The notes under the pieces: generated by a model
The model's input: only the letters and a program-made list of their open reading frames with translations
The model's database searches: none
What the model was told of the DNA's origin: nothing
NCBI GenBank assembly: GCA_050743905.1
Contig: JBOGGH010000001.1
Span: 1 to 33,430, forward strand
Direction of reading: 5' to 3'
Length of the DNA stretch: 33,430 nucleotides
Source of the DNA: Acidimicrobiales bacterium
GTDB taxonomy: Bacteria > Actinomycetota > Acidimicrobiia > Acidimicrobiales > RAAP-2
Shown here: piece after piece, positions 1 to 33,430 of the stretch
Numbering within the stretch: the first letter of the stretch is position 1
How the letters are laid out: each line of letters opens with the position of its first letter
Position numbers and translations under genes: made by a program

Positions 1-450
1 AACACGGTCGGCTCCTTCCGTATGTGGCTCGGTCCGCCCCAGCATGGTGGGCAACCCACGCAAGATGCGGAACGGGCCGGCCGTTCCATACTCACTGGTG
101 TCCCCTTCTCACACGCCGATGAGCTGAGGGAGGCCCGCCGCTCCCTGGCCCACCTCCAAGAGGTCTTGGCGGAACGCTATGCACCACCGAGCCCTGATCC
201 ACCACCGCCGGTCAGCGAACCCGAACGAGCCTCAGCCAAGACGGATCACCGCCGGACAGAACGGTCGCCCGTGCCCAGCGCCGGGAGCGCGTCGCACGCC
301 CGAGCACTCCTGGCCGTGGGCACGGACGGGTTGCGCCCAGTCCGAGGACCCAGCCTCGGACTGGGCTCTGCCCACGTCTCGGCCACCGAAGCGGCCCAGG
401 GCGCCGCGTTGCACCGTGGGCGCCAGGCCCAACACGACTTCGACCGCTGA
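1..450 (+). CDS. hypothetical protein, probably 5'-truncated by the window edge
   Basis: Frame 1 is open from base 1 to TGA 448-450 (track ORF 22..450). The stop lies immediately before the GGAGGGAG RBS of the next gene. No motif recognised. Confidence 0.3.
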   Translation, partial: NTVGSFRMWLGPPQHGGQPTQDAERAGRSILTGVPFSHADELREARRSLAHLQEVLAERYAPPSPDPPPPVSEPERASAKTDHRRTERSPVPSAGSASHARALLAVGTDGLRPVRGPSLGLGSAHVSATEAAQGAALHRGRQAQHDFDR

Positions 451-462
451 GGAGGGAGCCCA

Positions 463-1101
463 ATGCCTGACATCGAGTCACTGGCCGATCCGATCCGAGA
501 AGTCCACGGTCATGTGGACACGCTCGTCCGACTGGGCGCGGCCAGTGGTGTGCAAGTGGCGGACCGTGCGCTGCAACGTCGCCTTGAGGTCGAGCGAGCA
601 GAGCGCCGGGCGCTGGAAGACGAGGCGCGCCAGGCGACCGAGCGGGAAAGAGCACAGCGCGAGCTGGCCCGACTGATCTGGCGCCGCGCCTTCGACGACG
701 CGTGGTGGGACCAGGCCACCGAGGAGCAGATCGCTCGGTCCTACGAGGCGGCGTTTGTCTACGCCGGCACTGTTCCCGACGCAGCCGACGCGCTGGTACG
801 GCTGGACCAGGAGATCGAGCGTCGTCACCTGCTGGGGGCCGACGAGGGGGACACGTCACGGGCTGGCGACCACGAGCCCAATCGAGCTGGGGACGAGCCA
901 TCGGCAGAGGTAGATGAGCCGGACATGACAGCGGGTCGCGTGCGCGACCTGCTGGCCCGGATGCGTGCCGACAGCGGACTCCCGCCTTCGGAGCCGGCCA
1001 CTCGGGCCGCGGGCGGGTCCGCGTTGGTCAACGAGGACGAGGTGGCCACGACGATGGCCGCCAGCTTTGCGGCTGGTGTGGAGGTAGGGGTTGAACGGTG
1101 A
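463..1101 (+). CDS. hypothetical protein (charged, coiled-coil-like N-terminal half, acidic C-terminal half)
   Basis: ATG 463 is preceded by GGAGGGAG at 451-458. 212 aa with an ERAERRALEDEARQATERERAQRE stretch. No catalytic motif recognised. Confidence 0.5.
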   Translation: MPDIESLADPIREVHGHVDTLVRLGAASGVQVADRALQRRLEVERAERRALEDEARQATERERAQRELARLIWRRAFDDAWWDQATEEQIARSYEAAFVYAGTVPDAADALVRLDQEIERRHLLGADEGDTSRAGDHEPNRAGDEPSAEVDEPDMTAGRVRDLLARMRADSGLPPSEPATRAAGGSALVNEDEVATTMAASFAAGVEVGVER

Positions 1102-1225
1102 GGGTGGTGGGTCGAGGCATTGCCGAGCAATGGCCAGACGGCAGACCGTGGTCACCGCTCACGCGCTTGGAGCGGCAGCGAAAACATGGCGGACAACGAT
1201 GCCCGTAGATGGGGCAAACTGGCAC

Positions 1226-2641
1226 ATGACAACCAACCCTGACGACGAAGACCGCTCCGCTTCGCCCAAGACCGTCGTGGTGCTTGGCGCAGGATTCTCC
1301 CTCGCCGCGTTCTCGTCCTTTCTCAGAACCGATGAACTTGGCGAGGCTGTGCGAGAGCGGCTCTCTCCGGCTGACGCCGCAAAGCTCCCCACAGGAGAGT
1401 TCACGGACGGCCGGTTCGAGGAATGGCTTTCGTATGTGTCCGAGCCGCAGCCGCATCTCGACCCCGCAGATGTCATCGAGGCCAGCGCTCTTGCCCTTCG
1501 GGTCACCCAGGAGATGTGCGCGGCTCTCTCCGAACGGCAGGCCGAGGCCCTTGGTCACGAACCGCCCGACTGGTTTTTCCAGTTCCTCTCAGTGCTTCAC
1601 GTCCTGCGGGCACAGGTCATCACCCTCAACTACGACAACCTCGTCGAGTGCGGCCTTCACTCACTCGGCATCAAAGGTGAGGGGTGGTTTGGCCCATACG
1701 ACGTATGCGAGGACGACATCCTCGCCGGGTTGCCGCCCTGCGCCGATTTTCCCGGTATCGAGATGCAGTCTCCTGTTATGCGTTCCGACCTGGTGGTCCC
1801 AATCAACCTGGAAGAGCGTCGCAGCAACACCTTCAAGCTCTTGAAGCTCCACGGCTCGCTCTCCTGGTGGTGGTGGCCAGAGGGCAGCGGCAGCTCGACC
1901 ATTCATCGCTGGCGGTTGCCCGGTAAGTTCGGGGAGCCATGGGACCCGGCCGTCGAGCGGCGGCGTCAAGAACTGCCTCGCCACGAGGTGTTTGTGGTTC
2001 CGCCCGCCACCCTCAAGGGCCAACGATTGCGAGAGCCGGTGGCACGGGAGCTATGGCACCGAGCGGCGGAGGCGCTTCGGGAAGCGGACCGAGTCGTGCT
2101 CATTGGTTACTCGATCCCTACGGCGGACCACTCGATGATGGGCATGCTGGCTGAGGGGCTCGAAGGTCGAAGGGTGCAGATTGAGGTCGTGAATACTCAA
2201 GCTTCTGACGTGGAAGATCGGCTCATCAGGTTGGGAATCGCCAGGGAGTCCATCTCGAAGATCGCAGGTGATGACTGTGTGGCCGAATGGACTGCTAAGG
2301 AGGTGTCTCGTTTGACGTATATGGCTACCGACAGCATGAGAACCAGCGCCGACCTCACCGAGGAGGACCTGATCTTCCTGGACGACCCGCGTCAAGAGCG
2401 CATGGTCCGAGTTGACGGTCCGGATGCCAGCCACGATTCAGTAGTCCTCTACCTCAATCCTCAGGGACAGCAGCTCACTCGTCCGATGCAGGTCAAGGAC
2501 CTCCGAGAGGCGTTCGGAGCAGCCAAGTCGTGCACCGTCGAGTGCGACGGCCGGATGCTGCCAGTCATCGACTACTGGACCATCTCGCAGGAGTCAGGCG
2601 TTCTCATGTCGCAGCTCCACGTGGTGGTGGCAGGGCGTTGA
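1226..2641 (+). CDS. SIR2-like (SIR2_2-type, defence-associated) NAD-binding protein
   Basis: The track ORF 1091..2641 starts at TTG; I prefer the in-frame ATG 1226 (MTTNPDD). The blocks VVVLGAGFS, ITLNYDNLVE, LKLHGSLSWWW and VLIGYSIPTADHS are the hallmark blocks of SIR2_2-type proteins. The C-terminal ~150 aa are unassigned. Confidence 0.75.
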   Translation: MTTNPDDEDRSASPKTVVVLGAGFSLAAFSSFLRTDELGEAVRERLSPADAAKLPTGEFTDGRFEEWLSYVSEPQPHLDPADVIEASALALRVTQEMCAALSERQAEALGHEPPDWFFQFLSVLHVLRAQVITLNYDNLVECGLHSLGIKGEGWFGPYDVCEDDILAGLPPCADFPGIEMQSPVMRSDLVVPINLEERRSNTFKLLKLHGSLSWWWWPEGSGSSTIHRWRLPGKFGEPWDPAVERRRQELPRHEVFVVPPATLKGQRLREPVARELWHRAAEALREADRVVLIGYSIPTADHSMMGMLAEGLEGRRVQIEVVNTQASDVEDRLIRLGIARESISKIAGDDCVAEWTAKEVSRLTYMATDSMRTSADLTEEDLIFLDDPRQERMVRVDGPDASHDSVVLYLNPQGQQLTRPMQVKDLREAFGAAKSCTVECDGRMLPVIDYWTISQESGVLMSQLHVVVAGR

Positions 2642-2646
2642 TGCTG

Positions 2647-2666
2647 GGTTCGGGAGTCGCCGAACC
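2647..2666. terminator. hairpin between convergent genes (candidate bidirectional terminator)
   Basis: GGTTCGG (2647-2653), loop GAGTCG, CCGAACC (2660-2666): a perfect 7-bp stem. It lies between the SIR2-like stop (2641) and the TIR-gene stop (2667-2669). No U-tract. Confidence 0.5.
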
Positions 2667-3920
2667 TCACACGGCGAGTCTACGCCGGGCCGAGCTGATG
2701 AGCCGCTGGTGCTGATCGAAGAGGTCGGCCGCCAGCTTGTTCAGCTCGTCCACCCGTCGCACATCCTCCTCGTGGCCCCCCATACGGAAGGTGTCACGGT
2801 GATCGACAGGCACCACGGCCTGCCACCCGCCGGGCTCTGATCCAGACTCAACGCTCAGACGATGGCAAAATTCACTCGCTTGGGACAGAAAAAGTTGGCA
2901 CGCAGCTTCGATCGGTCCATCGTGAAATTGGTGCTCGGCGTTGTCCCACACCCCGAGGAAGTCGTAGAGGGGCGTGAACCACTCCATTCGGAACGGTACT
3001 GCCAAGTCGTGATCTCGAAGCGTGGTGATCGGCCTGGACGTAGACGGCAGGCGTCGACAGAAGTCGGCAAGGAGCAGCCGGTCAGCCTGCTCGAACCGCG
3101 GATCAGGAAGTTCCTCGTCCAGGATCTCGGCAAGCTCACGACGACCGCCCGGCAAGGGTAGGTTGGCTGGGACGGAAGGGGTGTTCACTTCGATCCCGGC
3201 TGCTCGGGTCCACCACTCGTCGATGTTTTCGGCGTTTGGCACAGGATCGGGGGCAGCTCCGGTGCCGAACGTGACAATGGCCGGATGGCTGCAATGGACA
3301 TGGAGAGTCACGCTGTCAGCGTTGGTCTTGTGGTGGACAAACGACCTCGGGCCGTCGTTCGTGCGCGTATACGTCAAACGGCGTAGGTATGGACCCCACC
3401 TCAGGGTCAGATCCAGTGAGTCTCCGTCGGCCATGTCCGGCGCGTTGACCCGAAGCCAGACGAGCCCGACCCACCGCTCGGGGTGGTTGTGCGCCCAGTC
3501 GATGGCAGGAGTGCGGTCGAACCGCTTGGCGATCCCGTCGGCAACAGCTTCCACGCCGTCCGACCACGCCAGGCACTTCTTGTCCGCTTGGAGAGGAGCG
3601 CTCTCCTCCCACCGCTCCTGGCTGACGTCCAGGACGGGAATGATGACGGTGCTATTGAGGCGAACTTCTCGGGCAAATGCCGCATTCATTTCCTTGCGCG
3701 GCCATGGTCTGTCCAAGAAGGGCTCAGTCACGATAACCACGACGAAGGTGGAGAGGCGGATGCCGTCCTCGATGGCGTCGATGATGCTCTCGCCTGCTTT
3801 GATCTCGGCTTGGTCGACCCAGCAACTCACCGACCTGCGGGACAGGGCGCTCGCCAACGGCTCGACGACTGTCTTCTTGTCGGCGCTTGCGTGGCAGATG
3901 AAGACGTCTCTCGAAGCCAT
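2667..3920 (-). CDS. TIR-domain protein with an unassigned ~270-aa C-terminal domain
   Basis: The N-terminus DVFICHASADKKTVVEPLASAL ... FVVVIVTEPFLDRPWPRKEMNAAF is a bacterial TIR domain, including a W-x3-E block with the catalytic-type Glu. A GGAAGG RBS lies about 9 nt upstream of ATG 3920. Confidence 0.85.
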   Translation of the reverse strand: MASRDVFICHASADKKTVVEPLASALSRRSVSCWVDQAEIKAGESIIDAIEDGIRLSTFVVVIVTEPFLDRPWPRKEMNAAFAREVRLNSTVIIPVLDVSQERWEESAPLQADKKCLAWSDGVEAVADGIAKRFDRTPAIDWAHNHPERWVGLVWLRVNAPDMADGDSLDLTLRWGPYLRRLTYTRTNDGPRSFVHHKTNADSVTLHVHCSHPAIVTFGTGAAPDPVPNAENIDEWWTRAAGIEVNTPSVPANLPLPGGRRELAEILDEELPDPRFEQADRLLLADFCRRLPSTSRPITTLRDHDLAVPFRMEWFTPLYDFLGVWDNAEHQFHDGPIEAACQLFLSQASEFCHRLSVESGSEPGGWQAVVPVDHRDTFRMGGHEEDVRRVDELNKLAADLFDQHQRLISSARRRLAV

Positions 3921-4068
3921 GGCCAGAATCCTTCCTCACTCAGAGACCGCCATCTCCCAGAGCACCGAGTAGGGGCAGTCGTCGCCGAGGTTTCTGTGGG
4001 GCAACCCGTAGCCCTGCTCCGCCACAGGGTAGGTGGGGGCCTGCTCGCACAGGCCGAATCGCAGCGGG

Positions 4069-4386
4069 TCAGGAGCGCAGGGCTTCGCGGAATTCGATGA
4101 GGACAGTGGGGTCGTCGTCCGACAACTCAAAGTCCCAGGCGACGACTCGCCCTCGCCATCTGGCACCGTGCTTCCCGAAGGTCACGACCTTGCCGGGGTA
4201 GACCGCAACGGGGTCCGCGGCGCGGGCGAGCCGGGCGTAGATGAGGTCATCGTCGTCTACCAGGTTGGGGCTCGTCACGATATCGACCCCCAACGCCTGA
4301 GCCGTGGCGTAGGGGCGGTGCGCAGATCGAGCCCTCAGCACACGGTCATCCACCTGGGTTGAGCGGATTTTCGTGGTGGTGGCCAT
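4069..4386 (-). CDS. hypothetical protein (105 aa)
   Basis: Internal ATG 4386 (MATTTKIRS) has a GGAGGG RBS 8 nt upstream and sits 22 nt after the upstream gene stop (4409). The longer track ORF 4069..4653 would overlap the upstream gene. Confidence 0.55.
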   Translation of the reverse strand: MATTTKIRSTQVDDRVLRARSAHRPYATAQALGVDIVTSPNLVDDDDLIYARLARAADPVAVYPGKVVTFGKHGARWRGRVVAWDFELSDDDPTVLIEFREALRS

Positions 4387-4408
4387 CAGGCGCCCTCCTG
4401 TCCTCCAT

Positions 4409-4897
4409 CTATACCCCAGGATACGCCGGATTGTCTCGCAGCTCGCGCCGGAGCGCCACGAGGCGCTCGGCGGCGGCCCGGAGCTCATCGGGGGTTGCCT
4501 CGTGCCCGGCTTCCTCCCCAGTCCGCCCCGAGACGAGTTGCACGTCGAAGTGCATCTCATTGCTGCCGGTCGGTAGCACGGGGAACCCAGCATCACCGAG
4601 GACCAGGGGGTCGAAAATAAGGATGGAGGGTTCGTTGGGGAAGCGTGCTGCAAGGAGGCCCCGAAGTTCCTCTTCCGAGCGATAGCCCCAGACCGACACC
4701 CCGTAGAGGATCTCTCGGGCGCCGGTGGACCCAGGGATCACTGCCTCGATGCCGCTTTCCGCAGCGTCGTCGGCCAGGTCTTCGACCACAGCCTCAAGGT
4801 CGCCGGGTGCGGCCCGTACCACCGCGACCAGCGCGGTGAAATCTGACGCCTCGCGCAGCATTCGTTGCCGCCGTCTCCGGGGCTCCTTTGTCGTCAT
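4409..4897 (-). CDS. hypothetical protein (162 aa)
   Basis: Track ORF on the same strand, 48 nt downstream of the relaxase gene stop. No motif recognised. Confidence 0.5.
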   Translation of the reverse strand: MTTKEPRRRRQRMLREASDFTALVAVVRAAPGDLEAVVEDLADDAAESGIEAVIPGSTGAREILYGVSVWGYRSEEELRGLLAARFPNEPSILIFDPLVLGDAGFPVLPTGSNEMHFDVQLVSGRTGEEAGHEATPDELRAAAERLVALRRELRDNPAYPGV

Positions 4898-4945
4898 GGT
4901 GCTCCACTGTCGTCGCTTGTGTAGGAGATTCCGCGGGGACCGGCC

Positions 4946-6469
4946 CTAACGTTCGAGGCCATCATCATGCGCGAGCTGGCGGCGGTGAGCCGTCTCGGCT
5001 TGCTCGGTGGGGCGTACCAACGGCCGAGTCGATGGCCGGCCGGCCGTTGCACCGATGGTCTCGTTCGGCACGAGATCGCCAATCGCGACTTCGCGAAACC
5101 GGTCCTGGAGGTGGCGCAGATCATCGACAGCCAGCGTCGCCAGTCGCTCGGCCTGCCACCGATCGCCCTGGGCGCCGTGGACCCTGGCGATGGTGCGGGC
5201 CAGCAAGGTGAGCTGTCCGAGCAGCGCCACCCAGCCCTCGGTGCTGTCCTTGGCTAACAACGCTTGGATCACGATCCCAGCCACCCCTCGCAGAGCGGGG
5301 ACCGCGGCGCGGCTCGCCCGTGGTCCCGCCCGAGGCGTCTGTGCCGATCGGGCCAGCGCGTCGGCTGCCCGGCCGAGGGGACCGGGGCGGTCGGCTTCCA
5401 GGCGGAGCGACCAGGCAGCGAGGACGCCGGCCGCTTCACGGGCGGTGCCGGCCCACAGGGCGGGATCGTCGAGGGGTGGAGTCATCAGGCGGCGGTAGGT
5501 GTCCTCGACCGCCGACGCGGCCACCTGCCAGCGCCGGGGGCCGGCGACGACGCGCTCCCGGGCATGTGCCGGCGTCCGGGCGGTGCCTCGCCACTCGGCC
5601 ACCGCGGCGGCAATCTCCGCCGGGGACGACTCCCAGAACTCCCGGAGCCGGGGCAACGTCAGGTCGGCTGCCAACTTCCCGCCGCCGAACCATACGGGCT
5701 TGCCACCCCTCCCCGGCGTGAGCGCCACCGAGTACCCCACCACGCGGTCCCGGCCGCCCTCGGCGTAGCGGGGTCGTGGAAGGACGCCGGAGCGCCGGAG
5801 GCGCCGGACGAACTCGGCTTCTGACTCCGCCGCCACCGCCGCCGCCCGGACGACCCGGGAGAGGCGGGTACGGTCCGGCTCGGTCCGGCCTTCCCGGCGC
5901 GCTCGCTCCTGCTCGGCCCTGGTCACGCCGGGCAACCCGCAGCCCGGCTGGTGGACCGAGATGAGCCCATATCGGCGCTCCACTTCGGCGCAGTACCGAG
6001 ACAGCTTGACCCGGTCGCGCCAGTTCGATGCCACGGTGCCGTCCTCTCGCACGAGTGAGACGGCGAGGTGGATGTGCTCGTGGCCCTCGGCCGACGGACC
6101 GTGGGCAACGGCCACCCATCGGCAGGGCGGCTTGCCCGACGCCTCGGTGAACCCCATCGCCTCCATTGCCCCTCGGGCGATCTCGGCCCACTGCTGGTCG
6201 CTGAGCGGCCGGTCGTCGGCCCGGTTGGACAGGGAGAGATGCCACACGTGGCCCCCGGTCACCACCCGGTCGAAGTCGGCGCGCGGCGCGTCGAGCCGCC
6301 GGCCGAGGGTGGCGACCTCCTCTCGGTCGAGCCGTACCCCGCAGCGCACGTCCACGGTGTCGCAACTGGCGACGACCCGCTGGTTCGTGTGCTCGTTCTC
6401 CCGGCCCGGCCCCATGAGGTAGCGGACCAGACCCGAGATATCGTCGCCTCGACTGATCTTGGCGATCAT
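4946..6469 (-). CDS. mobilisation relaxase (MobA/VirD2-type relaxase/nuclease domain)
   Basis: The N-terminus MIAKISRGDDISGLVRYLMGPG (Tyr-containing) and the histidine block HGPSAEGHEHIHLAVSLV fit the relaxase/mobilisation nuclease family. The start overlaps the mobC stop as ATGA (6466-6469). Confidence 0.85.
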   Translation of the reverse strand: MIAKISRGDDISGLVRYLMGPGRENEHTNQRVVASCDTVDVRCGVRLDREEVATLGRRLDAPRADFDRVVTGGHVWHLSLSNRADDRPLSDQQWAEIARGAMEAMGFTEASGKPPCRWVAVAHGPSAEGHEHIHLAVSLVREDGTVASNWRDRVKLSRYCAEVERRYGLISVHQPGCGLPGVTRAEQERARREGRTEPDRTRLSRVVRAAAVAAESEAEFVRRLRRSGVLPRPRYAEGGRDRVVGYSVALTPGRGGKPVWFGGGKLAADLTLPRLREFWESSPAEIAAAVAEWRGTARTPAHARERVVAGPRRWQVAASAVEDTYRRLMTPPLDDPALWAGTAREAAGVLAAWSLRLEADRPGPLGRAADALARSAQTPRAGPRASRAAVPALRGVAGIVIQALLAKDSTEGWVALLGQLTLLARTIARVHGAQGDRWQAERLATLAVDDLRHLQDRFREVAIGDLVPNETIGATAGRPSTRPLVRPTEQAETAHRRQLAHDDGLER

Positions 6470-6885
6470 GGTGCGGGCCGTCCGAAGGCTCCGGTCAGGC
6501 GGTCGGTGGCGGCTGCCAACTGGGCGACCAGGCGTTCGATCGCGGCCAGTGCCCGGCTGGTGCCGGTCGGCACCTGGCCCGTGCTGTTGGCGACCTTGGC
6601 GAGCTGGTTGACGTTCGTCCCCAATCTCACGAGCTGTCTCGTCAAGAAGCCGAACTCATCCACCCGTCGCCGCCGGGCGGCCGCGGTCGCCGTTCCTCCA
6701 CCCAACGCCGCTTCCATCAAGTACCGCTGCGGCGAGACACCGGCATCCTCGGCCCGGTATCGCAGCTCGTCCAGCTCAGCATCAGAGAGGCGGACCCCCA
6801 CCTGGCGGTGCCGCCCGGATGGGTGGCGAGCCATCCGGCCCCCGGCCCACGTCGGTGAACCCGGCTCCTTCATCTCGTCGGTCAT
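6466..6885 (-). CDS. mobC: MobC-type relaxosome accessory protein
   Basis: VGVRLSDAELDELRYRAEDAGVSPQRYLMEAAL followed by LTRQLVRLGTNVNQLAKVAN matches the MobC/bacterial mobilisation protein pattern. Start set at ATG 6885 (GGGAG RBS) rather than the track start 6942. Confidence 0.75.
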   Translation of the reverse strand: MTDEMKEPGSPTWAGGRMARHPSGRHRQVGVRLSDAELDELRYRAEDAGVSPQRYLMEAALGGGTATAAARRRRVDEFGFLTRQLVRLGTNVNQLAKVANSTGQVPTGTSRALAAIERLVAQLAAATDRLTGAFGRPAP

Positions 6886-6985
6886 CGGTGCTCCCGTCCC
6901 TCGGCCCAGCGCAGCGACGCCACGACGGAGGCGTGGCGACACCGTGTAACGGTCGGGGCCGGGGCGGAGGGCGCTGCGGAACTTC

Positions 6986-7015
6986 GTGATCCGATATACG
7001 GATCACCTATCTTGC
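6986..7015 (+). other. candidate oriT (inverted repeat plus IncP-like nick motif)
   Basis: Perfect inverted repeat GTGATCCG (6986-6993), spacer ATATA, CGGATCAC (6999-7006). It is followed directly by CTATCTTG/C (7007-7015), one mismatch from the YATCCTG/Y nick consensus of IncP/MOBP-type oriTs. Located ~100 bp upstream of mobC. Confidence 0.45.
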
Positions 7016-7194
7016 TGCCGGGTGCCAGTAGCCCGGTTGTCGTCTCCGGGCTGCTTACTGCCCGGTACAGCTATGGCGTCCCGTGTGCCGCCATTCGCCG
7101 ACGGTCGGACGGCGGTAAGTCGCTTGCGATCCGATGAGGCCGAGGTCACACTGACGTACATCCGTTTGTCCGTTCAATGGCACAGGAGTGTGCG

Positions 7195-9051
7195 ATGCGC
7201 CTGGTTTCAGCACATGTAATGAAGTTCAAGAGCGTGACGGACTCGACGCCAATCAAGGTTGACGAGTCCGTGACCGCCCTCGTTGGCAAGAACGAGTCTG
7301 GCAAGACCGCCGTGTTGGAGGCCATGTACCGGGCCGACCCGATCCCCGCGGGTTACCCCACGACCTTCGATGAGCTGCGTGACTACCCGCGCCGTTACCG
7401 GGCGCGAGATCGGAAAACCATACAGACCACGCAGCCCATTAATCTGACGTTCGAGCTTGATGACGAAGACCGTGCCGCTATTGCGCAGAAGTTTGGAGCG
7501 AATGTGGTGACGGGCTCGTTGATAACCATTGGCAAGTCGTATGGGGCCAAGACAGTCGCGGTCGACGTCGACATCGACGAAGCGGCAGCGCTTCGGTACG
7601 TCTTGGAACAGAATGGCCTGGACGCCGCTAAATACAAGGGAGCAAACCGTGATGCAGTTGTCGCGGCTCTGAAGGCCGAGGGTGCGACCGAGGCAACGAC
7701 TACCCTCGCTACTGAGTTGGATGACCGTGATTTGCATGCGGAGATACGCAGATTTCTTTGGGAGTGTTTGCCTCGGTTCCAATACTTCGATGATTACAGC
7801 ATCCTGCCCGGTGTCGTTAGTATCGAGAAGCTCCAAGGCACCGACGAGAATGAGCTAGAAGCGGGAGAGCGCACGGCGCTTTCGCTCTTGAGGCTCGCTG
7901 GAGTTGAAACGGAGGAGTTCACCGCCGAGAAGTACGAGGAGCGCAAGGCGGCCTTGGAAGCGGCGGGCAACGAACTCACGTCAGAGTTGTTCGAGTACTG
8001 GACTCAGAACGATGGGTTGCGAGTAGAACTTGACATTGAGTTCCGACCGGTCGAAGCGAGCCCCGCGCGGTCGCCGGAACCGTTCTTGCAGGTACGGGTC
8101 CGGAATGATCGCCACCAGGTAACCCTGAACATGAATCAGCGATCCAAGGGCTTCATTTGGTTCTTCTCGTTCTTGGCTGCGTTTTCGGAGTACGCCGACG
8201 AGGATCGCCGCATCATCCTGCTGGACGAACCCGGCTTGAACCTGCACGCGAAGGCCCAGGGCGACCTGCTCCGGTACATCGACGACCGGCTGGCTCCCTC
8301 GCACCAGGTCATCTACTCGACTCACTCGTTGTTCATGGTTGAGCCGACGAAGCTGGAACGCTGCCGGACGGTCGAAGACGTGGACAATATTGGGACCGTC
8401 GTCAGCGAGAAGATCTGGGAAGCGCGACCGGATACGGTGTTCCCGCTGCTTGCCGCGCTCGGCGTCGATATGGCCCAGACCTTGATCATCGGCGCCGATC
8501 AGCTACTGGTAGAAGGACCGGCCGACCTGATCTACCTCACTATCATGAGCGATGTGTTGCGGTCGGCCAGGCGTACGTCGCTCAATCCGCGATGGACTCT
8601 CACCCCGGCGGGTGGCATCGAGAAGATCCCCACCTTCATCTCATTGTTGGGGGGCAGCGATCTCAATATCACCGTTCTTATCGACGTAGCAGGAGGGGGT
8701 AACCAGCGGATAGATAGTCTGGTTACGCGTGGGCTCCTTGACAAGAACAAGTTGGTTCCCCTTACGGACATAACTCAGACGAGCGAGGCGGACATTGAAG
8801 ACATGTTCGATGTGGGATGGTACCTGAAGCTGCTCGACGCGAGCGGCGTGGGGAAGTACGCCAAAACCAAGCTACCCAAGGGTGTACGTATCGTGAAGCG
8901 GGTCGAAGTTGAGCGCGGCAAGAAGTTCGACCACTTCCAGCCCGCCAACTATCTCTTGCGGAACCCGGGCACGCTTGTGGATGAGATCGACGACACGACT
9001 AAGGACCGATTCGAGGCGTTGTTCACTCGTCTCAACGACCTACTGATCTAA
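7195..9051 (+). CDS. OLD-family ATP-dependent endonuclease (ABC-type ATPase plus Toprim-like domain)
   Basis: Walker A LVGKNESGKTAVLEAM, Walker B IILLDEPGLNLH, then Toprim-like LLVEGPADLIYLTIM and ITVLIDVAGGG. An AGGAG RBS precedes ATG 7195 (MRLVSAHVMKFKSV). No partner helicase gene is adjacent. Confidence 0.8.
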   Translation: MRLVSAHVMKFKSVTDSTPIKVDESVTALVGKNESGKTAVLEAMYRADPIPAGYPTTFDELRDYPRRYRARDRKTIQTTQPINLTFELDDEDRAAIAQKFGANVVTGSLITIGKSYGAKTVAVDVDIDEAAALRYVLEQNGLDAAKYKGANRDAVVAALKAEGATEATTTLATELDDRDLHAEIRRFLWECLPRFQYFDDYSILPGVVSIEKLQGTDENELEAGERTALSLLRLAGVETEEFTAEKYEERKAALEAAGNELTSELFEYWTQNDGLRVELDIEFRPVEASPARSPEPFLQVRVRNDRHQVTLNMNQRSKGFIWFFSFLAAFSEYADEDRRIILLDEPGLNLHAKAQGDLLRYIDDRLAPSHQVIYSTHSLFMVEPTKLERCRTVEDVDNIGTVVSEKIWEARPDTVFPLLAALGVDMAQTLIIGADQLLVEGPADLIYLTIMSDVLRSARRTSLNPRWTLTPAGGIEKIPTFISLLGGSDLNITVLIDVAGGGNQRIDSLVTRGLLDKNKLVPLTDITQTSEADIEDMFDVGWYLKLLDASGVGKYAKTKLPKGVRIVKRVEVERGKKFDHFQPANYLLRNPGTLVDEIDDTTKDRFEALFTRLNDLLI

Positions 9052-9362
9052 ATTTTCGGGAGCAGCACACGCCGCCACCTGGAGCCAGGTCATCCCGCAA
9101 GTGAATATGTCACTCACGAATACGACAGGGTGCCAGTCATCCAGGTTGCGGTACCACCGGCCTTCGTATGCTCCCATATACTCCCGGTGGCACAGGTCGT
9201 GTGTGCTGGCACTCACACCAGGTTCTTGGCCATCATCCGGGGCACGCGCGTCCGGGCCGGGGATCCTGGCCGCCTCCGGCGGCGGGGCTGGCCGGGCGGT
9301 GGGGCAGTGAGGGAGGGGGCCATCGGTGTCACGGCTGCCGGGGAGGTGGCAAACTAGGGAGC

Positions 9363-9572
9363 ATGAGCATCGGCGAGGAGCTGCTGGAAGAGCGCCGACG
9401 GCGCCGTCGGGCCGGCGATCCGCGGGTCACCGAAGCTGACCGCGAGATTTTCCGCCGGCTGACCACTGGGGACCTCGTGGATGAGTTCCAGGCAGCACTC
9501 GACGCGGTCAGTGCCGCGGACCCGTTGCTCGGTGGAGGCGATACTGACGCTGGTACCGACACCGACGACTGA
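9363..9572 (+). CDS. small acidic protein, antitoxin-like by position
   Basis: ATG 9363 follows an AGGGAG RBS. 69 aa; the stop lies 10 nt before the next start. No motif recognised. Confidence 0.4.
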   Translation: MSIGEELLEERRRRRRAGDPRVTEADREIFRRLTTGDLVDEFQAALDAVSAADPLLGGGDTDAGTDTDD

Positions 9573-9582
9573 CTGATCCACG

Positions 9583-9999
9583 GTGATCGTTATCGACGAG
9601 TACCTGGCGGTCCGCGTGACCGGCGGCAGGTGGCCGGCAGGACTCCCTGACGATGAGCTGGTGTTGCCGACCAGTCGCCATTGGCGGTTGCTCCAAGCGC
9701 TCCACGGCTCTCGGCGGGGGCGGTTGTCGGACATCCTCAGCGGGCTGCATCCATCCAGTCGTGAGAGCGTCCGCTATCCCCATCCCGAAGTGTTCGGAGT
9801 TCTCGACCCTCGTCCCCTCCTGGACGAGGCGGCTGTGATCGCCGCCCGCTACGGGGGGACCGGGTGGCTGATTGCCGAGACCCTGGCGGCGGGTCTGGCC
9901 TACGGGAACCGGTTGTGTTTCGGCTTGGAGGCCAACGTCGGCCGGGTGGTCAGCAGAGCCGCCGGTGAGCTTGGTATCGCTGTAGAGGTCATCGACTGA
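9583..9999 (+). CDS. PIN-like domain protein (possible toxin)
   Basis: GTG 9583. The N-terminus VIVIDEYL and LLDEAAVIAARYG..WLIAETLAAGL resemble a PIN/VapC-like fold, but the full acidic quartet is not evident by eye. Confidence 0.4.
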   Translation: MIVIDEYLAVRVTGGRWPAGLPDDELVLPTSRHWRLLQALHGSRRGRLSDILSGLHPSSRESVRYPHPEVFGVLDPRPLLDEAAVIAARYGGTGWLIAETLAAGLAYGNRLCFGLEANVGRVVSRAAGELGIAVEVID

Positions 10000-10154
10000 A
10001 GGCTGATCCACGCGTAGCGAGCCCGCTCTCCTGCGATCCTTGAAGCGACGGGTTCGGGTCATCGGTTACGCCGCTGGCGGGCGGCTGGCGTGAAGCCAGA
10101 CGTTCTGGCGAAGGCTGGGATCGCACCCACGAGGGTTGACGGCCCGACTCGTCG

Positions 10155-10406
10155 CTAGACGGTCGGGTCCCGGTGGGTGGCAAGGCCCCGGAGCAGGTCG
10201 TCCCACGGACAGTCCAGGGCTTCTTGGAGCGCGACGACCGTTTGCAGGTCGGTGATCCCGTCACCACGCTCGATCTTCCCGATGCGCTGCTCGGTCACGC
10301 CGAGCAGCCCGCCGAGCTGCGCCCGGGATAGTCGGCGTTCAACTCGTCTCACCCTGACCCGGTGACCGAACTCGACGGCAAGCGGGTGGCGGTCGCGCGG
10401 CGGCAT
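10155..10406 (-). CDS. XRE (Cro/C1) family HTH transcriptional regulator
   Basis: LSRAQLGGLLGVTEQRIGKIERGDGITDLQTVVALQEAL is a classic HTH_3 pattern. Divergent from an operator-containing intergenic region. Confidence 0.85.
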   Translation of the reverse strand: MPPRDRHPLAVEFGHRVRVRRVERRLSRAQLGGLLGVTEQRIGKIERGDGITDLQTVVALQEALDCPWDDLLRGLATHRDPTV

Positions 10407-10451
10407 GGCGCCACAAGTTCAGCCGAGTCTGGTGGAGGTTGCTATATCCCT

Positions 10452-10514
10452 AGAGCAATGTAAACTTGCTGTAACACGAGATTCTGATACTCTAGAGCAG
10501 TACACCAGTGCTCT
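10452..10514. promoter_or_regulatory. two related inverted-repeat operators in a divergent promoter region
   Basis: AGAGCA-N9-TGCTGT (10452-10472) and AGAGCA-N9-TGCTCT (10494-10514) have centres 42 bp apart. They sit in a comparatively AT-rich stretch between the XRE gene (start 10406) and ATG 10550. Confidence 0.5.
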
Positions 10515-10549
10515 GCGGGCATGGACCGTTGCGAGGGGAGGACAGAAGG

Positions 10550-11047
10550 ATGAGGCAGCGCTACACAGATCCCGGTACCGGAGGCGGTCGGTCGCCGGAT
10601 GAGACAGCTCGATCCCGGCCGGAGGGGGGACGACGCCCTGGCCCGACTGCCAAGCGCCGGCCCGGCAGTCGTGGCCGGGGCAGCCGCCGGCCCACAGGCC
10701 AGAGGGAGGCACTGGCCGTGCTCGCGTCGTACATCGCCGCCGATGGCACGCTCCGGGTACCCGCCCTGGCCGTCAGGGACGGCAGTGGTCGAGATCTCAT
10801 CACCCTGTCGGTCGTTGACGGCCGGGCCGAACTGAATCTTCGGTTGCCGCGGGCAGAGGGCGCCGAGCCCACTGGCGTCTCCCTCTTTGCCGACGATGGC
10901 CCGGCCGGGATGCCTGACGTCGAGCCGTCGGTGGGCATCGACCTGTCCGTCGTCGGGTCACAAGCCGCCTTGTTGGAGGTAGTGCCGGATCTGCGTGGCG
11001 GCTGGACGCTCACCCGCTCGACGCCGGAGCCTCCGCCCGGTGTCTAG
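10550..11047 (+). CDS. hypothetical protein (Arg/Gly/Pro-rich N-terminus, beta-rich C-terminal domain)
   Basis: ATG 10550 is preceded by GGGGAGGACAGAAGG. The track start 10508 would lie inside the second operator. No motif recognised. Confidence 0.5.
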   Translation: MRQRYTDPGTGGGRSPDETARSRPEGGRRPGPTAKRRPGSRGRGSRRPTGQREALAVLASYIAADGTLRVPALAVRDGSGRDLITLSVVDGRAELNLRLPRAEGAEPTGVSLFADDGPAGMPDVEPSVGIDLSVVGSQAALLEVVPDLRGGWTLTRSTPEPPPGV

Positions 11048-11276
11048 GTCGAGCGGGATCCCCGGTATCCTCCCTGCCGCGTTCGGGCGCGCCCTGCGGG
11101 CGCACCGGCTGCGCCTCGGGCTCAACCAGGTCGAGTTCGGCTTCTTGACCGGCTACCACTTCAGCTACGTCGGCGCCATCGAGCGCGGGGAGCGCAACAT
11201 CACCCTGGGGACGGCCGAGGAGATTGCCTTGCGCCTCGGGCTCGACCCGGTGTGGATGTTTGCCAGCGAGTCATGA
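11040..11276 (+). CDS. XRE family HTH transcriptional regulator
   Basis: LRAHRLRLGLNQVEFGFLTGYHFSYVGAIERGERNITLGTAEEIALRLG is an HTH_3 pattern. The start is uncertain; GTG 11040 overlaps the upstream stop (11045-11047). Confidence 0.7.
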   Translation: MSRSSGIPGILPAAFGRALRAHRLRLGLNQVEFGFLTGYHFSYVGAIERGERNITLGTAEEIALRLGLDPVWMFASES

Positions 11277-11395
11277 CCAACCGGACCCGGGTCAGGGTTC
11301 CCGTCAGGTGCGGTCACCCTACGATGGACCCTGGGGCACCGGGAGGCCCAGGCGCCAAGTCTTCTGTCGGCAGCACGTCGGTCTCCTGGCATACT

Positions 11396-11417
11396 CATTG
11401 GATACCCATTGGGTACC
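11396..11417. repeat. tandem 11-bp direct repeat containing a 13-bp palindrome
   Basis: CATTGGATACC (11396-11406) and CATTGGGTACC (11407-11417). The embedded palindrome TACCCATTGGGTA spans 11403-11415. Confidence 0.9.
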
Positions 11418-11461
11418 GATCGGAGTTTGTCGGATCGGCAGGTTTGTCGCCATCAACCTTC

Positions 11462-11497
11462 GAGGTGTGCAGAAGGGTGTGCACGAGGGTGTGCACC
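11462..11497. repeat. three tandem 12-bp repeats with core GGTGTGCA
   Basis: GAGGTGTGCAGA / AGGGTGTGCACG / AGGGTGTGCACC at 11462-11473, 11474-11485 and 11486-11497. They lie in a ~460-bp gap between convergent genes. Confidence 0.9.
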
Positions 11498-11735
11498 TAC
11501 ATAACGAGATCCCCGAGCAGGGGCATTGCGTCCAGATGGAGGACGGACTTGCGTGACCGACACTCCCCCCGCCACCAAGTACGGGCGTTTTTCGCGCCTT
11601 CTTGCGTATACACAGGCCGCTGACCAGCACGTTTCTTCCGTCGCGTTATGAGCCACCGCGCTAGATAAGAAGGCCATGCCGAGACGGCGCCCCGAGGGTA
11701 AGTGAGGCGGTATAAGAACGAGTCAGCCCGATGCT

Positions 11736-12569
11736 CTATAGGCAGTCGTAGCAAACGGTGAACAGATTGGATCGCACGTAGGCGCCTCCAGTGACGAGGA
11801 GCCGGACGGTCAGCTCCGCGGACGCGCCGTCGCAACGCATGCATCGTCGGCCGTCTCGGTCGATCACCGTGTAGAGCATCCGGTACCTGTGCGCCACCGG
11901 CACATCGGAGATCGTGTTGCCGGCGTGTCTTGCTTCTTGGCGGACATCGACTCCGAGTCCGTCACCCTTGCCGGCGTTGCAGAGGCGGCAGAGGAGTTGA
12001 AGGTTCTCGACGACGTTCGTTCCCAGACCACTGACTGCCTCGCGATGGTCGACCTCGATGCTCAGCAACTCCTCTGGAGACTCGAAATAGGGCTTGAAGG
12101 GGTCAGCGCTCAAGAGTGACGTAGGTGTGGTGCCGAACTCGACGTGACAGTTTTGGCAGTAGGGACCGTCGCGATGGAGCAGGAAGGCTCGATGACCCGT
12201 GACCTCGTCACGGGTGCGTTCCCAGTTGTCCAACAACGTTGCGATCTCGCGGGCCAACGGCTCGCACTCGCGGCGGTCGCGGTCGAAGCTGGAGACGAGG
12301 TGCTCGCGGATCAACCGCCACCTGGGCGAGGGGTTACTCCGTTCGTAGTTGATGGCAGAGAGCGGGGCTAGGTGAAGGGCGAGGCGCAGTCGCGTCTCGA
12401 AGCGACGGCGCACCCGTTCATCCTCATCGGATCGGAGGACAGAGGTGGCGCGCGAGAAGGCGAATGTTTCGTATTGGATCGATCGGGGGCTATCCTGCTC
12501 GGCGGCGGCGCCAATGACGAGGTGGTCGAGCAGGACATCGAGGGATCCCAAGATGTCCTGCTCGGTCAT
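11736..12569 (-). CDS. HNH endonuclease-domain protein
   Basis: CQNCHVEF ... IEVDHREAVSGLGTNVVENLQLLCRLCNAGKGD gives the CxxC, DH, N and CxxC elements of the HNH motif. ATG 12569 overlaps the upstream stop as ATGA (12566-12569). The N-terminal extension of track ORF 11736..12929 is rejected. Confidence 0.8.
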   Translation of the reverse strand: MTEQDILGSLDVLLDHLVIGAAAEQDSPRSIQYETFAFSRATSVLRSDEDERVRRRFETRLRLALHLAPLSAINYERSNPSPRWRLIREHLVSSFDRDRRECEPLAREIATLLDNWERTRDEVTGHRAFLLHRDGPYCQNCHVEFGTTPTSLLSADPFKPYFESPEELLSIEVDHREAVSGLGTNVVENLQLLCRLCNAGKGDGLGVDVRQEARHAGNTISDVPVAHRYRMLYTVIDRDGRRCMRCDGASAELTVRLLVTGGAYVRSNLFTVCYDCL

Positions 12570-13981
12570 GACTTCTTGAAGAGTTGCTGGTTGCCGAGGA
12601 ACTTGCCTTGATTGCGCACAGCGATCTCGATCTGCCCGCGGAGGAACGCGCGGCGGTCGGAGGTGTCGAGCTGCTTCTCCTGCCACTCCGTGGTGAAGAA
12701 CTCTGGTGGCAGGTCTGCGATCGACGCCATGACGTACTGCTTCAACTCGTCGAAGTCGGCGAACGGCGACGGCTTGCCTTCGACCTTCCGGACGTTCATC
12801 ACCTGGACGAGGAAGTCGAGGATAAATTCCTGGAGCACGAGCATGGCGGCCTTGTAGAAGAACTGATTCCCCCCTTCGGCGACACCCGCGGCCCACAGCT
12901 CGGCGTAGCGCTCTTTGATGGCTGACCAAAAGGCGTAGAAGTACGTGAGTCGTTCGTCACTTCCTTGCTGCCAGGCGGGGATATCGGCATAGAGGATCCG
13001 ATACTTCCTCGGCATGTTGACGAACTTCGAAACGATCTGGTAGCCGACGTTCTCCTTGATGAATCCTGACCCTCCGAGCCCGAAGTCGATGAGATCCTTG
13101 AATGGCGAGGTGGGATCGGTGTTGATTTTGTGAGTCCAGCGCGTGGCCTCGGGGTTCACGCCAGCGTTCTCGAAGCGCTTCCAAAGCTTGTCGATCTCGG
13201 CGTTCGAGAGCGAGGTGCTGATGGTGCGACGGAGTTCGGTGGGTGAGAGTGGCTTCGCCTTGTTGTTCAGGACGTAGAAGTGGAAGACCTGCTCGCCCAT
13301 TTCGAGTCCCGGGAGGAGGATCACTGGCAGTCTCACGTCGTGTTGAGAGACGTCTTTCGCTCCGAACACCCGGTGCTGTCCATCGATGATGAGCCCGGGC
13401 TTGGAGACCGAGTCGACGTAACCGCGGATGGCGGCCTGCCGCTTCGGCGTCAAGGAGTCGAAGTCCTCCACCGCCCTCGCGAGCTCAGCGGTGAGCGTCG
13501 CGATGTACGAGTCGGGTATGCCGCCGTTCTCCGTCTCCTCCTCGTCGGCCTCAAGCGACGTGGGGTCGACGTCGGTGTCGATACTCGCTCGTTCGGCGTC
13601 TGACAGGCGGGCCGTGAAGTACGCGTAGATATCGGCGAGGCGCTCCTCGAATGAGCGGCCTTCGACTCTGAGGGACACCCGGACGACATCGGGGTCTTCG
13701 GTGTCCTCGACTGAGACCGCGTCTGCAGTGGCGGTGACGATGACGGCACCGGGCACGATGTTCTTGGGGTCGGCGGCCAGGAACTCGCTGATCTCCTGAG
13801 CTCGGTCCTTGTTGAAGACCCGCTGGTAGCCCGCCATGTAGTCGGCCTTGGCGTTGGGTACGTCAGCCCATTCGAGAAGGTCGGGGGCATCGACCGTCAG
13901 GAGGTACATGGTGGGTGAACCGGGCTGCTGCTGAAGCACGAGTCCCGTATAGGTAAACCTGTCCGTCTCCTCGTCAGTCAT
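12566..13981 (-). CDS. DGQHR-domain protein (DndB/ParB-like superfamily), paralog C
   Basis: GLIIDGQHRVFGAKDV and FYVLNNKAKPLSPTEL are DGQHR-domain blocks. It also has MAGYQRVFNKDRAQEISEFL near the N-terminus. ATG 13981 is preceded by GAAAGG. Confidence 0.85.
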   Translation of the reverse strand: MTDEETDRFTYTGLVLQQQPGSPTMYLLTVDAPDLLEWADVPNAKADYMAGYQRVFNKDRAQEISEFLAADPKNIVPGAVIVTATADAVSVEDTEDPDVVRVSLRVEGRSFEERLADIYAYFTARLSDAERASIDTDVDPTSLEADEEETENGGIPDSYIATLTAELARAVEDFDSLTPKRQAAIRGYVDSVSKPGLIIDGQHRVFGAKDVSQHDVRLPVILLPGLEMGEQVFHFYVLNNKAKPLSPTELRRTISTSLSNAEIDKLWKRFENAGVNPEATRWTHKINTDPTSPFKDLIDFGLGGSGFIKENVGYQIVSKFVNMPRKYRILYADIPAWQQGSDERLTYFYAFWSAIKERYAELWAAGVAEGGNQFFYKAAMLVLQEFILDFLVQVMNVRKVEGKPSPFADFDELKQYVMASIADLPPEFFTTEWQEKQLDTSDRRAFLRGQIEIAVRNQGKFLGNQQLFKKS

Positions 13982-14101
13982 CGTGCGGGCCTTTCTCGTT
14001 GGATAAGAGGATAAGTGCTGGTCTTGAGGCTATTTTGGCAGGAGGCCGGAGTCCGGGCCTGGTTGGCTACACGAGGAGGGCCAGGCTGCAGCCCAGGCCC
14101 G

Positions 14102-14782
14102 TCACGAGCCGCCTCCCTCGATGAGGAACACCATGTCGATGACTTTGGCCCTCGGGTACCGGAGGCCGGTGAGGTGGTCGCTGGCGAAGTCAAGGGTTCG
14201 GACCCGCTCTCGGTCGATGGCACGCGCGTTCGCGCTGTAGAAGTTGGCGACGGCCAGCAGGGTGGGTACGTTCAGCCGAACCGGCTTGCCCGTTACCGAG
14301 CGGAGGCCTCGGCAGAAGAAGGTGTCGAATGCAGGGACCGAACCGAACACGCCCAGGATGACTTTGGTGACGAGGGTGTTCGTCGGGATCTTCGCCAGTT
14401 CGTCGCCGGACGGCTTGGCAGTGATGGCTGAGCGGATGCGTTCGATCAGGTCGAGGAGTGCGTCGATCGTGTGATCGTCGTACCGGTCGACGTCGATGTC
14501 CCAGATCGCCGCCGGCTCCGCCGCGATCGTCTTGATGACGGGGATGAAGAAGCGGTAGCTCTTGGTGTGGAGCACGGTGGAGCCGCGGAGCATTCCCCAG
14601 CTGGCCAGGTAGTAGCCGAGGTGGAGGCAGGAGGCTTCGAGGTTCTCTGGTTCGGCCAGGGTGGTGAGGTCGTGGGGTCGGTAGCTCTGGAAGTAGTTGA
14701 AGCAGTAGTCGAAGGAGGCCGCTCGCTCGTCTCGGCTTCGGTCCCGGAGATACGAGGCTACGTTGGCAGCGATGTCGACCAT
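14102..14782 (-). CDS. conserved-looking hypothetical protein (226 aa), family not recognised
   Basis: ATG 14782 lies 13 nt after the upstream stop (14796). Blocks FDYCFNYFQSY and LHLGYYLASWGMLRGS are present. Embedded in the dpd-like operon. Confidence 0.6.
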   Translation of the reverse strand: MVDIAANVASYLRDRSRDERAASFDYCFNYFQSYRPHDLTTLAEPENLEASCLHLGYYLASWGMLRGSTVLHTKSYRFFIPVIKTIAAEPAAIWDIDVDRYDDHTIDALLDLIERIRSAITAKPSGDELAKIPTNTLVTKVILGVFGSVPAFDTFFCRGLRSVTGKPVRLNVPTLLAVANFYSANARAIDRERVRTLDFASDHLTGLRYPRAKVIDMVFLIEGGGS

Positions 14783-14795
14783 GGCGATCTTGCCG

Positions 14796-16019
14796 TCAAC
14801 GCCGCCGGGAGGCGGCGTTTGATGTCGTCGGCTTGGATGCCCGCGGAGCTGGCTCGGGTGGTCCCCACGTGTGGGCCTTGTACTCGACGAGTAGGAAGTT
14901 CGTCAGGAGCTGGATGTCTCGCGGGGTGTTCTGCAGATCGTTCCAGCGGCGCTGATGATCGGACCCGAAGATCCACGATCCGCTCGTCCAGTGGCACACT
15001 GCAGCCATTCCCTCCAGTTCGGAGGTGAAGACCTTGAGCGTGGGGATACCGGTGCGTCGGTGTCGATCGACGATGGCGTCCATGACGAAGCCCATGCTGA
15101 CGATGCCGACGCCATGCATCAGTCTCGATCTGCGGGGTGGTTGGTTCCACGCATCGGGAAACGTGGCCTCGACGGCCGACCAGTAGCTCTTCAAGATGTT
15201 GAGCATGGCCTCGACATCGCCTTCTCCCGTCGCTGGGTCGCGGAAGTGGTAGAGGGCGCCGTCACTGAGACTGTTCTCAATCATGCGCAGGACTGAGTTG
15301 TCCTTGATCACTCCGTCGGGGTTGGTAGGGGTGTGGATCATGCGCTTTAGCGGGGAGTCGCGGTCGTAGTTCAACCGGTCGAGCAGGGCCGCCGGAAAGC
15401 GTCGGAGTTGCAAGGCCGGGGGGAGGGTGCCGGCCGTCGTCGGCAGAAGCTCGTGGATCAGGCCTTTCGGGAGCGGCTTCGTCGAGTTGACCAGGATGAA
15501 CTGGGAGCGCTGCTCTGCGTCGGAGTCGGTGATGAAGGCCGTAACGCAGATCGGGAAGGACTTCACGCGGGCTTCCCGAATCGCAGCGGAGCGCTGCTGG
15601 CCGTCCACTACCCAGCCGGGCTTGTCCTCGTCGGCGCAGTCGGGATCGACCGGGATCACCAGAGTGCCGGGGCAGACGTCGCCGTGTCTCGTTCCTGGCT
15701 CGGACCGCTCGAAGGTCACTCGTTTGTCGAAGGCGATGACCAGCGCGTTGGGGATCATGGGCTCGTCGGATTCGAGATACCGGCGGATCGACGCGATGTG
15801 CGACAGCACCTCCGGCCGCTGGTAGCCGGCGACCTCTGCTTCGCCGTTGCGGTGAATGCGTGAGACGGTGGCGAACAGGGGAAGTTGCTTGCCGTCCACA
15901 GCGAAGCTGTAGAGAGTGCGGGTCGGCCCTTGGTGCACCTCAAGCGCGGGCAGATGCAGTTCCTTCGCTGAGCGCGAGGCCCGGCTGAGTCGTTCCTGGC
16001 GGCGGGCGGTGGGGCTCAT
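14796..16019 (-). CDS. DGQHR-family protein with a DGQQR variant (DpdB/DndB-like), paralog B
   Basis: GWVVDGQQRSAAIREA, FILVNSTKPLPKGL and AGYQRPEVLSHIASIRRYLESD. ATG 16019 overlaps the dpdA stop as ATGA (16016-16019). Clearly paralogous to 17260..18396. Confidence 0.8.
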   Translation of the reverse strand: MSPTARRQERLSRASRSAKELHLPALEVHQGPTRTLYSFAVDGKQLPLFATVSRIHRNGEAEVAGYQRPEVLSHIASIRRYLESDEPMIPNALVIAFDKRVTFERSEPGTRHGDVCPGTLVIPVDPDCADEDKPGWVVDGQQRSAAIREARVKSFPICVTAFITDSDAEQRSQFILVNSTKPLPKGLIHELLPTTAGTLPPALQLRRFPAALLDRLNYDRDSPLKRMIHTPTNPDGVIKDNSVLRMIENSLSDGALYHFRDPATGEGDVEAMLNILKSYWSAVEATFPDAWNQPPRRSRLMHGVGIVSMGFVMDAIVDRHRRTGIPTLKVFTSELEGMAAVCHWTSGSWIFGSDHQRRWNDLQNTPRDIQLLTNFLLVEYKAHTWGPPEPAPRASKPTTSNAASRRR

Positions 16020-17263
16020 GCGGCGTTCAACTCTCGCTGGAGGCGCTGACCGAAGACGTAGAGGTTGTGGAACCCTCGGCGCTTGTTGCGCTCCGATCCT
16101 CGGAACATGGCCACGTCGATGCCTACTTCGCCGCAGATGCCACAGGAGCAGGCTTTCCACGGTCGATCTTCGAGGACCTCGCGGTAGGCGTCGCTGCGGT
16201 CCTTGCGACCTTCGTCGCAGAGCTCGTCATAGGACCGGAGCGCCTTGAGGACGGTTTGGGCTTTGACCTCGCCGGCGTCGTAGCGCCGCAGGGCAACGAG
16301 GCAGTCGCGCTCCAGTCTGATGGCGGTGTCTTGGCGTATCTGCCCAGCGCGGATGCGGCCGCGCAGCTTTGGGTTGCCGTCGACCTGCGGGACGCGCAGG
16401 GCGGTGTAGGTGCGGTCGAGCACGTAGTAGTTATCGGTGTCGTCTTTGAAGGACTGACGGAACGGTGACGTCGAGTCGAAGCTGGTCACCCCCGCCTTGG
16501 CGAAGAGGTCGACGTGCTCGCATCGGGTGATGCCGAGCAGGTGCAGTTGGGTGGCGCGCTTGCGTACCTTGTTGATCTGTTTCAGGCAGGCCATGATTTC
16601 GTGCGTCTTGAGGGGGACCATGCCACCCATGGCGATCCGGCGGAAGCCGATCTTTTGGAGCTCGTCGACGGCGAAGGTGTACGACGCCGGGCTCCAGCCC
16701 TGCGCCACCCCGAGCGGCTCGAACTGCACCTTCCGGGCTCGGCAGCGATCGAGGAACTGCGCAGCCAGGTCCAAGGTGAGCTGTTGGCGTCCACGCCACT
16801 CCTGGCTCTGAGGATGGTCGCTGTCGTCATCTGCGCTCGGGTCATAGCCCAAGATGACGTGATCGACGGAGATGCCGAGGTCGAAGCCGCACTCGTGGTA
16901 GAAGTCGATGGCGTCGTCGGGGCGGTAGGGCGGCTCGTCGTCGCGGACGTAGGAGAAGGCGCCGCAGTCGCCCATGGTGGCTAGGCGGGGGCCTTCCGTT
17001 TGGTCGAGTCGGAAGAAGTCTCTGATGCCCACTCGGTAGAGGCGTTGGCGTTGGGCGATCGTGTACTTTCCGGCCGAGTTCGGGAGCCCATCGACGATGG
17101 TCTTGGAGACCAAGAACCCGTCGAACGGCGGCGCCGTCAGTGCTTCGTGGGCGTAGCGGTCGTCGCGTTGGCGGACTCGGTAGATCGATCGTTGCTCGGT
17201 CGTGAAATCGAAGCTCGGATCGATCTGGTCCTGGCTGTCGGGGAAGAAGAACTGCATCTTCAT
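16016..17263 (-). CDS. dpdA: DpdA/TgtA5-type transglycosylase (7-deazaguanine DNA-insertion enzyme family)
   Basis: The N-terminus MKMQFFFPDSQDQIDPSFDF is as I recall for DpdA. TGT-type zinc motif CSCGIC...GFH near the C-terminus. ATG 17263 overlaps the upstream stop as ATGA (17260-17263). Sits in a preQ0-biosynthesis operon. Confidence 0.85.
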   Translation of the reverse strand: MKMQFFFPDSQDQIDPSFDFTTEQRSIYRVRQRDDRYAHEALTAPPFDGFLVSKTIVDGLPNSAGKYTIAQRQRLYRVGIRDFFRLDQTEGPRLATMGDCGAFSYVRDDEPPYRPDDAIDFYHECGFDLGISVDHVILGYDPSADDDSDHPQSQEWRGRQQLTLDLAAQFLDRCRARKVQFEPLGVAQGWSPASYTFAVDELQKIGFRRIAMGGMVPLKTHEIMACLKQINKVRKRATQLHLLGITRCEHVDLFAKAGVTSFDSTSPFRQSFKDDTDNYYVLDRTYTALRVPQVDGNPKLRGRIRAGQIRQDTAIRLERDCLVALRRYDAGEVKAQTVLKALRSYDELCDEGRKDRSDAYREVLEDRPWKACSCGICGEVGIDVAMFRGSERNKRRGFHNLYVFGQRLQRELNAA

Positions 17264-18396
17264 CGTTGTGCCGCCTTGGCTTGCACGTAGATCCGGATGA
17301 GGTAACTCGACAGTTCGTTGGTGTGTCGGGGCACGTTCTGGATGTCGTTCCAGCGCATGTCCAGCCCTTCCCACGTGCCGGCGGTCCAGTGGCAGTGGGG
17401 AGCGACGAGGGCCAGGTCTTCGAGGACTTGCTCGGCGGCGGCCTTGTTGCGGGGGTCGACGGTTGCCATGACGCGGTCCATGAGTCGCCCCATGGCCCGT
17501 ATGCCGGCGCCGTGCATGAGCCGGCTCTGGGTGGGTGGCTTTCCCCACGCTTCCGGAAAGGTGGCCTGGACCGCGGACCAGTAGACGACCAGGACTTGCC
17601 AGATACCGGCGAAGTCGGTCTCGCCGCTGGTCATGTTCCGGAACGGGAACAGGCAGCCTGATGGTGAGGTGAGGCTCTCTTCGAGCATCTTGACGATGCT
17701 CGTGTCGGTCACGACGGCTTGGCGGCGGAGATCCTTGTCGGTCGAGGACCGCTTGATTAGCCCTCGGAAGGGTGACTGCTCGTCAGAGTTGAAGAGGTCG
17801 CAGAGCGCGGAGGGCATGCGCCGAAGGGCCAGGCGCGCCGGGAGCGGGCTGCTGATCGTGGGCAGCAACTCAGTGACCAGTCCTCGGGGGAGGGGTTTCG
17901 CGTTGTTAATCCGCAGGAACTGGTCGCGCTGGATGTCGATCGAATCGGTTACGAAGGCATTCACGGGCACGCAGAGGTCCTGCCGCTTGGCGCGGGCGAG
18001 GGCGAGGGTCCGTTGCTGGCCGTCGACGATCCAGCCGGCCTTGGGTTCGCCGTTGAGCGGGAGCGGGATCTCAAGCTTGCCTTGGGCGGTCGCTCCGTCT
18101 CCGATCGTTGGGCCCCGGCCCGACGTGAATTTCACGGTCGAGGGGAGCGCAACGATGATGGGGTTCGGGAAGATCACCTGGTCGCCGTCGAGGTAGTCGA
18201 CGATCTCTTGGATGTGCTGGCGAACCTCGGGGCGCTGGTAGCCGATGAGGTCACCGCTTTGGTCCCGGCTTACTCGTGAGATGTCAGCGATCTGGAGGAT
18301 CTCTGATGCGGTCAGGCTGAAGAGGTAGAGAGGGCAGCCGGGTGTTTGCTCGATACGGAGCGCCCGGAGCGTCAGCGTCGCTGGCGGTTTGCTCAT
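17260..18396 (-). CDS. DGQHR-family protein with a DGQQR variant (DpdB/DndB-like), paralog A
   Basis: GWIVDGQQRTLALARA, FLRINNAKPLPRGL and IGYQRPEVRQHIQEIVDYLDGD. ATG 18396 overlaps the upstream stop as ATGA (18393-18396). Confidence 0.8.
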   Translation of the reverse strand: MSKPPATLTLRALRIEQTPGCPLYLFSLTASEILQIADISRVSRDQSGDLIGYQRPEVRQHIQEIVDYLDGDQVIFPNPIIVALPSTVKFTSGRGPTIGDGATAQGKLEIPLPLNGEPKAGWIVDGQQRTLALARAKRQDLCVPVNAFVTDSIDIQRDQFLRINNAKPLPRGLVTELLPTISSPLPARLALRRMPSALCDLFNSDEQSPFRGLIKRSSTDKDLRRQAVVTDTSIVKMLEESLTSPSGCLFPFRNMTSGETDFAGIWQVLVVYWSAVQATFPEAWGKPPTQSRLMHGAGIRAMGRLMDRVMATVDPRNKAAAEQVLEDLALVAPHCHWTAGTWEGLDMRWNDIQNVPRHTNELSSYLIRIYVQAKAAQR

Positions 18397-19343
18397 CGGG
18401 CCTCGATTGACTCGGCGCGAAACAGCGCGGCAAAGCGACTCTGCTCGCAGGCGAGATCGGAGTTCCGGAACTCGCGGAGCAACCGAGAATGGGTGGCGGT
18501 GTCGTCGGCACGCAGCCGCCGACGGATGAACGTTCGGACCTGGGCGTCGGAGGCAGGTCTCCGTTCGTAGCGGGGAACAGGTGGCTGCTCGGCTAGTAGG
18601 GCGGTCAGCGAGGCCTCCATGTCGGCATGGCTCGTGGCACCAGCAGCTAGGACGTGGGACACGGCTCGGACGTTGAGGGCCTGCCGAGTCCCGCCAACGA
18701 CATGCTGCAAGCGTGCGTCAACCGGCAGCAGGTACGGAGCGAGTTCGGCGTCACGTTTGGTGCCCGCCGAGACGACGCTGAACTGCCCGGGCCGCGCGGA
18801 GTCGGCCGCGCTGATGAGGTCGAGGCGACAGGCCCGCACATACGGGGCCGAGAGGGCGACGATCACACGCGACGAGGGATCGTCCTCGACGAGCGCGGCG
18901 AGCGACCGGGGCGCAGCGGCTGGGCCGTCCCAGCGTTGAAGGGCCGCCCACCATCGTGCAGCCCCCGCATTGCCGTCGGGGATGCTGTCGGGGCTGTCGG
19001 CGGAGAACGTCGCCGAGTAGGGCAGGAGTTCGGCAACGGCTGGAATGAGCCCGTATCCGGCGGAGCAGATCCACAACTCGACCGGTATGCCGACGACGTC
19101 CGAATCGCAAAGGTGGCGGGCCACCTCCCAGTGTTCACCGACGTAGAGCTCTACTGCGGAAACCGTAGGGGCGGAGTTGTGGTTCAGCCGGCGGACCCAC
19201 GTCTTCATCCTGGCTGAGGGAGTGAGGTGGTTGAGGACACGCAGATGCAGCGCGTCTGGGACCACCATCGACTTGCGATGGCTGCAGGTCACGACGACCC
19301 GTATCCGCTTCGGGCGACGACTGTCGGCGCGCTTTGCTACCAA
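18393..19343 (-). CDS. DUF6884-like domain protein (N-terminal) with an unassigned C-terminal half
   Basis: RIRVVVTCSHRKS, ELYVGEHWEVARHL and WICSAGYGLIPAVAELLPYSATF match my memory of the DUF6884 pattern (Cs..K / ELY.G..f / ilSA.yGL...PYd.t). The start is uncertain: TTG 19343 (overlaps the folE2 stop) or ATG 19268. The long track extension to 19790 is rejected. Confidence 0.5.
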   Translation of the reverse strand: MVAKRADSRRPKRIRVVVTCSHRKSMVVPDALHLRVLNHLTPSARMKTWVRRLNHNSAPTVSAVELYVGEHWEVARHLCDSDVVGIPVELWICSAGYGLIPAVAELLPYSATFSADSPDSIPDGNAGAARWWAALQRWDGPAAAPRSLAALVEDDPSSRVIVALSAPYVRACRLDLISAADSARPGQFSVVSAGTKRDAELAPYLLPVDARLQHVVGGTRQALNVRAVSHVLAAGATSHADMEASLTALLAEQPPVPRYERRPASDAQVRTFIRRRLRADDTATHSRLLREFRNSDLACEQSRFAALFRAESIEAR

Positions 19344-20152
19344 CGTGCCGCCTCCGGTTGTGATGGCGGCCACGCCAGCCGGGCGAAGGCGGCGTGGTTG
19401 TGGATGCTCTCGTCGTTGACTGCTTCGACCGAGAACCTGACGAGCCTCGGATCGTGGCGCAGGCCCTCCGCGACGCTTCGGACCATGTCCTCGACGAAGA
19501 CGGGGTGGTCGTAGGCGGCCATCGTGACGTGCCGCTCGTCGCCGCGCTTGAGGAGCGGGTACACGGGGCTCGATCCGGAGGCCTCGGCCGTCTCGATGAG
19601 ATCCTCCAACCACACGGAGTCGGCGTCGTCTGACCAGCTCGGGACGGCATGAATCGTCACGATGCCCCGCTGGTTGTGTGCCCCGTAATTGCTGATCGCC
19701 TTGCTGCACGGGCAGACGCTGGTCACCGGCACACTGGCCGAGATCGCGAACTCCACGCCGTCGTCGTTGATAGAGGCGTTGATCCCGCACGTGTAGTCGA
19801 CGAGCGCGCTAGCGCCGCTCACCGGGGCCGAGCGCCGCAGGAAGTATGGGAACCGCATGACGAGTCTGGCGCTGCGAGCGTCGAGTCGGTCTCGTAGGTG
19901 CTGGAGCACCGCCGGGATCGAGTGGGGAGTGAGCTCACCGGCGTGGGCGTCGAGGACCTCGACGAACCGGCTGAGGTGACTGCCCTTCTGCTCGGGCGGC
20001 AGCGATACGGAGAGGGAGATGTTGGCGACGGTGTCTTGCTTCCCCTGCTCGGCGTGGAAGACCGATACCGGGTAGCGCAGACCGCTGATGCCGACCTCGT
20101 CGATGCCGATACCGCGGATGTCTGGCTCGCTTTGCACGTCGGGAAGGGTCAC
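19337..20152 (-). CDS. folE2: GTP cyclohydrolase IB (FolE2/MptA type)
   Basis: [21 protein letters not shown] and [16 protein letters not shown] are FolE2 signature blocks. GTG 20152 overlaps the queD stop as GTGA (20149-20152). Confidence 0.85.
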
Positions 20153-20511
20153 GTGCCCTCTCCTCGGTAGGCGACGCCGGACGTGCACGTCTCACGCACG
20201 ACGACCTCCGCCAACTGGGGCAATGCCGTGATCAAGTGGTTCCAGACCCAGCGGGCCAGGTTCTCGCTGGTCGGGTTGTCGAGTCCTTCGACCTCGTTCA
20301 AGAAGTAGTGGTCGAGCCGATCGAGCAGCGGCGCGAACGCGGCCTTGATCTCGGCGAAGTCGATGACCATCCCAGTCGCCGGATCGATGTCACCTCGGAC
20401 CCGCACCTCCACCCGGAAGGAGTGCCCGTGGAGCCGGGAACACTTGTGGCCCTCGGGAACGTGAGGGAGGCGGTGCGCGGCCTCGAAGGTGAACTCGCGA
20501 AAGACATCCAT
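20149..20511 (-). CDS. queD: 6-carboxy-5,6,7,8-tetrahydropterin synthase
   Basis: [36 protein letters not shown] is a QueD/PTPS pattern. ATG 20511 shares one base with the queE stop. Confidence 0.9.
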
Positions 20512-21149
20512 CAGCGGATCCCCGTGTACTTGTGGGTCTGGAGACTGAGCCGCCATCTCGGGTGGGCCAAGCAGTACTCGATGGCGAGCGCGGTGTTCTT
20601 CTCTCGTTCCGGGCCGTCCATGGGTTGCAGCAGGAACCGTTCGAAGCCCAAGTGCTCGAAGATGTCGGGCGTGGCCGTCGCTTGAGGGAAGACCAGCTTG
20701 AGTTCGTGACCGTGATCGAGCACGAGCGGCGCGCCGGCCTTGGGGCTCACGCAGATCCAGTCGAGCCCTCGGGGAGCCGGCTGCGTGCCGTTGGTCTCGA
20801 CTCCGACCGCGAAGCCGACCTCATGGAGGGCGTCGACTGCGGCCTCGTCCAATTGCAGGAGGGGTTCGCCGCCGGTGCACACCACGTATGGCTGGGCCTC
20901 ACCGCCGACATCGCCAGCCCAGGCGGCGGCGACCGCGTGGGACAGGTCTTCGGGAGTTTTGAACCGCCCGCCGCCGGGGCCGTCAGTCCCGACGAAGTCG
21001 GTGTCGCAGAACTGGCAGATGGCCTTCGAACGTTGCGCCTCCCGGCCGGTCCACAGGTTGCAGCGGGAGAAGCGGCAGAAGACGGCGGGGCGGCCTACCT
21101 GAGCACCCTCACCTTGGAGGGTGTAGTAGATCTCCTTGACCAGGTACAT
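20511..21149 (-). CDS. queE: 7-carboxy-7-deazaguanine synthase (radical SAM)
   Basis: [42 protein letters not shown] carries a CX14CX2C cluster motif, as in the Burkholderia-type QueE. ATG 21149 shares one base with the queC stop. Confidence 0.9.
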
Positions 21150-21847
21150 CAGCCGCGGGTCGTGGCGAGCGCCGGGTCCTCCATCCCGACCTCAGCGAAG
21201 CCCTTCTGTCGGAGCAGGCACGAGTCGCAAGTCCCACACGGCCGACCGTCGCTGTCCGGGTCGTAGCAGCTGTGGGTCAGCCCGTAGTCGACCCCGAGTT
21301 CGACCCCGCGCTGGATGATCTGCGCCTTGGTCAGGTCGATCAGGGGGGTGTGGATCCGCAGGTGCTGGTGGCCCTCGACCCCTGCCTTGGTGGCCAGGTT
21401 GGCCATCGACTCATACGCCGCGATGTACTCGGGCCGGCAGTCGGGGTAGCCGGAGTAGTCGAGCGCGTTCACCCCGATGAAGATGTCGCTGGCTTCCAGC
21501 GTCTCCGCCCAGGCCAGAGCGAAGGACAGGAAGATCGTGTTGCGGGCCGGTACGTAGGTCACCGGGATCCCCTCATCGAGGTCGTCCACGCTCTGGTGGT
21601 GAGGGACGGCGATGTCTGCGGTCAGGGCTGATCCGCCGAATGCCCGAAGGTCAATGTCAGCCACGACGTGGCCGGCGGCCCCCATGGCGTCCGCTACCCG
21701 CCGCGCCGCCGCGAGCTCCACTTCGTGGCGCTGGCCGTAACGGAAGCTCAGCGCATATGGGCGGAAGCCCTCGTCCTTGGCGATGGCCAAGACGGTCGTT
21801 GAGTCAAGACCTCCACTGAGCAGGATCACCGCTGGTTGGTCGCTCAC
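21149..21847 (-). CDS. queC: 7-cyano-7-deazaguanine (preQ0) synthase
   Basis: PP-loop [11 protein letters not shown] and C-terminal zinc motif [23 protein letters not shown] 21847 is preferred because GGAGGAG lies 5-6 nt upstream; the track start GTG 21853 abuts the RBS. Confidence 0.9.
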
Positions 21848-21909
21848 GTCCACTCCTCCGATCTGGGTCGTTGGGGTCGACGTCCTACCTTTGCACCAGG
21901 GCGCAGGTC

Positions 21910-21949
21910 AAAACTGCGTTGGTCGCTGTGCGGCCACCTCTGCAGTTTT
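21910..21949 (-). promoter_or_regulatory. stem-loop in the presumptive queC leader
   Basis: AAAACTGC (21910-21917) pairs with GCAGTTTT (21942-21949): an 8-bp stem with a 24-nt loop, 60-100 nt upstream of the queC start on the transcribed strand. Confidence 0.3.
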
Positions 21950-22161
21950 CGGCGGTGTCGTCACCCACTCGAATCACACTACTGTTATTCGTAGCGCGAG
22001 GGTGTGACCATGATTCTGAAGCCGGACGTCAAGGAGTCCCATGGAGTTTGCGCCGAGCTCTCCGGCCGCCCCCCCCGGGGGGCGTGCCGCCAGCGAGCGC
22101 CGAGGGGCGCGGACGCTGGTCAGAGGCTGAGGCGGCGGTCTTCCGGCGCAGGCCAGAGATA

Positions 22162-22286
22162 TTTTTCAGAAAAAACACCTTCGATGGGTGTTCAAGTGAC
22201 CTTCGAGTCGATACAGTACTTCTCGAAGGCACTGAAACATCGCTCGACATCGGGTGAACATCGCTGAGGTGCCAGAGAGTATCGCT
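22162..22286 (+). promoter_or_regulatory. AT-rich palindrome and phased repeats upstream of the dndB-like operon
   Basis: TTTTTC-A-GAAAAA (22162-22174). ACCTTCGA at 22177 and 22199. Inverted repeat CCTTCGAG (22200-22207) / CTCGAAGG (22222-22229). ATCGCT at 22239, 22260 and 22281, with exact 21-bp phasing. RBS TAAGGAGGA at 22296-22304. Confidence 0.35.
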
Positions 22287-22308
22287 GGACCACCGTAAGG
22301 AGGAAGAC

Positions 22309-23457
22309 ATGTACACGATCGCTGTGACCGAGGGTCACCAAGGCAAGCACCGCTACTTCACCGGAAGCGTGCCCGTGGGTGAACTGGAGCACATCGTCAA
22401 GTTCCCCGAGGACCTCGGGGACCTCGATGAAGACGAGCAGATGCAGCGGAGCATCGCCCGGCGCCGGATCGGCGACCTCGTCGAGTACCTGACTACCGTG
22501 GACGACCACTTCTTCTCCGCCGTGACCCTTATGATCCTGCCTCGGTCGCTCGACCGGCCAGCGGTCCTCGGAGACCTGGGCGACGAGGAGGACGACGGGG
22601 AGTACGACTACGCCTTCGAGCGGGCCGAACGAGGCCGTCACCCCGGCAGGATCCGACAGGGCTGGCTCCACATGAGCGGCGACGTCATGTTGTTCCCCGC
22701 CGACGGCCAGCACCGTCTCTACGCCGAGTTCGATGCCATGAAAAGCGAACCCAGTCTCTCCAAGGAGGAGCTGCCCGTCGTCTTCTTGCCCTACGAGTCC
22801 GCCGACCAGGTCCGTCAACTCTTCTCGGACCTGAACCTCAACGCCAAGCCCATCAGCAAGACGCTTGCCCTTGGCTATGAGAGCCGGGACCCCATGGCAC
22901 TCCTGGCCAAGGCTGTTGCCCCCCGGGTATCGCTGTTCCGGGAGCGGCTCAACCTGCGGACCAACTCGCTGCCCAAGAGTTCGGCCAACGTCATCACCCT
23001 CAACACCTTGGTGCAGGGATGCCGGGATCTCGTCGAGGGCTTCGCCGGTGAGGACAAGAACGACCAACGGAGCTACCTGGCGCCCAAGCACTTCGACGAA
23101 GCGGTCGCCCAGATCACCGCCGCGTGGGAAGACATCATCGACCCCTTCTCTGAGCACTGGGATCGAGTCACCAGCGACGAGATCACGCCAGGCGACCTAC
23201 GTGACGAATACCTCTTCCCCCACGGCCTCGGATGGAGAGCTCTTTCCTCCGCTGCGGGAGAACTGATCGCCGCCGACCCCGACAACTGGGCGGCCAAGTT
23301 CGCCAGAGGCGTCGGCGCCTACAACTGGGCACGCACCGCCCCCGAGTGGGAAGGCAACGCCGTCATCCACGACCGCGACAAGGGCACCAACCGGGTCAAC
23401 AACACCGACCCCGGCGTCAACCAACTCAAAGAACTGATCCTCAAGGCCGCCGCGTAG
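22309..23457 (+). CDS. DndB-like DGQHR-domain protein, paralog D
   Basis: MLFPADGQHRLYAEF and FSDLNLNAKPISKT are DndB/DGQHR blocks. A strong RBS TAAGGAGGA precedes ATG 22309. Confidence 0.8.
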   Translation: MYTIAVTEGHQGKHRYFTGSVPVGELEHIVKFPEDLGDLDEDEQMQRSIARRRIGDLVEYLTTVDDHFFSAVTLMILPRSLDRPAVLGDLGDEEDDGEYDYAFERAERGRHPGRIRQGWLHMSGDVMLFPADGQHRLYAEFDAMKSEPSLSKEELPVVFLPYESADQVRQLFSDLNLNAKPISKTLALGYESRDPMALLAKAVAPRVSLFRERLNLRTNSLPKSSANVITLNTLVQGCRDLVEGFAGEDKNDQRSYLAPKHFDEAVAQITAAWEDIIDPFSEHWDRVTSDEITPGDLRDEYLFPHGLGWRALSSAAGELIAADPDNWAAKFARGVGAYNWARTAPEWEGNAVIHDRDKGTNRVNNTDPGVNQLKELILKAAA

Positions 23458-23495
23458 GCCTCGAGGCGCACGAAACGGATCGGAGATCAACGACA

Positions 23496-24800
23496 ATGAC
23501 CAGTACCCAGCTCCCCGCACAAGGCCTCGTCTTCTGGCCCGTCGGCACCGGCGACAGCACCACGGTTGTCATCGACGACGACCACGTCATCCAAGTCGAC
23601 ATCCACGACATGGCCATGGCCGATAACGACGGCGCCATCGTTGCCGCCGTGGTCGACCATCTCGTCGAGGTACTCCCCGAACGTGACGGGGCGCCGTACC
23701 TGGCCGCCTTCATCCTGACTCACGCCGACAAGGACCACTGCCTCGGGTTCGCCGACCTCCTCGACAAGGTGACCATCGGCGAACTATGGGCCACGCCACG
23801 CTTGTGGCGGGAGTACACGGACCACGACGTCGAACTCTGCGACGACGCCAAAGCATTCCATGAGGAAGTGCTCCGCCGGGTAGACGCCACCCTGGCCGCT
23901 GTCGCCGACGGCAAGGAACCCGCGTCGGGCAACCGGATTCGTGTCGTCGGATACGACACGGATCAGGACACGTTCTCCTACCACGACCTGCCCGCCGAAT
24001 ACCTCAGCCACCCGGGCGACGCCGTGGCGATCGTCGATGGAGAGGATGTCTCGGATCGCTTCGAGGCGTTCATCCACGCACCCTTCAAGGACGACTGCGC
24101 TGCTGAGCGGAACGACACCTCCCTGGCGATCCAAGTCACGCTCAAGACCGACGAGGGCGACGAGGGCCATGCGTTGCTGCTCGGAGATCTGGCCTACGAG
24201 ACGATCACGAAGATCTTCGATTACAGCGAGGACAACGACCGACCCGAACGGCTCACCTGGGAGGTCCTCCTCGCGCCCCACCACTGCTCCAAGAAGGTCA
24301 TGTACGTGACCGAGGACGGCACCGAGGTCCTCAAGCAAGATCTCCTCGACAAGCTCGAACGTCACGAGGCGGGCTCTGCAACCGTTGTCGTGAGCAGTGA
24401 CGAATTCCCCGACAGCAACAAGACGGGGGACAACCCACCTCACCTCTTGGCACAGGCCCGCTACGAGGAGATCGCGGACTCGCTCGTCTGCACTGGCGAA
24501 TACCCAGATGCGGACGCTCCGCGCCCGATCGTGTTCGGTATCGACGGTGATGGATTCTGCATCCTCGAGTTGGAAGAGGAAGCTGCTGAGGCCGTCACCA
24601 AGTCGGCCGATGCCCGCGGCGCACTCGTAGCCGGCGGCGTAGGGGTGCTCGCAGCCCTGCCTGCCACCTACATAGCGAGTCGCAGAAAGCGACAAACGAA
24701 GCCGCAAGGCGGCGGCCTCGAAGAGGTCCGCCGAGCTGTCACCACGGCAAGAGGCGACGAAGCGGCACCTCAACAACCGGTCGGCTTCGGCCAGCCATGA
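23496..24800 (+). CDS. metallo-beta-lactamase-fold protein (ComEC C-terminal-like), with a C-terminal hydrophobic segment
   Basis: GLVFWPVGTGDSTTVVIDDD, FILTHADKDHCLG (an HxDxDH variant of HxHxDH), LLLGDLAYE and LLAPHHCSKK parallel the ComEC-type MBL blocks. The tail has GALVAGGVGVLAALPATYIA followed by SRRKRQTK. ATG 23496 follows GGAGA; the track extension to 23232 is rejected. Confidence 0.8.
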   Translation: MTSTQLPAQGLVFWPVGTGDSTTVVIDDDHVIQVDIHDMAMADNDGAIVAAVVDHLVEVLPERDGAPYLAAFILTHADKDHCLGFADLLDKVTIGELWATPRLWREYTDHDVELCDDAKAFHEEVLRRVDATLAAVADGKEPASGNRIRVVGYDTDQDTFSYHDLPAEYLSHPGDAVAIVDGEDVSDRFEAFIHAPFKDDCAAERNDTSLAIQVTLKTDEGDEGHALLLGDLAYETITKIFDYSEDNDRPERLTWEVLLAPHHCSKKVMYVTEDGTEVLKQDLLDKLERHEAGSATVVVSSDEFPDSNKTGDNPPHLLAQARYEEIADSLVCTGEYPDADAPRPIVFGIDGDGFCILELEEEAAEAVTKSADARGALVAGGVGVLAALPATYIASRRKRQTKPQGGGLEEVRRAVTTARGDEAAPQQPVGFGQP

Positions 24801-27391
24801 ACCTGTCGCTGACCACCGGTCAGCGTCTCGCCCTCGACCAACTTCGACACCTTGTCGCCTCCTCCGATGGGAGCATCGACATCCCCGCCGAGCCCACGGT
24901 TGTCGGAGATCTGCTCAAGGCGGAGATATCGCTCGACTGCTCGGGGACGCCGACCGCCGAGGGAGGACTGGCCCTACGGCGGCGGGAGCGGTTCGCCATC
25001 TACGTTGCTCCAGATTTCCCGTTCTCGATACCCACCATCGTTGTGCCTCACCACCGCTGGGCCGGGATCCCGCACGTGCAGTGGTGCTGCCAACTCTGTC
25101 TCTACGCCGCCCCGTCGATCGAGTGGGATCCGGCCGACGGAATGTTCGGGCTGATACAACGACTCAGCGAATGGCTACATCAAGCGGCCCTCGGCGAACT
25201 CGATCCCGACGATCAGCCACTCCATCCACCAGTCGCCTACACCTCGGCTACTCATGGCGTCATCGTCATCCGCGCCGACCTTGGCGACCGCGCCCCTACC
25301 ACCAGTACCACGACTCGCGGCAACTCGTCCCTCCGGTCGGCGCAGACCCAAGAGGCCAACCCCGGCGCCCGCCTCGTGGTCGGCCTGACGGTCGACCACT
25401 CAGAAGGCCGTCGAGATCTCATCGAGTGGGTGGATCGACGGGAATGGTTGCAACGCTTCACTGCCGGACAAGTCCCATCCGTCCGCGATGGCAAGCCCGT
25501 GGCCGGCGTCCTCGCTGTCCTTTGCAACGCCGAGATGAGCTTCGAGTACCCCAAGCAGGCAGCCGCCCTTATCGCGGCCCTGGAGACCTTCGGGCTCCCA
25601 CGTAACGAGCTCTTCGACGCCGTCGGAGAAGTCGCCGCCGTCAACTATGAACTCGCTCGCCACCGAGCAGGCAGCGGACCAATCAACCCTCCCCCTGTCG
25701 ATCTCCTGGTCGGCACCCCGTCTCGGCGCATGCAAGAAGCAGCCCTCAGACAGCATCTGGTGTGCTGGCGCTTCAACGACGTCGGCCGCCTCATCACCGA
25801 GAACGTGATCTTCGCCAACTCCGACCACGCGGCTCTTGCCCACCTCGGTGAACTGGCCGAAAAACTGCTCCCAGACTGGATCGCAAACACTGAAACCTCA
25901 TGGGTACGAGTACTGGAGGACCGAGCCGAGGTCACCATCCGACGCGACACCAACAGCAGCGCCTCGTGGATCCGGGGTCGCCGTATCATCGTCATCGGTT
26001 GCGGAGCACTCGGCGGTCCCATCGCCGAATTCTGTGTCCGTGGCGGGGCGGCAGCCGTCTGGGTGATCGACGAGGACATCGTCACGCCGGGCATCTTGGT
26101 GCGCCAGCCCTACACCGACGACGACATCGGCGTCAACAAGGCCGTCGCCCTCAGCAGTCGGCTCAACAGGATACGAAGCGACCAGCCCGTGCAGCCCGCA
26201 ACAGGCAGCGCTGAGGCGGTCCTCCTCGCCGACGGCGCAGGTGCGCCCAACGTTGATCTGGTCATCGACGCCACGGCCAACAACACGGTGGCAGCCCTCA
26301 TCGAACTCCGCCGAAACCAGCACGGCGAGACCTGGCCGCCGATCATGTCGGTCGCGATAGGCCACGATGCCCGACGCGGCATAGTCCTGGTCACCAAGCG
26401 CGACGCAACTGGCGGCCCCCGAGAGGTGATGCGACGACTGGCCCTTGCCGGCCGAACGCACCACTCCGGACGGCTCGCAGACGTCGCAGCGGACCTATTC
26501 CCCGCTGAGTCTCGAAGCGCGACCTTCCAACCCGAGCCGGGCTGCTCATCTCCTACCTTCACCGGATCAGCCGCTGATCTCTCGGCCCTGGCCGGGCACC
26601 TCTTCGATGCAGGGCTCCGAGCCTTGACGAGTGACGGTCCCGCCCCGACAGCCGAACCCATGGTCGCGGGCATCGTTCGGCTCCCGGAGGTGCAGAACTC
26701 GTCGCTACCTGGAACCGACTGGTTCGGATGGCCGAACGACGCCGTCTCTCGCAACAACTCCAGCGACTACGAGATTCGGATCAGCCACCCAGCCCTTTCC
26801 CGCATGCGAGCAGAGGTCCGACGAGGCGCCCGTCTCCGTGGCCCCAACATCGAGACCGGCGGCCTCCTGCTCGGCCAAATCGACGACGCGTGCCGCTGCA
26901 TCTGGATCGACGACGTCTCCGGGCCGCCGCCCGACAGCCTCCTCTCCGCCGTTCACTTCGACCACGGCGTCGAGGGCGTCAACGAACTCGTCGCCTACCA
27001 CCGAAACCGCAGCGGGCGGCTGACGACGTTCGTAGGAATGTGGCATAGCCACCCGTACGGCGAGGCCAAACCCAGCGAAACCGACGAATACGGGATGCGA
27101 AGTCTGGTAACCCCGCTAGCGAACGGCCCGAGCAGAGCGCTGATCGTGATCATCGGCGGTGATGACGCCACCTGGACCAGATGGGTGACGTCCGGCCAGC
27201 CCCCCGACATCTTCGGACAACTGGTGACCCGAGCGGACACGAAAGGGCCACGAAAAGCACCACCGGTACCACAAAGCCATCAAACCTCCGCGTGGCCGGG
27301 CGGATGGACCTCTCGACCTCGCGCAGCGACCAAAAGGCGTCGGCTGCGAGTCTGGCCCTGGCGTCGCCGACACTTGATGAGGGCAAGATGA
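24797..27391 (+). CDS. single-polypeptide E2-like / E1 (ThiF)-like / JAB (JAMM) fusion protein
   Basis: E2: IPHVQWCCQLCLYAAPSIEWDP (Cys101 codon at 25097-25099). E1: RRIIVIGCGALGGPIAEFCVRGG...VIDEDIVTPGILVRQPY. JAB: IETGGLLLGQ ... MWHSHPYGEAKPSETD (HSH codons from 27044). The start overlaps the MBL stop as ATGA (24797-24800). Confidence 0.85.
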   Translation: MNLSLTTGQRLALDQLRHLVASSDGSIDIPAEPTVVGDLLKAEISLDCSGTPTAEGGLALRRRERFAIYVAPDFPFSIPTIVVPHHRWAGIPHVQWCCQLCLYAAPSIEWDPADGMFGLIQRLSEWLHQAALGELDPDDQPLHPPVAYTSATHGVIVIRADLGDRAPTTSTTTRGNSSLRSAQTQEANPGARLVVGLTVDHSEGRRDLIEWVDRREWLQRFTAGQVPSVRDGKPVAGVLAVLCNAEMSFEYPKQAAALIAALETFGLPRNELFDAVGEVAAVNYELARHRAGSGPINPPPVDLLVGTPSRRMQEAALRQHLVCWRFNDVGRLITENVIFANSDHAALAHLGELAEKLLPDWIANTETSWVRVLEDRAEVTIRRDTNSSASWIRGRRIIVIGCGALGGPIAEFCVRGGAAAVWVIDEDIVTPGILVRQPYTDDDIGVNKAVALSSRLNRIRSDQPVQPATGSAEAVLLADGAGAPNVDLVIDATANNTVAALIELRRNQHGETWPPIMSVAIGHDARRGIVLVTKRDATGGPREVMRRLALAGRTHHSGRLADVAADLFPAESRSATFQPEPGCSSPTFTGSAADLSALAGHLFDAGLRALTSDGPAPTAEPMVAGIVRLPEVQNSSLPGTDWFGWPNDAVSRNNSSDYEIRISHPALSRMRAEVRRGARLRGPNIETGGLLLGQIDDACRCIWIDDVSGPPPDSLLSAVHFDHGVEGVNELVAYHRNRSGRLTTFVGMWHSHPYGEAKPSETDEYGMRSLVTPLANGPSRALIVIIGGDDATWTRWVTSGQPPDIFGQLVTRADTKGPRKAPPVPQSHQTSAWPGGWTSRPRAATKRRRLRVWPWRRRHLMRAR

Positions 27392-28476
27392 CTCAACCAC
27401 GAATCGGCCTGGCAATCTCAGGCGGAGGATTCCGTGCGGCGTGCTTCGGGCTCGGCTGCCTCCGTGCCCTGCACGACCAAGACCTCCTCCGACACGTCCG
27501 GGTCATCTCAGGCATCAGCGGAGGCAGCGTCCTCACCTCCCTCTATGCGTACGGGCCGGCTGAATTCGAGACCTTCGACGCGTCGGTAGTAGAGCTACTG
27601 AGACACGGAATGCAGCTTGAGATGGCGGCCCGGGCGCTCAGACCAGACACCGCCGCACGCAACCTCGCGGATGCAGCTCGCGTACTCCTTACGCCGAGAA
27701 AATCCACGCCACACCTGAGATCTGCGAATCGGACGGACGCTCTTACCGCGGTCCTCTCCAACCGAGGGCTGGGCGACAAGACGATGGCCAATATCGCCCA
27801 CAACGACCTCGCGGCCGTGATCACGGCCACCGACCTCCGCACCAGTAACGCAATGCGATTCGGCAGCCTCCGAAGTTCCTGCTCGGCATACGGAACGATC
27901 GTGGAACCAGTACGCGTTGCCGAAGCTGTCGCGGCGAGCGGAGCCTTTCCTCTCCTGCTCCCAGCAGTGGAGCGCTCCTACAACTTCCGCTCCCATCCTG
28001 ACGAACCGAGCGAACGACAAGCACTCCTGCTGACTGACGGAGGGATCTATGACAACCTCGGCCTCAGCGTCCTCGAACCCGGACGGTCCCCAGCACACAC
28101 GGCGCACACCTACGACGTCGACTACGTCATCGCATGCGATGCCGGCCGTGGAAAACTACCGCTGGCGGCCGGCCACTTCGCAGCTGCCCGTCTGAAGCGC
28201 AGCTTCGACGTCGTCCACAAAAGATCCCAAGACGCAGCTCGTGGACGACTACACGAAGCTGCTGCCGCTGGCCGAATACAGGGATTCGTCCACGCGTACC
28301 TCGGCATGGCCGACGCAAGGTTGCCGGTCCCGGTACCCGACCTCGTGCCGTCCGACGCTGTCCGGCAGTACCCGACGAACTTCCGCAAGATGCCCGACGC
28401 GTCGATCGACTCCATCAGCATGCGTGGTGAGCAGCTGACCAGGACGCTGCTCGCTCACTACTGCCCGGACCTCTGA
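27388..28476 (+). CDS. patatin-like phospholipase
   Basis: MTQPRIGLAISGGGFRAACFG (oxyanion GGGxR), ISGISGGSVL (GxSxG) and LLLTDGGIYDNLG (catalytic DGG). ATG 27388 overlaps the upstream stop as ATGA. An alternative in-frame ATG 27304 cannot be excluded. Confidence 0.85.
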   Translation: MTQPRIGLAISGGGFRAACFGLGCLRALHDQDLLRHVRVISGISGGSVLTSLYAYGPAEFETFDASVVELLRHGMQLEMAARALRPDTAARNLADAARVLLTPRKSTPHLRSANRTDALTAVLSNRGLGDKTMANIAHNDLAAVITATDLRTSNAMRFGSLRSSCSAYGTIVEPVRVAEAVAASGAFPLLLPAVERSYNFRSHPDEPSERQALLLTDGGIYDNLGLSVLEPGRSPAHTAHTYDVDYVIACDAGRGKLPLAAGHFAAARLKRSFDVVHKRSQDAARGRLHEAAAAGRIQGFVHAYLGMADARLPVPVPDLVPSDAVRQYPTNFRKMPDASIDSISMRGEQLTRTLLAHYCPDL

Positions 28477-28539
28477 CTCGTCGTCTCACGCGCGGGTCCA
28501 CATTTCGCGTAGCGCCGAGGTCAGGGAAGTAGCGGCTGG

Positions 28540-29184
28540 CTACAGCGGCCGCGCCGGGGCCACCGGCTGAAGGGAGCGGAAGTGCATCCACCAGATCATG
28601 TCGAAGATCTCGATTCTCGATCGTTCGGGAGCCTTGGCGGTCAGCGCATCCCAAGCGCTGGTGTTCTCAGAGCGGGTGAGGTCGACGTAGACCCACTCAA
28701 CGGCCTCGCGGATGCGAGAGAAGGAATAGACGCTGTCCTGCGAGGCCTTGGCCTCAGGCCACTGGGGATTCATGTAGGCACCGAAGATCGCCTCATTGTC
28801 CAAGATGGGGATCAAGACGGGCCGCTTCTTGTGCAGCACCTTCGTGGCGACCGACGCGGCGAAGCCGGGCCAGGAGGTGACGGCGGCGATCGTCTGAGCC
28901 ACGAGATCCCGAACCTGCGGGGTGCTCTCCTGCAGTGGGGTCGAGGGCACCTGGGCAAGATCGAGCTCATGACCGCGATCTTGGATGCTCTTGAAGGCGG
29001 CCGGTCCGACCCGAGAGTTGATCAGGATCGTGACCGCCAAGTCGTCCGGCACGAGAACGTTGGGATCGGCGATCGGCCGGTAGCCGAGGTAGCGCAGTCC
29101 GTCGTCAGTTCGATAGGCGTCGAGGAGGACGTCTGGGTCGCTGAGGGTCCGATCGATTCGACCACCGCCAACGAGCAGTTCCAT
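28540..29184 (-). CDS. hypothetical protein (possibly DUF6308-like)
   Basis: 214-aa track ORF. The block ATKVLHKKRPVLIPILDN recalls actinobacterial DUF6308-type proteins, from memory only. The opposite-strand ORF 28582..29193 has a shadow-ORF composition. Confidence 0.5.
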   Translation of the reverse strand: MELLVGGGRIDRTLSDPDVLLDAYRTDDGLRYLGYRPIADPNVLVPDDLAVTILINSRVGPAAFKSIQDRGHELDLAQVPSTPLQESTPQVRDLVAQTIAAVTSWPGFAASVATKVLHKKRPVLIPILDNEAIFGAYMNPQWPEAKASQDSVYSFSRIREAVEWVYVDLTRSENTSAWDALTAKAPERSRIEIFDMIWWMHFRSLQPVAPARPL

Positions 29185-29236
29185 GGGAGATAGCTTGCCG
29201 CCCAGTGCTCCTGGAAGGCCGCATCCGTAGTCGGCG

Positions 29237-29743
29237 ATGGCATCGTGCCAGAGTGGGGCGATGATCGATGGACCTCGGATGCTCGATGAGTTTCAGGAGG
29301 CAGCCAAGAGGGTCGGGCTGCTGAGCGAAACCGTCCTCATCAGTCACGAGCACCTGCCGGCACCCCACCGTCCGCCGTCGCGACTACGAGCCGAGAGCAC
29401 CGCCGTCTACGTATTCTCCTTGAGTGCCGACTACGGGACGACCTGCCCAGCTGGTCCGAACCGGGTGCTCAAGGTCGGGAAGGTCGGCGCCAACAGCGCC
29501 GCCCGCTTCTGCTCCCAGCACTACCTTCCCGGCTCCGCGGGCTCCAACCTGGCCAAGAGCCTGCTCGCCGAACGGGTGCTATGGCCGTACCTCGGGATCA
29601 CACAACTGGATGCAGCGGGCATCAAATCCTGGATGTGCGAGCACCTCGACAGGGACCACACCTTCGTCACCGGGCAGCCAGGTCTGGAGCGAGAGATCGA
29701 GCGTTACTTCCGCGGCCGGCTTGGTCCGGTCTTCGAGGGTTGA
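29237..29743 (+). CDS. hypothetical protein, GIY-YIG/T5orf172-like by weak motif resemblance
   Basis: TAVYVFSL ... VLKVGKVGANSAARF ... LEREIERYF loosely parallels the GIY / YIG / R / E blocks. The start is uncertain (ATG 29237, 29261 or 29279). Confidence 0.35.
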   Translation: MASCQSGAMIDGPRMLDEFQEAAKRVGLLSETVLISHEHLPAPHRPPSRLRAESTAVYVFSLSADYGTTCPAGPNRVLKVGKVGANSAARFCSQHYLPGSAGSNLAKSLLAERVLWPYLGITQLDAAGIKSWMCEHLDRDHTFVTGQPGLEREIERYFRGRLGPVFEG

Positions 29744-29752
29744 TCGGGCCAG

Positions 29753-30349
29753 GTGCCACCGTCGCCCCTTCGGCGATGCGCCGCCTACGGATTCCCCGCA
29801 AGCGTCGTGGCCTCATGTATCGATACGGGTGTAACGCGCGATCTGCTCTTTGTCCGCGGCTGGCGCTCGGGACTGGGCGACCTGACGAGACGCGAACGGG
29901 CCACCATCGCAGGAGTGACCGGCCATATTGCCGAATCCGTCATTGAGGTGCTTCTTGAACCCCTGGGATGGTCCCCCCTATGGCACATGACCGGGCCGGG
30001 CTGGCACGGCGTCGATCTGGTGCTGCTCGCCCCCGGCGACGTCGTTGTTGCGATCGAGGTGAAGGGCACCCTCGTACCAGGTCGAGTCCCGCGCTTGTCA
30101 GCCGGTGAGATAGCGCAGATGAGCGCTGCCTGGGTTGACAAGATCGACAACCCAGGGATGGCAGAACTCGGTCTTGCAAGCACCGACGTCTACGGCGGCG
30201 TCTCCGTTGTCAACTTCGCTGACCTCACCTGGAGAGCGGCACTCACCCGCGACTTTCTGGACTTCGAGCCGATCAACGCCCAGGAACAACTGGCTGACCT
30301 CACCTGGCTAGTGGACGCGGGAGGACCGGGCGACCGAGGGGCGAACTAG
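29753..30349 (+). CDS. PD-(D/E)XK (Mrr-cat-like) restriction-endonuclease-fold protein
   Basis: GHIAESVIEVLLEPLGWSPL ... WHGVDLVLLAPGDVVVAIEVKG gives the E ... D ... E-x-K arrangement of the restriction endonuclease fold. GTG 29753 lies 9 nt after the upstream stop. Confidence 0.45.
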   Translation: MPPSPLRRCAAYGFPASVVASCIDTGVTRDLLFVRGWRSGLGDLTRRERATIAGVTGHIAESVIEVLLEPLGWSPLWHMTGPGWHGVDLVLLAPGDVVVAIEVKGTLVPGRVPRLSAGEIAQMSAAWVDKIDNPGMAELGLASTDVYGGVSVVNFADLTWRAALTRDFLDFEPINAQEQLADLTWLVDAGGPGDRGAN

Positions 30350-30394
30350 GCTCCCGCTACGGACCCGACCACGACCCCGTTCGACGATCCCCAG

Positions 30395-30805
30395 GTGGGG
30401 GGTGCCCATCGAGCCCTTGCCGCGCTCGCAAGGACCGCCGACGAGCGGTGCGGCCACGAACCCGGGCTCGACTGTGTCCTCTGCTTCGTGAAATACGACC
30501 AGCTCGTCGAGCATGCCGAGGGCTATCCGGGCTCCCTCTTCGCAACGGAGGACGAGCACCGTAAGTTCTCCGAAACGTACCTGAGCGATGAGCGCAACCG
30601 CGAGCGTGTCATCGCGATGGTCTTGAACGTCGCCTCCCAACAATCCGGAGATAGTGCGGACCTAGCGAATCGCATCATTGACCGGATGGCCCGCACTGAT
30701 GCTGGGTGGGCTGGGGCGAAGCCGCAGTTCTACGCCCTGCCGGCTCCTGGGGGGCTGGGGGTCGCTCTTGCGATCTACGACACCTTCTGGACCGAACGAT
30801 GGTAG
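30395..30805 (+). CDS. hypothetical protein (136 aa, Cys-x7-Cys-x2-Cys near the N-terminus)
   Basis: GTG 30395. Third-codon positions are G/C-rich throughout, consistent with coding. The stop overlaps the start of the caspase-like gene. Confidence 0.5.
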   Translation: MGGAHRALAALARTADERCGHEPGLDCVLCFVKYDQLVEHAEGYPGSLFATEDEHRKFSETYLSDERNRERVIAMVLNVASQQSGDSADLANRIIDRMARTDAGWAGAKPQFYALPAPGGLGVALAIYDTFWTERW

Positions 30806-31638
30806 CTGCGCGGGAGGACGGAACGTCGTTCGTCCTCGCGGTCGGTGTCGACGACTTCTCGGATCCCTTGATCCCGAACCTTCAGTGGGCCGTAGCTGAC
30901 GCCACCGCGTTCTTCAGCGTCGCCACGTCTGGTCGGGATCCCGATCGGCTCGATGCACGCCTCCTGGTCGACGGGAACGCGACGCTCAAGGCAGTTCGCA
31001 ACGCGCTAGGAGAATGGCTCGCCACGTCGCGGCCATCGGACAACGTTGCGGTCTACTTCGCCGGCCATGGGGCTCGTGAGCTTCCACCAGGCGCCGACAT
31101 CAACCACGCGGACGCGTACCTCCTGCCTTCCGATGCCGAGATCAACAGCCTCTATTCGACGAGCCTGTCGTTGCGCTACGAAGTCCCTACCTTGCTTCAG
31201 CGCATTGCCGCTCGTCATGTCATTTTCATCCTCGATTGTTGCCTGGCAGGAAGCTCGCGAACCACCGCTCCCGGGATGCGGAACCGTGGCATCGACGGTC
31301 CGAATATCACCCGCGCCGAAGCGGTCGCGGGGCACTCGCTCCACTCCGCAGTCGCGCTCGCAGCGGGCGGAAGCGCCGACGTCGGTGAAGGCGTCATCGT
31401 CCTGTCAGCATGTGGACCCAACCAGTCCGCCCTGGAAAGCGACGAGTTCGGACACGGCATCTTCACGCACTTCCTGACCAGCCTGATGCAGCACGACCGT
31501 GAACAGGGAGTCCAGGTGGCCTCGGTGGGTTCCCTGTACGAGCGCACGACCAAACTCGTTCGAGACTTCAGTTCCTACGAACAGATCCCGATGCTCGAAG
31601 GTCGCGTCAGCGATCAGGGACTGTATGTCGGTGGGTGA
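30799..31638 (+). CDS. caspase-like (peptidase C14 fold) protein
   Basis: FVLAVGVDDF, NVAVYFAGHGA (catalytic His) and HVIFILDCCLAGS (catalytic Cys) form the caspase His-Cys dyad. ATG 30799 overlaps the upstream gene by 7 nt. Confidence 0.75.
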   Translation: MVAAREDGTSFVLAVGVDDFSDPLIPNLQWAVADATAFFSVATSGRDPDRLDARLLVDGNATLKAVRNALGEWLATSRPSDNVAVYFAGHGARELPPGADINHADAYLLPSDAEINSLYSTSLSLRYEVPTLLQRIAARHVIFILDCCLAGSSRTTAPGMRNRGIDGPNITRAEAVAGHSLHSAVALAAGGSADVGEGVIVLSACGPNQSALESDEFGHGIFTHFLTSLMQHDREQGVQVASVGSLYERTTKLVRDFSSYEQIPMLEGRVSDQGLYVGG

Positions 31639-33235
31639 GCCGTCCTTTGACAATGCCATCGATGTCGGCCTTCTGGCGACTCCATTGCGCATATTGGGGG
31701 AGACCAGGTGTGCAGACCAGGTCATCCGCTTGAAGGCGCCCCCAGGTGCCGATCCTCGTGAAATCCCCCTCGATGCGACTTACCACCACGAGTGGGCGCA
31801 CTACGTCCAATACTCAGCGACCCCCATCGGCATCCTTCTCTCCTCCTTCCGACGCGCCTGCGTCAAGGCGCTCTCAAACGCGCTTGTCAAATCGCCGATC
31901 GAGTTCGCAGCGAATCGAGAGGACCTGAGTGAAAGCGACGGGACGGACTACTGGGGGCGTCTCGACCGCCTGAATCGCAACTGGGACGCGTGGCGCCCAG
32001 ACTGGTACGTAATCGAACGCCGCTCAGTGCGTGAAGTCACCTCGGCCCACCTGGACCCCCGCGGGTTGCTGGTGAACCTGGCTGGGCTAGATGGACAGTT
32101 CTGGCTGCCAGTTGGGCCAAAGCAGATCTTTGAGGCCTGGGCCTGGCTCGTCGAGCAGATGCATCTCGTCGCCGTCGAACAGGCTGATCGTCGCTTCATG
32201 ATTCCTCGCGGAGCTGACAGCCTCATCTATACCTGGCCGATCTGGGCCTACGCCTCTCAACACGATCTTCCAATCGAATCGATCGATATCGCGACGGCCT
32301 TCCAGTTCCTCCCACCACTCTTCGTTTCCTGCTTCTACGACAGCCGCATCCTTGATCTCGAAGGGCGGGGGATCAGCGACTCGTTCCAGGCATGCGTTGC
32401 AATTCTCAAGGACCGCCGCGTCTCCTGCGGCCGGCTGTTCTGGCAAATGCTCCACGACCATCATCGTTTTGATCGTTCCGTGCCCATCAGCCGAAGCATG
32501 GATCAGTATCTCACTGGCCTCGGGATTCCGTCGCTCTCGACAATGCTGGAATCCACCGGGTTGCTCCTCGAGCGAATGATCATTGTCCACGAGGAGAACG
32601 CACAACAGGCGTCGGACTACGCGCGAGAGCGTGGTGGCGTAGCGAACCTCCTCCACGACATGGTCGAGCGCGAGTTGCTCGATACCTCGGTTCGCAACCT
32701 CGCAGTAATTGCTAAGAACCTGGAACGCGCCCTGTCGATGCCGCTGGCGCTGAGAGATCATACGGAGGCTGCGGTATGTGCGATCGAGATGGAAGATCAC
32801 TTCGCATGGGTAATCGTCCACCTTGGTCAACCGTTCGCTGGCGAGAGGAAGGTGGTGGCTGACAATCGCGTGCGGCTGCGACAGCAGCTCGCCATCTTCG
32901 AGCATGTTCTCTTCCAGTTTGCCGATGGTAAGCACGTTGGCTGCTACGGCTCACCTGAATGGCGTATTCCGATCAATGCTTGCCCGTCGGCGGTGGCGTG
33001 TATGGATCTCAAAGACAAGCATGGTCTTGGGTTTTGCGTGGATGCGGATTGGCGACGGAAGGTCGCATCCATACTTTCTCCCGTATTCGCACATTCCGAT
33101 ACGCCGTTGACCGACAAGGAGGTCCCCGGGATCACTGCGGCCATCGATGAGCTGTGGCAGTGGATACGGACCGAGGAAGCAGCCAATAGCGTCATTGACC
33201 TCCCGATCCTCGGCATTCCGCTTCCCAGGTCTTGA
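31625..33235 (+). CDS. HExxH-motif protein (putative zinc metallopeptidase), family not recognised
   Basis: LDATYHHEWAHYVQYSATP contains HEWAH. ATG 31625 overlaps the caspase-like gene by 14 nt. 536 aa. Confidence 0.55.
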   Translation: MSVGEPSFDNAIDVGLLATPLRILGETRCADQVIRLKAPPGADPREIPLDATYHHEWAHYVQYSATPIGILLSSFRRACVKALSNALVKSPIEFAANREDLSESDGTDYWGRLDRLNRNWDAWRPDWYVIERRSVREVTSAHLDPRGLLVNLAGLDGQFWLPVGPKQIFEAWAWLVEQMHLVAVEQADRRFMIPRGADSLIYTWPIWAYASQHDLPIESIDIATAFQFLPPLFVSCFYDSRILDLEGRGISDSFQACVAILKDRRVSCGRLFWQMLHDHHRFDRSVPISRSMDQYLTGLGIPSLSTMLESTGLLLERMIIVHEENAQQASDYARERGGVANLLHDMVERELLDTSVRNLAVIAKNLERALSMPLALRDHTEAAVCAIEMEDHFAWVIVHLGQPFAGERKVVADNRVRLRQQLAIFEHVLFQFADGKHVGCYGSPEWRIPINACPSAVACMDLKDKHGLGFCVDADWRRKVASILSPVFAHSDTPLTDKEVPGITAAIDELWQWIRTEEAANSVIDLPILGIPLPRS

Positions 33236-33329
33236 GTGTGCCCGCCGAGTGCTTGATCCAGCGGTCTCGCTGCCACGATCGGCAAGCTCAACGGCCGATG
33301 CCGGCGCATTCGAAAGGCGCTACATGACA

Positions 33330-33356
33330 GACCTTCGGGTCCAGAACCCGAAGGTC
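33330..33356. terminator. perfect 11-bp stem-loop, possible terminator
   Basis: GACCTTCGGGT (33330-33340), loop CCAGA, ACCCGAAGGTC (33346-33356), ~95 nt after the stop at 33235. No U-tract. Confidence 0.35.
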
Positions 33357-33430
33357 AGGTGCTCATAGCCTCTACGCGGCGGTTTCTGGGGCCTTCGACC
33401 ATGGGACGCCGACATTGAGTAGTGCAGCGC

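Follow-up and report, generated by a model that had tools for sequence, protein, structure and literature searches.

The locus analysed here raises the question of whether an operon for the insertion of 7-deazaguanine into DNA, found without the restriction genes of canonical dpd islands, represents an atypical chemistry or an ordinary Dpd system with a different effector. Investigation of the window, i.e., the whole stretch of 33 kb (33,430 nt) that was analysed, by ORF listing and start-codon analysis revealed 11 co-directional, tightly packed genes on the minus strand, running from 21853 (21847 with the likely start of the first gene) down to 11736. Using the likely starts, eight of the ten junctions are overlaps of 1-7 nt, while the remaining two are gaps of 13 nt (between the second DpdB gene and a 226-aa ORF) and 119 nt (between this ORF and the gene termed DGQHR3 below), in agreement with the layout given in a first-pass annotation. 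Profile searches of the window ORFs identified a dense defence island, and the operon belongs to a "two-DpdB" lineage of Dpd; its host is an Acidimicrobiales-like actinobacterium, in which a mobilisable element carries the defence island.

Precursor synthesis and DNA modification genes

Regarding precursor synthesis, all four enzymes of the route from GTP to preQ0 exceed their NCBIfam cut-offs, confirming that this pathway is complete. The gene queC, encoding the 7-cyano-7-deazaguanine (preQ0) synthase (21149..21853, minus strand, as are all genes below; TIGR00364, 206 bits, cut-off 150; PF06508, 252 bits), probably starts at the GTG at 21847, which has a GGAGGA sequence 6 nt upstream, and has a 1-nt overlap with queE, encoding the 7-carboxy-7-deazaguanine synthase of the Cx14CxxC radical-SAM type (20511..21149; TIGR04508, 345 bits, cut-off 240). 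The 6-carboxytetrahydropterin synthase encoded by queD (20149..20511; TIGR03367, 110 bits, cut-off 89; PF01242) has 120 aa when read from the ATG at 20511, the ORF itself reaching 20556, and the same length and a 1-nt overlap are found in a related locus (L111). The GTP cyclohydrolase IB gene folE2 (19337..20152; NF010200, 260 bits, cut-off 215; PF02649, 294 bits) has its likely start at the GTG at 20152, within an ORF that reaches 20188. QueF was not detectable in the window, as had been noted before.

The gene encoding the DNA-guanine transglycosylase DpdA (16016..17263; NF041059, 585 bits, cut-off 200; PADLOC DpdA, 2.5e-179) aligns end to end with the crystal structure of the Salmonella Montevideo enzyme, PDB 7UI4 (2e-122, 411 residues aligned). 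The alignment bears out both the DpdA-type N-terminus, MKMQFFFPDSQD, and the TGT zinc motif, CxCxxC...H; the motifs MGDCGAF, SVDH, TSFDST and CSCGIC...H are aligned to residues of 7UI4, and D95, F99, D130, G206/G207 and D256 are kept along with the zinc motif. Position H181 (7UI4 numbering) is Q in the window protein, as in every dpdB-dpdA-dpdB locus with a readable motif; Q is presumably the residue used by bacterial TGTs at this position. The biochemistry of DpdA, DpdB and DpdC has been worked out previously, with Asp95 of DpdA acting as acid/base and Asp256 as nucleophile, both being experimentally essential (PMC10164549).

Two genes flanking dpdA encode ParB-like proteins with a DGQQR motif, which the first-pass annotation had set apart as non-Dpd genes; both prove to be DpdB, scoring 430 and 507 bits on the NCBI equivalog model NF041060 (cut-off 300). 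The paralogue between dpdC and dpdA, the ParB-like ATPase DpdB1 (17260..18396; 430 bits; PADLOC DpdB, 5.8e-144), is the extra copy, with 36% identity to canonical Enterobacter DpdB, while DpdB2 (14796..16019; 507 bits), whose gene overlaps dpdA by 4 nt, is the orthologue of the canonical protein (52% identity to Enterobacter DpdB by tblastn). Similarly, the protein described as "DUF6884-like" and taken for a non-Dpd partner is DpdC (18393..19343, starting at either TTG 19343 or GTG 19292), which matches PADLOC DpdC PDLC02817 across the whole profile (1e-71; positions 2-292 of 299) and, in tblastn, the gene occupying the dpdC position in the canonical dpd island of Enterobacter pPOL9A (3e-26), with no match in Pfam or NCBIfam scans. 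Since the two DpdB copies and DpdC pass family models, three of the six genes regarded as unusual are ordinary Dpd homologues.

Thus, the operon is a genuine Dpd system with its own preQ0 pathway, as proposed, and is predicted by homology to synthesize preQ0 and insert 7-deazaguanine into DNA; by the same family matches, its DpdA/B/C modification module and GTP-to-preQ0 pathway are complete and ordinary. The new part of the operon is its last two genes, encoding DGQHR3 and an HNH endonuclease.

Genes in place of DpdD-K

Regarding restriction, the claim that none of the known DpdC-K partners are present fails for DpdC and stands for DpdD-K in the 33-kb window. Among the large ORFs of the window, no match to DpdD-K was detected in NCBIfam, PADLOC or Pfam, and tblastn of the window with queries from Enterobacter (DpdD, G, H, J, K and the gene occupying the dpdI position) and from Streptomyces (DpdD, PLD and DEAD proteins) returned nothing at E<=0.01, so that the canonical helicase, PLD and DpdD restriction genes are indeed missing from the window, the absence of DpdE and DpdF being that seen with HMM libraries only. 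The window is a linear contig without terminal overlap, and DpdD-K could therefore sit elsewhere in the genome. Published work mentions in passing islands that lack the restriction operon, as well as additional dpdB copies and nearby HNH genes (PMC12235509). The place of the missing genes is occupied, as described in the first-pass annotation, by an unassigned 226-aa gene and the DGQHR3-HNH pair.

The 226-aa protein, U226 (14102..14782), is the product of a clade-specific gene in the tail of the que-dpd operon; in four related operons (L111-L114), dpdB2 is directly followed by a homologue with 57-80% identity. No match was found in Pfam, NCBIfam, PADLOC or PHROGs, although the family is large and unannotated, with 1872 representative clusters at E<=1e-3. 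The AF2 model (pLDDT 95) is mainly alpha-helical and gave no significant Foldseek match; glycosylases recur among the weak ones. Assignment as an HhH-GPD DNA glycosylase was rejected, the Foldseek matches being weak (E 0.7-8, TM 0.2-0.33), a PDB profile search negative and hhalign against E. coli Nth and an OGG protein giving a probability of 0.2. We propose that U226 is a lineage-specific accessory of the Dpd operon.

The first gene of the pair encodes DGQHR3 (12566..13981), a divergent ParB-like NTPase of the DGQHR/DndB superfamily (TIGR03187, 79 bits, cut-off 59) that reaches only 63 bits on the DpdB model against the cut-off of 300. It constitutes a family of its own with more than 247 members, the family HMM scoring the third-DGQHR proteins at 89-781 bits and DpdB1 and DpdB2 at no more than 59 bits. 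The protein carries DGQHR and matches TIGR03187, PF14072 (27.4, below the gathering threshold of 29.1) and a ParB PHROG, with no PF03235 (DUF262) match; the EHxxP motif was not found by inspection of its C-terminal domain, and Foldseek with its model returned no significant structural neighbour. Identification as DndB was rejected on account of the PF14072 score, the lack of a TIGR03233 match and the absence of dnd genes from the window. The second gene (11736..12569) overlaps the first in an ATGA stop/start junction, i.e., in translational coupling, and encodes an HNH endonuclease of 277 aa (PF01844, 4.8e-9, 36.7 bits vs 21.4). Its beta-beta-alpha-Me motif with catalytic His and Asn and its CxxC...CxxC zinc site are intact, and the motif CxxC...E-DH...N-Q-LCR-CN-GK and a C-terminal C..C...C..C element are kept in an alignment of 21 homologues. 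The pair has no DUF262 or DUF1524 signature in Pfam, and it was rejected as an SspE/GmrSD fusion, the nuclease being a separate gene of the PF01844 and not the PF07510 type.

The architecture of the window is not unique. Adjacent DGQHR3-family and HNH genes are present in about 30 loci of Actinomycetota, Alpha-, Beta- and Gammaproteobacteria and Myxococcota, and an HNH gene of 260-300 aa accompanies the DGQHR3-family gene, in either order, in essentially all recovered loci, covering at least five major lineages. In nearly every locus with a usable flank, dpd genes lie within 10 kb of the pair and usually immediately adjacent, most often as dpdC-dpdB-dpdA-dpdB, with or without DpdD/J/K; this core with the pair recurs widely, often alongside DpdD/J/K (together in L005, L023, L028, L036, L009, L017 and L118). 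Conversely, dpdB-dpdA-dpdB operons without the pair exist (L112, L113 and L114), and the pair is thus not needed for modification. Among the nearest operons sharing U226, the pair is missing from L112 and L113, which carry DpdD/PLD or a helicase, and is present in the window and L111, which show no DpdD-K (for L111, within the stretch read), and L114 has a DndB-type gene and a RelA/SpoT-like gene at the position of the pair, which looks like effector swapping.

Possible roles of the DGQHR3-HNH pair

The DGQHR3-HNH pair is the only nuclease candidate in the island and takes the position that DpdD-K have in canonical islands. The reading that we favour, with a probability of roughly 0.55, is a two-DpdB Dpd system in which the pair would act as a modular restriction effector resembling SspE and GmrSD, this last part being our inference. 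By homology, FolE2, QueD, QueE and QueC would convert GTP to preQ0, and DpdA, driven by the ParB-like ATPase DpdB, would replace specific guanines of duplex DNA with preQ0, the two DpdB paralogues flanking dpdA possibly forming a heterodimer; DpdC is predicted to convert the resulting dPreQ0 in DNA to dADG by nitrile hydrolysis. DGQHR3, the proposed sensor, may then load on or scan DNA, read its 7-deazaguanine status and control the co-translated HNH nuclease, which would nick or cut unmarked foreign DNA, the direction of sensing (marked vs unmarked DNA) being pure conjecture on our part. A precedent for a ParB-type NTPase coupled to a nuclease is SspE (discussed in PMC10164549), and ParB-fold-HNH fusions have been reported (PMC12704722). 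Also in favour of an effector role are the ATGA coupling, the intact HNH motifs, the association of the pair with dpd genes across lineages, the dpdB-dpdA-dpdB operons that do without it, the exchange seen among the U226-sharing operons and the IS elements that interrupt the pair in two loci.

A further-reaching version, put forward tentatively, is that the pair is a self-sufficient restriction module, in which the ParB-like NTPase would sense dADG or dPreQ0 as SspE senses phosphorothioate and allow the HNH nuclease to attack unmarked DNA. If so, the 11-gene operon would be the smallest complete Dpd restriction-modification system, and DGQHR3 would be the first protein identified as reading 7-deazaguanine marks in DNA.

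Since the pair co-exists with DpdD/J/K in many loci, it may not be the restriction enzyme itself and could instead serve as a back-up or auxiliary effector, or as a regulator. As a regulator, DGQHR3 would act like DndB on dpd expression or on the extent of modification, with HNH as an accessory nicking factor and the operon as a modification-only "orphan" Dpd protecting the mobile element. Its membership of the DGQHR/DndB superfamily is consistent with this, as are the ATP-modulated repression of dnd by DndB (PMC4507180; summarised in PMC12704722), the frequently divergent or convergent orientation of the pair relative to the dpd operon (L003, L025, L029 and L030) and the existence of Dpd islands without restriction genes (PMC12235509); however, this alternative is unlikely, as it leaves unexplained an obligatory, translationally coupled HNH protein with intact catalytic residues across phyla, while the dpdB-dpdA-dpdB operons that form units without the pair, and the IS insertions that split the pair in two loci, also argue against it.

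Less probable still is a separate, modification-dependent Type IV-like nuclease in the style of GmrSD, directed against foreign DNA with heavy substitution by 7-deazaguanines or other hypermodified bases and merely co-travelling with dpd. The combination of ParB-like NTPase and HNH follows the logic of GmrSD/BrxU (PMC4619093), phages escape restriction by means of dG+ and dPreQ0 (PMC6884629) and the surroundings are rich in defence genes, but the linkage to dpd is far tighter than co-location in a defence island would give, dADG and dPreQ0 would be present in the DNA of the host as well, and the DUF262 and DUF1524 signatures are lacking. An atypical Dpd-like system without DpdC-K partners, with a chemistry or end product unlike that of published Dpd, is very improbable: the missing DpdD-K and the Q replacing H181 in DpdA would fit it, but DpdB and DpdC are present, the Q is shared by all dpdB-dpdA-dpdB loci with a readable motif and nothing indicates another product.

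Comparison with known systems

The operon resembles the dpdA-K islands of Salmonella Montevideo and other Enterobacterales in DpdA (approximately 49-55% identical, with the catalytic residues), DpdB2 (52% identical) and DpdC, in the preQ0 precursor, in the predicted products dPreQ0 and dADG and in the location on a mobile defence island. In contrast to these islands, a second DpdB gene separates dpdC from dpdA, all genes of the preQ0 pathway lie within the operon, DpdD-K are absent, the DGQHR-HNH pair and the 226-aa gene are added, and H181 of DpdA is Q.

Closer relatives are the two-DpdB islands known in Actinomycetota, Proteobacteria and Myxococcota, including those of Prescottella equi, Mycolicibacterium mucogenicum, Bradyrhizobium pB41S5 and an Agrobacterium vitis plasmid, which share the dpdC-dpdB-dpdA-dpdB core, que genes and the DGQHR3-family and HNH genes. 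Many of these also have DpdD, PLD or a large DEAD helicase and most lack the 226-aa gene, and their pair is usually a separate unit, often in opposite orientation, whereas in the window it forms the tail of the operon.

With DndB of Dnd phosphorothioation, DGQHR3 shares the DGQHR/ParB-like superfamily and the position beside a DNA-modification operon, but it falls below the Pfam gathering threshold, has no DndB equivalog match and no dndACDE neighbours and has an obligatory HNH partner, which DndB lacks. DndB, the relative studied in most detail, represses transcription and is no part of the restriction machinery, which speaks against the effector reading, as does the lack of a significant structural neighbour for the DGQHR3 model. 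SspE (of SspABCD-SspE) and GmrSD/BrxU likewise combine a DGQ(Q/H)R ParB-like NTPase with an HNH-type nuclease that is gated by the modification state of DNA, as proposed for DGQHR3-HNH. These are, however, single polypeptides (DUF262 and DUF1524), while the window has two genes, encoding an NTPase of the DndB/DGQHR type (PF14072/TIGR03187) and a classical PF01844 HNH nuclease, and the mark would be 7-deazaguanine rather than phosphorothioate or glucosyl-hmC.

Operon organisation and the modification module

Analysis of the open reading frames of the window revealed eleven co-directional genes on the minus strand, spanning 21853 to 11736. Ribosome-binding sites and the lengths of the corresponding genes in L111, a syntenic locus, guided the choice of start codons. 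With the likeliest starts, eight of the ten junctions overlap by 1-7 nt, as the first-pass annotation had described for this operon, while gaps of 13 nt and 119 nt lie ahead of a gene encoding a 226-aa protein (14102-14782) and of DGQHR3, respectively. The G+C content of the window is 61-74%; a promoter and terminator scan gave no usable signal in this high-GC DNA, and a megablast search against plasmids found no match to the operon.

Regarding precursor synthesis, the genes queC (21149-21847 or 21853), queE (20511-21149), queD (20149-20511) and folE2 (19337-20152) encode the GTP-to-preQ0 route that had been proposed, and QueC, QueE (of the Cx14CxxC type), QueD and FolE2 all score above their NCBIfam equivalog cut-offs (4/4). 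The transglycosylase gene (16016-17263) encodes DpdA, with 585 bits on the DpdA equivalog model (cut-off 200) and a full-length alignment to the DpdA of Salmonella Montevideo (PDB 7UI4; 2e-122). Residues D95, D130, D256, F99 and G206/G207 and the CxCxxC...H zinc site of 7UI4, for which catalytic roles have been shown or proposed (PMC10164549), are all kept, and a Gln occupies the position of H181 (motif GVAQGW). A Gln at the position of this base-contacting His of the Salmonella enzyme was detected in every locus of dpdB-dpdA-dpdB order with a readable motif and also in a cyanobacterial locus with a separate DndB (L119), while His181 is retained in the single-DpdB loci L004, L032 and L117 (Enterobacter); Gln at this position may be a lineage marker.

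Three of the genes that had been placed outside the Dpd set in the first-pass annotation belong to it. The two "DGQQR paralogs" are both DpdB (dpdB1, 17260-18396; dpdB2, 14796-16019), with 430 and 507 bits against an equivalog cut-off of 300, and the "DUF6884-like" protein is DpdC (18393-19343, alternative start 19292), which matches the PADLOC DpdC profile end to end (1e-71) and has a homologue in the dpdC position of the canonical dpd island of Enterobacter cloacae. That island has one DpdB, which is closer to DpdB2 (52% identity) than to DpdB1 (36%), and DpdB1 is therefore the extra paralogue. Thus, the DpdA/B/C modification module of the window is complete and orthodox, which contradicts the earlier title, "none of the known DpdC-K partners", as far as DpdC and the two DpdB proteins are concerned.

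For DpdD-K the same title stands within the 33-kb window, where HMM scans of the large open reading frames detected no homologues. Searches with tblastn found no match in the window to Enterobacter DpdD, G, H, J and K, to the gene that stands in the place of dpdI in that island, or to the Streptomyces DpdD, PLD and DEAD proteins; the absence of DpdE and DpdF from the window is based on HMM libraries. The contig has no terminal overlap as a sign of circularity, and DpdD-K may therefore still lie elsewhere in the genome.

Flanking genes and the 226-aa protein

Outside the operon, the window forms a defence island carried by a mobilisable element, with genes for a SIR2-like protein (1091-2641), a TIR protein (2667-3920), a MobA/VirD2 relaxase (4946-6469), NikA/MobC (6466-6942) and an OLD/AriA/GajA-like ATPase (7177-9051) and, on the other side of the operon, DUF6308 (28540-29184) and a caspase-like protein (30706-31638), after which comes an unassigned 578-aa ORF. 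Divergent from queC, a four-gene operon on the plus strand (22309-28476) encodes a DndB-family protein (PF14072, 199 bits), a 6A-MBL MBL-fold protein (NF058524), a Cap2_3 E2-E1-JAB fusion (NF058523) and a patatin-like phospholipase. In L111 the dpd operon is likewise flanked by this DndB-like gene, after which a gene of 434 aa with no Pfam match on record takes the place of the MBL gene. The DndB-like gene of the window may belong either to 6A-MBL or to Dpd.

The 226-aa protein encoded after dpdB2 has no match in Pfam, NCBIfam, PADLOC or PHROGs and belongs to a family of 1872 representative clusters, the members of which are all named "hypothetical" in their sources apart from some fused ones. 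No match was found by tblastn in the first 44 loci; exact-context look-ups detected homologues with 57-80% identity immediately downstream of dpdB2 in four further operons (L111-L114), and one 50%-identical member lies in a non-dpd, defence-like context. Its AF2 model is mainly alpha-helical (pLDDT 95), and Foldseek searches of PDB and BFVD gave insignificant matches only, among which HhH-GPD glycosylases recur; assignment to these glycosylases was supported neither by hhalign against E. coli Nth (approximate query sequence) and an OGG protein nor by a PDB profile search. Some family members (P0311, P0332, P0399) carry N-terminal winged-helix-type extensions (DUF7669; source names include "HxlR family" and "biotin operon repressor") or a C-terminal DUF7662, and these fusions hint at a DNA-associated or ligand-sensing role for the family.

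The DGQHR3-HNH pair and its association with dpd genes

The last two genes of the operon encode DGQHR3 (12566-13981), a divergent third protein of the DGQHR/DndB superfamily (ParB-like NTPase), and a 277-aa HNH endonuclease (11736-12569), the start of which is an ATGA overlapping the DGQHR3 stop codon. The only model that DGQHR3 passes is the generic one for the DGQHR domain (79 bits); it scores 63 bits on the DpdB model (cut-off 300) and falls under the DndB Pfam threshold, and its full-length family comprises at least 247 proteins. For its AF2 model (pLDDT 82), Foldseek returned no PDB match at E<=0.001, with ParB 6SDK only at rank 39, and a profile search of PDB sequences found no match. 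The HNH motifs CxxC...D..KP...E-DH...N-Q-LCR-CN-GK and a C-terminal Cys4 element are kept in an alignment of 21 homologues. PGAP labels the two proteins either "hypothetical" or "DGQHR domain-containing protein" and "HNH endonuclease".

Genome and metagenome collections were searched with a DGQHR3 alignment, with contig look-ups for individual family members, and dpd genes were not used as bait. The HNH gene adjoins every recovered DGQHR3 orthologue with downstream sequence, and more distant third-DGQHR proteins of Alpha-, Beta- and Gammaproteobacteria and Polyangiales, which score 89-781 bits on the DGQHR3-family HMM (DpdB1 and DpdB2, <=59 bits), have a neighbouring 260-300-aa HNH protein in either order. 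Genes of dpd are present in nearly all DGQHR3 loci with usable flank, most commonly as dpdC-dpdB-dpdA-dpdB with que genes, while seven loci (L005, L023, L028, L036, L009, L017, L118) have, additionally or instead, DpdD, PLD or a DEAD helicase of ~1500 aa. The one apparent exception, in Solirubrobacter soli (L002), has no dpdA within 10 kb but a DpdH-like gene upstream, and was rejected as a case of the pair without dpd. In the window and in several mycobacterial loci the pair is the sole nuclease candidate.

Among named relatives, the closest to the window is a 3.7-kb Acidimicrobiales MAG contig (L001, JAVKSL010000151.1), in which the pair has 96-97% amino-acid identity and which points to a likely origin of the window in this order. 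In L025, whose DGQHR3 is 83% identical to that of the window, a fourth DndB-family gene (456 aa) and a 146-aa gene lie between queC and the pair (7770-9608); a fragment 46% identical to this 456-aa protein precedes DGQHR3 in L034 (2-409), and the protein is unrelated to the 382-aa DndB-like protein of the window. Insertion sequences have disrupted the pair independently in two of about 30 loci: an rve-type element splits the HNH gene in Mycolicibacterium mucogenicum (L029, 11422-13578), and in an Agrobacterium vitis plasmid (L118, 20024-23036) an IS5 separates the DGQHR gene from the HNH gene.

Possible function and comparison with known systems

Operons of dpdB-dpdA-dpdB order also occur without the pair (L112-L114), which places the pair outside the modification chemistry. 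Of the operons nearest to that of the window, those that share the 226-aa gene, L112 and L113 lack the pair and have DpdD/PLD or a helicase, and the window and L111 have the pair and no DpdD-K, for L111 within the stretch read. In L114, on a 1.5-Mb contig, convergent genes encoding a RelA/SpoT-like nucleotidyltransferase and a 418-aa DndB-family protein follow dpdC-dpdB-dpdA-dpdB and the 226-aa gene (6836-8966) and occupy the place of DGQHR3-HNH in the window, which suggests that the effectors linked to DndB-like sensors can be exchanged.

These patterns of absence, swapping and IS-splitting fit those of a modular defence effector. With a probability of about one half, the pair may be a Dpd-linked restriction effector that reads the 7-deazaguanine status of DNA, in which the ParB-like DGQ(Q/H)R NTPase would gate the HNH nuclease according to that status. 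It could instead be a DndB-like regulator or an independent Type IV-like enzyme; the restriction effector is favoured on the basis of the modular-effector patterns and of a domain logic that is also that of SspE and GmrSD/BrxU. The first-pass headline was overstated, but what is left of it, a non-canonical candidate restriction module, holds and extends beyond the window.

Overall, the window contains Dpd, which is a known system, as a variant that is widespread and uncharacterised. In 2016, the identity of the protein that recognises the mark and cleaves DNA lacking it in Dpd was described as an open question (PMC5699537), and in 2023 the canonical DpdD-K machinery was described as the largest and most complex restriction-modification system known, its rationale unexplained (PMC10164549). 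Dpd islands that lack the restriction operon, additional copies of dpdB (n = 801) and the presence of HNH genes in a number of flanks have been reported (PMC12235509), and ParB-fold-HNH fusions were recently listed as unexplored (PMC12704722); in the literature searched, which did not extend to Thiaville 2016 and Yuan 2018, no account was found in which a DGQHR-HNH pair is a conserved component of Dpd. PADLOC, DefenseFinder and PGAP leave the pair unnamed, and such islands would score as incomplete Dpd. A candidate effector of two genes, for a ParB-like NTPase and an HNH nuclease, that accompanies dpd operons across phyla makes the sensing of 7-deazaguanine marks far easier to approach experimentally.

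In SspE and GmrSD/BrxU, the same combination of ParB-like NTPase and nuclease is found and the modification state of the DNA gates the nuclease (PMC10164549; PMC4619093). The pair lies outside the SspE/GmrSD family, since it has no DUF262 or DUF1524 matches and consists of two separate genes. If it is indeed a restriction effector, the "ParB-NTPase switch plus nuclease" design of SspE and GmrSD would also apply to a third type of mark on DNA.

Follow-up and report, generated by a model that had tools for sequence, protein, structure and literature searches.

Four genes that run in the same direction at positions 22309 to 28476 of a contig from an Acidimicrobiales bacterium raise the question of whether they form one new defence system, in which a DNA-binding protein acts together with a ubiquitin-like conjugation module that has neither a cyclase nor a Ubl, or whether they belong to systems that have already been described. 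The whole stretch of DNA that was analysed, 33,430 nucleotides in length, is referred to here as the window. We conclude, with a probability of roughly 0.8, that the genes at positions 23496-28476 make up a 6A-MBL anti-phage system of three genes, related to type II CBASS but lacking a cyclase, and that the DGQHR gene that precedes it is separate from it. What looked like a candidate four-gene ubiquitin-like system would then be two known things that adjoin each other, a reading that averts both a false call of a new system and a misleading sensor hypothesis.

Gene organisation of the locus

On re-analysis, the four co-directional open reading frames, their junctions and their motifs were each recovered as described in the original prediction. 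All lie on the forward (+) strand, as do the features given below. The first gene (22309..23457) encodes a DGQHR/DndB-like protein of 382 residues, and is preceded by a strong ribosome-binding site, AAGGAGG, placed 6 nt 5' of the ATG at 22309. It is followed by the gene for an MBL-fold hydrolase of 434 residues (23496..24800), by a gene for an E2-E1-JAB triple-module protein of 864 residues, equivalent to a fusion of Cap2 and Cap3 (24797..27391), and by the gene for a patatin-like phospholipase of 362 residues (27388..28476), the presumed terminal effector. The last three genes are joined by ATGA overlaps, at 24797-24800 between MBL and fusion, and at 27388-27391 between fusion and patatin. 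The DGQHR and MBL genes are separated by a gap of 38 nt (23458-23495) in which no terminator-like site was seen, a promoter and terminator scan being uninformative in DNA of high GC content. The DGQHR gene may be co-transcribed with the MBL gene, and there may be a lineage-specific functional link between the two.

The absence of a Ubl and of a cyclase from the module was confirmed. The four genes have no Ubl gene among or next to them, their overlaps and 38-nt gap leaving no extra ORF in the operon, and the 24 window ORFs that were scanned gave no match to a CD-NTase/SMODS.

Identification of the E2-E1-JAB and MBL proteins

Pfam searches found the domains of the fusion protein in the order Prok-E2_A, ThiF and Prok-JAB. 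The E2 (UBC-like) domain spans residues 40-153 (24914..25255; Prok-E2_A, E = 6.7e-22) and contains the catalytic Cys101 (codon 25097-25099). The E1 adenylation domain covers about residues 368-611 (25898..26629; ThiF, E = 8.5e-14) with the Rossmann motif G401-C-G-A-L-G-G, and the JAB/JAMM isopeptidase domain lies at about residues 652-798 (26750..27190; Prok-JAB, 2.2e-11; PADLOC JAB, 2.8e-19), with the JAMM motif H750-S-H752...S760..D763 at 27044-27085. Residues C101, H93 and Y103, the loop P579-E-P-G-C583-S, and E686, H750, H752, S760 and D763 were invariant in an alignment of the fusion with its homologues (alignment A1), and Cys583 of the loop is presumed to be the catalytic Cys of the E1. 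The AF2 model of the fusion had a pLDDT of 77, with low values in the E1 loop at residues 573-586. When this model was compared with the PDB using Foldseek, the top match was the Cap2-CdnD02 complex 7TO3 (E = 3e-22), a type II CBASS structure (Ledvina et al. 2023). Cap3 (9ILD) was matched at 1.5e-7, and Bub structures were more distant than Cap2 (E of about 1e-10 as against 3e-22). The fusion matched the Cap2 of 7TO3 by sequence as well (2.5e-10), and the best PADLOC E1-E2 model gave 1.3e-78.

The MBL protein gave a weak match in Pfam (Lactamase_B_2, E = 0.0026, under the gathering cut-off), AF2 run on its sequence alone yielded no usable model (pLDDT 37), and a profile search against PDB sequences returned spurious ankyrin/DARPin matches, with ComEC appearing only at E = 0.04. 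The description of this protein as a ComEC-type MBL is therefore not established: the metal-binding motif H76-A-D78-K-D80-H81 (HxDxDH; 23721..23738) is present and invariant, whereas the profile match to ComEC is non-significant. In an alignment with 29 homologues (alignment A2), H76, D78, D80, H81, D231, H262 and H263 were all invariant.

Both proteins passed the cut-offs of curated NCBIfam models. The fusion scored 350.1 bits (cut-off 320) against NF058523 ('6A-MBL_cap2_3'), an equivalog model for the 'anti-phage 6A-MBL system', and the MBL protein scored 265.6 bits (cut-off 220) against NF058524 ('6A-MBL_enzyme'), with positions 1-346 of the 346 in the profile covered. The two genes adjoin in one operon by way of the ATGA overlap at 24797-24800, and the 6A-MBL cut-offs were also passed by homologues from Rhizobium, Rhodococcus, Spirosoma and Bacteroidetes. 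The profile searches in Pfam and NCBIfam bore out all the domain assignments that had been predicted. They also placed the unit in a curated class that already exists, and it is an actinobacterial copy of an already named system, not a novel four-gene one.

The operon of an E2-E1-JAB gene with an MBL gene, credited in the original prediction to Iyer, Burroughs and Aravind, corresponds to row 6a of Table 1 in Iyer et al. (2006; PMC1779556), where it was described as 'usually two genes'. The accompanying remark that no function of this architecture is known from experiment no longer holds. Both core proteins carry the name anti-phage 6A-MBL in NCBIfam, and reviews and preprints cite van den Berg et al. 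(2024) as having validated the anti-phage (jumbo-phage) activity of 6A-MBL in P. aeruginosa. The proposal of a role in defence thus agrees with the name and the citations given to the homologous system, and the triad in the window would by analogy with the cited P. aeruginosa homologue confer phage resistance. Membership of the PRTRC cassette, which had also been considered, was set aside because the score with the PRTRC_ThiF model (TIGR03736; cut-off 144.75) was 22.1 bits.

As in other 6A-MBL systems, the E2-E1-JAB gene of the window is directly preceded by the MBL gene, and the catalytic Cys, the JAMM motif and the MBL residues are conserved. Unlike them, the copy in the window is actinobacterial and encodes longer proteins, with a fusion of 864 residues compared to about 750 in Proteobacteria, and its MBL has an Ala-rich hydrophobic linker.

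The patatin gene as a member of the unit

The fusion was found at 48 genome loci, at 46 of which the MBL gene lies directly 5' of it. The following gene could be scored at 42 loci, drawn from several phyla, and a patatin gene is directly 3' of the fusion in 41 of these. Patatin also follows the fusion in Rhodococcus plasmid pDK1, Paraburkholderia, Bradyrhizobium and Spirosoma, and the order MBL-fusion-patatin, which holds at the 41 loci, recurs in Alpha- and Betaproteobacteria and in Bacteroidota, on plasmids or on the chromosome. One locus (L042) has the 6A-MBL pair without a patatin. In two lineages, patatin is joined in frame to E2-E1-JAB in a single ORF, once in an actinobacterial protein (P0107) and once at a deltaproteobacterial locus (L035). 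At the DNA level, homology to two diverged relatives (L001 and L002, 68-71% identity) starts no more than 15 nt from the ATG of the MBL gene and stops at the stop codon of the patatin gene.

Judged by these comparisons of sequence and gene order, patatin is the third member of the unit. The NCBIfam models comprise two proteins, whereas patatin takes third place in the window as it does at the 41 loci. This suggests that three genes, rather than the two of current models, make up the functional unit, and goes beyond both the 2006 description and the NCBIfam models, the two accounts with which it was compared.

The patatin of the window was recognised by Pfam (Patatin, E = 8.6e-18). Its oxyanion motif GGGFR at residues 12-16 (G12-G-G-x-R16), the nucleophile Ser44 (27517-27519) and Asp217 (28036-28038; D217-G-G) were invariant in an alignment with its homologues (alignment A3). 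With the metal ligands of the MBL and the Ser/Asp dyad of the patatin both invariant, the two enzymes are predicted to be active.

In the neighbourhood analysis the top clusters were antisense ORFs over the 5' end of the MBL gene, and were discarded as artefacts. DUF6308, found downstream both in the window and in Rhodococcus pDK1, was examined as a conserved partner, but the neighbourhood clustering was against it.

Relation to type II CBASS and the C-terminal tail of the MBL

Type II CBASS is made up of a CD-NTase, the E2-E1 protein Cap2, the JAB protein Cap3 and an effector, such as the patatin CapV. The unit in the window resembles it in that Cap2 is the best match of the fusion by sequence and by structure and Cap3 matches its JAB domain, that there is no free Ubl, that the C-terminus of the upstream enzyme would itself be the substrate, and that its effector is likely to be a phospholipase. 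CapH/CapP-like pairs of HTH and M78 proteins, encoded upstream of the triad at 11 loci, add to the likeness. Unlike in type II CBASS, an MBL hydrolase replaces the CD-NTase/SMODS in the operon and in its conserved neighbourhood, Cap2 and Cap3 are fused, and the patatin does not look CapV-like by PADLOC, whose CBASS phospholipase effector model gave a weak match (50 residues, E = 0.067). When the neighbourhoods of about 50 loci were clustered, no conserved cyclase emerged, the exception being a single Planctomycetales locus (L036). With an MBL instead of a CD-NTase, a nucleotide second messenger is not expected.

Bil and Bub likewise use E1/E2/JAB-based protein conjugation in anti-phage defence. 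These systems encode a separate Ubl, E1 and E2, Bub using Ser rather than Cys, whereas the operon in the window contains no separate Ubl (beta-grasp) gene.

The tail of the MBL protein bears directly on the comparison with CBASS. Among 47 distinct MBLs, 45 end in a tail of the form RG-x4-5-(A/P)P-x3-4-[VIT]GFG followed by 0-4 residues (typically ...ARG-x4-P-x3-VGFG), of which F431 and G432 were invariant in alignment A2. In the window this conserved tail reads AVTTARGDEAAPQQPVGFG-QP (24735..24797) and is presumably a recognition and conjugation handle, with Gly432 as its acceptor end and QP as a removable cap. The locus L036 is a type II CBASS that combines an E2-E1-JAB triple fusion of the 6A-MBL kind with a SAVED effector and a SMODS CD-NTase, and the CD-NTase ends in AIAAARGSAEPPRTRVGFGR, which is the tail of the MBLs. 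A member of the family is, in other words, a true CBASS whose CD-NTase bears the VGFG tail. Since this tail is common to the MBLs and to the CD-NTase of L036, the MBL appears to stand in the place of the CD-NTase as the conjugated substrate, and patatin in the place of the effector. We presume that the tail is a portable conjugation handle with a predicted processing site. The mechanism of 6A-MBL is largely undescribed in the accessible literature, and the membership of patatin and the tail of the MBL are useful for this reason. With a three-gene unit and a handle on the MBL, the role of Cap2-type conjugation without a cyclase becomes directly testable.

A possible pathway and its alternatives

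By analogy with type II CBASS, the JAB domain would trim the short variable cap (QP here) to expose Gly432, and would later reverse the conjugates. Following the precedent of Cap2, the E1 domain would adenylate Gly432, which would then be passed as a thioester from Cys583 of the E1 loop to Cys101 of the E2, and target proteins would receive the MBL on their lysines. Such a pathway could dispense with a Ubl and with a cyclase because the MBL would play the part that the CD-NTase has in type II CBASS. Conjugation may prime or activate the pathway during infection, with the catalytically intact MBL, most likely a nuclease or phosphodiesterase, acting upstream. The patatin, physically coupled to the fusion, would be the terminal effector, and its hydrolysis of membrane phospholipids would lead to cell death (abortive infection). 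The MBL could communicate with the patatin through a small molecule that it produces, through direct conjugation, or within a complex.

The near-universal and sometimes fused patatin, taken with the VGFG tail that the MBLs and the CD-NTase have in common, points to a more specific proposal, which we make tentatively and regard as a long way from probable. 6A-MBL may be a pathway of the CBASS type whose signal is protein conjugation itself and not a nucleotide second messenger. In an infected cell, Gly432 would join the MBL to the patatin or to membrane-proximal targets, directly activating a pair of phospholipase and nuclease.

It is also possible, though in our judgement unlikely, that the unit operates by a cyclase-free form of CBASS-like signalling, in which a product of MBL hydrolysis, for example one derived from a nucleotide, activates the patatin allosterically and conjugation serves only to tune the MBL. 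cGAMP activates CapV, and the conserved non-catalytic C-terminal half of the patatin (QD, YLG..D, PTxF and RGEQLT) could bind a ligand. The analogy with L036 is exact gene for gene, the tailed CD-NTase standing where the MBL does and the SAVED effector where the patatin does, and PMC11601596 calls the conjugated proteins 'their respective signaling enzymes'. However, the patatin does not appear to be CapV-like (PADLOC, E = 0.067), and its in-frame fusion to E2-E1-JAB is easier to reconcile with a physical complex than with a signal that diffuses. MBL-fold enzymes are, moreover, hydrolases, and none is known to us to make a second messenger.

The DGQHR gene and the Dpd cluster

The DGQHR protein was matched by Pfam DndB (PF14072, E = 1.4e-58) and by the TIGR03187 DGQHR domain model (149.6 bits; cut-off 58.85). 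We rejected it as a component of a Dnd system: its score with the DndB equivalog model TIGR03233 was 148 bits (cut-off 328), and dndA, C, D and E were not found among the window ORFs scanned. Adjacent to the DGQHR gene, and divergent from it, is a Dpd cluster that encodes DpdA (584.7 bits; cut-off 200), two DpdB proteins (507 and 430 bits; cut-off 300), and QueC/D/E and FolE2, each above its cut-off. Orthologues of the DGQHR gene likewise flank orthologous DpdA/DpdB/QueCDE/FolE2 clusters at two loci (L055 and L057). In departure from a Dpd component, several other orthologues stand alone, and the DGQHR protein did not match the DpdB equivalog model.

The original prediction had treated the four genes as one operon and as a genuine four-gene system, in which the DGQHR/ParB-like protein would sense foreign DNA and ubiquitin-like transfer would control an MBL nuclease and/or the patatin. 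The DGQHR gene is indeed co-directional and has a strong ribosome-binding site, and the 38 nt that separate it from the MBL gene contain no terminator-like site. This arrangement is kept in 87% identical relatives (L051-L054). These are, however, of the window's own lineage, the only one in which DGQHR and triad occur together, and the Dpd cluster is present there too. At all 48 genome loci, and at 5 further loci with the triad, in several phyla, the DGQHR gene is absent, and the block of homology with the diverged relatives excludes it. Six contexts of DGQHR orthologues contained none of the MBL, fusion and patatin genes, two of the six bordering orthologous Dpd clusters. Conservation of the quartet was checked at these loci, and the four genes do not co-occur there outside the window's own lineage. 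Two further relatives (L049 and L050, 89% identity) were left out as evidence for a triad without DGQHR, since the first 105 nt of the MBL gene lie outside their homology, a rearrangement having replaced the 5' end of the gene there. A four-gene system is very unlikely in the light of these comparisons. As the DGQHR gene is absent beside the fusion and outside the homology block, and its orthologues never accompany the triad, the reading of its product as a DNA sensor is without comparative support.

We attribute the DGQHR gene, from its own gene neighbourhoods, to the Dpd 7-deazaguanine DNA-modification island, with which it travels; in this lineage the gene abuts the three-gene 6A-MBL unit. 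Its product may be a regulator or a restriction-side component.

Genomic setting

Scans of the window for tRNAs and Rfam families were negative, and a megablast search of positions 12000-33430 against plasmids gave no match. A search of IMG/VR returned one distant relative only, from which the 6A-MBL system would seem not to be typically phage-borne. The last alternative, a maintenance, addiction or transfer module of a mobile element with no part in defence, could draw on the old 'ICE protein TIGR02256' label of the JAB domain, the JGI label 'integrative and conjugative element protein' on many homologues, the MobA/VirD2 relaxase in the window and the relatives near Replic_Relax genes or on plasmids, but is very improbable, because the JAB domain reached only 44.8 bits with TIGR02256 (cut-off 127.6), many loci are chromosomal with CapH/CapP-like regulators and other defence genes nearby, and the homologous system is named anti-phage by NCBIfam and cited as experimentally anti-phage. 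Apart from the 6A-MBL unit and the relaxase, the window encodes TIR, SIR2 and caspase proteins, an AriA/Old-like ATPase and Dpd, and positions 23496-28476 are part of a defence island carried by a mobile element.

Identity of the locus

Four co-directional ORFs were called on the plus strand: a DGQHR/DndB-like gene (22309-23457, with AAGGAGG 6 nt ahead of its ATG), an MBL gene (23496-24800) after a 38-nt gap, an E2-E1-JAB fusion gene (24797-27391) and a patatin gene (27388-28476), the last two each entered through an ATGA overlap. This layout, with its RBS, was exactly as originally predicted, and profile searches backed every predicted domain: DndB/DGQHR (Pfam, 1.4e-58; TIGR03187, 149.6 bits), Prok-E2_A (6.7e-22), ThiF (8.5e-14) and Prok-JAB (2.2e-11) in the fusion protein, and Patatin (8.6e-18). 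The MBL match was weak in Pfam (E = 0.0026) and strong in NCBIfam. Residues singled out in the prediction were invariant across homologue alignments, namely Cys101 of E2, the E1 loop PEPGC583S and the JAMM residues E686/H750/H752/S760/D763 in the fusion; H76/D78/D80/H81/D231/H262/H263 in the MBL; and GGGxR, Ser44 and Asp217-Gly-Gly in the patatin. No Ubl gene or cyclase was found within the operon.

The MBL scored 265.6 bits against NF058524 ('anti-phage 6A-MBL system MBL-fold protein', cut-off 220) and the fusion 350.1 bits against NF058523 ('anti-phage 6A-MBL system cap2_3 protein', cut-off 320), both being NCBIfam equivalog models with curated cut-offs. The AF2 model of the fusion (pLDDT 77, pTM 0.71) found its best structural match in the Cap2-CdnD02 complex 7TO3 (E = 3e-22), its JAB part matched Cap3 (9ILD), and Cap2 was the best PDB match by sequence too. 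The name '6A' goes back to row 6a of Table 1 in Iyer, Burroughs & Aravind, 2006 (PMC1779556), row 6b of which later became type II CBASS. According to a citing review, anti-phage activity of 6A-MBL in P. aeruginosa was demonstrated experimentally (van den Berg et al., 2024, Cell Host Microbe), and a preprint lists the system among known jumbo-phage defences. Ye et al. treat 'Type II CBASS/Pycsar/MBL' as one group of pathways, each with a fused E2-E1 that conjugates its own pathway enzyme and with a JAB peptidase as regulator.

The locus agreed with 6A-MBL at every sequence-level point that could be tested, and on these grounds its core is the known, named 6A-MBL system. The window copy is an actinobacterial member of this already known kind of system. 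The operon had been put forward as an architecture without a known experimentally defined function; that view gives way, since curated models already name the system. The CD-NTase that defines type II CBASS is missing from the window locus; the locus probably works like type II CBASS but belongs to 6A-MBL. Bil/Bub systems differ in their Ubl, which the locus lacks, and matches to PRTRC and Dnd fell below cut-off. The original observation is confirmed, and its interpretation as a whole is partly supported.

Conservation of the three-gene unit

The fusion protein had 683 homologues at E <= 1e-10, mostly from Actinomycetota; a Rhizobium query yielded 578. The four window proteins were used as queries against 48 loci drawn from genomes that represent their species. 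The 6A-MBL pair was present in 46, with the MBL gene directly upstream of the fusion gene; the other two were a CBASS locus (L036) and a locus with a mere weak ThiF match (L048). Where the contig reached far enough, patatin lay directly downstream of the fusion in 41 of the 42 6A-MBL loci. The exception and sole pair without patatin, in a Bacteroidetes MAG (L042 10198-12271), had on its downstream side an unassigned protein of 271 aa and one with a RelA_SpoT domain, and a DruA-like gene ahead. The triad also occurred in Paraburkholderia, Bradyrhizobium and Spirosoma, on Rhodococcus plasmid pDK1 and on Rhizobium pRLa11, where patatin is split. DNA homology to two loci, L001 and L002 (68-71% identity), started at 23497-23511 and stopped at 28476-28480, a block that opens at most 15 nt from the MBL start codon and closes at the patatin stop. 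Moreover, patatin was joined in frame to the E2-E1-JAB C-terminus in two unrelated lineages, as single ORFs, one an actinobacterial protein from a metagenome (P0107, 1220 aa) and the other in a deltaproteobacterial MAG (L035 6573-10070). Such joining argues for a direct functional, and probably physical, link between patatin and the fusion protein. Judged by gene order and homology, the conserved unit is three genes, patatin included.

Patatin lies outside the scope of the NCBIfam 6A-MBL models and of the 2006 description. No description of patatin as a regular third gene, or of the shared VGFG tail described below, was found in the accessible literature, which did not extend to van den Berg et al., 2024, and we therefore do not claim novelty for either.

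Neighbourhood clustering revealed no other conserved neighbours. The only recurrent one was a divergent pair of HTH (HTH_31/HTH_3) and Peptidase_M78 genes, which directly preceded the MBL gene at 11 triad loci out of about 50 (minus strand; L003 2864-3749, L001 5296-6628 and nine further loci) and was absent from the window. These pairs are similar to CapH/CapP, the DNA-damage-responsive regulators of CBASS; their recurrence fits an immune operon. A DUF6308 gene sits just 3' of the triad in the window (28540-29292, minus strand) and on pDK1 (L059 9838-10125); the clustering dismissed it as a general partner. In four triad copies (L010, L040, L044 and L060) the MBL, fusion or patatin ORFs seemed to be frameshifted or split, reflecting either decay or assembly errors.

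The DGQHR gene and the Dpd island

None of the 48 genome loci had the DGQHR gene within 8 kb of the fusion, nor did it occur in five further triad loci. It was also absent from L049 and L050, which were left out of this count because they are rearranged, with the MBL 5' end replaced. In these 89%-identical relatives (L049 8804-10004, L050 1039-2239), the first ~35 MBL codons (105 nt) are unrelated sequence beside a Replic_Relax gene; the MBLs lack the N-terminal FWPVGTGD motif, so the copies are probably disabled. Only members of the window's own lineage (L051-L054, 87% identity) had DGQHR beside the triad, and there, as in the window, a divergent cluster adjoins it.

The window's version of this cluster, on the minus strand at 12566-21907, is a Dpd island for 7-deazaguanine modification of DNA. 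DpdA (about 16016-17782) scored 584.7 bits (cut-off 200), the two DpdB proteins (17260-18396 and 14796-16226) scored 507 and 430 bits (cut-off 300), and QueC (21149-21853), QueE (20511-21149), QueD (20149-20556) and FolE2 (19337-20188) each exceeded their cut-offs. A 465-aa protein without assignment (18393-19790), a 267-aa protein (14102-14902) and a divergent 487-aa DGQHR protein (12566-14029) make up the rest. The island is complete; two DpdB paralogues alongside two further DGQHR proteins make an unusual combination.

Genes for an MBL, the fusion or patatin were missing from all six inspected contexts of DGQHR orthologues (45-55% identity). The orthologue bordered an orthologous DpdA/DpdB/QueCDE/FolE2 cluster in L055 and L057, adjoining in L055 an orthologue of window gene 12566-14029; in L066 it was in a prophage-like region with a queuosine-salvage gene nearby, and in L056, L058 and L065 it stood by itself. 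The protein satisfied neither the DpdB nor the DndB equivalog model, and could serve the Dpd island as a regulator or restriction-side factor. Comparison of these loci places the DGQHR gene outside the 6A-MBL unit. The predicted quartet did not co-occur in other lineages, and the comparative evidence lent no support to DGQHR as sensor of the ubiquitin-like module. Co-transcription with the triad is possible in the window's lineage, given the 38-nt gap and no terminator-like site.

The MBL C-terminal tail and a proposed mechanism

Among 47 distinct MBLs, 45 ended in RG-x4-5-(A/P)P-x3-4-[V/I/T]-G-F-G plus 0-4 variable residues, most commonly a single Arg and in the window QP. Phe431 and Gly432 were invariant across Actinomycetota, Proteobacteria, Bacteroidota, Chloroflexota and Verrucomicrobiota. 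In the Planctomycetales MAG locus L036 (5292-10301 of DAIDHB010000431.1) the same triple fusion (Prok-E2_A, ThiF and Prok-JAB, 37% identity) is preceded by a SAVED-domain effector and an SMODS CD-NTase, with no MBL, which makes L036 a genuine type II CBASS. The CD-NTase there ends in ...AIAAARGSAEPPRTRVGFGR, against ...AVTTARGDEAAPQQPVGFGQP in the window MBL, and has the ARG...P...VGFGR tail in common with the MBLs, which suggests a portable handle recognised by the fusion family.

Cap2 of type II CBASS is reported, in 2023 work of Ledvina and colleagues, to adenylate and then conjugate the CD-NTase C-terminus, and structures 7TO3/7TSQ, 'Cap2 bound to CdnD02 C-terminus', were among the matches of the fusion. 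By the same logic, the JAB domain would take off the short MBL cap, E1 would adenylate Gly432, and the glycine would pass as a thioester to Cys583 and then Cys101, joining the MBL to lysines of its targets; JAB would also undo conjugates. We put the probability that the MBL is conjugated via its tail at roughly 0.85. Conjugation of the MBL itself would account for the lack of a Ubl and a cyclase.

The intact active sites of MBL and patatin argue for a role of each activity. Their positions, compared with those in L036, would make the MBL the upstream enzyme and patatin the terminal, membrane-destroying effector. A killing role for patatin is somewhat favoured; nuclease activity of the MBL, also predicted originally, is judged somewhat less likely than not. 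The two could be linked by a small-molecule product, direct conjugation or a complex, physical coupling being favoured by the natural patatin fusions. The locus is ordinary as a discovery, and gives concrete handles on a poorly understood mechanism.

The window MBL has an Ala-rich hydrophobic stretch before the tail (aa ~380-405, nt ~24630-24710), typical of actinobacterial MBLs; proteobacterial and Bacteroidota MBLs are shorter and lack it. In the patatin alignment (A3, columns 113-147), proteobacterial, Bacteroidota and Chloroflexota proteins carry a ~28-36 aa hydrophobic insert absent from actinobacterial ones. Membrane anchoring may thus have shifted between MBL and patatin.

Other genes in the window

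The triad belongs to what looks like a defence island carried by a mobile element, together with relaxase, TIR, SIR2, AriA/Old-like ATPase, caspase and Dpd genes. A MobA/VirD2-type relaxase (4946-6655, minus strand) and an AAA_15/AAA_21 ATPase (7138-9051, plus strand) with AriA/Old/GajA-like PADLOC matches give the window the look of a mobilisable element that harbours a defence island; megablast against PLSDB gave no match. A 77-nt intergenic stretch at 11558-11634 was 87% identical to L049 18425-18501 and L050 10660-10736 in non-homologous surroundings, and contained no tRNA or Rfam family match. A SIR2-like gene (1088-2641, plus strand) converges with a TIR-domain gene (2667-3935, minus strand) whose product matches PADLOC PDC-S66 and ThsB-like models; the two may form a TIR/SIR2 defence pair, Thoeris-like or of another type. 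Three small unannotated ORFs (29231-30805) precede a caspase-like Peptidase_C14 gene (30700-31638, plus strand), which is followed by a 578-aa ORF without family match (31499-33235, plus strand), and this region could be a further defence module.

Follow-up and report, generated by a model that had tools for sequence, protein, structure and literature searches.

How does a protein that carries all three activities of a ubiquitin-like conjugation pathway operate in an operon that encodes no ubiquitin-like protein (Ubl)? This question is raised by an 864-aa chain encoded in a 33,430-nucleotide stretch of DNA (hereafter the window) from an Acidimicrobiales bacterium (GCA_050743905.1, contig JBOGGH010000001.1, positions 1 to 33,430). 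The fusion gene (24797-27391) and the MBL-fold protein gene that precedes it are an already catalogued anti-phage system, 6A-MBL, which was set out in 2006 as operon type 6a by Iyer, Burroughs and Aravind (PMC1779556), and both core proteins score above the NCBIfam equivalog cut-offs for its components (6A-MBL_cap2_3 for the fusion and 6A-MBL_enzyme for the MBL protein). Later papers (PMC13276650; 10.1101/2025.09.30.679545), in the passages that concern this system, call it experimentally validated and credit van den Berg et al. 2024; the validation so credited (Cell Host Microbe 32:1427) was in Pseudomonas aeruginosa. We consider it likely that the operon is a three-gene form of 6A-MBL, in the order MBL enzyme, Cap2_3 (E2-E1-JAB) and patatin phospholipase, in which the conjugated ‘substrate’ is no separate protein but the MBL enzyme. 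A Ubl gene would then be absent because the enzyme takes its place, as the CD-NTase does in type II CBASS. The ligase and peptidase reside in the following features.

24797-27391, forward strand: Cap2_3, 864 aa, with E2, E1 and JAB fused in one chain (NCBIfam NF058523 ‘6A-MBL_cap2_3’, 350.1 bits, cut-off 320; also Pfam and PADLOC).
24914-25255, forward strand: E2 (UBC-like) domain (Pfam Prok-E2_A, aa 40-153), with catalytic Cys101 (codon 25097-25099) and a conserved H93.
25871-26629, forward strand: E1 adenylation domain (Pfam ThiF; PADLOC E1-E2 model over aa 359-604), with crossover-loop Cys583 (codon 26543-26545).
26750-27196, forward strand: JAB/JAMM metalloprotease domain (E686, H750, H752, S760 and D763; Pfam Prok-JAB and PADLOC JAB models).

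A preliminary description, made from the letters and their translations, had placed all three ubiquitin-pathway activities in this chain with their catalytic motifs intact, and both Pfam and the alignment of homologues agree. The domains follow one another as Prok-E2_A (6.7e-22, aa 40-153), ThiF (8.5e-14, aa 392-502) and Prok-JAB (2.2e-11, aa 672-796); the PADLOC CBASS-type E1-E2 model matches the fusion at 1.3e-78, the PADLOC JAB models match the JAB domain at 2.8e-19, and NCBIfam Cap3 matches that domain weakly. In an alignment of 104 sequences, H93, C101 and W110 of the E2 motif (P92-H93-V-Q-W...C101...W110-x-P112) are invariant, which bears out the reading of this loop as one of HPN...C...W-P type. 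The E1 blocks that had been noted, GxGxxG and D-x-D...RQ, are likewise present (G401-x-G403-x-x-G406, D425-E-D427 and R436-Q437) and invariant or nearly so, and K448, D491 and C583 of the crossover loop (PEPGCS) are conserved. The JAB motif is also real and invariant or nearly so, although its spacing had been miscounted by one residue as HSHP-x7-S: it reads E686 and H750-x-H752-x7-S760-x2-D763, with P753 counted among the seven. An AF2 model of the fusion (pLDDT 83.5) has Cap2-CdnD (7to3, E 1.9e-22) as its best Foldseek match, and the E1 domain alone gives a profile match to Cap2 7to3 at 7.4e-19. The nearest solved structure to the fusion is Cap2 bound to a CD-NTase tail.

What is missing is an obvious substrate gene. 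The earlier observation that no beta-grasp gene lies in or beside the operon holds: no Ubl-like ORF was found in the window, and neither a Ubl gene nor any other conserved small gene flanks 45 orthologous operons, so the orthologues do not carry a separate Ubl gene of the kind whose loss from this locus had been entertained. An ORF at 21871-22257, in the upstream intergenic region, is disrupted in L083, a locus of 89% identity, by indels that are not multiples of three. Attention therefore falls on the gene that directly precedes the fusion, whose product has the following parts.

23496-24800, forward strand: 6A-MBL MBL-fold protein of 434 aa, with a ComEC-like metallo-phosphodiesterase core (aa 1-360) followed by a flexible C-terminal tether (NCBIfam NF058524 ‘6A-MBL_enzyme’).
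24618-24680, forward strand: hydrophobic segment of the tether, aa 375-395, GALVAGGVGVLAALPATYIAS, then RRKRQ (read from the translation).
24711-24791, forward strand: conserved C-terminal block, aa 406-432, GGLEEVRRAVTTARGDEAAPQQPVGFG, ending in Gly432, the proposed E1-activated residue (logo of 111 homologues).
24792-24797, forward strand: Gln433-Pro434, an extension past the conserved Gly and the proposed JAB-trimmed propeptide (endings vary in homologues).

The core of this protein is well defined. It scores 265.6 bits against the NF058524 cut-off of 220, its residues D35, H76, D80, H81, D231, H262 and H263 are invariant, and its AF2 model (pLDDT 88.4) finds the ComEC MBL domain 9ic4 as its best Foldseek match (E 1.6e-13). 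The MBL-then-fusion gene order is kept in about 40 loci. An E2-E1-JAB triple-module protein directly downstream of a specialised MBL-fold protein, the absence of a Ubl gene and a location in a mobile or defence island are all features that this operon has in common with 6A-MBL. The operon may itself protect against phage; the visible context is a defence island, with SIR2, TIR, a caspase, Dpd genes and an OLD/AriA-like ATPase in the window.

The end of the MBL protein is conserved. The preliminary description had read its terminus as PVGFGQP and proposed that an operon partner might supply the activated C-terminus; the terminus had been read correctly, and conservation of GFG among homologues supports the proposal. 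Among close homologues, 111/120 end in ...APxxx(V/I)GFG followed by zero to seven variable residues, and in the logo of those 111 proteins the G-F-G triplet is 100% conserved, with R at -13 (98%), G at -12 (97%), P at -7 (98%) and V at -3 (86%). The ARG..AP..VGFG positions, at 86-100%, are the best-conserved stretch of an otherwise variable and disordered tail, whereas the residues past GFG take 45 different forms among the 111 proteins (0-7 residues long, with none at all in six). Aligning the orthologous C-termini, a check that had been proposed earlier, therefore yields a retained Gly with an unconserved extension beyond it. G432 itself is nearly invariant over 79 sequences, down to 26% identity. 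Across the wider family, an aromatic residue followed by Gly or Ala ([FYHW][GA]) occurs within the last seven residues of 56 of 64 representatives (chance mean 5.1, maximum 14 over 2000 trials), 27 of the 64 end exactly on it, and it is kept down to about 30% identity. The MBL protein of a Rhizobium plasmid ends in KVGFGAE, and unrelated non-MBL proteins that occupy the same upstream slot end in AVFGS, AIFGI, TFGTP or LTYG. Family membership, intact catalytic residues, the absence of a Ubl gene and the conservation of the partner C-terminus are directly supported here; the tail sequences suggest that the ...VGFG end of the MBL protein takes the part of the ubiquitin-like substrate that the operon lacks.

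The same data bear on the proposal that the E1 activates the C-terminus of some protein from outside the operon (an unlinked Ubl, for instance, or a host or phage protein), with the MBL protein serving only as an effector. The operon does lack a Ubl gene, and CBASS conjugation targets are still described as unknown (PMC11601596). We nevertheless regard this as very unlikely, given that the three genes travel together as a complete cassette from one unrelated context to another and that a substrate from elsewhere gives no account of the conserved aromatic-Gly end and variable extension found on whichever protein is encoded upstream.

Precedent for conjugation of the MBL enzyme comes from type II CBASS (Iyer type 6b), which comprises a CD-NTase, the E2-E1 protein Cap2, the JAB protein Cap3 and an effector, and whose ligase and peptidase are homologous to those found here. 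In that system the substrate is the enzyme's disordered C-terminal tail, which ends in Gly or Ala and is cut by Cap3 exactly after that residue (10.1101/2022.03.31.486616). The modelled MBL tail, a disordered tether that leads into a helix at 407-419 and an extended end (AF2), resembles the CD-NTase tail of that report, and the literature describes MBL pathways, like type II CBASS, as conjugating their own enzyme (PMC11601596). CapH/CapP-like pairs of HTH and M78 regulators, another CBASS trait, lie upstream of some relatives of this operon. The differences are that a ComEC-like MBL phosphodiesterase stands in place of the CD-NTase (no CD-NTase, SMODS or nucleotidyltransferase match was obtained in four operon proteins with Pfam, PADLOC or NCBIfam), that the JAB is fused to the ligase rather than encoded by a separate gene, and that no second messenger is implied. 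Cap2-type ligases also resemble Atg7 plus Atg3/Atg10 (PMC10557695), and Atg7 chains are among the matches of the E1 domain, but the autophagy pathway uses a beta-grasp Ubl (Atg8 or Atg12) where this operon would use an enzyme tail. The Bil and Bub systems (Iyer types 6c-6e) likewise bring E1, E2 and JAB-type activities into phage-defence contexts, but with separate E1 and E2 proteins and a dedicated Ubl with a C-terminal Gly, none of which is present here; neither the window nor 45 orthologous loci yielded such a beta-grasp Ubl gene.

It might be argued that the E1 domain acts on the MBL tail without any protein ligation, by cyclisation of the MccB/PaaA type or thiocarboxylation of the ThiF/MoeB type. 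ThiF, MoeB, MccB and PaaA are all among the structural and sequence relatives of this domain. Such chemistry is highly improbable here, because E2 His93 and Cys101 are invariant, the E1 crossover-loop Cys583 is retained across the family, and the closest relative, Cap2, is a demonstrated protein ligase.

A second neighbour had also been put forward as a conjugation partner.

22309-23457, forward strand: DGQHR/DndB-like protein of 382 aa, co-directional with the MBL gene and 38 nt upstream of it (Pfam DndB 1.4e-58, TIGR03187 1.5e-43).

The terminus of this protein, KAAA, had been read correctly, and its co-directional arrangement 38 nt ahead of the MBL gene is kept in L083. The gap itself (23458-23495) is real, but it divides the DGQHR gene from the MBL gene rather than lying inside the operon, as the three operon genes overlap by ATGA, four nucleotides at each of the MBL/fusion and fusion/patatin junctions. 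In 80 related loci, phmmer and jackhmmer found no DGQHR homologue within 10 kb of the fusion, and the gene is absent from the 89%-identical loci L081/L082. Its C-terminus is unlike the aromatic-Gly signature. The DGQHR protein is therefore almost certainly not the conjugated partner, and its conjugation as a general mechanism is refuted by the absence of the gene across related loci. It scores 148 bits against the DndB equivalog (cut-off 328) and does not match DpdB, and DpdA, two DpdB genes, DpdC and preQ0 genes lie divergent from it on the minus strand. Judged by gene content, it is a lineage-specific neighbour and no conserved component of the system.

The fusion also has a distinctive end of its own, and the conserved GG within it does not appear in the preliminary description.

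27260-27388, forward strand: clade-specific C-terminal tail of the fusion, PPVPQSH...W833-P-G835-G836-W837 (motif at 27293-27307), followed by a 27-residue Arg/Trp-rich end.

This GG-containing tail could be a competing substrate. The JAB domain would cut after Gly836 of W-P-G-G-W and free the Arg/Trp-rich tail (or the patatin domain in fused versions), and the E1 would activate the Gly-Gly end so created, which would lead to auto-conjugation; in another version, the motif would be a built-in pseudo-substrate that sits in the JAB or E1 site. Of 109 full-length homologues, 97 carry the motif [WFYL]xGG[WFYLT] within their C-terminal 90 aa, more than 100-fold over the background in the remainder of these proteins (0.0075 per 90 aa). 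G836 is invariant in a 15-sequence alignment, G835 and G836 each reach 90% conservation or more across the 104 aligned sequences, and residues 821-840 are modelled at a pLDDT of about 80 despite their tail location. P0107 has a related YHPAGW, and in place of the Arg-rich end it continues with a linker and then a patatin domain. Even so, we believe that a self-substrate role is unlikely. The NCBIfam model, ending at aa 785, does not reach the tail, which is absent from distant 6A-MBL members (L030, L036, L085, L087, L088 and the Rhizobium protein) whose partners keep the aromatic-Gly end; the motif is wholly absent in L012; and a conserved aromatic after GG, with a long and compositionally conserved extension, is not the pattern of a propeptide made to be discarded.

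The last gene of the operon had been missed altogether in the preliminary description.

27388-28476, forward strand: patatin-like phospholipase of 362 aa, with a GGGxR oxyanion motif (12-16), Ser44 in GxSxG and Asp217 in DGG (Pfam Patatin 1.3e-17).

A patatin follows the fusion in about 35/45 loci and forms a single chain with it in L012 and P0107, its catalytic residues are at least 97% conserved among 33 orthologues, and homology of the window to L083 ends at the patatin stop codon. It matches none of the PADLOC library models, CBASS components included. Phospholipase effectors are common in type II CBASS, where the patatin CapV is an example of an effector activated by a cyclic nucleotide. 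The patatin encoded here is the probable effector of the operon.

With the MBL enzyme as the conjugated protein, we infer the following for the chemistry, step by step, for the target and for the parts that the MBL protein and the patatin play. The JAB domain would trim Gln433-Pro434 to expose Gly432 of ...PVGFG, which the E1 domain would adenylate; E1 Cys583 would then receive the acyl group and hand it on to E2 Cys101. Ligation to a target amine would prime the ComEC-like phosphodiesterase, and the JAB domain would also reverse the conjugate, as Cap3 does. The patatin lipase, which occupies a variable third-gene slot, would probably act as the effector by degrading membranes, and a physical contact with Cap2_3 is probable.

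Relative to 6A-MBL as catalogued, this operon has a translationally coupled patatin as its third gene, an 80-aa tether on the MBL protein (the family model ends at aa 353) and a 65-aa fusion tail with [WY]xGG[WYF]. A plain 6A-MBL model gives no account of the tail motif, the hydrophobic MBL tether or the coupled patatin. The hydrophobic segment of the tether is limited to the closest clade, with an Ala-rich segment in its place in other members, and it is predicted to be disordered (pLDDT below 50 in the AF2 model). If this TM-like segment spanned a membrane, the core and the tail would lie on opposite sides, which counts against conjugation of the MBL tail. A quite unlikely extension of the system is that the actinobacterial clade is a membrane-directed elaboration of 6A-MBL, in which the tail motif would be a second JAB site, cut to free a membrane-active peptide rich in Arg and Trp (or, in fused chains, the patatin domain), and/or MBL Gly432 would be joined to an amine lipid of the membrane, in the way that Atg7/Atg3 attach Atg8. 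If true, lipid ligation of Gly432 would bring a nuclease-like enzyme and a phospholipase to the membrane.

The operon belongs to a known, named family. The MBL protein passes the NCBIfam equivalog model NF058524 (265.6 bits, cut-off 220) and the fusion passes NF058523, 'cap2_3' (350.1 bits, cut-off 320), both models being named for the '6A-MBL' anti-phage system. Type II CBASS corresponds to type 6b (10.1101/2022.03.31.486616), and van den Berg et al. 2024 are credited in secondary sources (PMC13276650; 10.1101/2025.09.30.679545) with the validation of 6A-MBL as defence, jumbo phages in P. aeruginosa being among its targets. The idea of an enzyme as substrate is already in the literature, and a literature search combining patatin, MBL and JAB returned nothing. 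The ligase is encoded as follows.

24797-27391, + strand: ORF for the E2-E1-JAB fusion, 864 aa

Its Pfam domains are, in order, Prok-E2_A (aa 40-153, 6.7e-22), ThiF (392-502, 8.5e-14) and Prok-JAB (672-796, 2.2e-11), and PADLOC matches it to a CBASS-type E1-E2 model (1.3e-78) and a JAB model (2.8e-19). The preliminary description had placed all three activities in this one ORF, and the catalytic residues it quoted are all among those conserved in two alignments, of 15 and 104 full-length homologues: H93, C101, W110 and P112 in the E2 module; G401/G403/G406, D425, R436-Q437, K448, D491 and crossover-loop C583 in the E1 module; and E686, H750, H752, S760 and D763 in the JAB module. For the last of these the residues stand, but the spacing as first written was off by one, the JAMM motif being the canonical HxH-x7-S-x2-D. 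The structure nearest to the AF2 model (pLDDT 83.5) is E. cloacae Cap2 with its CD-NTase (7to3, E 1.9e-22), and a profile search of PDB sequences agrees that this Cap2 is closest. Past the E2 helix, the loop LDPDDQPLHPPVAY (window 25202-25240, fusion aa 136-148) carries invariant D136, H143, P144 and P145, and residues 138-151, which include most of it, are modelled at pLDDT <50. This loop may be a partner- or target-binding element.

ATGA overlaps occur at both the MBL/fusion and fusion/patatin junctions, with the true start of the patatin ORF at 27388 (MTQPRIGLAISGGGFR), and the 38-nt gap separates the DGQHR gene (22309-23457) from the MBL gene (23496-24800). For comparison, we collected 80 loci around fusion relatives, using the window's proteins as queries against their ORFs. 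A full-length triple fusion lies directly 3' of an MBL gene in ~40 of the 80, and a patatin gene is next in line in ~35 of those. A metagenome contig (L083) aligns colinearly with window 20699-28477 (89% nucleotide identity) and has the same layout (queC / DGQHR-MBL-fusion-patatin), with homology ending at the patatin stop codon.

This comparison removes the DGQHR protein from consideration as a partner, a role for which it had originally been put forward. Neither phmmer nor jackhmmer, the latter seeded with all four window DGQHR paralogues, found a homologue within 10 kb of the fusion in the 80 loci. The gene is missing even from L081 and L082, the closest relatives (fusion 89% identical), where the upstream gene is Replic_Relax. 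Because it is present in the colinear contig and not in related loci, it travels with the cassette in this lineage only, and may serve either the cassette or the Dpd genes. The protein matches TIGR03187; against DndB it scores under the equivalog threshold, and DpdB gives no hit.

The central question is which C-terminus the ligase activates. The preliminary description had inferred that it must belong to an operon partner or to a host or phage protein, as no gene for a ubiquitin-like protein was visible. Clustering of flanking ORFs at 45 loci revealed no conserved small gene, and thus no such gene shared by the orthologous operons; the largest shared cluster (11/45) is an M78 peptidase. One hidden candidate in the window, ORF 21871-22257, ends in Gly, but indels of 1, 5 and 11 nt relative to the colinear contig break its frame.

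By the same tests first suggested for the partner reading, the tail of the MBL protein is a strong candidate. All MBL orthologues from the loci end in ARGxxxAPxxx(V/I)GFG followed by 0-4 unrelated residues, and the ending recurs in other phyla (GFGRRRD in Chloroflexota, GFGK in Bacteroidetes) and in a Rhizobium plasmid homologue (KVGFGAE). In 111 of 120 database homologues, xxGFG stands 0-7 residues from the C-terminus, with R -13, G -12, P -7, V -3 and then G-F-G conserved at 86-100%; the residues past GFG take 45 different forms among the 111 and are absent in 6. Of the nine that depart from this pattern, most finish in xFG and the others are truncated. In a wider set of 64 full-length representatives of 50%-identity clusters, reaching down to ~27% identity, [FYHW][GA] falls inside the last seven residues in 56 (chance mean 5.1, maximum 14 in 2000 trials), and 27 stop exactly on it (for example PKTYG, RHG or GFA). 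In its AF2 model (pLDDT 88.4), the MBL protein consists of a confidently predicted core (aa 1-360), disorder at 379-405, a conserved short helix (407-419) and an extended end. In type II CBASS the CD-NTase tail enters the Cap2 adenylation site, and the predicted MBL tail has the same described geometry.

Five triple fusions have no MBL neighbour, and another kind of protein occupies the upstream slot.

L032, 8451-9971: upstream partner ending in AIFGI
L033, 8751-9998: upstream partner ending in TFGTP
L034, 8913-9980: upstream partner ending in AVFGS
L035, 9036-9992: upstream partner ending in AVFGS
L043, 8514-9983: upstream partner ending in LTYG

These proteins carry CxxC...CxxC at the N-terminus and are Zn-ribbon-like with no Pfam hit, or show a weak SMODS match (L043), and every one has FG or YG 0-2 residues from its C-terminus. 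The tail signature therefore follows the slot, whatever fold occupies it, and no other comparative evidence argues as strongly that the E1 probably activates the C-terminus of the upstream partner. A small nucleotidyltransferase (NTP_transf_2) gene lies downstream in L033 and L035.

We infer all of the chemistry of conjugation. Since many members need no trimming, the JAB domain would probably act chiefly in deconjugation, like Cap3, and would additionally trim any extension that is present, such as the Gln-Pro here. The patatin C-terminus was also considered as a substrate; it is conserved (RGEQLTRxLLxxYCPxL), but seems to be integral to the fold and does not end in Gly.

A minor alternative is that the fusion's own tail serves as self-substrate, pseudo-substrate or docking element. 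In residues 822-864, PPVPQSHQTSAW-P-G-G-W precedes an Arg/Trp-rich stretch of 27 residues; both alignments show G835 and G836 as invariant or almost so, and the region is modelled at pLDDT ~80. Within their final 90 residues, 97/109 homologues contain [WFYL]xGG[WFYLT], against 0.0075 per 90 residues elsewhere. However, this tail lies outside the family model, the GG is followed by a conserved aromatic residue and a compositionally conserved extension, and distant members do without it while their partners keep the aromatic-Gly end. The partner's C-terminus thus remains the favoured candidate substrate.

The MBL core has its closest match in ComEC, whose nuclease-type MBL domain (9ic4, E 1.6e-13) is followed in the ranking by phosphorylcholine esterase and RNase J. 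As it keeps H76-x-D-x-D80-H81, D231 and H262-H263, it is a predicted metal-dependent phosphodiesterase. The patatin, whose nearest solved relatives are PlpD and ExoU, keeps G12-G-G-x-R16, Ser44 and Asp217, all of them conserved to 97% or more among 33 orthologues. It had been left out as a partner at the outset, yet it is coupled to the fusion by ATGA, and it shares one chain with Cap2_3 in L012 (1210 aa) and in the relative P0107 (1220 aa), which argues for physical association. A patatin also lies 3' of the fusion in the distant member L087 (MBL protein ~30% identical). Elsewhere the third gene is unrelated (L085, L088, Rhizobium) or absent (L036), so the third position acts like the variable effector slot of CBASS.

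A scan of 21700-28800 for promoters and terminators gave no signal beyond shuffled expectation, and a transcript search found the window sequence in DNA metagenome runs and in no RNA runs; the source sample is a cave metagenome. The queC/DGQHR intergenic region contains a perfect 8-bp inverted repeat, CCTTCGAG-N14-CTCGAAGG (22200-22229), conserved with L083 amid diverged, indel-bearing sequence. It may act as an operator, either of the DGQHR-MBL-fusion-patatin transcript or of the divergent queC operon. Among the relatives, the M78 (IrrE-like) peptidase gene is upstream of the MBL gene and divergent from it at the 11 loci that have it. A small HTH protein is found in 6, and the pairing resembles the CapP/CapH regulators of CBASS. 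Examples of these neighbours, among others, are:

L001, 5155-6162
L003, 3375-3728
L085, 4311-5194

Divergent upstream of the cassette is the modification half of a Dpd 7-deazaguanine DNA system (12566-21853, -); no dpdD-K helicase/restriction genes were seen within the window. Defence and mobility genes flank both sides (1091-9051 and 29237-33235).

1091-2641: SIR2-like gene
2667-3920: TIR gene (PADLOC PDC-S66/ThsB-like)
4946-6469: MobA/VirD2 relaxase
7177-9051: OLD/AriA/GajA-like ATPase
11736-12929: HNH protein accompanying the Dpd genes
12566-13981: third, divergent DGQHR protein accompanying the Dpd genes
14796-16160 and 17260-18396, - strand: two DpdB paralogues
16016-17548, - strand: DpdA
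18393-19790, - strand: DpdC
within 12566-21853, - strand: FolE2, QueD, QueE and QueC
29237-29743: small ORF of unknown function, C-terminus VFEG
30706-31638: caspase-like peptidase, after two small unknown ORFs

The same MBL / E2-E1-JAB / patatin cassette is present on plasmid pDK1 of Rhodococcus sp. DK176 (L090; NZ_CP118323.1 391014-395879), where RefSeq names its products only hypothetical protein, ThiF family adenylyltransferase and patatin-like phospholipase. A DUF6308 gene just 3' of the window's cassette (28540-29184, -) has a counterpart fragment just 3' of the pDK1 cassette (L090 8338-8625), and none was found in the other 80 loci.

The analysis contributes a quantitative C-terminal signature that spans the family and its various partner folds. 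It excludes the DGQHR protein as a partner, adds the patatin as a coupled third component that is fused in some members, and brings to light a clade-specific GG-containing tail on the ligase and a tractable homologue on pDK1. For genome annotation, the patatin counts as a system component and the DGQHR neighbour does not. Precise and inexpensive test points are available for 6A-MBL, namely Gly432, the proposed Gln-Pro propeptide, Cys583, Cys101 and the JAB metal site, and the prediction is testable in a tractable host because Rhodococcus sp. DK17, DK176 and DK180, which carry the pDK1 cassette, are cultured. As 6A-MBL indicates, 'ubiquitination without ubiquitin' reaches beyond CBASS: the enzyme directly upstream of a Cap2-type ligase bears a portable aromatic-Gly tail, whatever its fold, which would provide a simple sequence rule for finding the substrates of these ligases.
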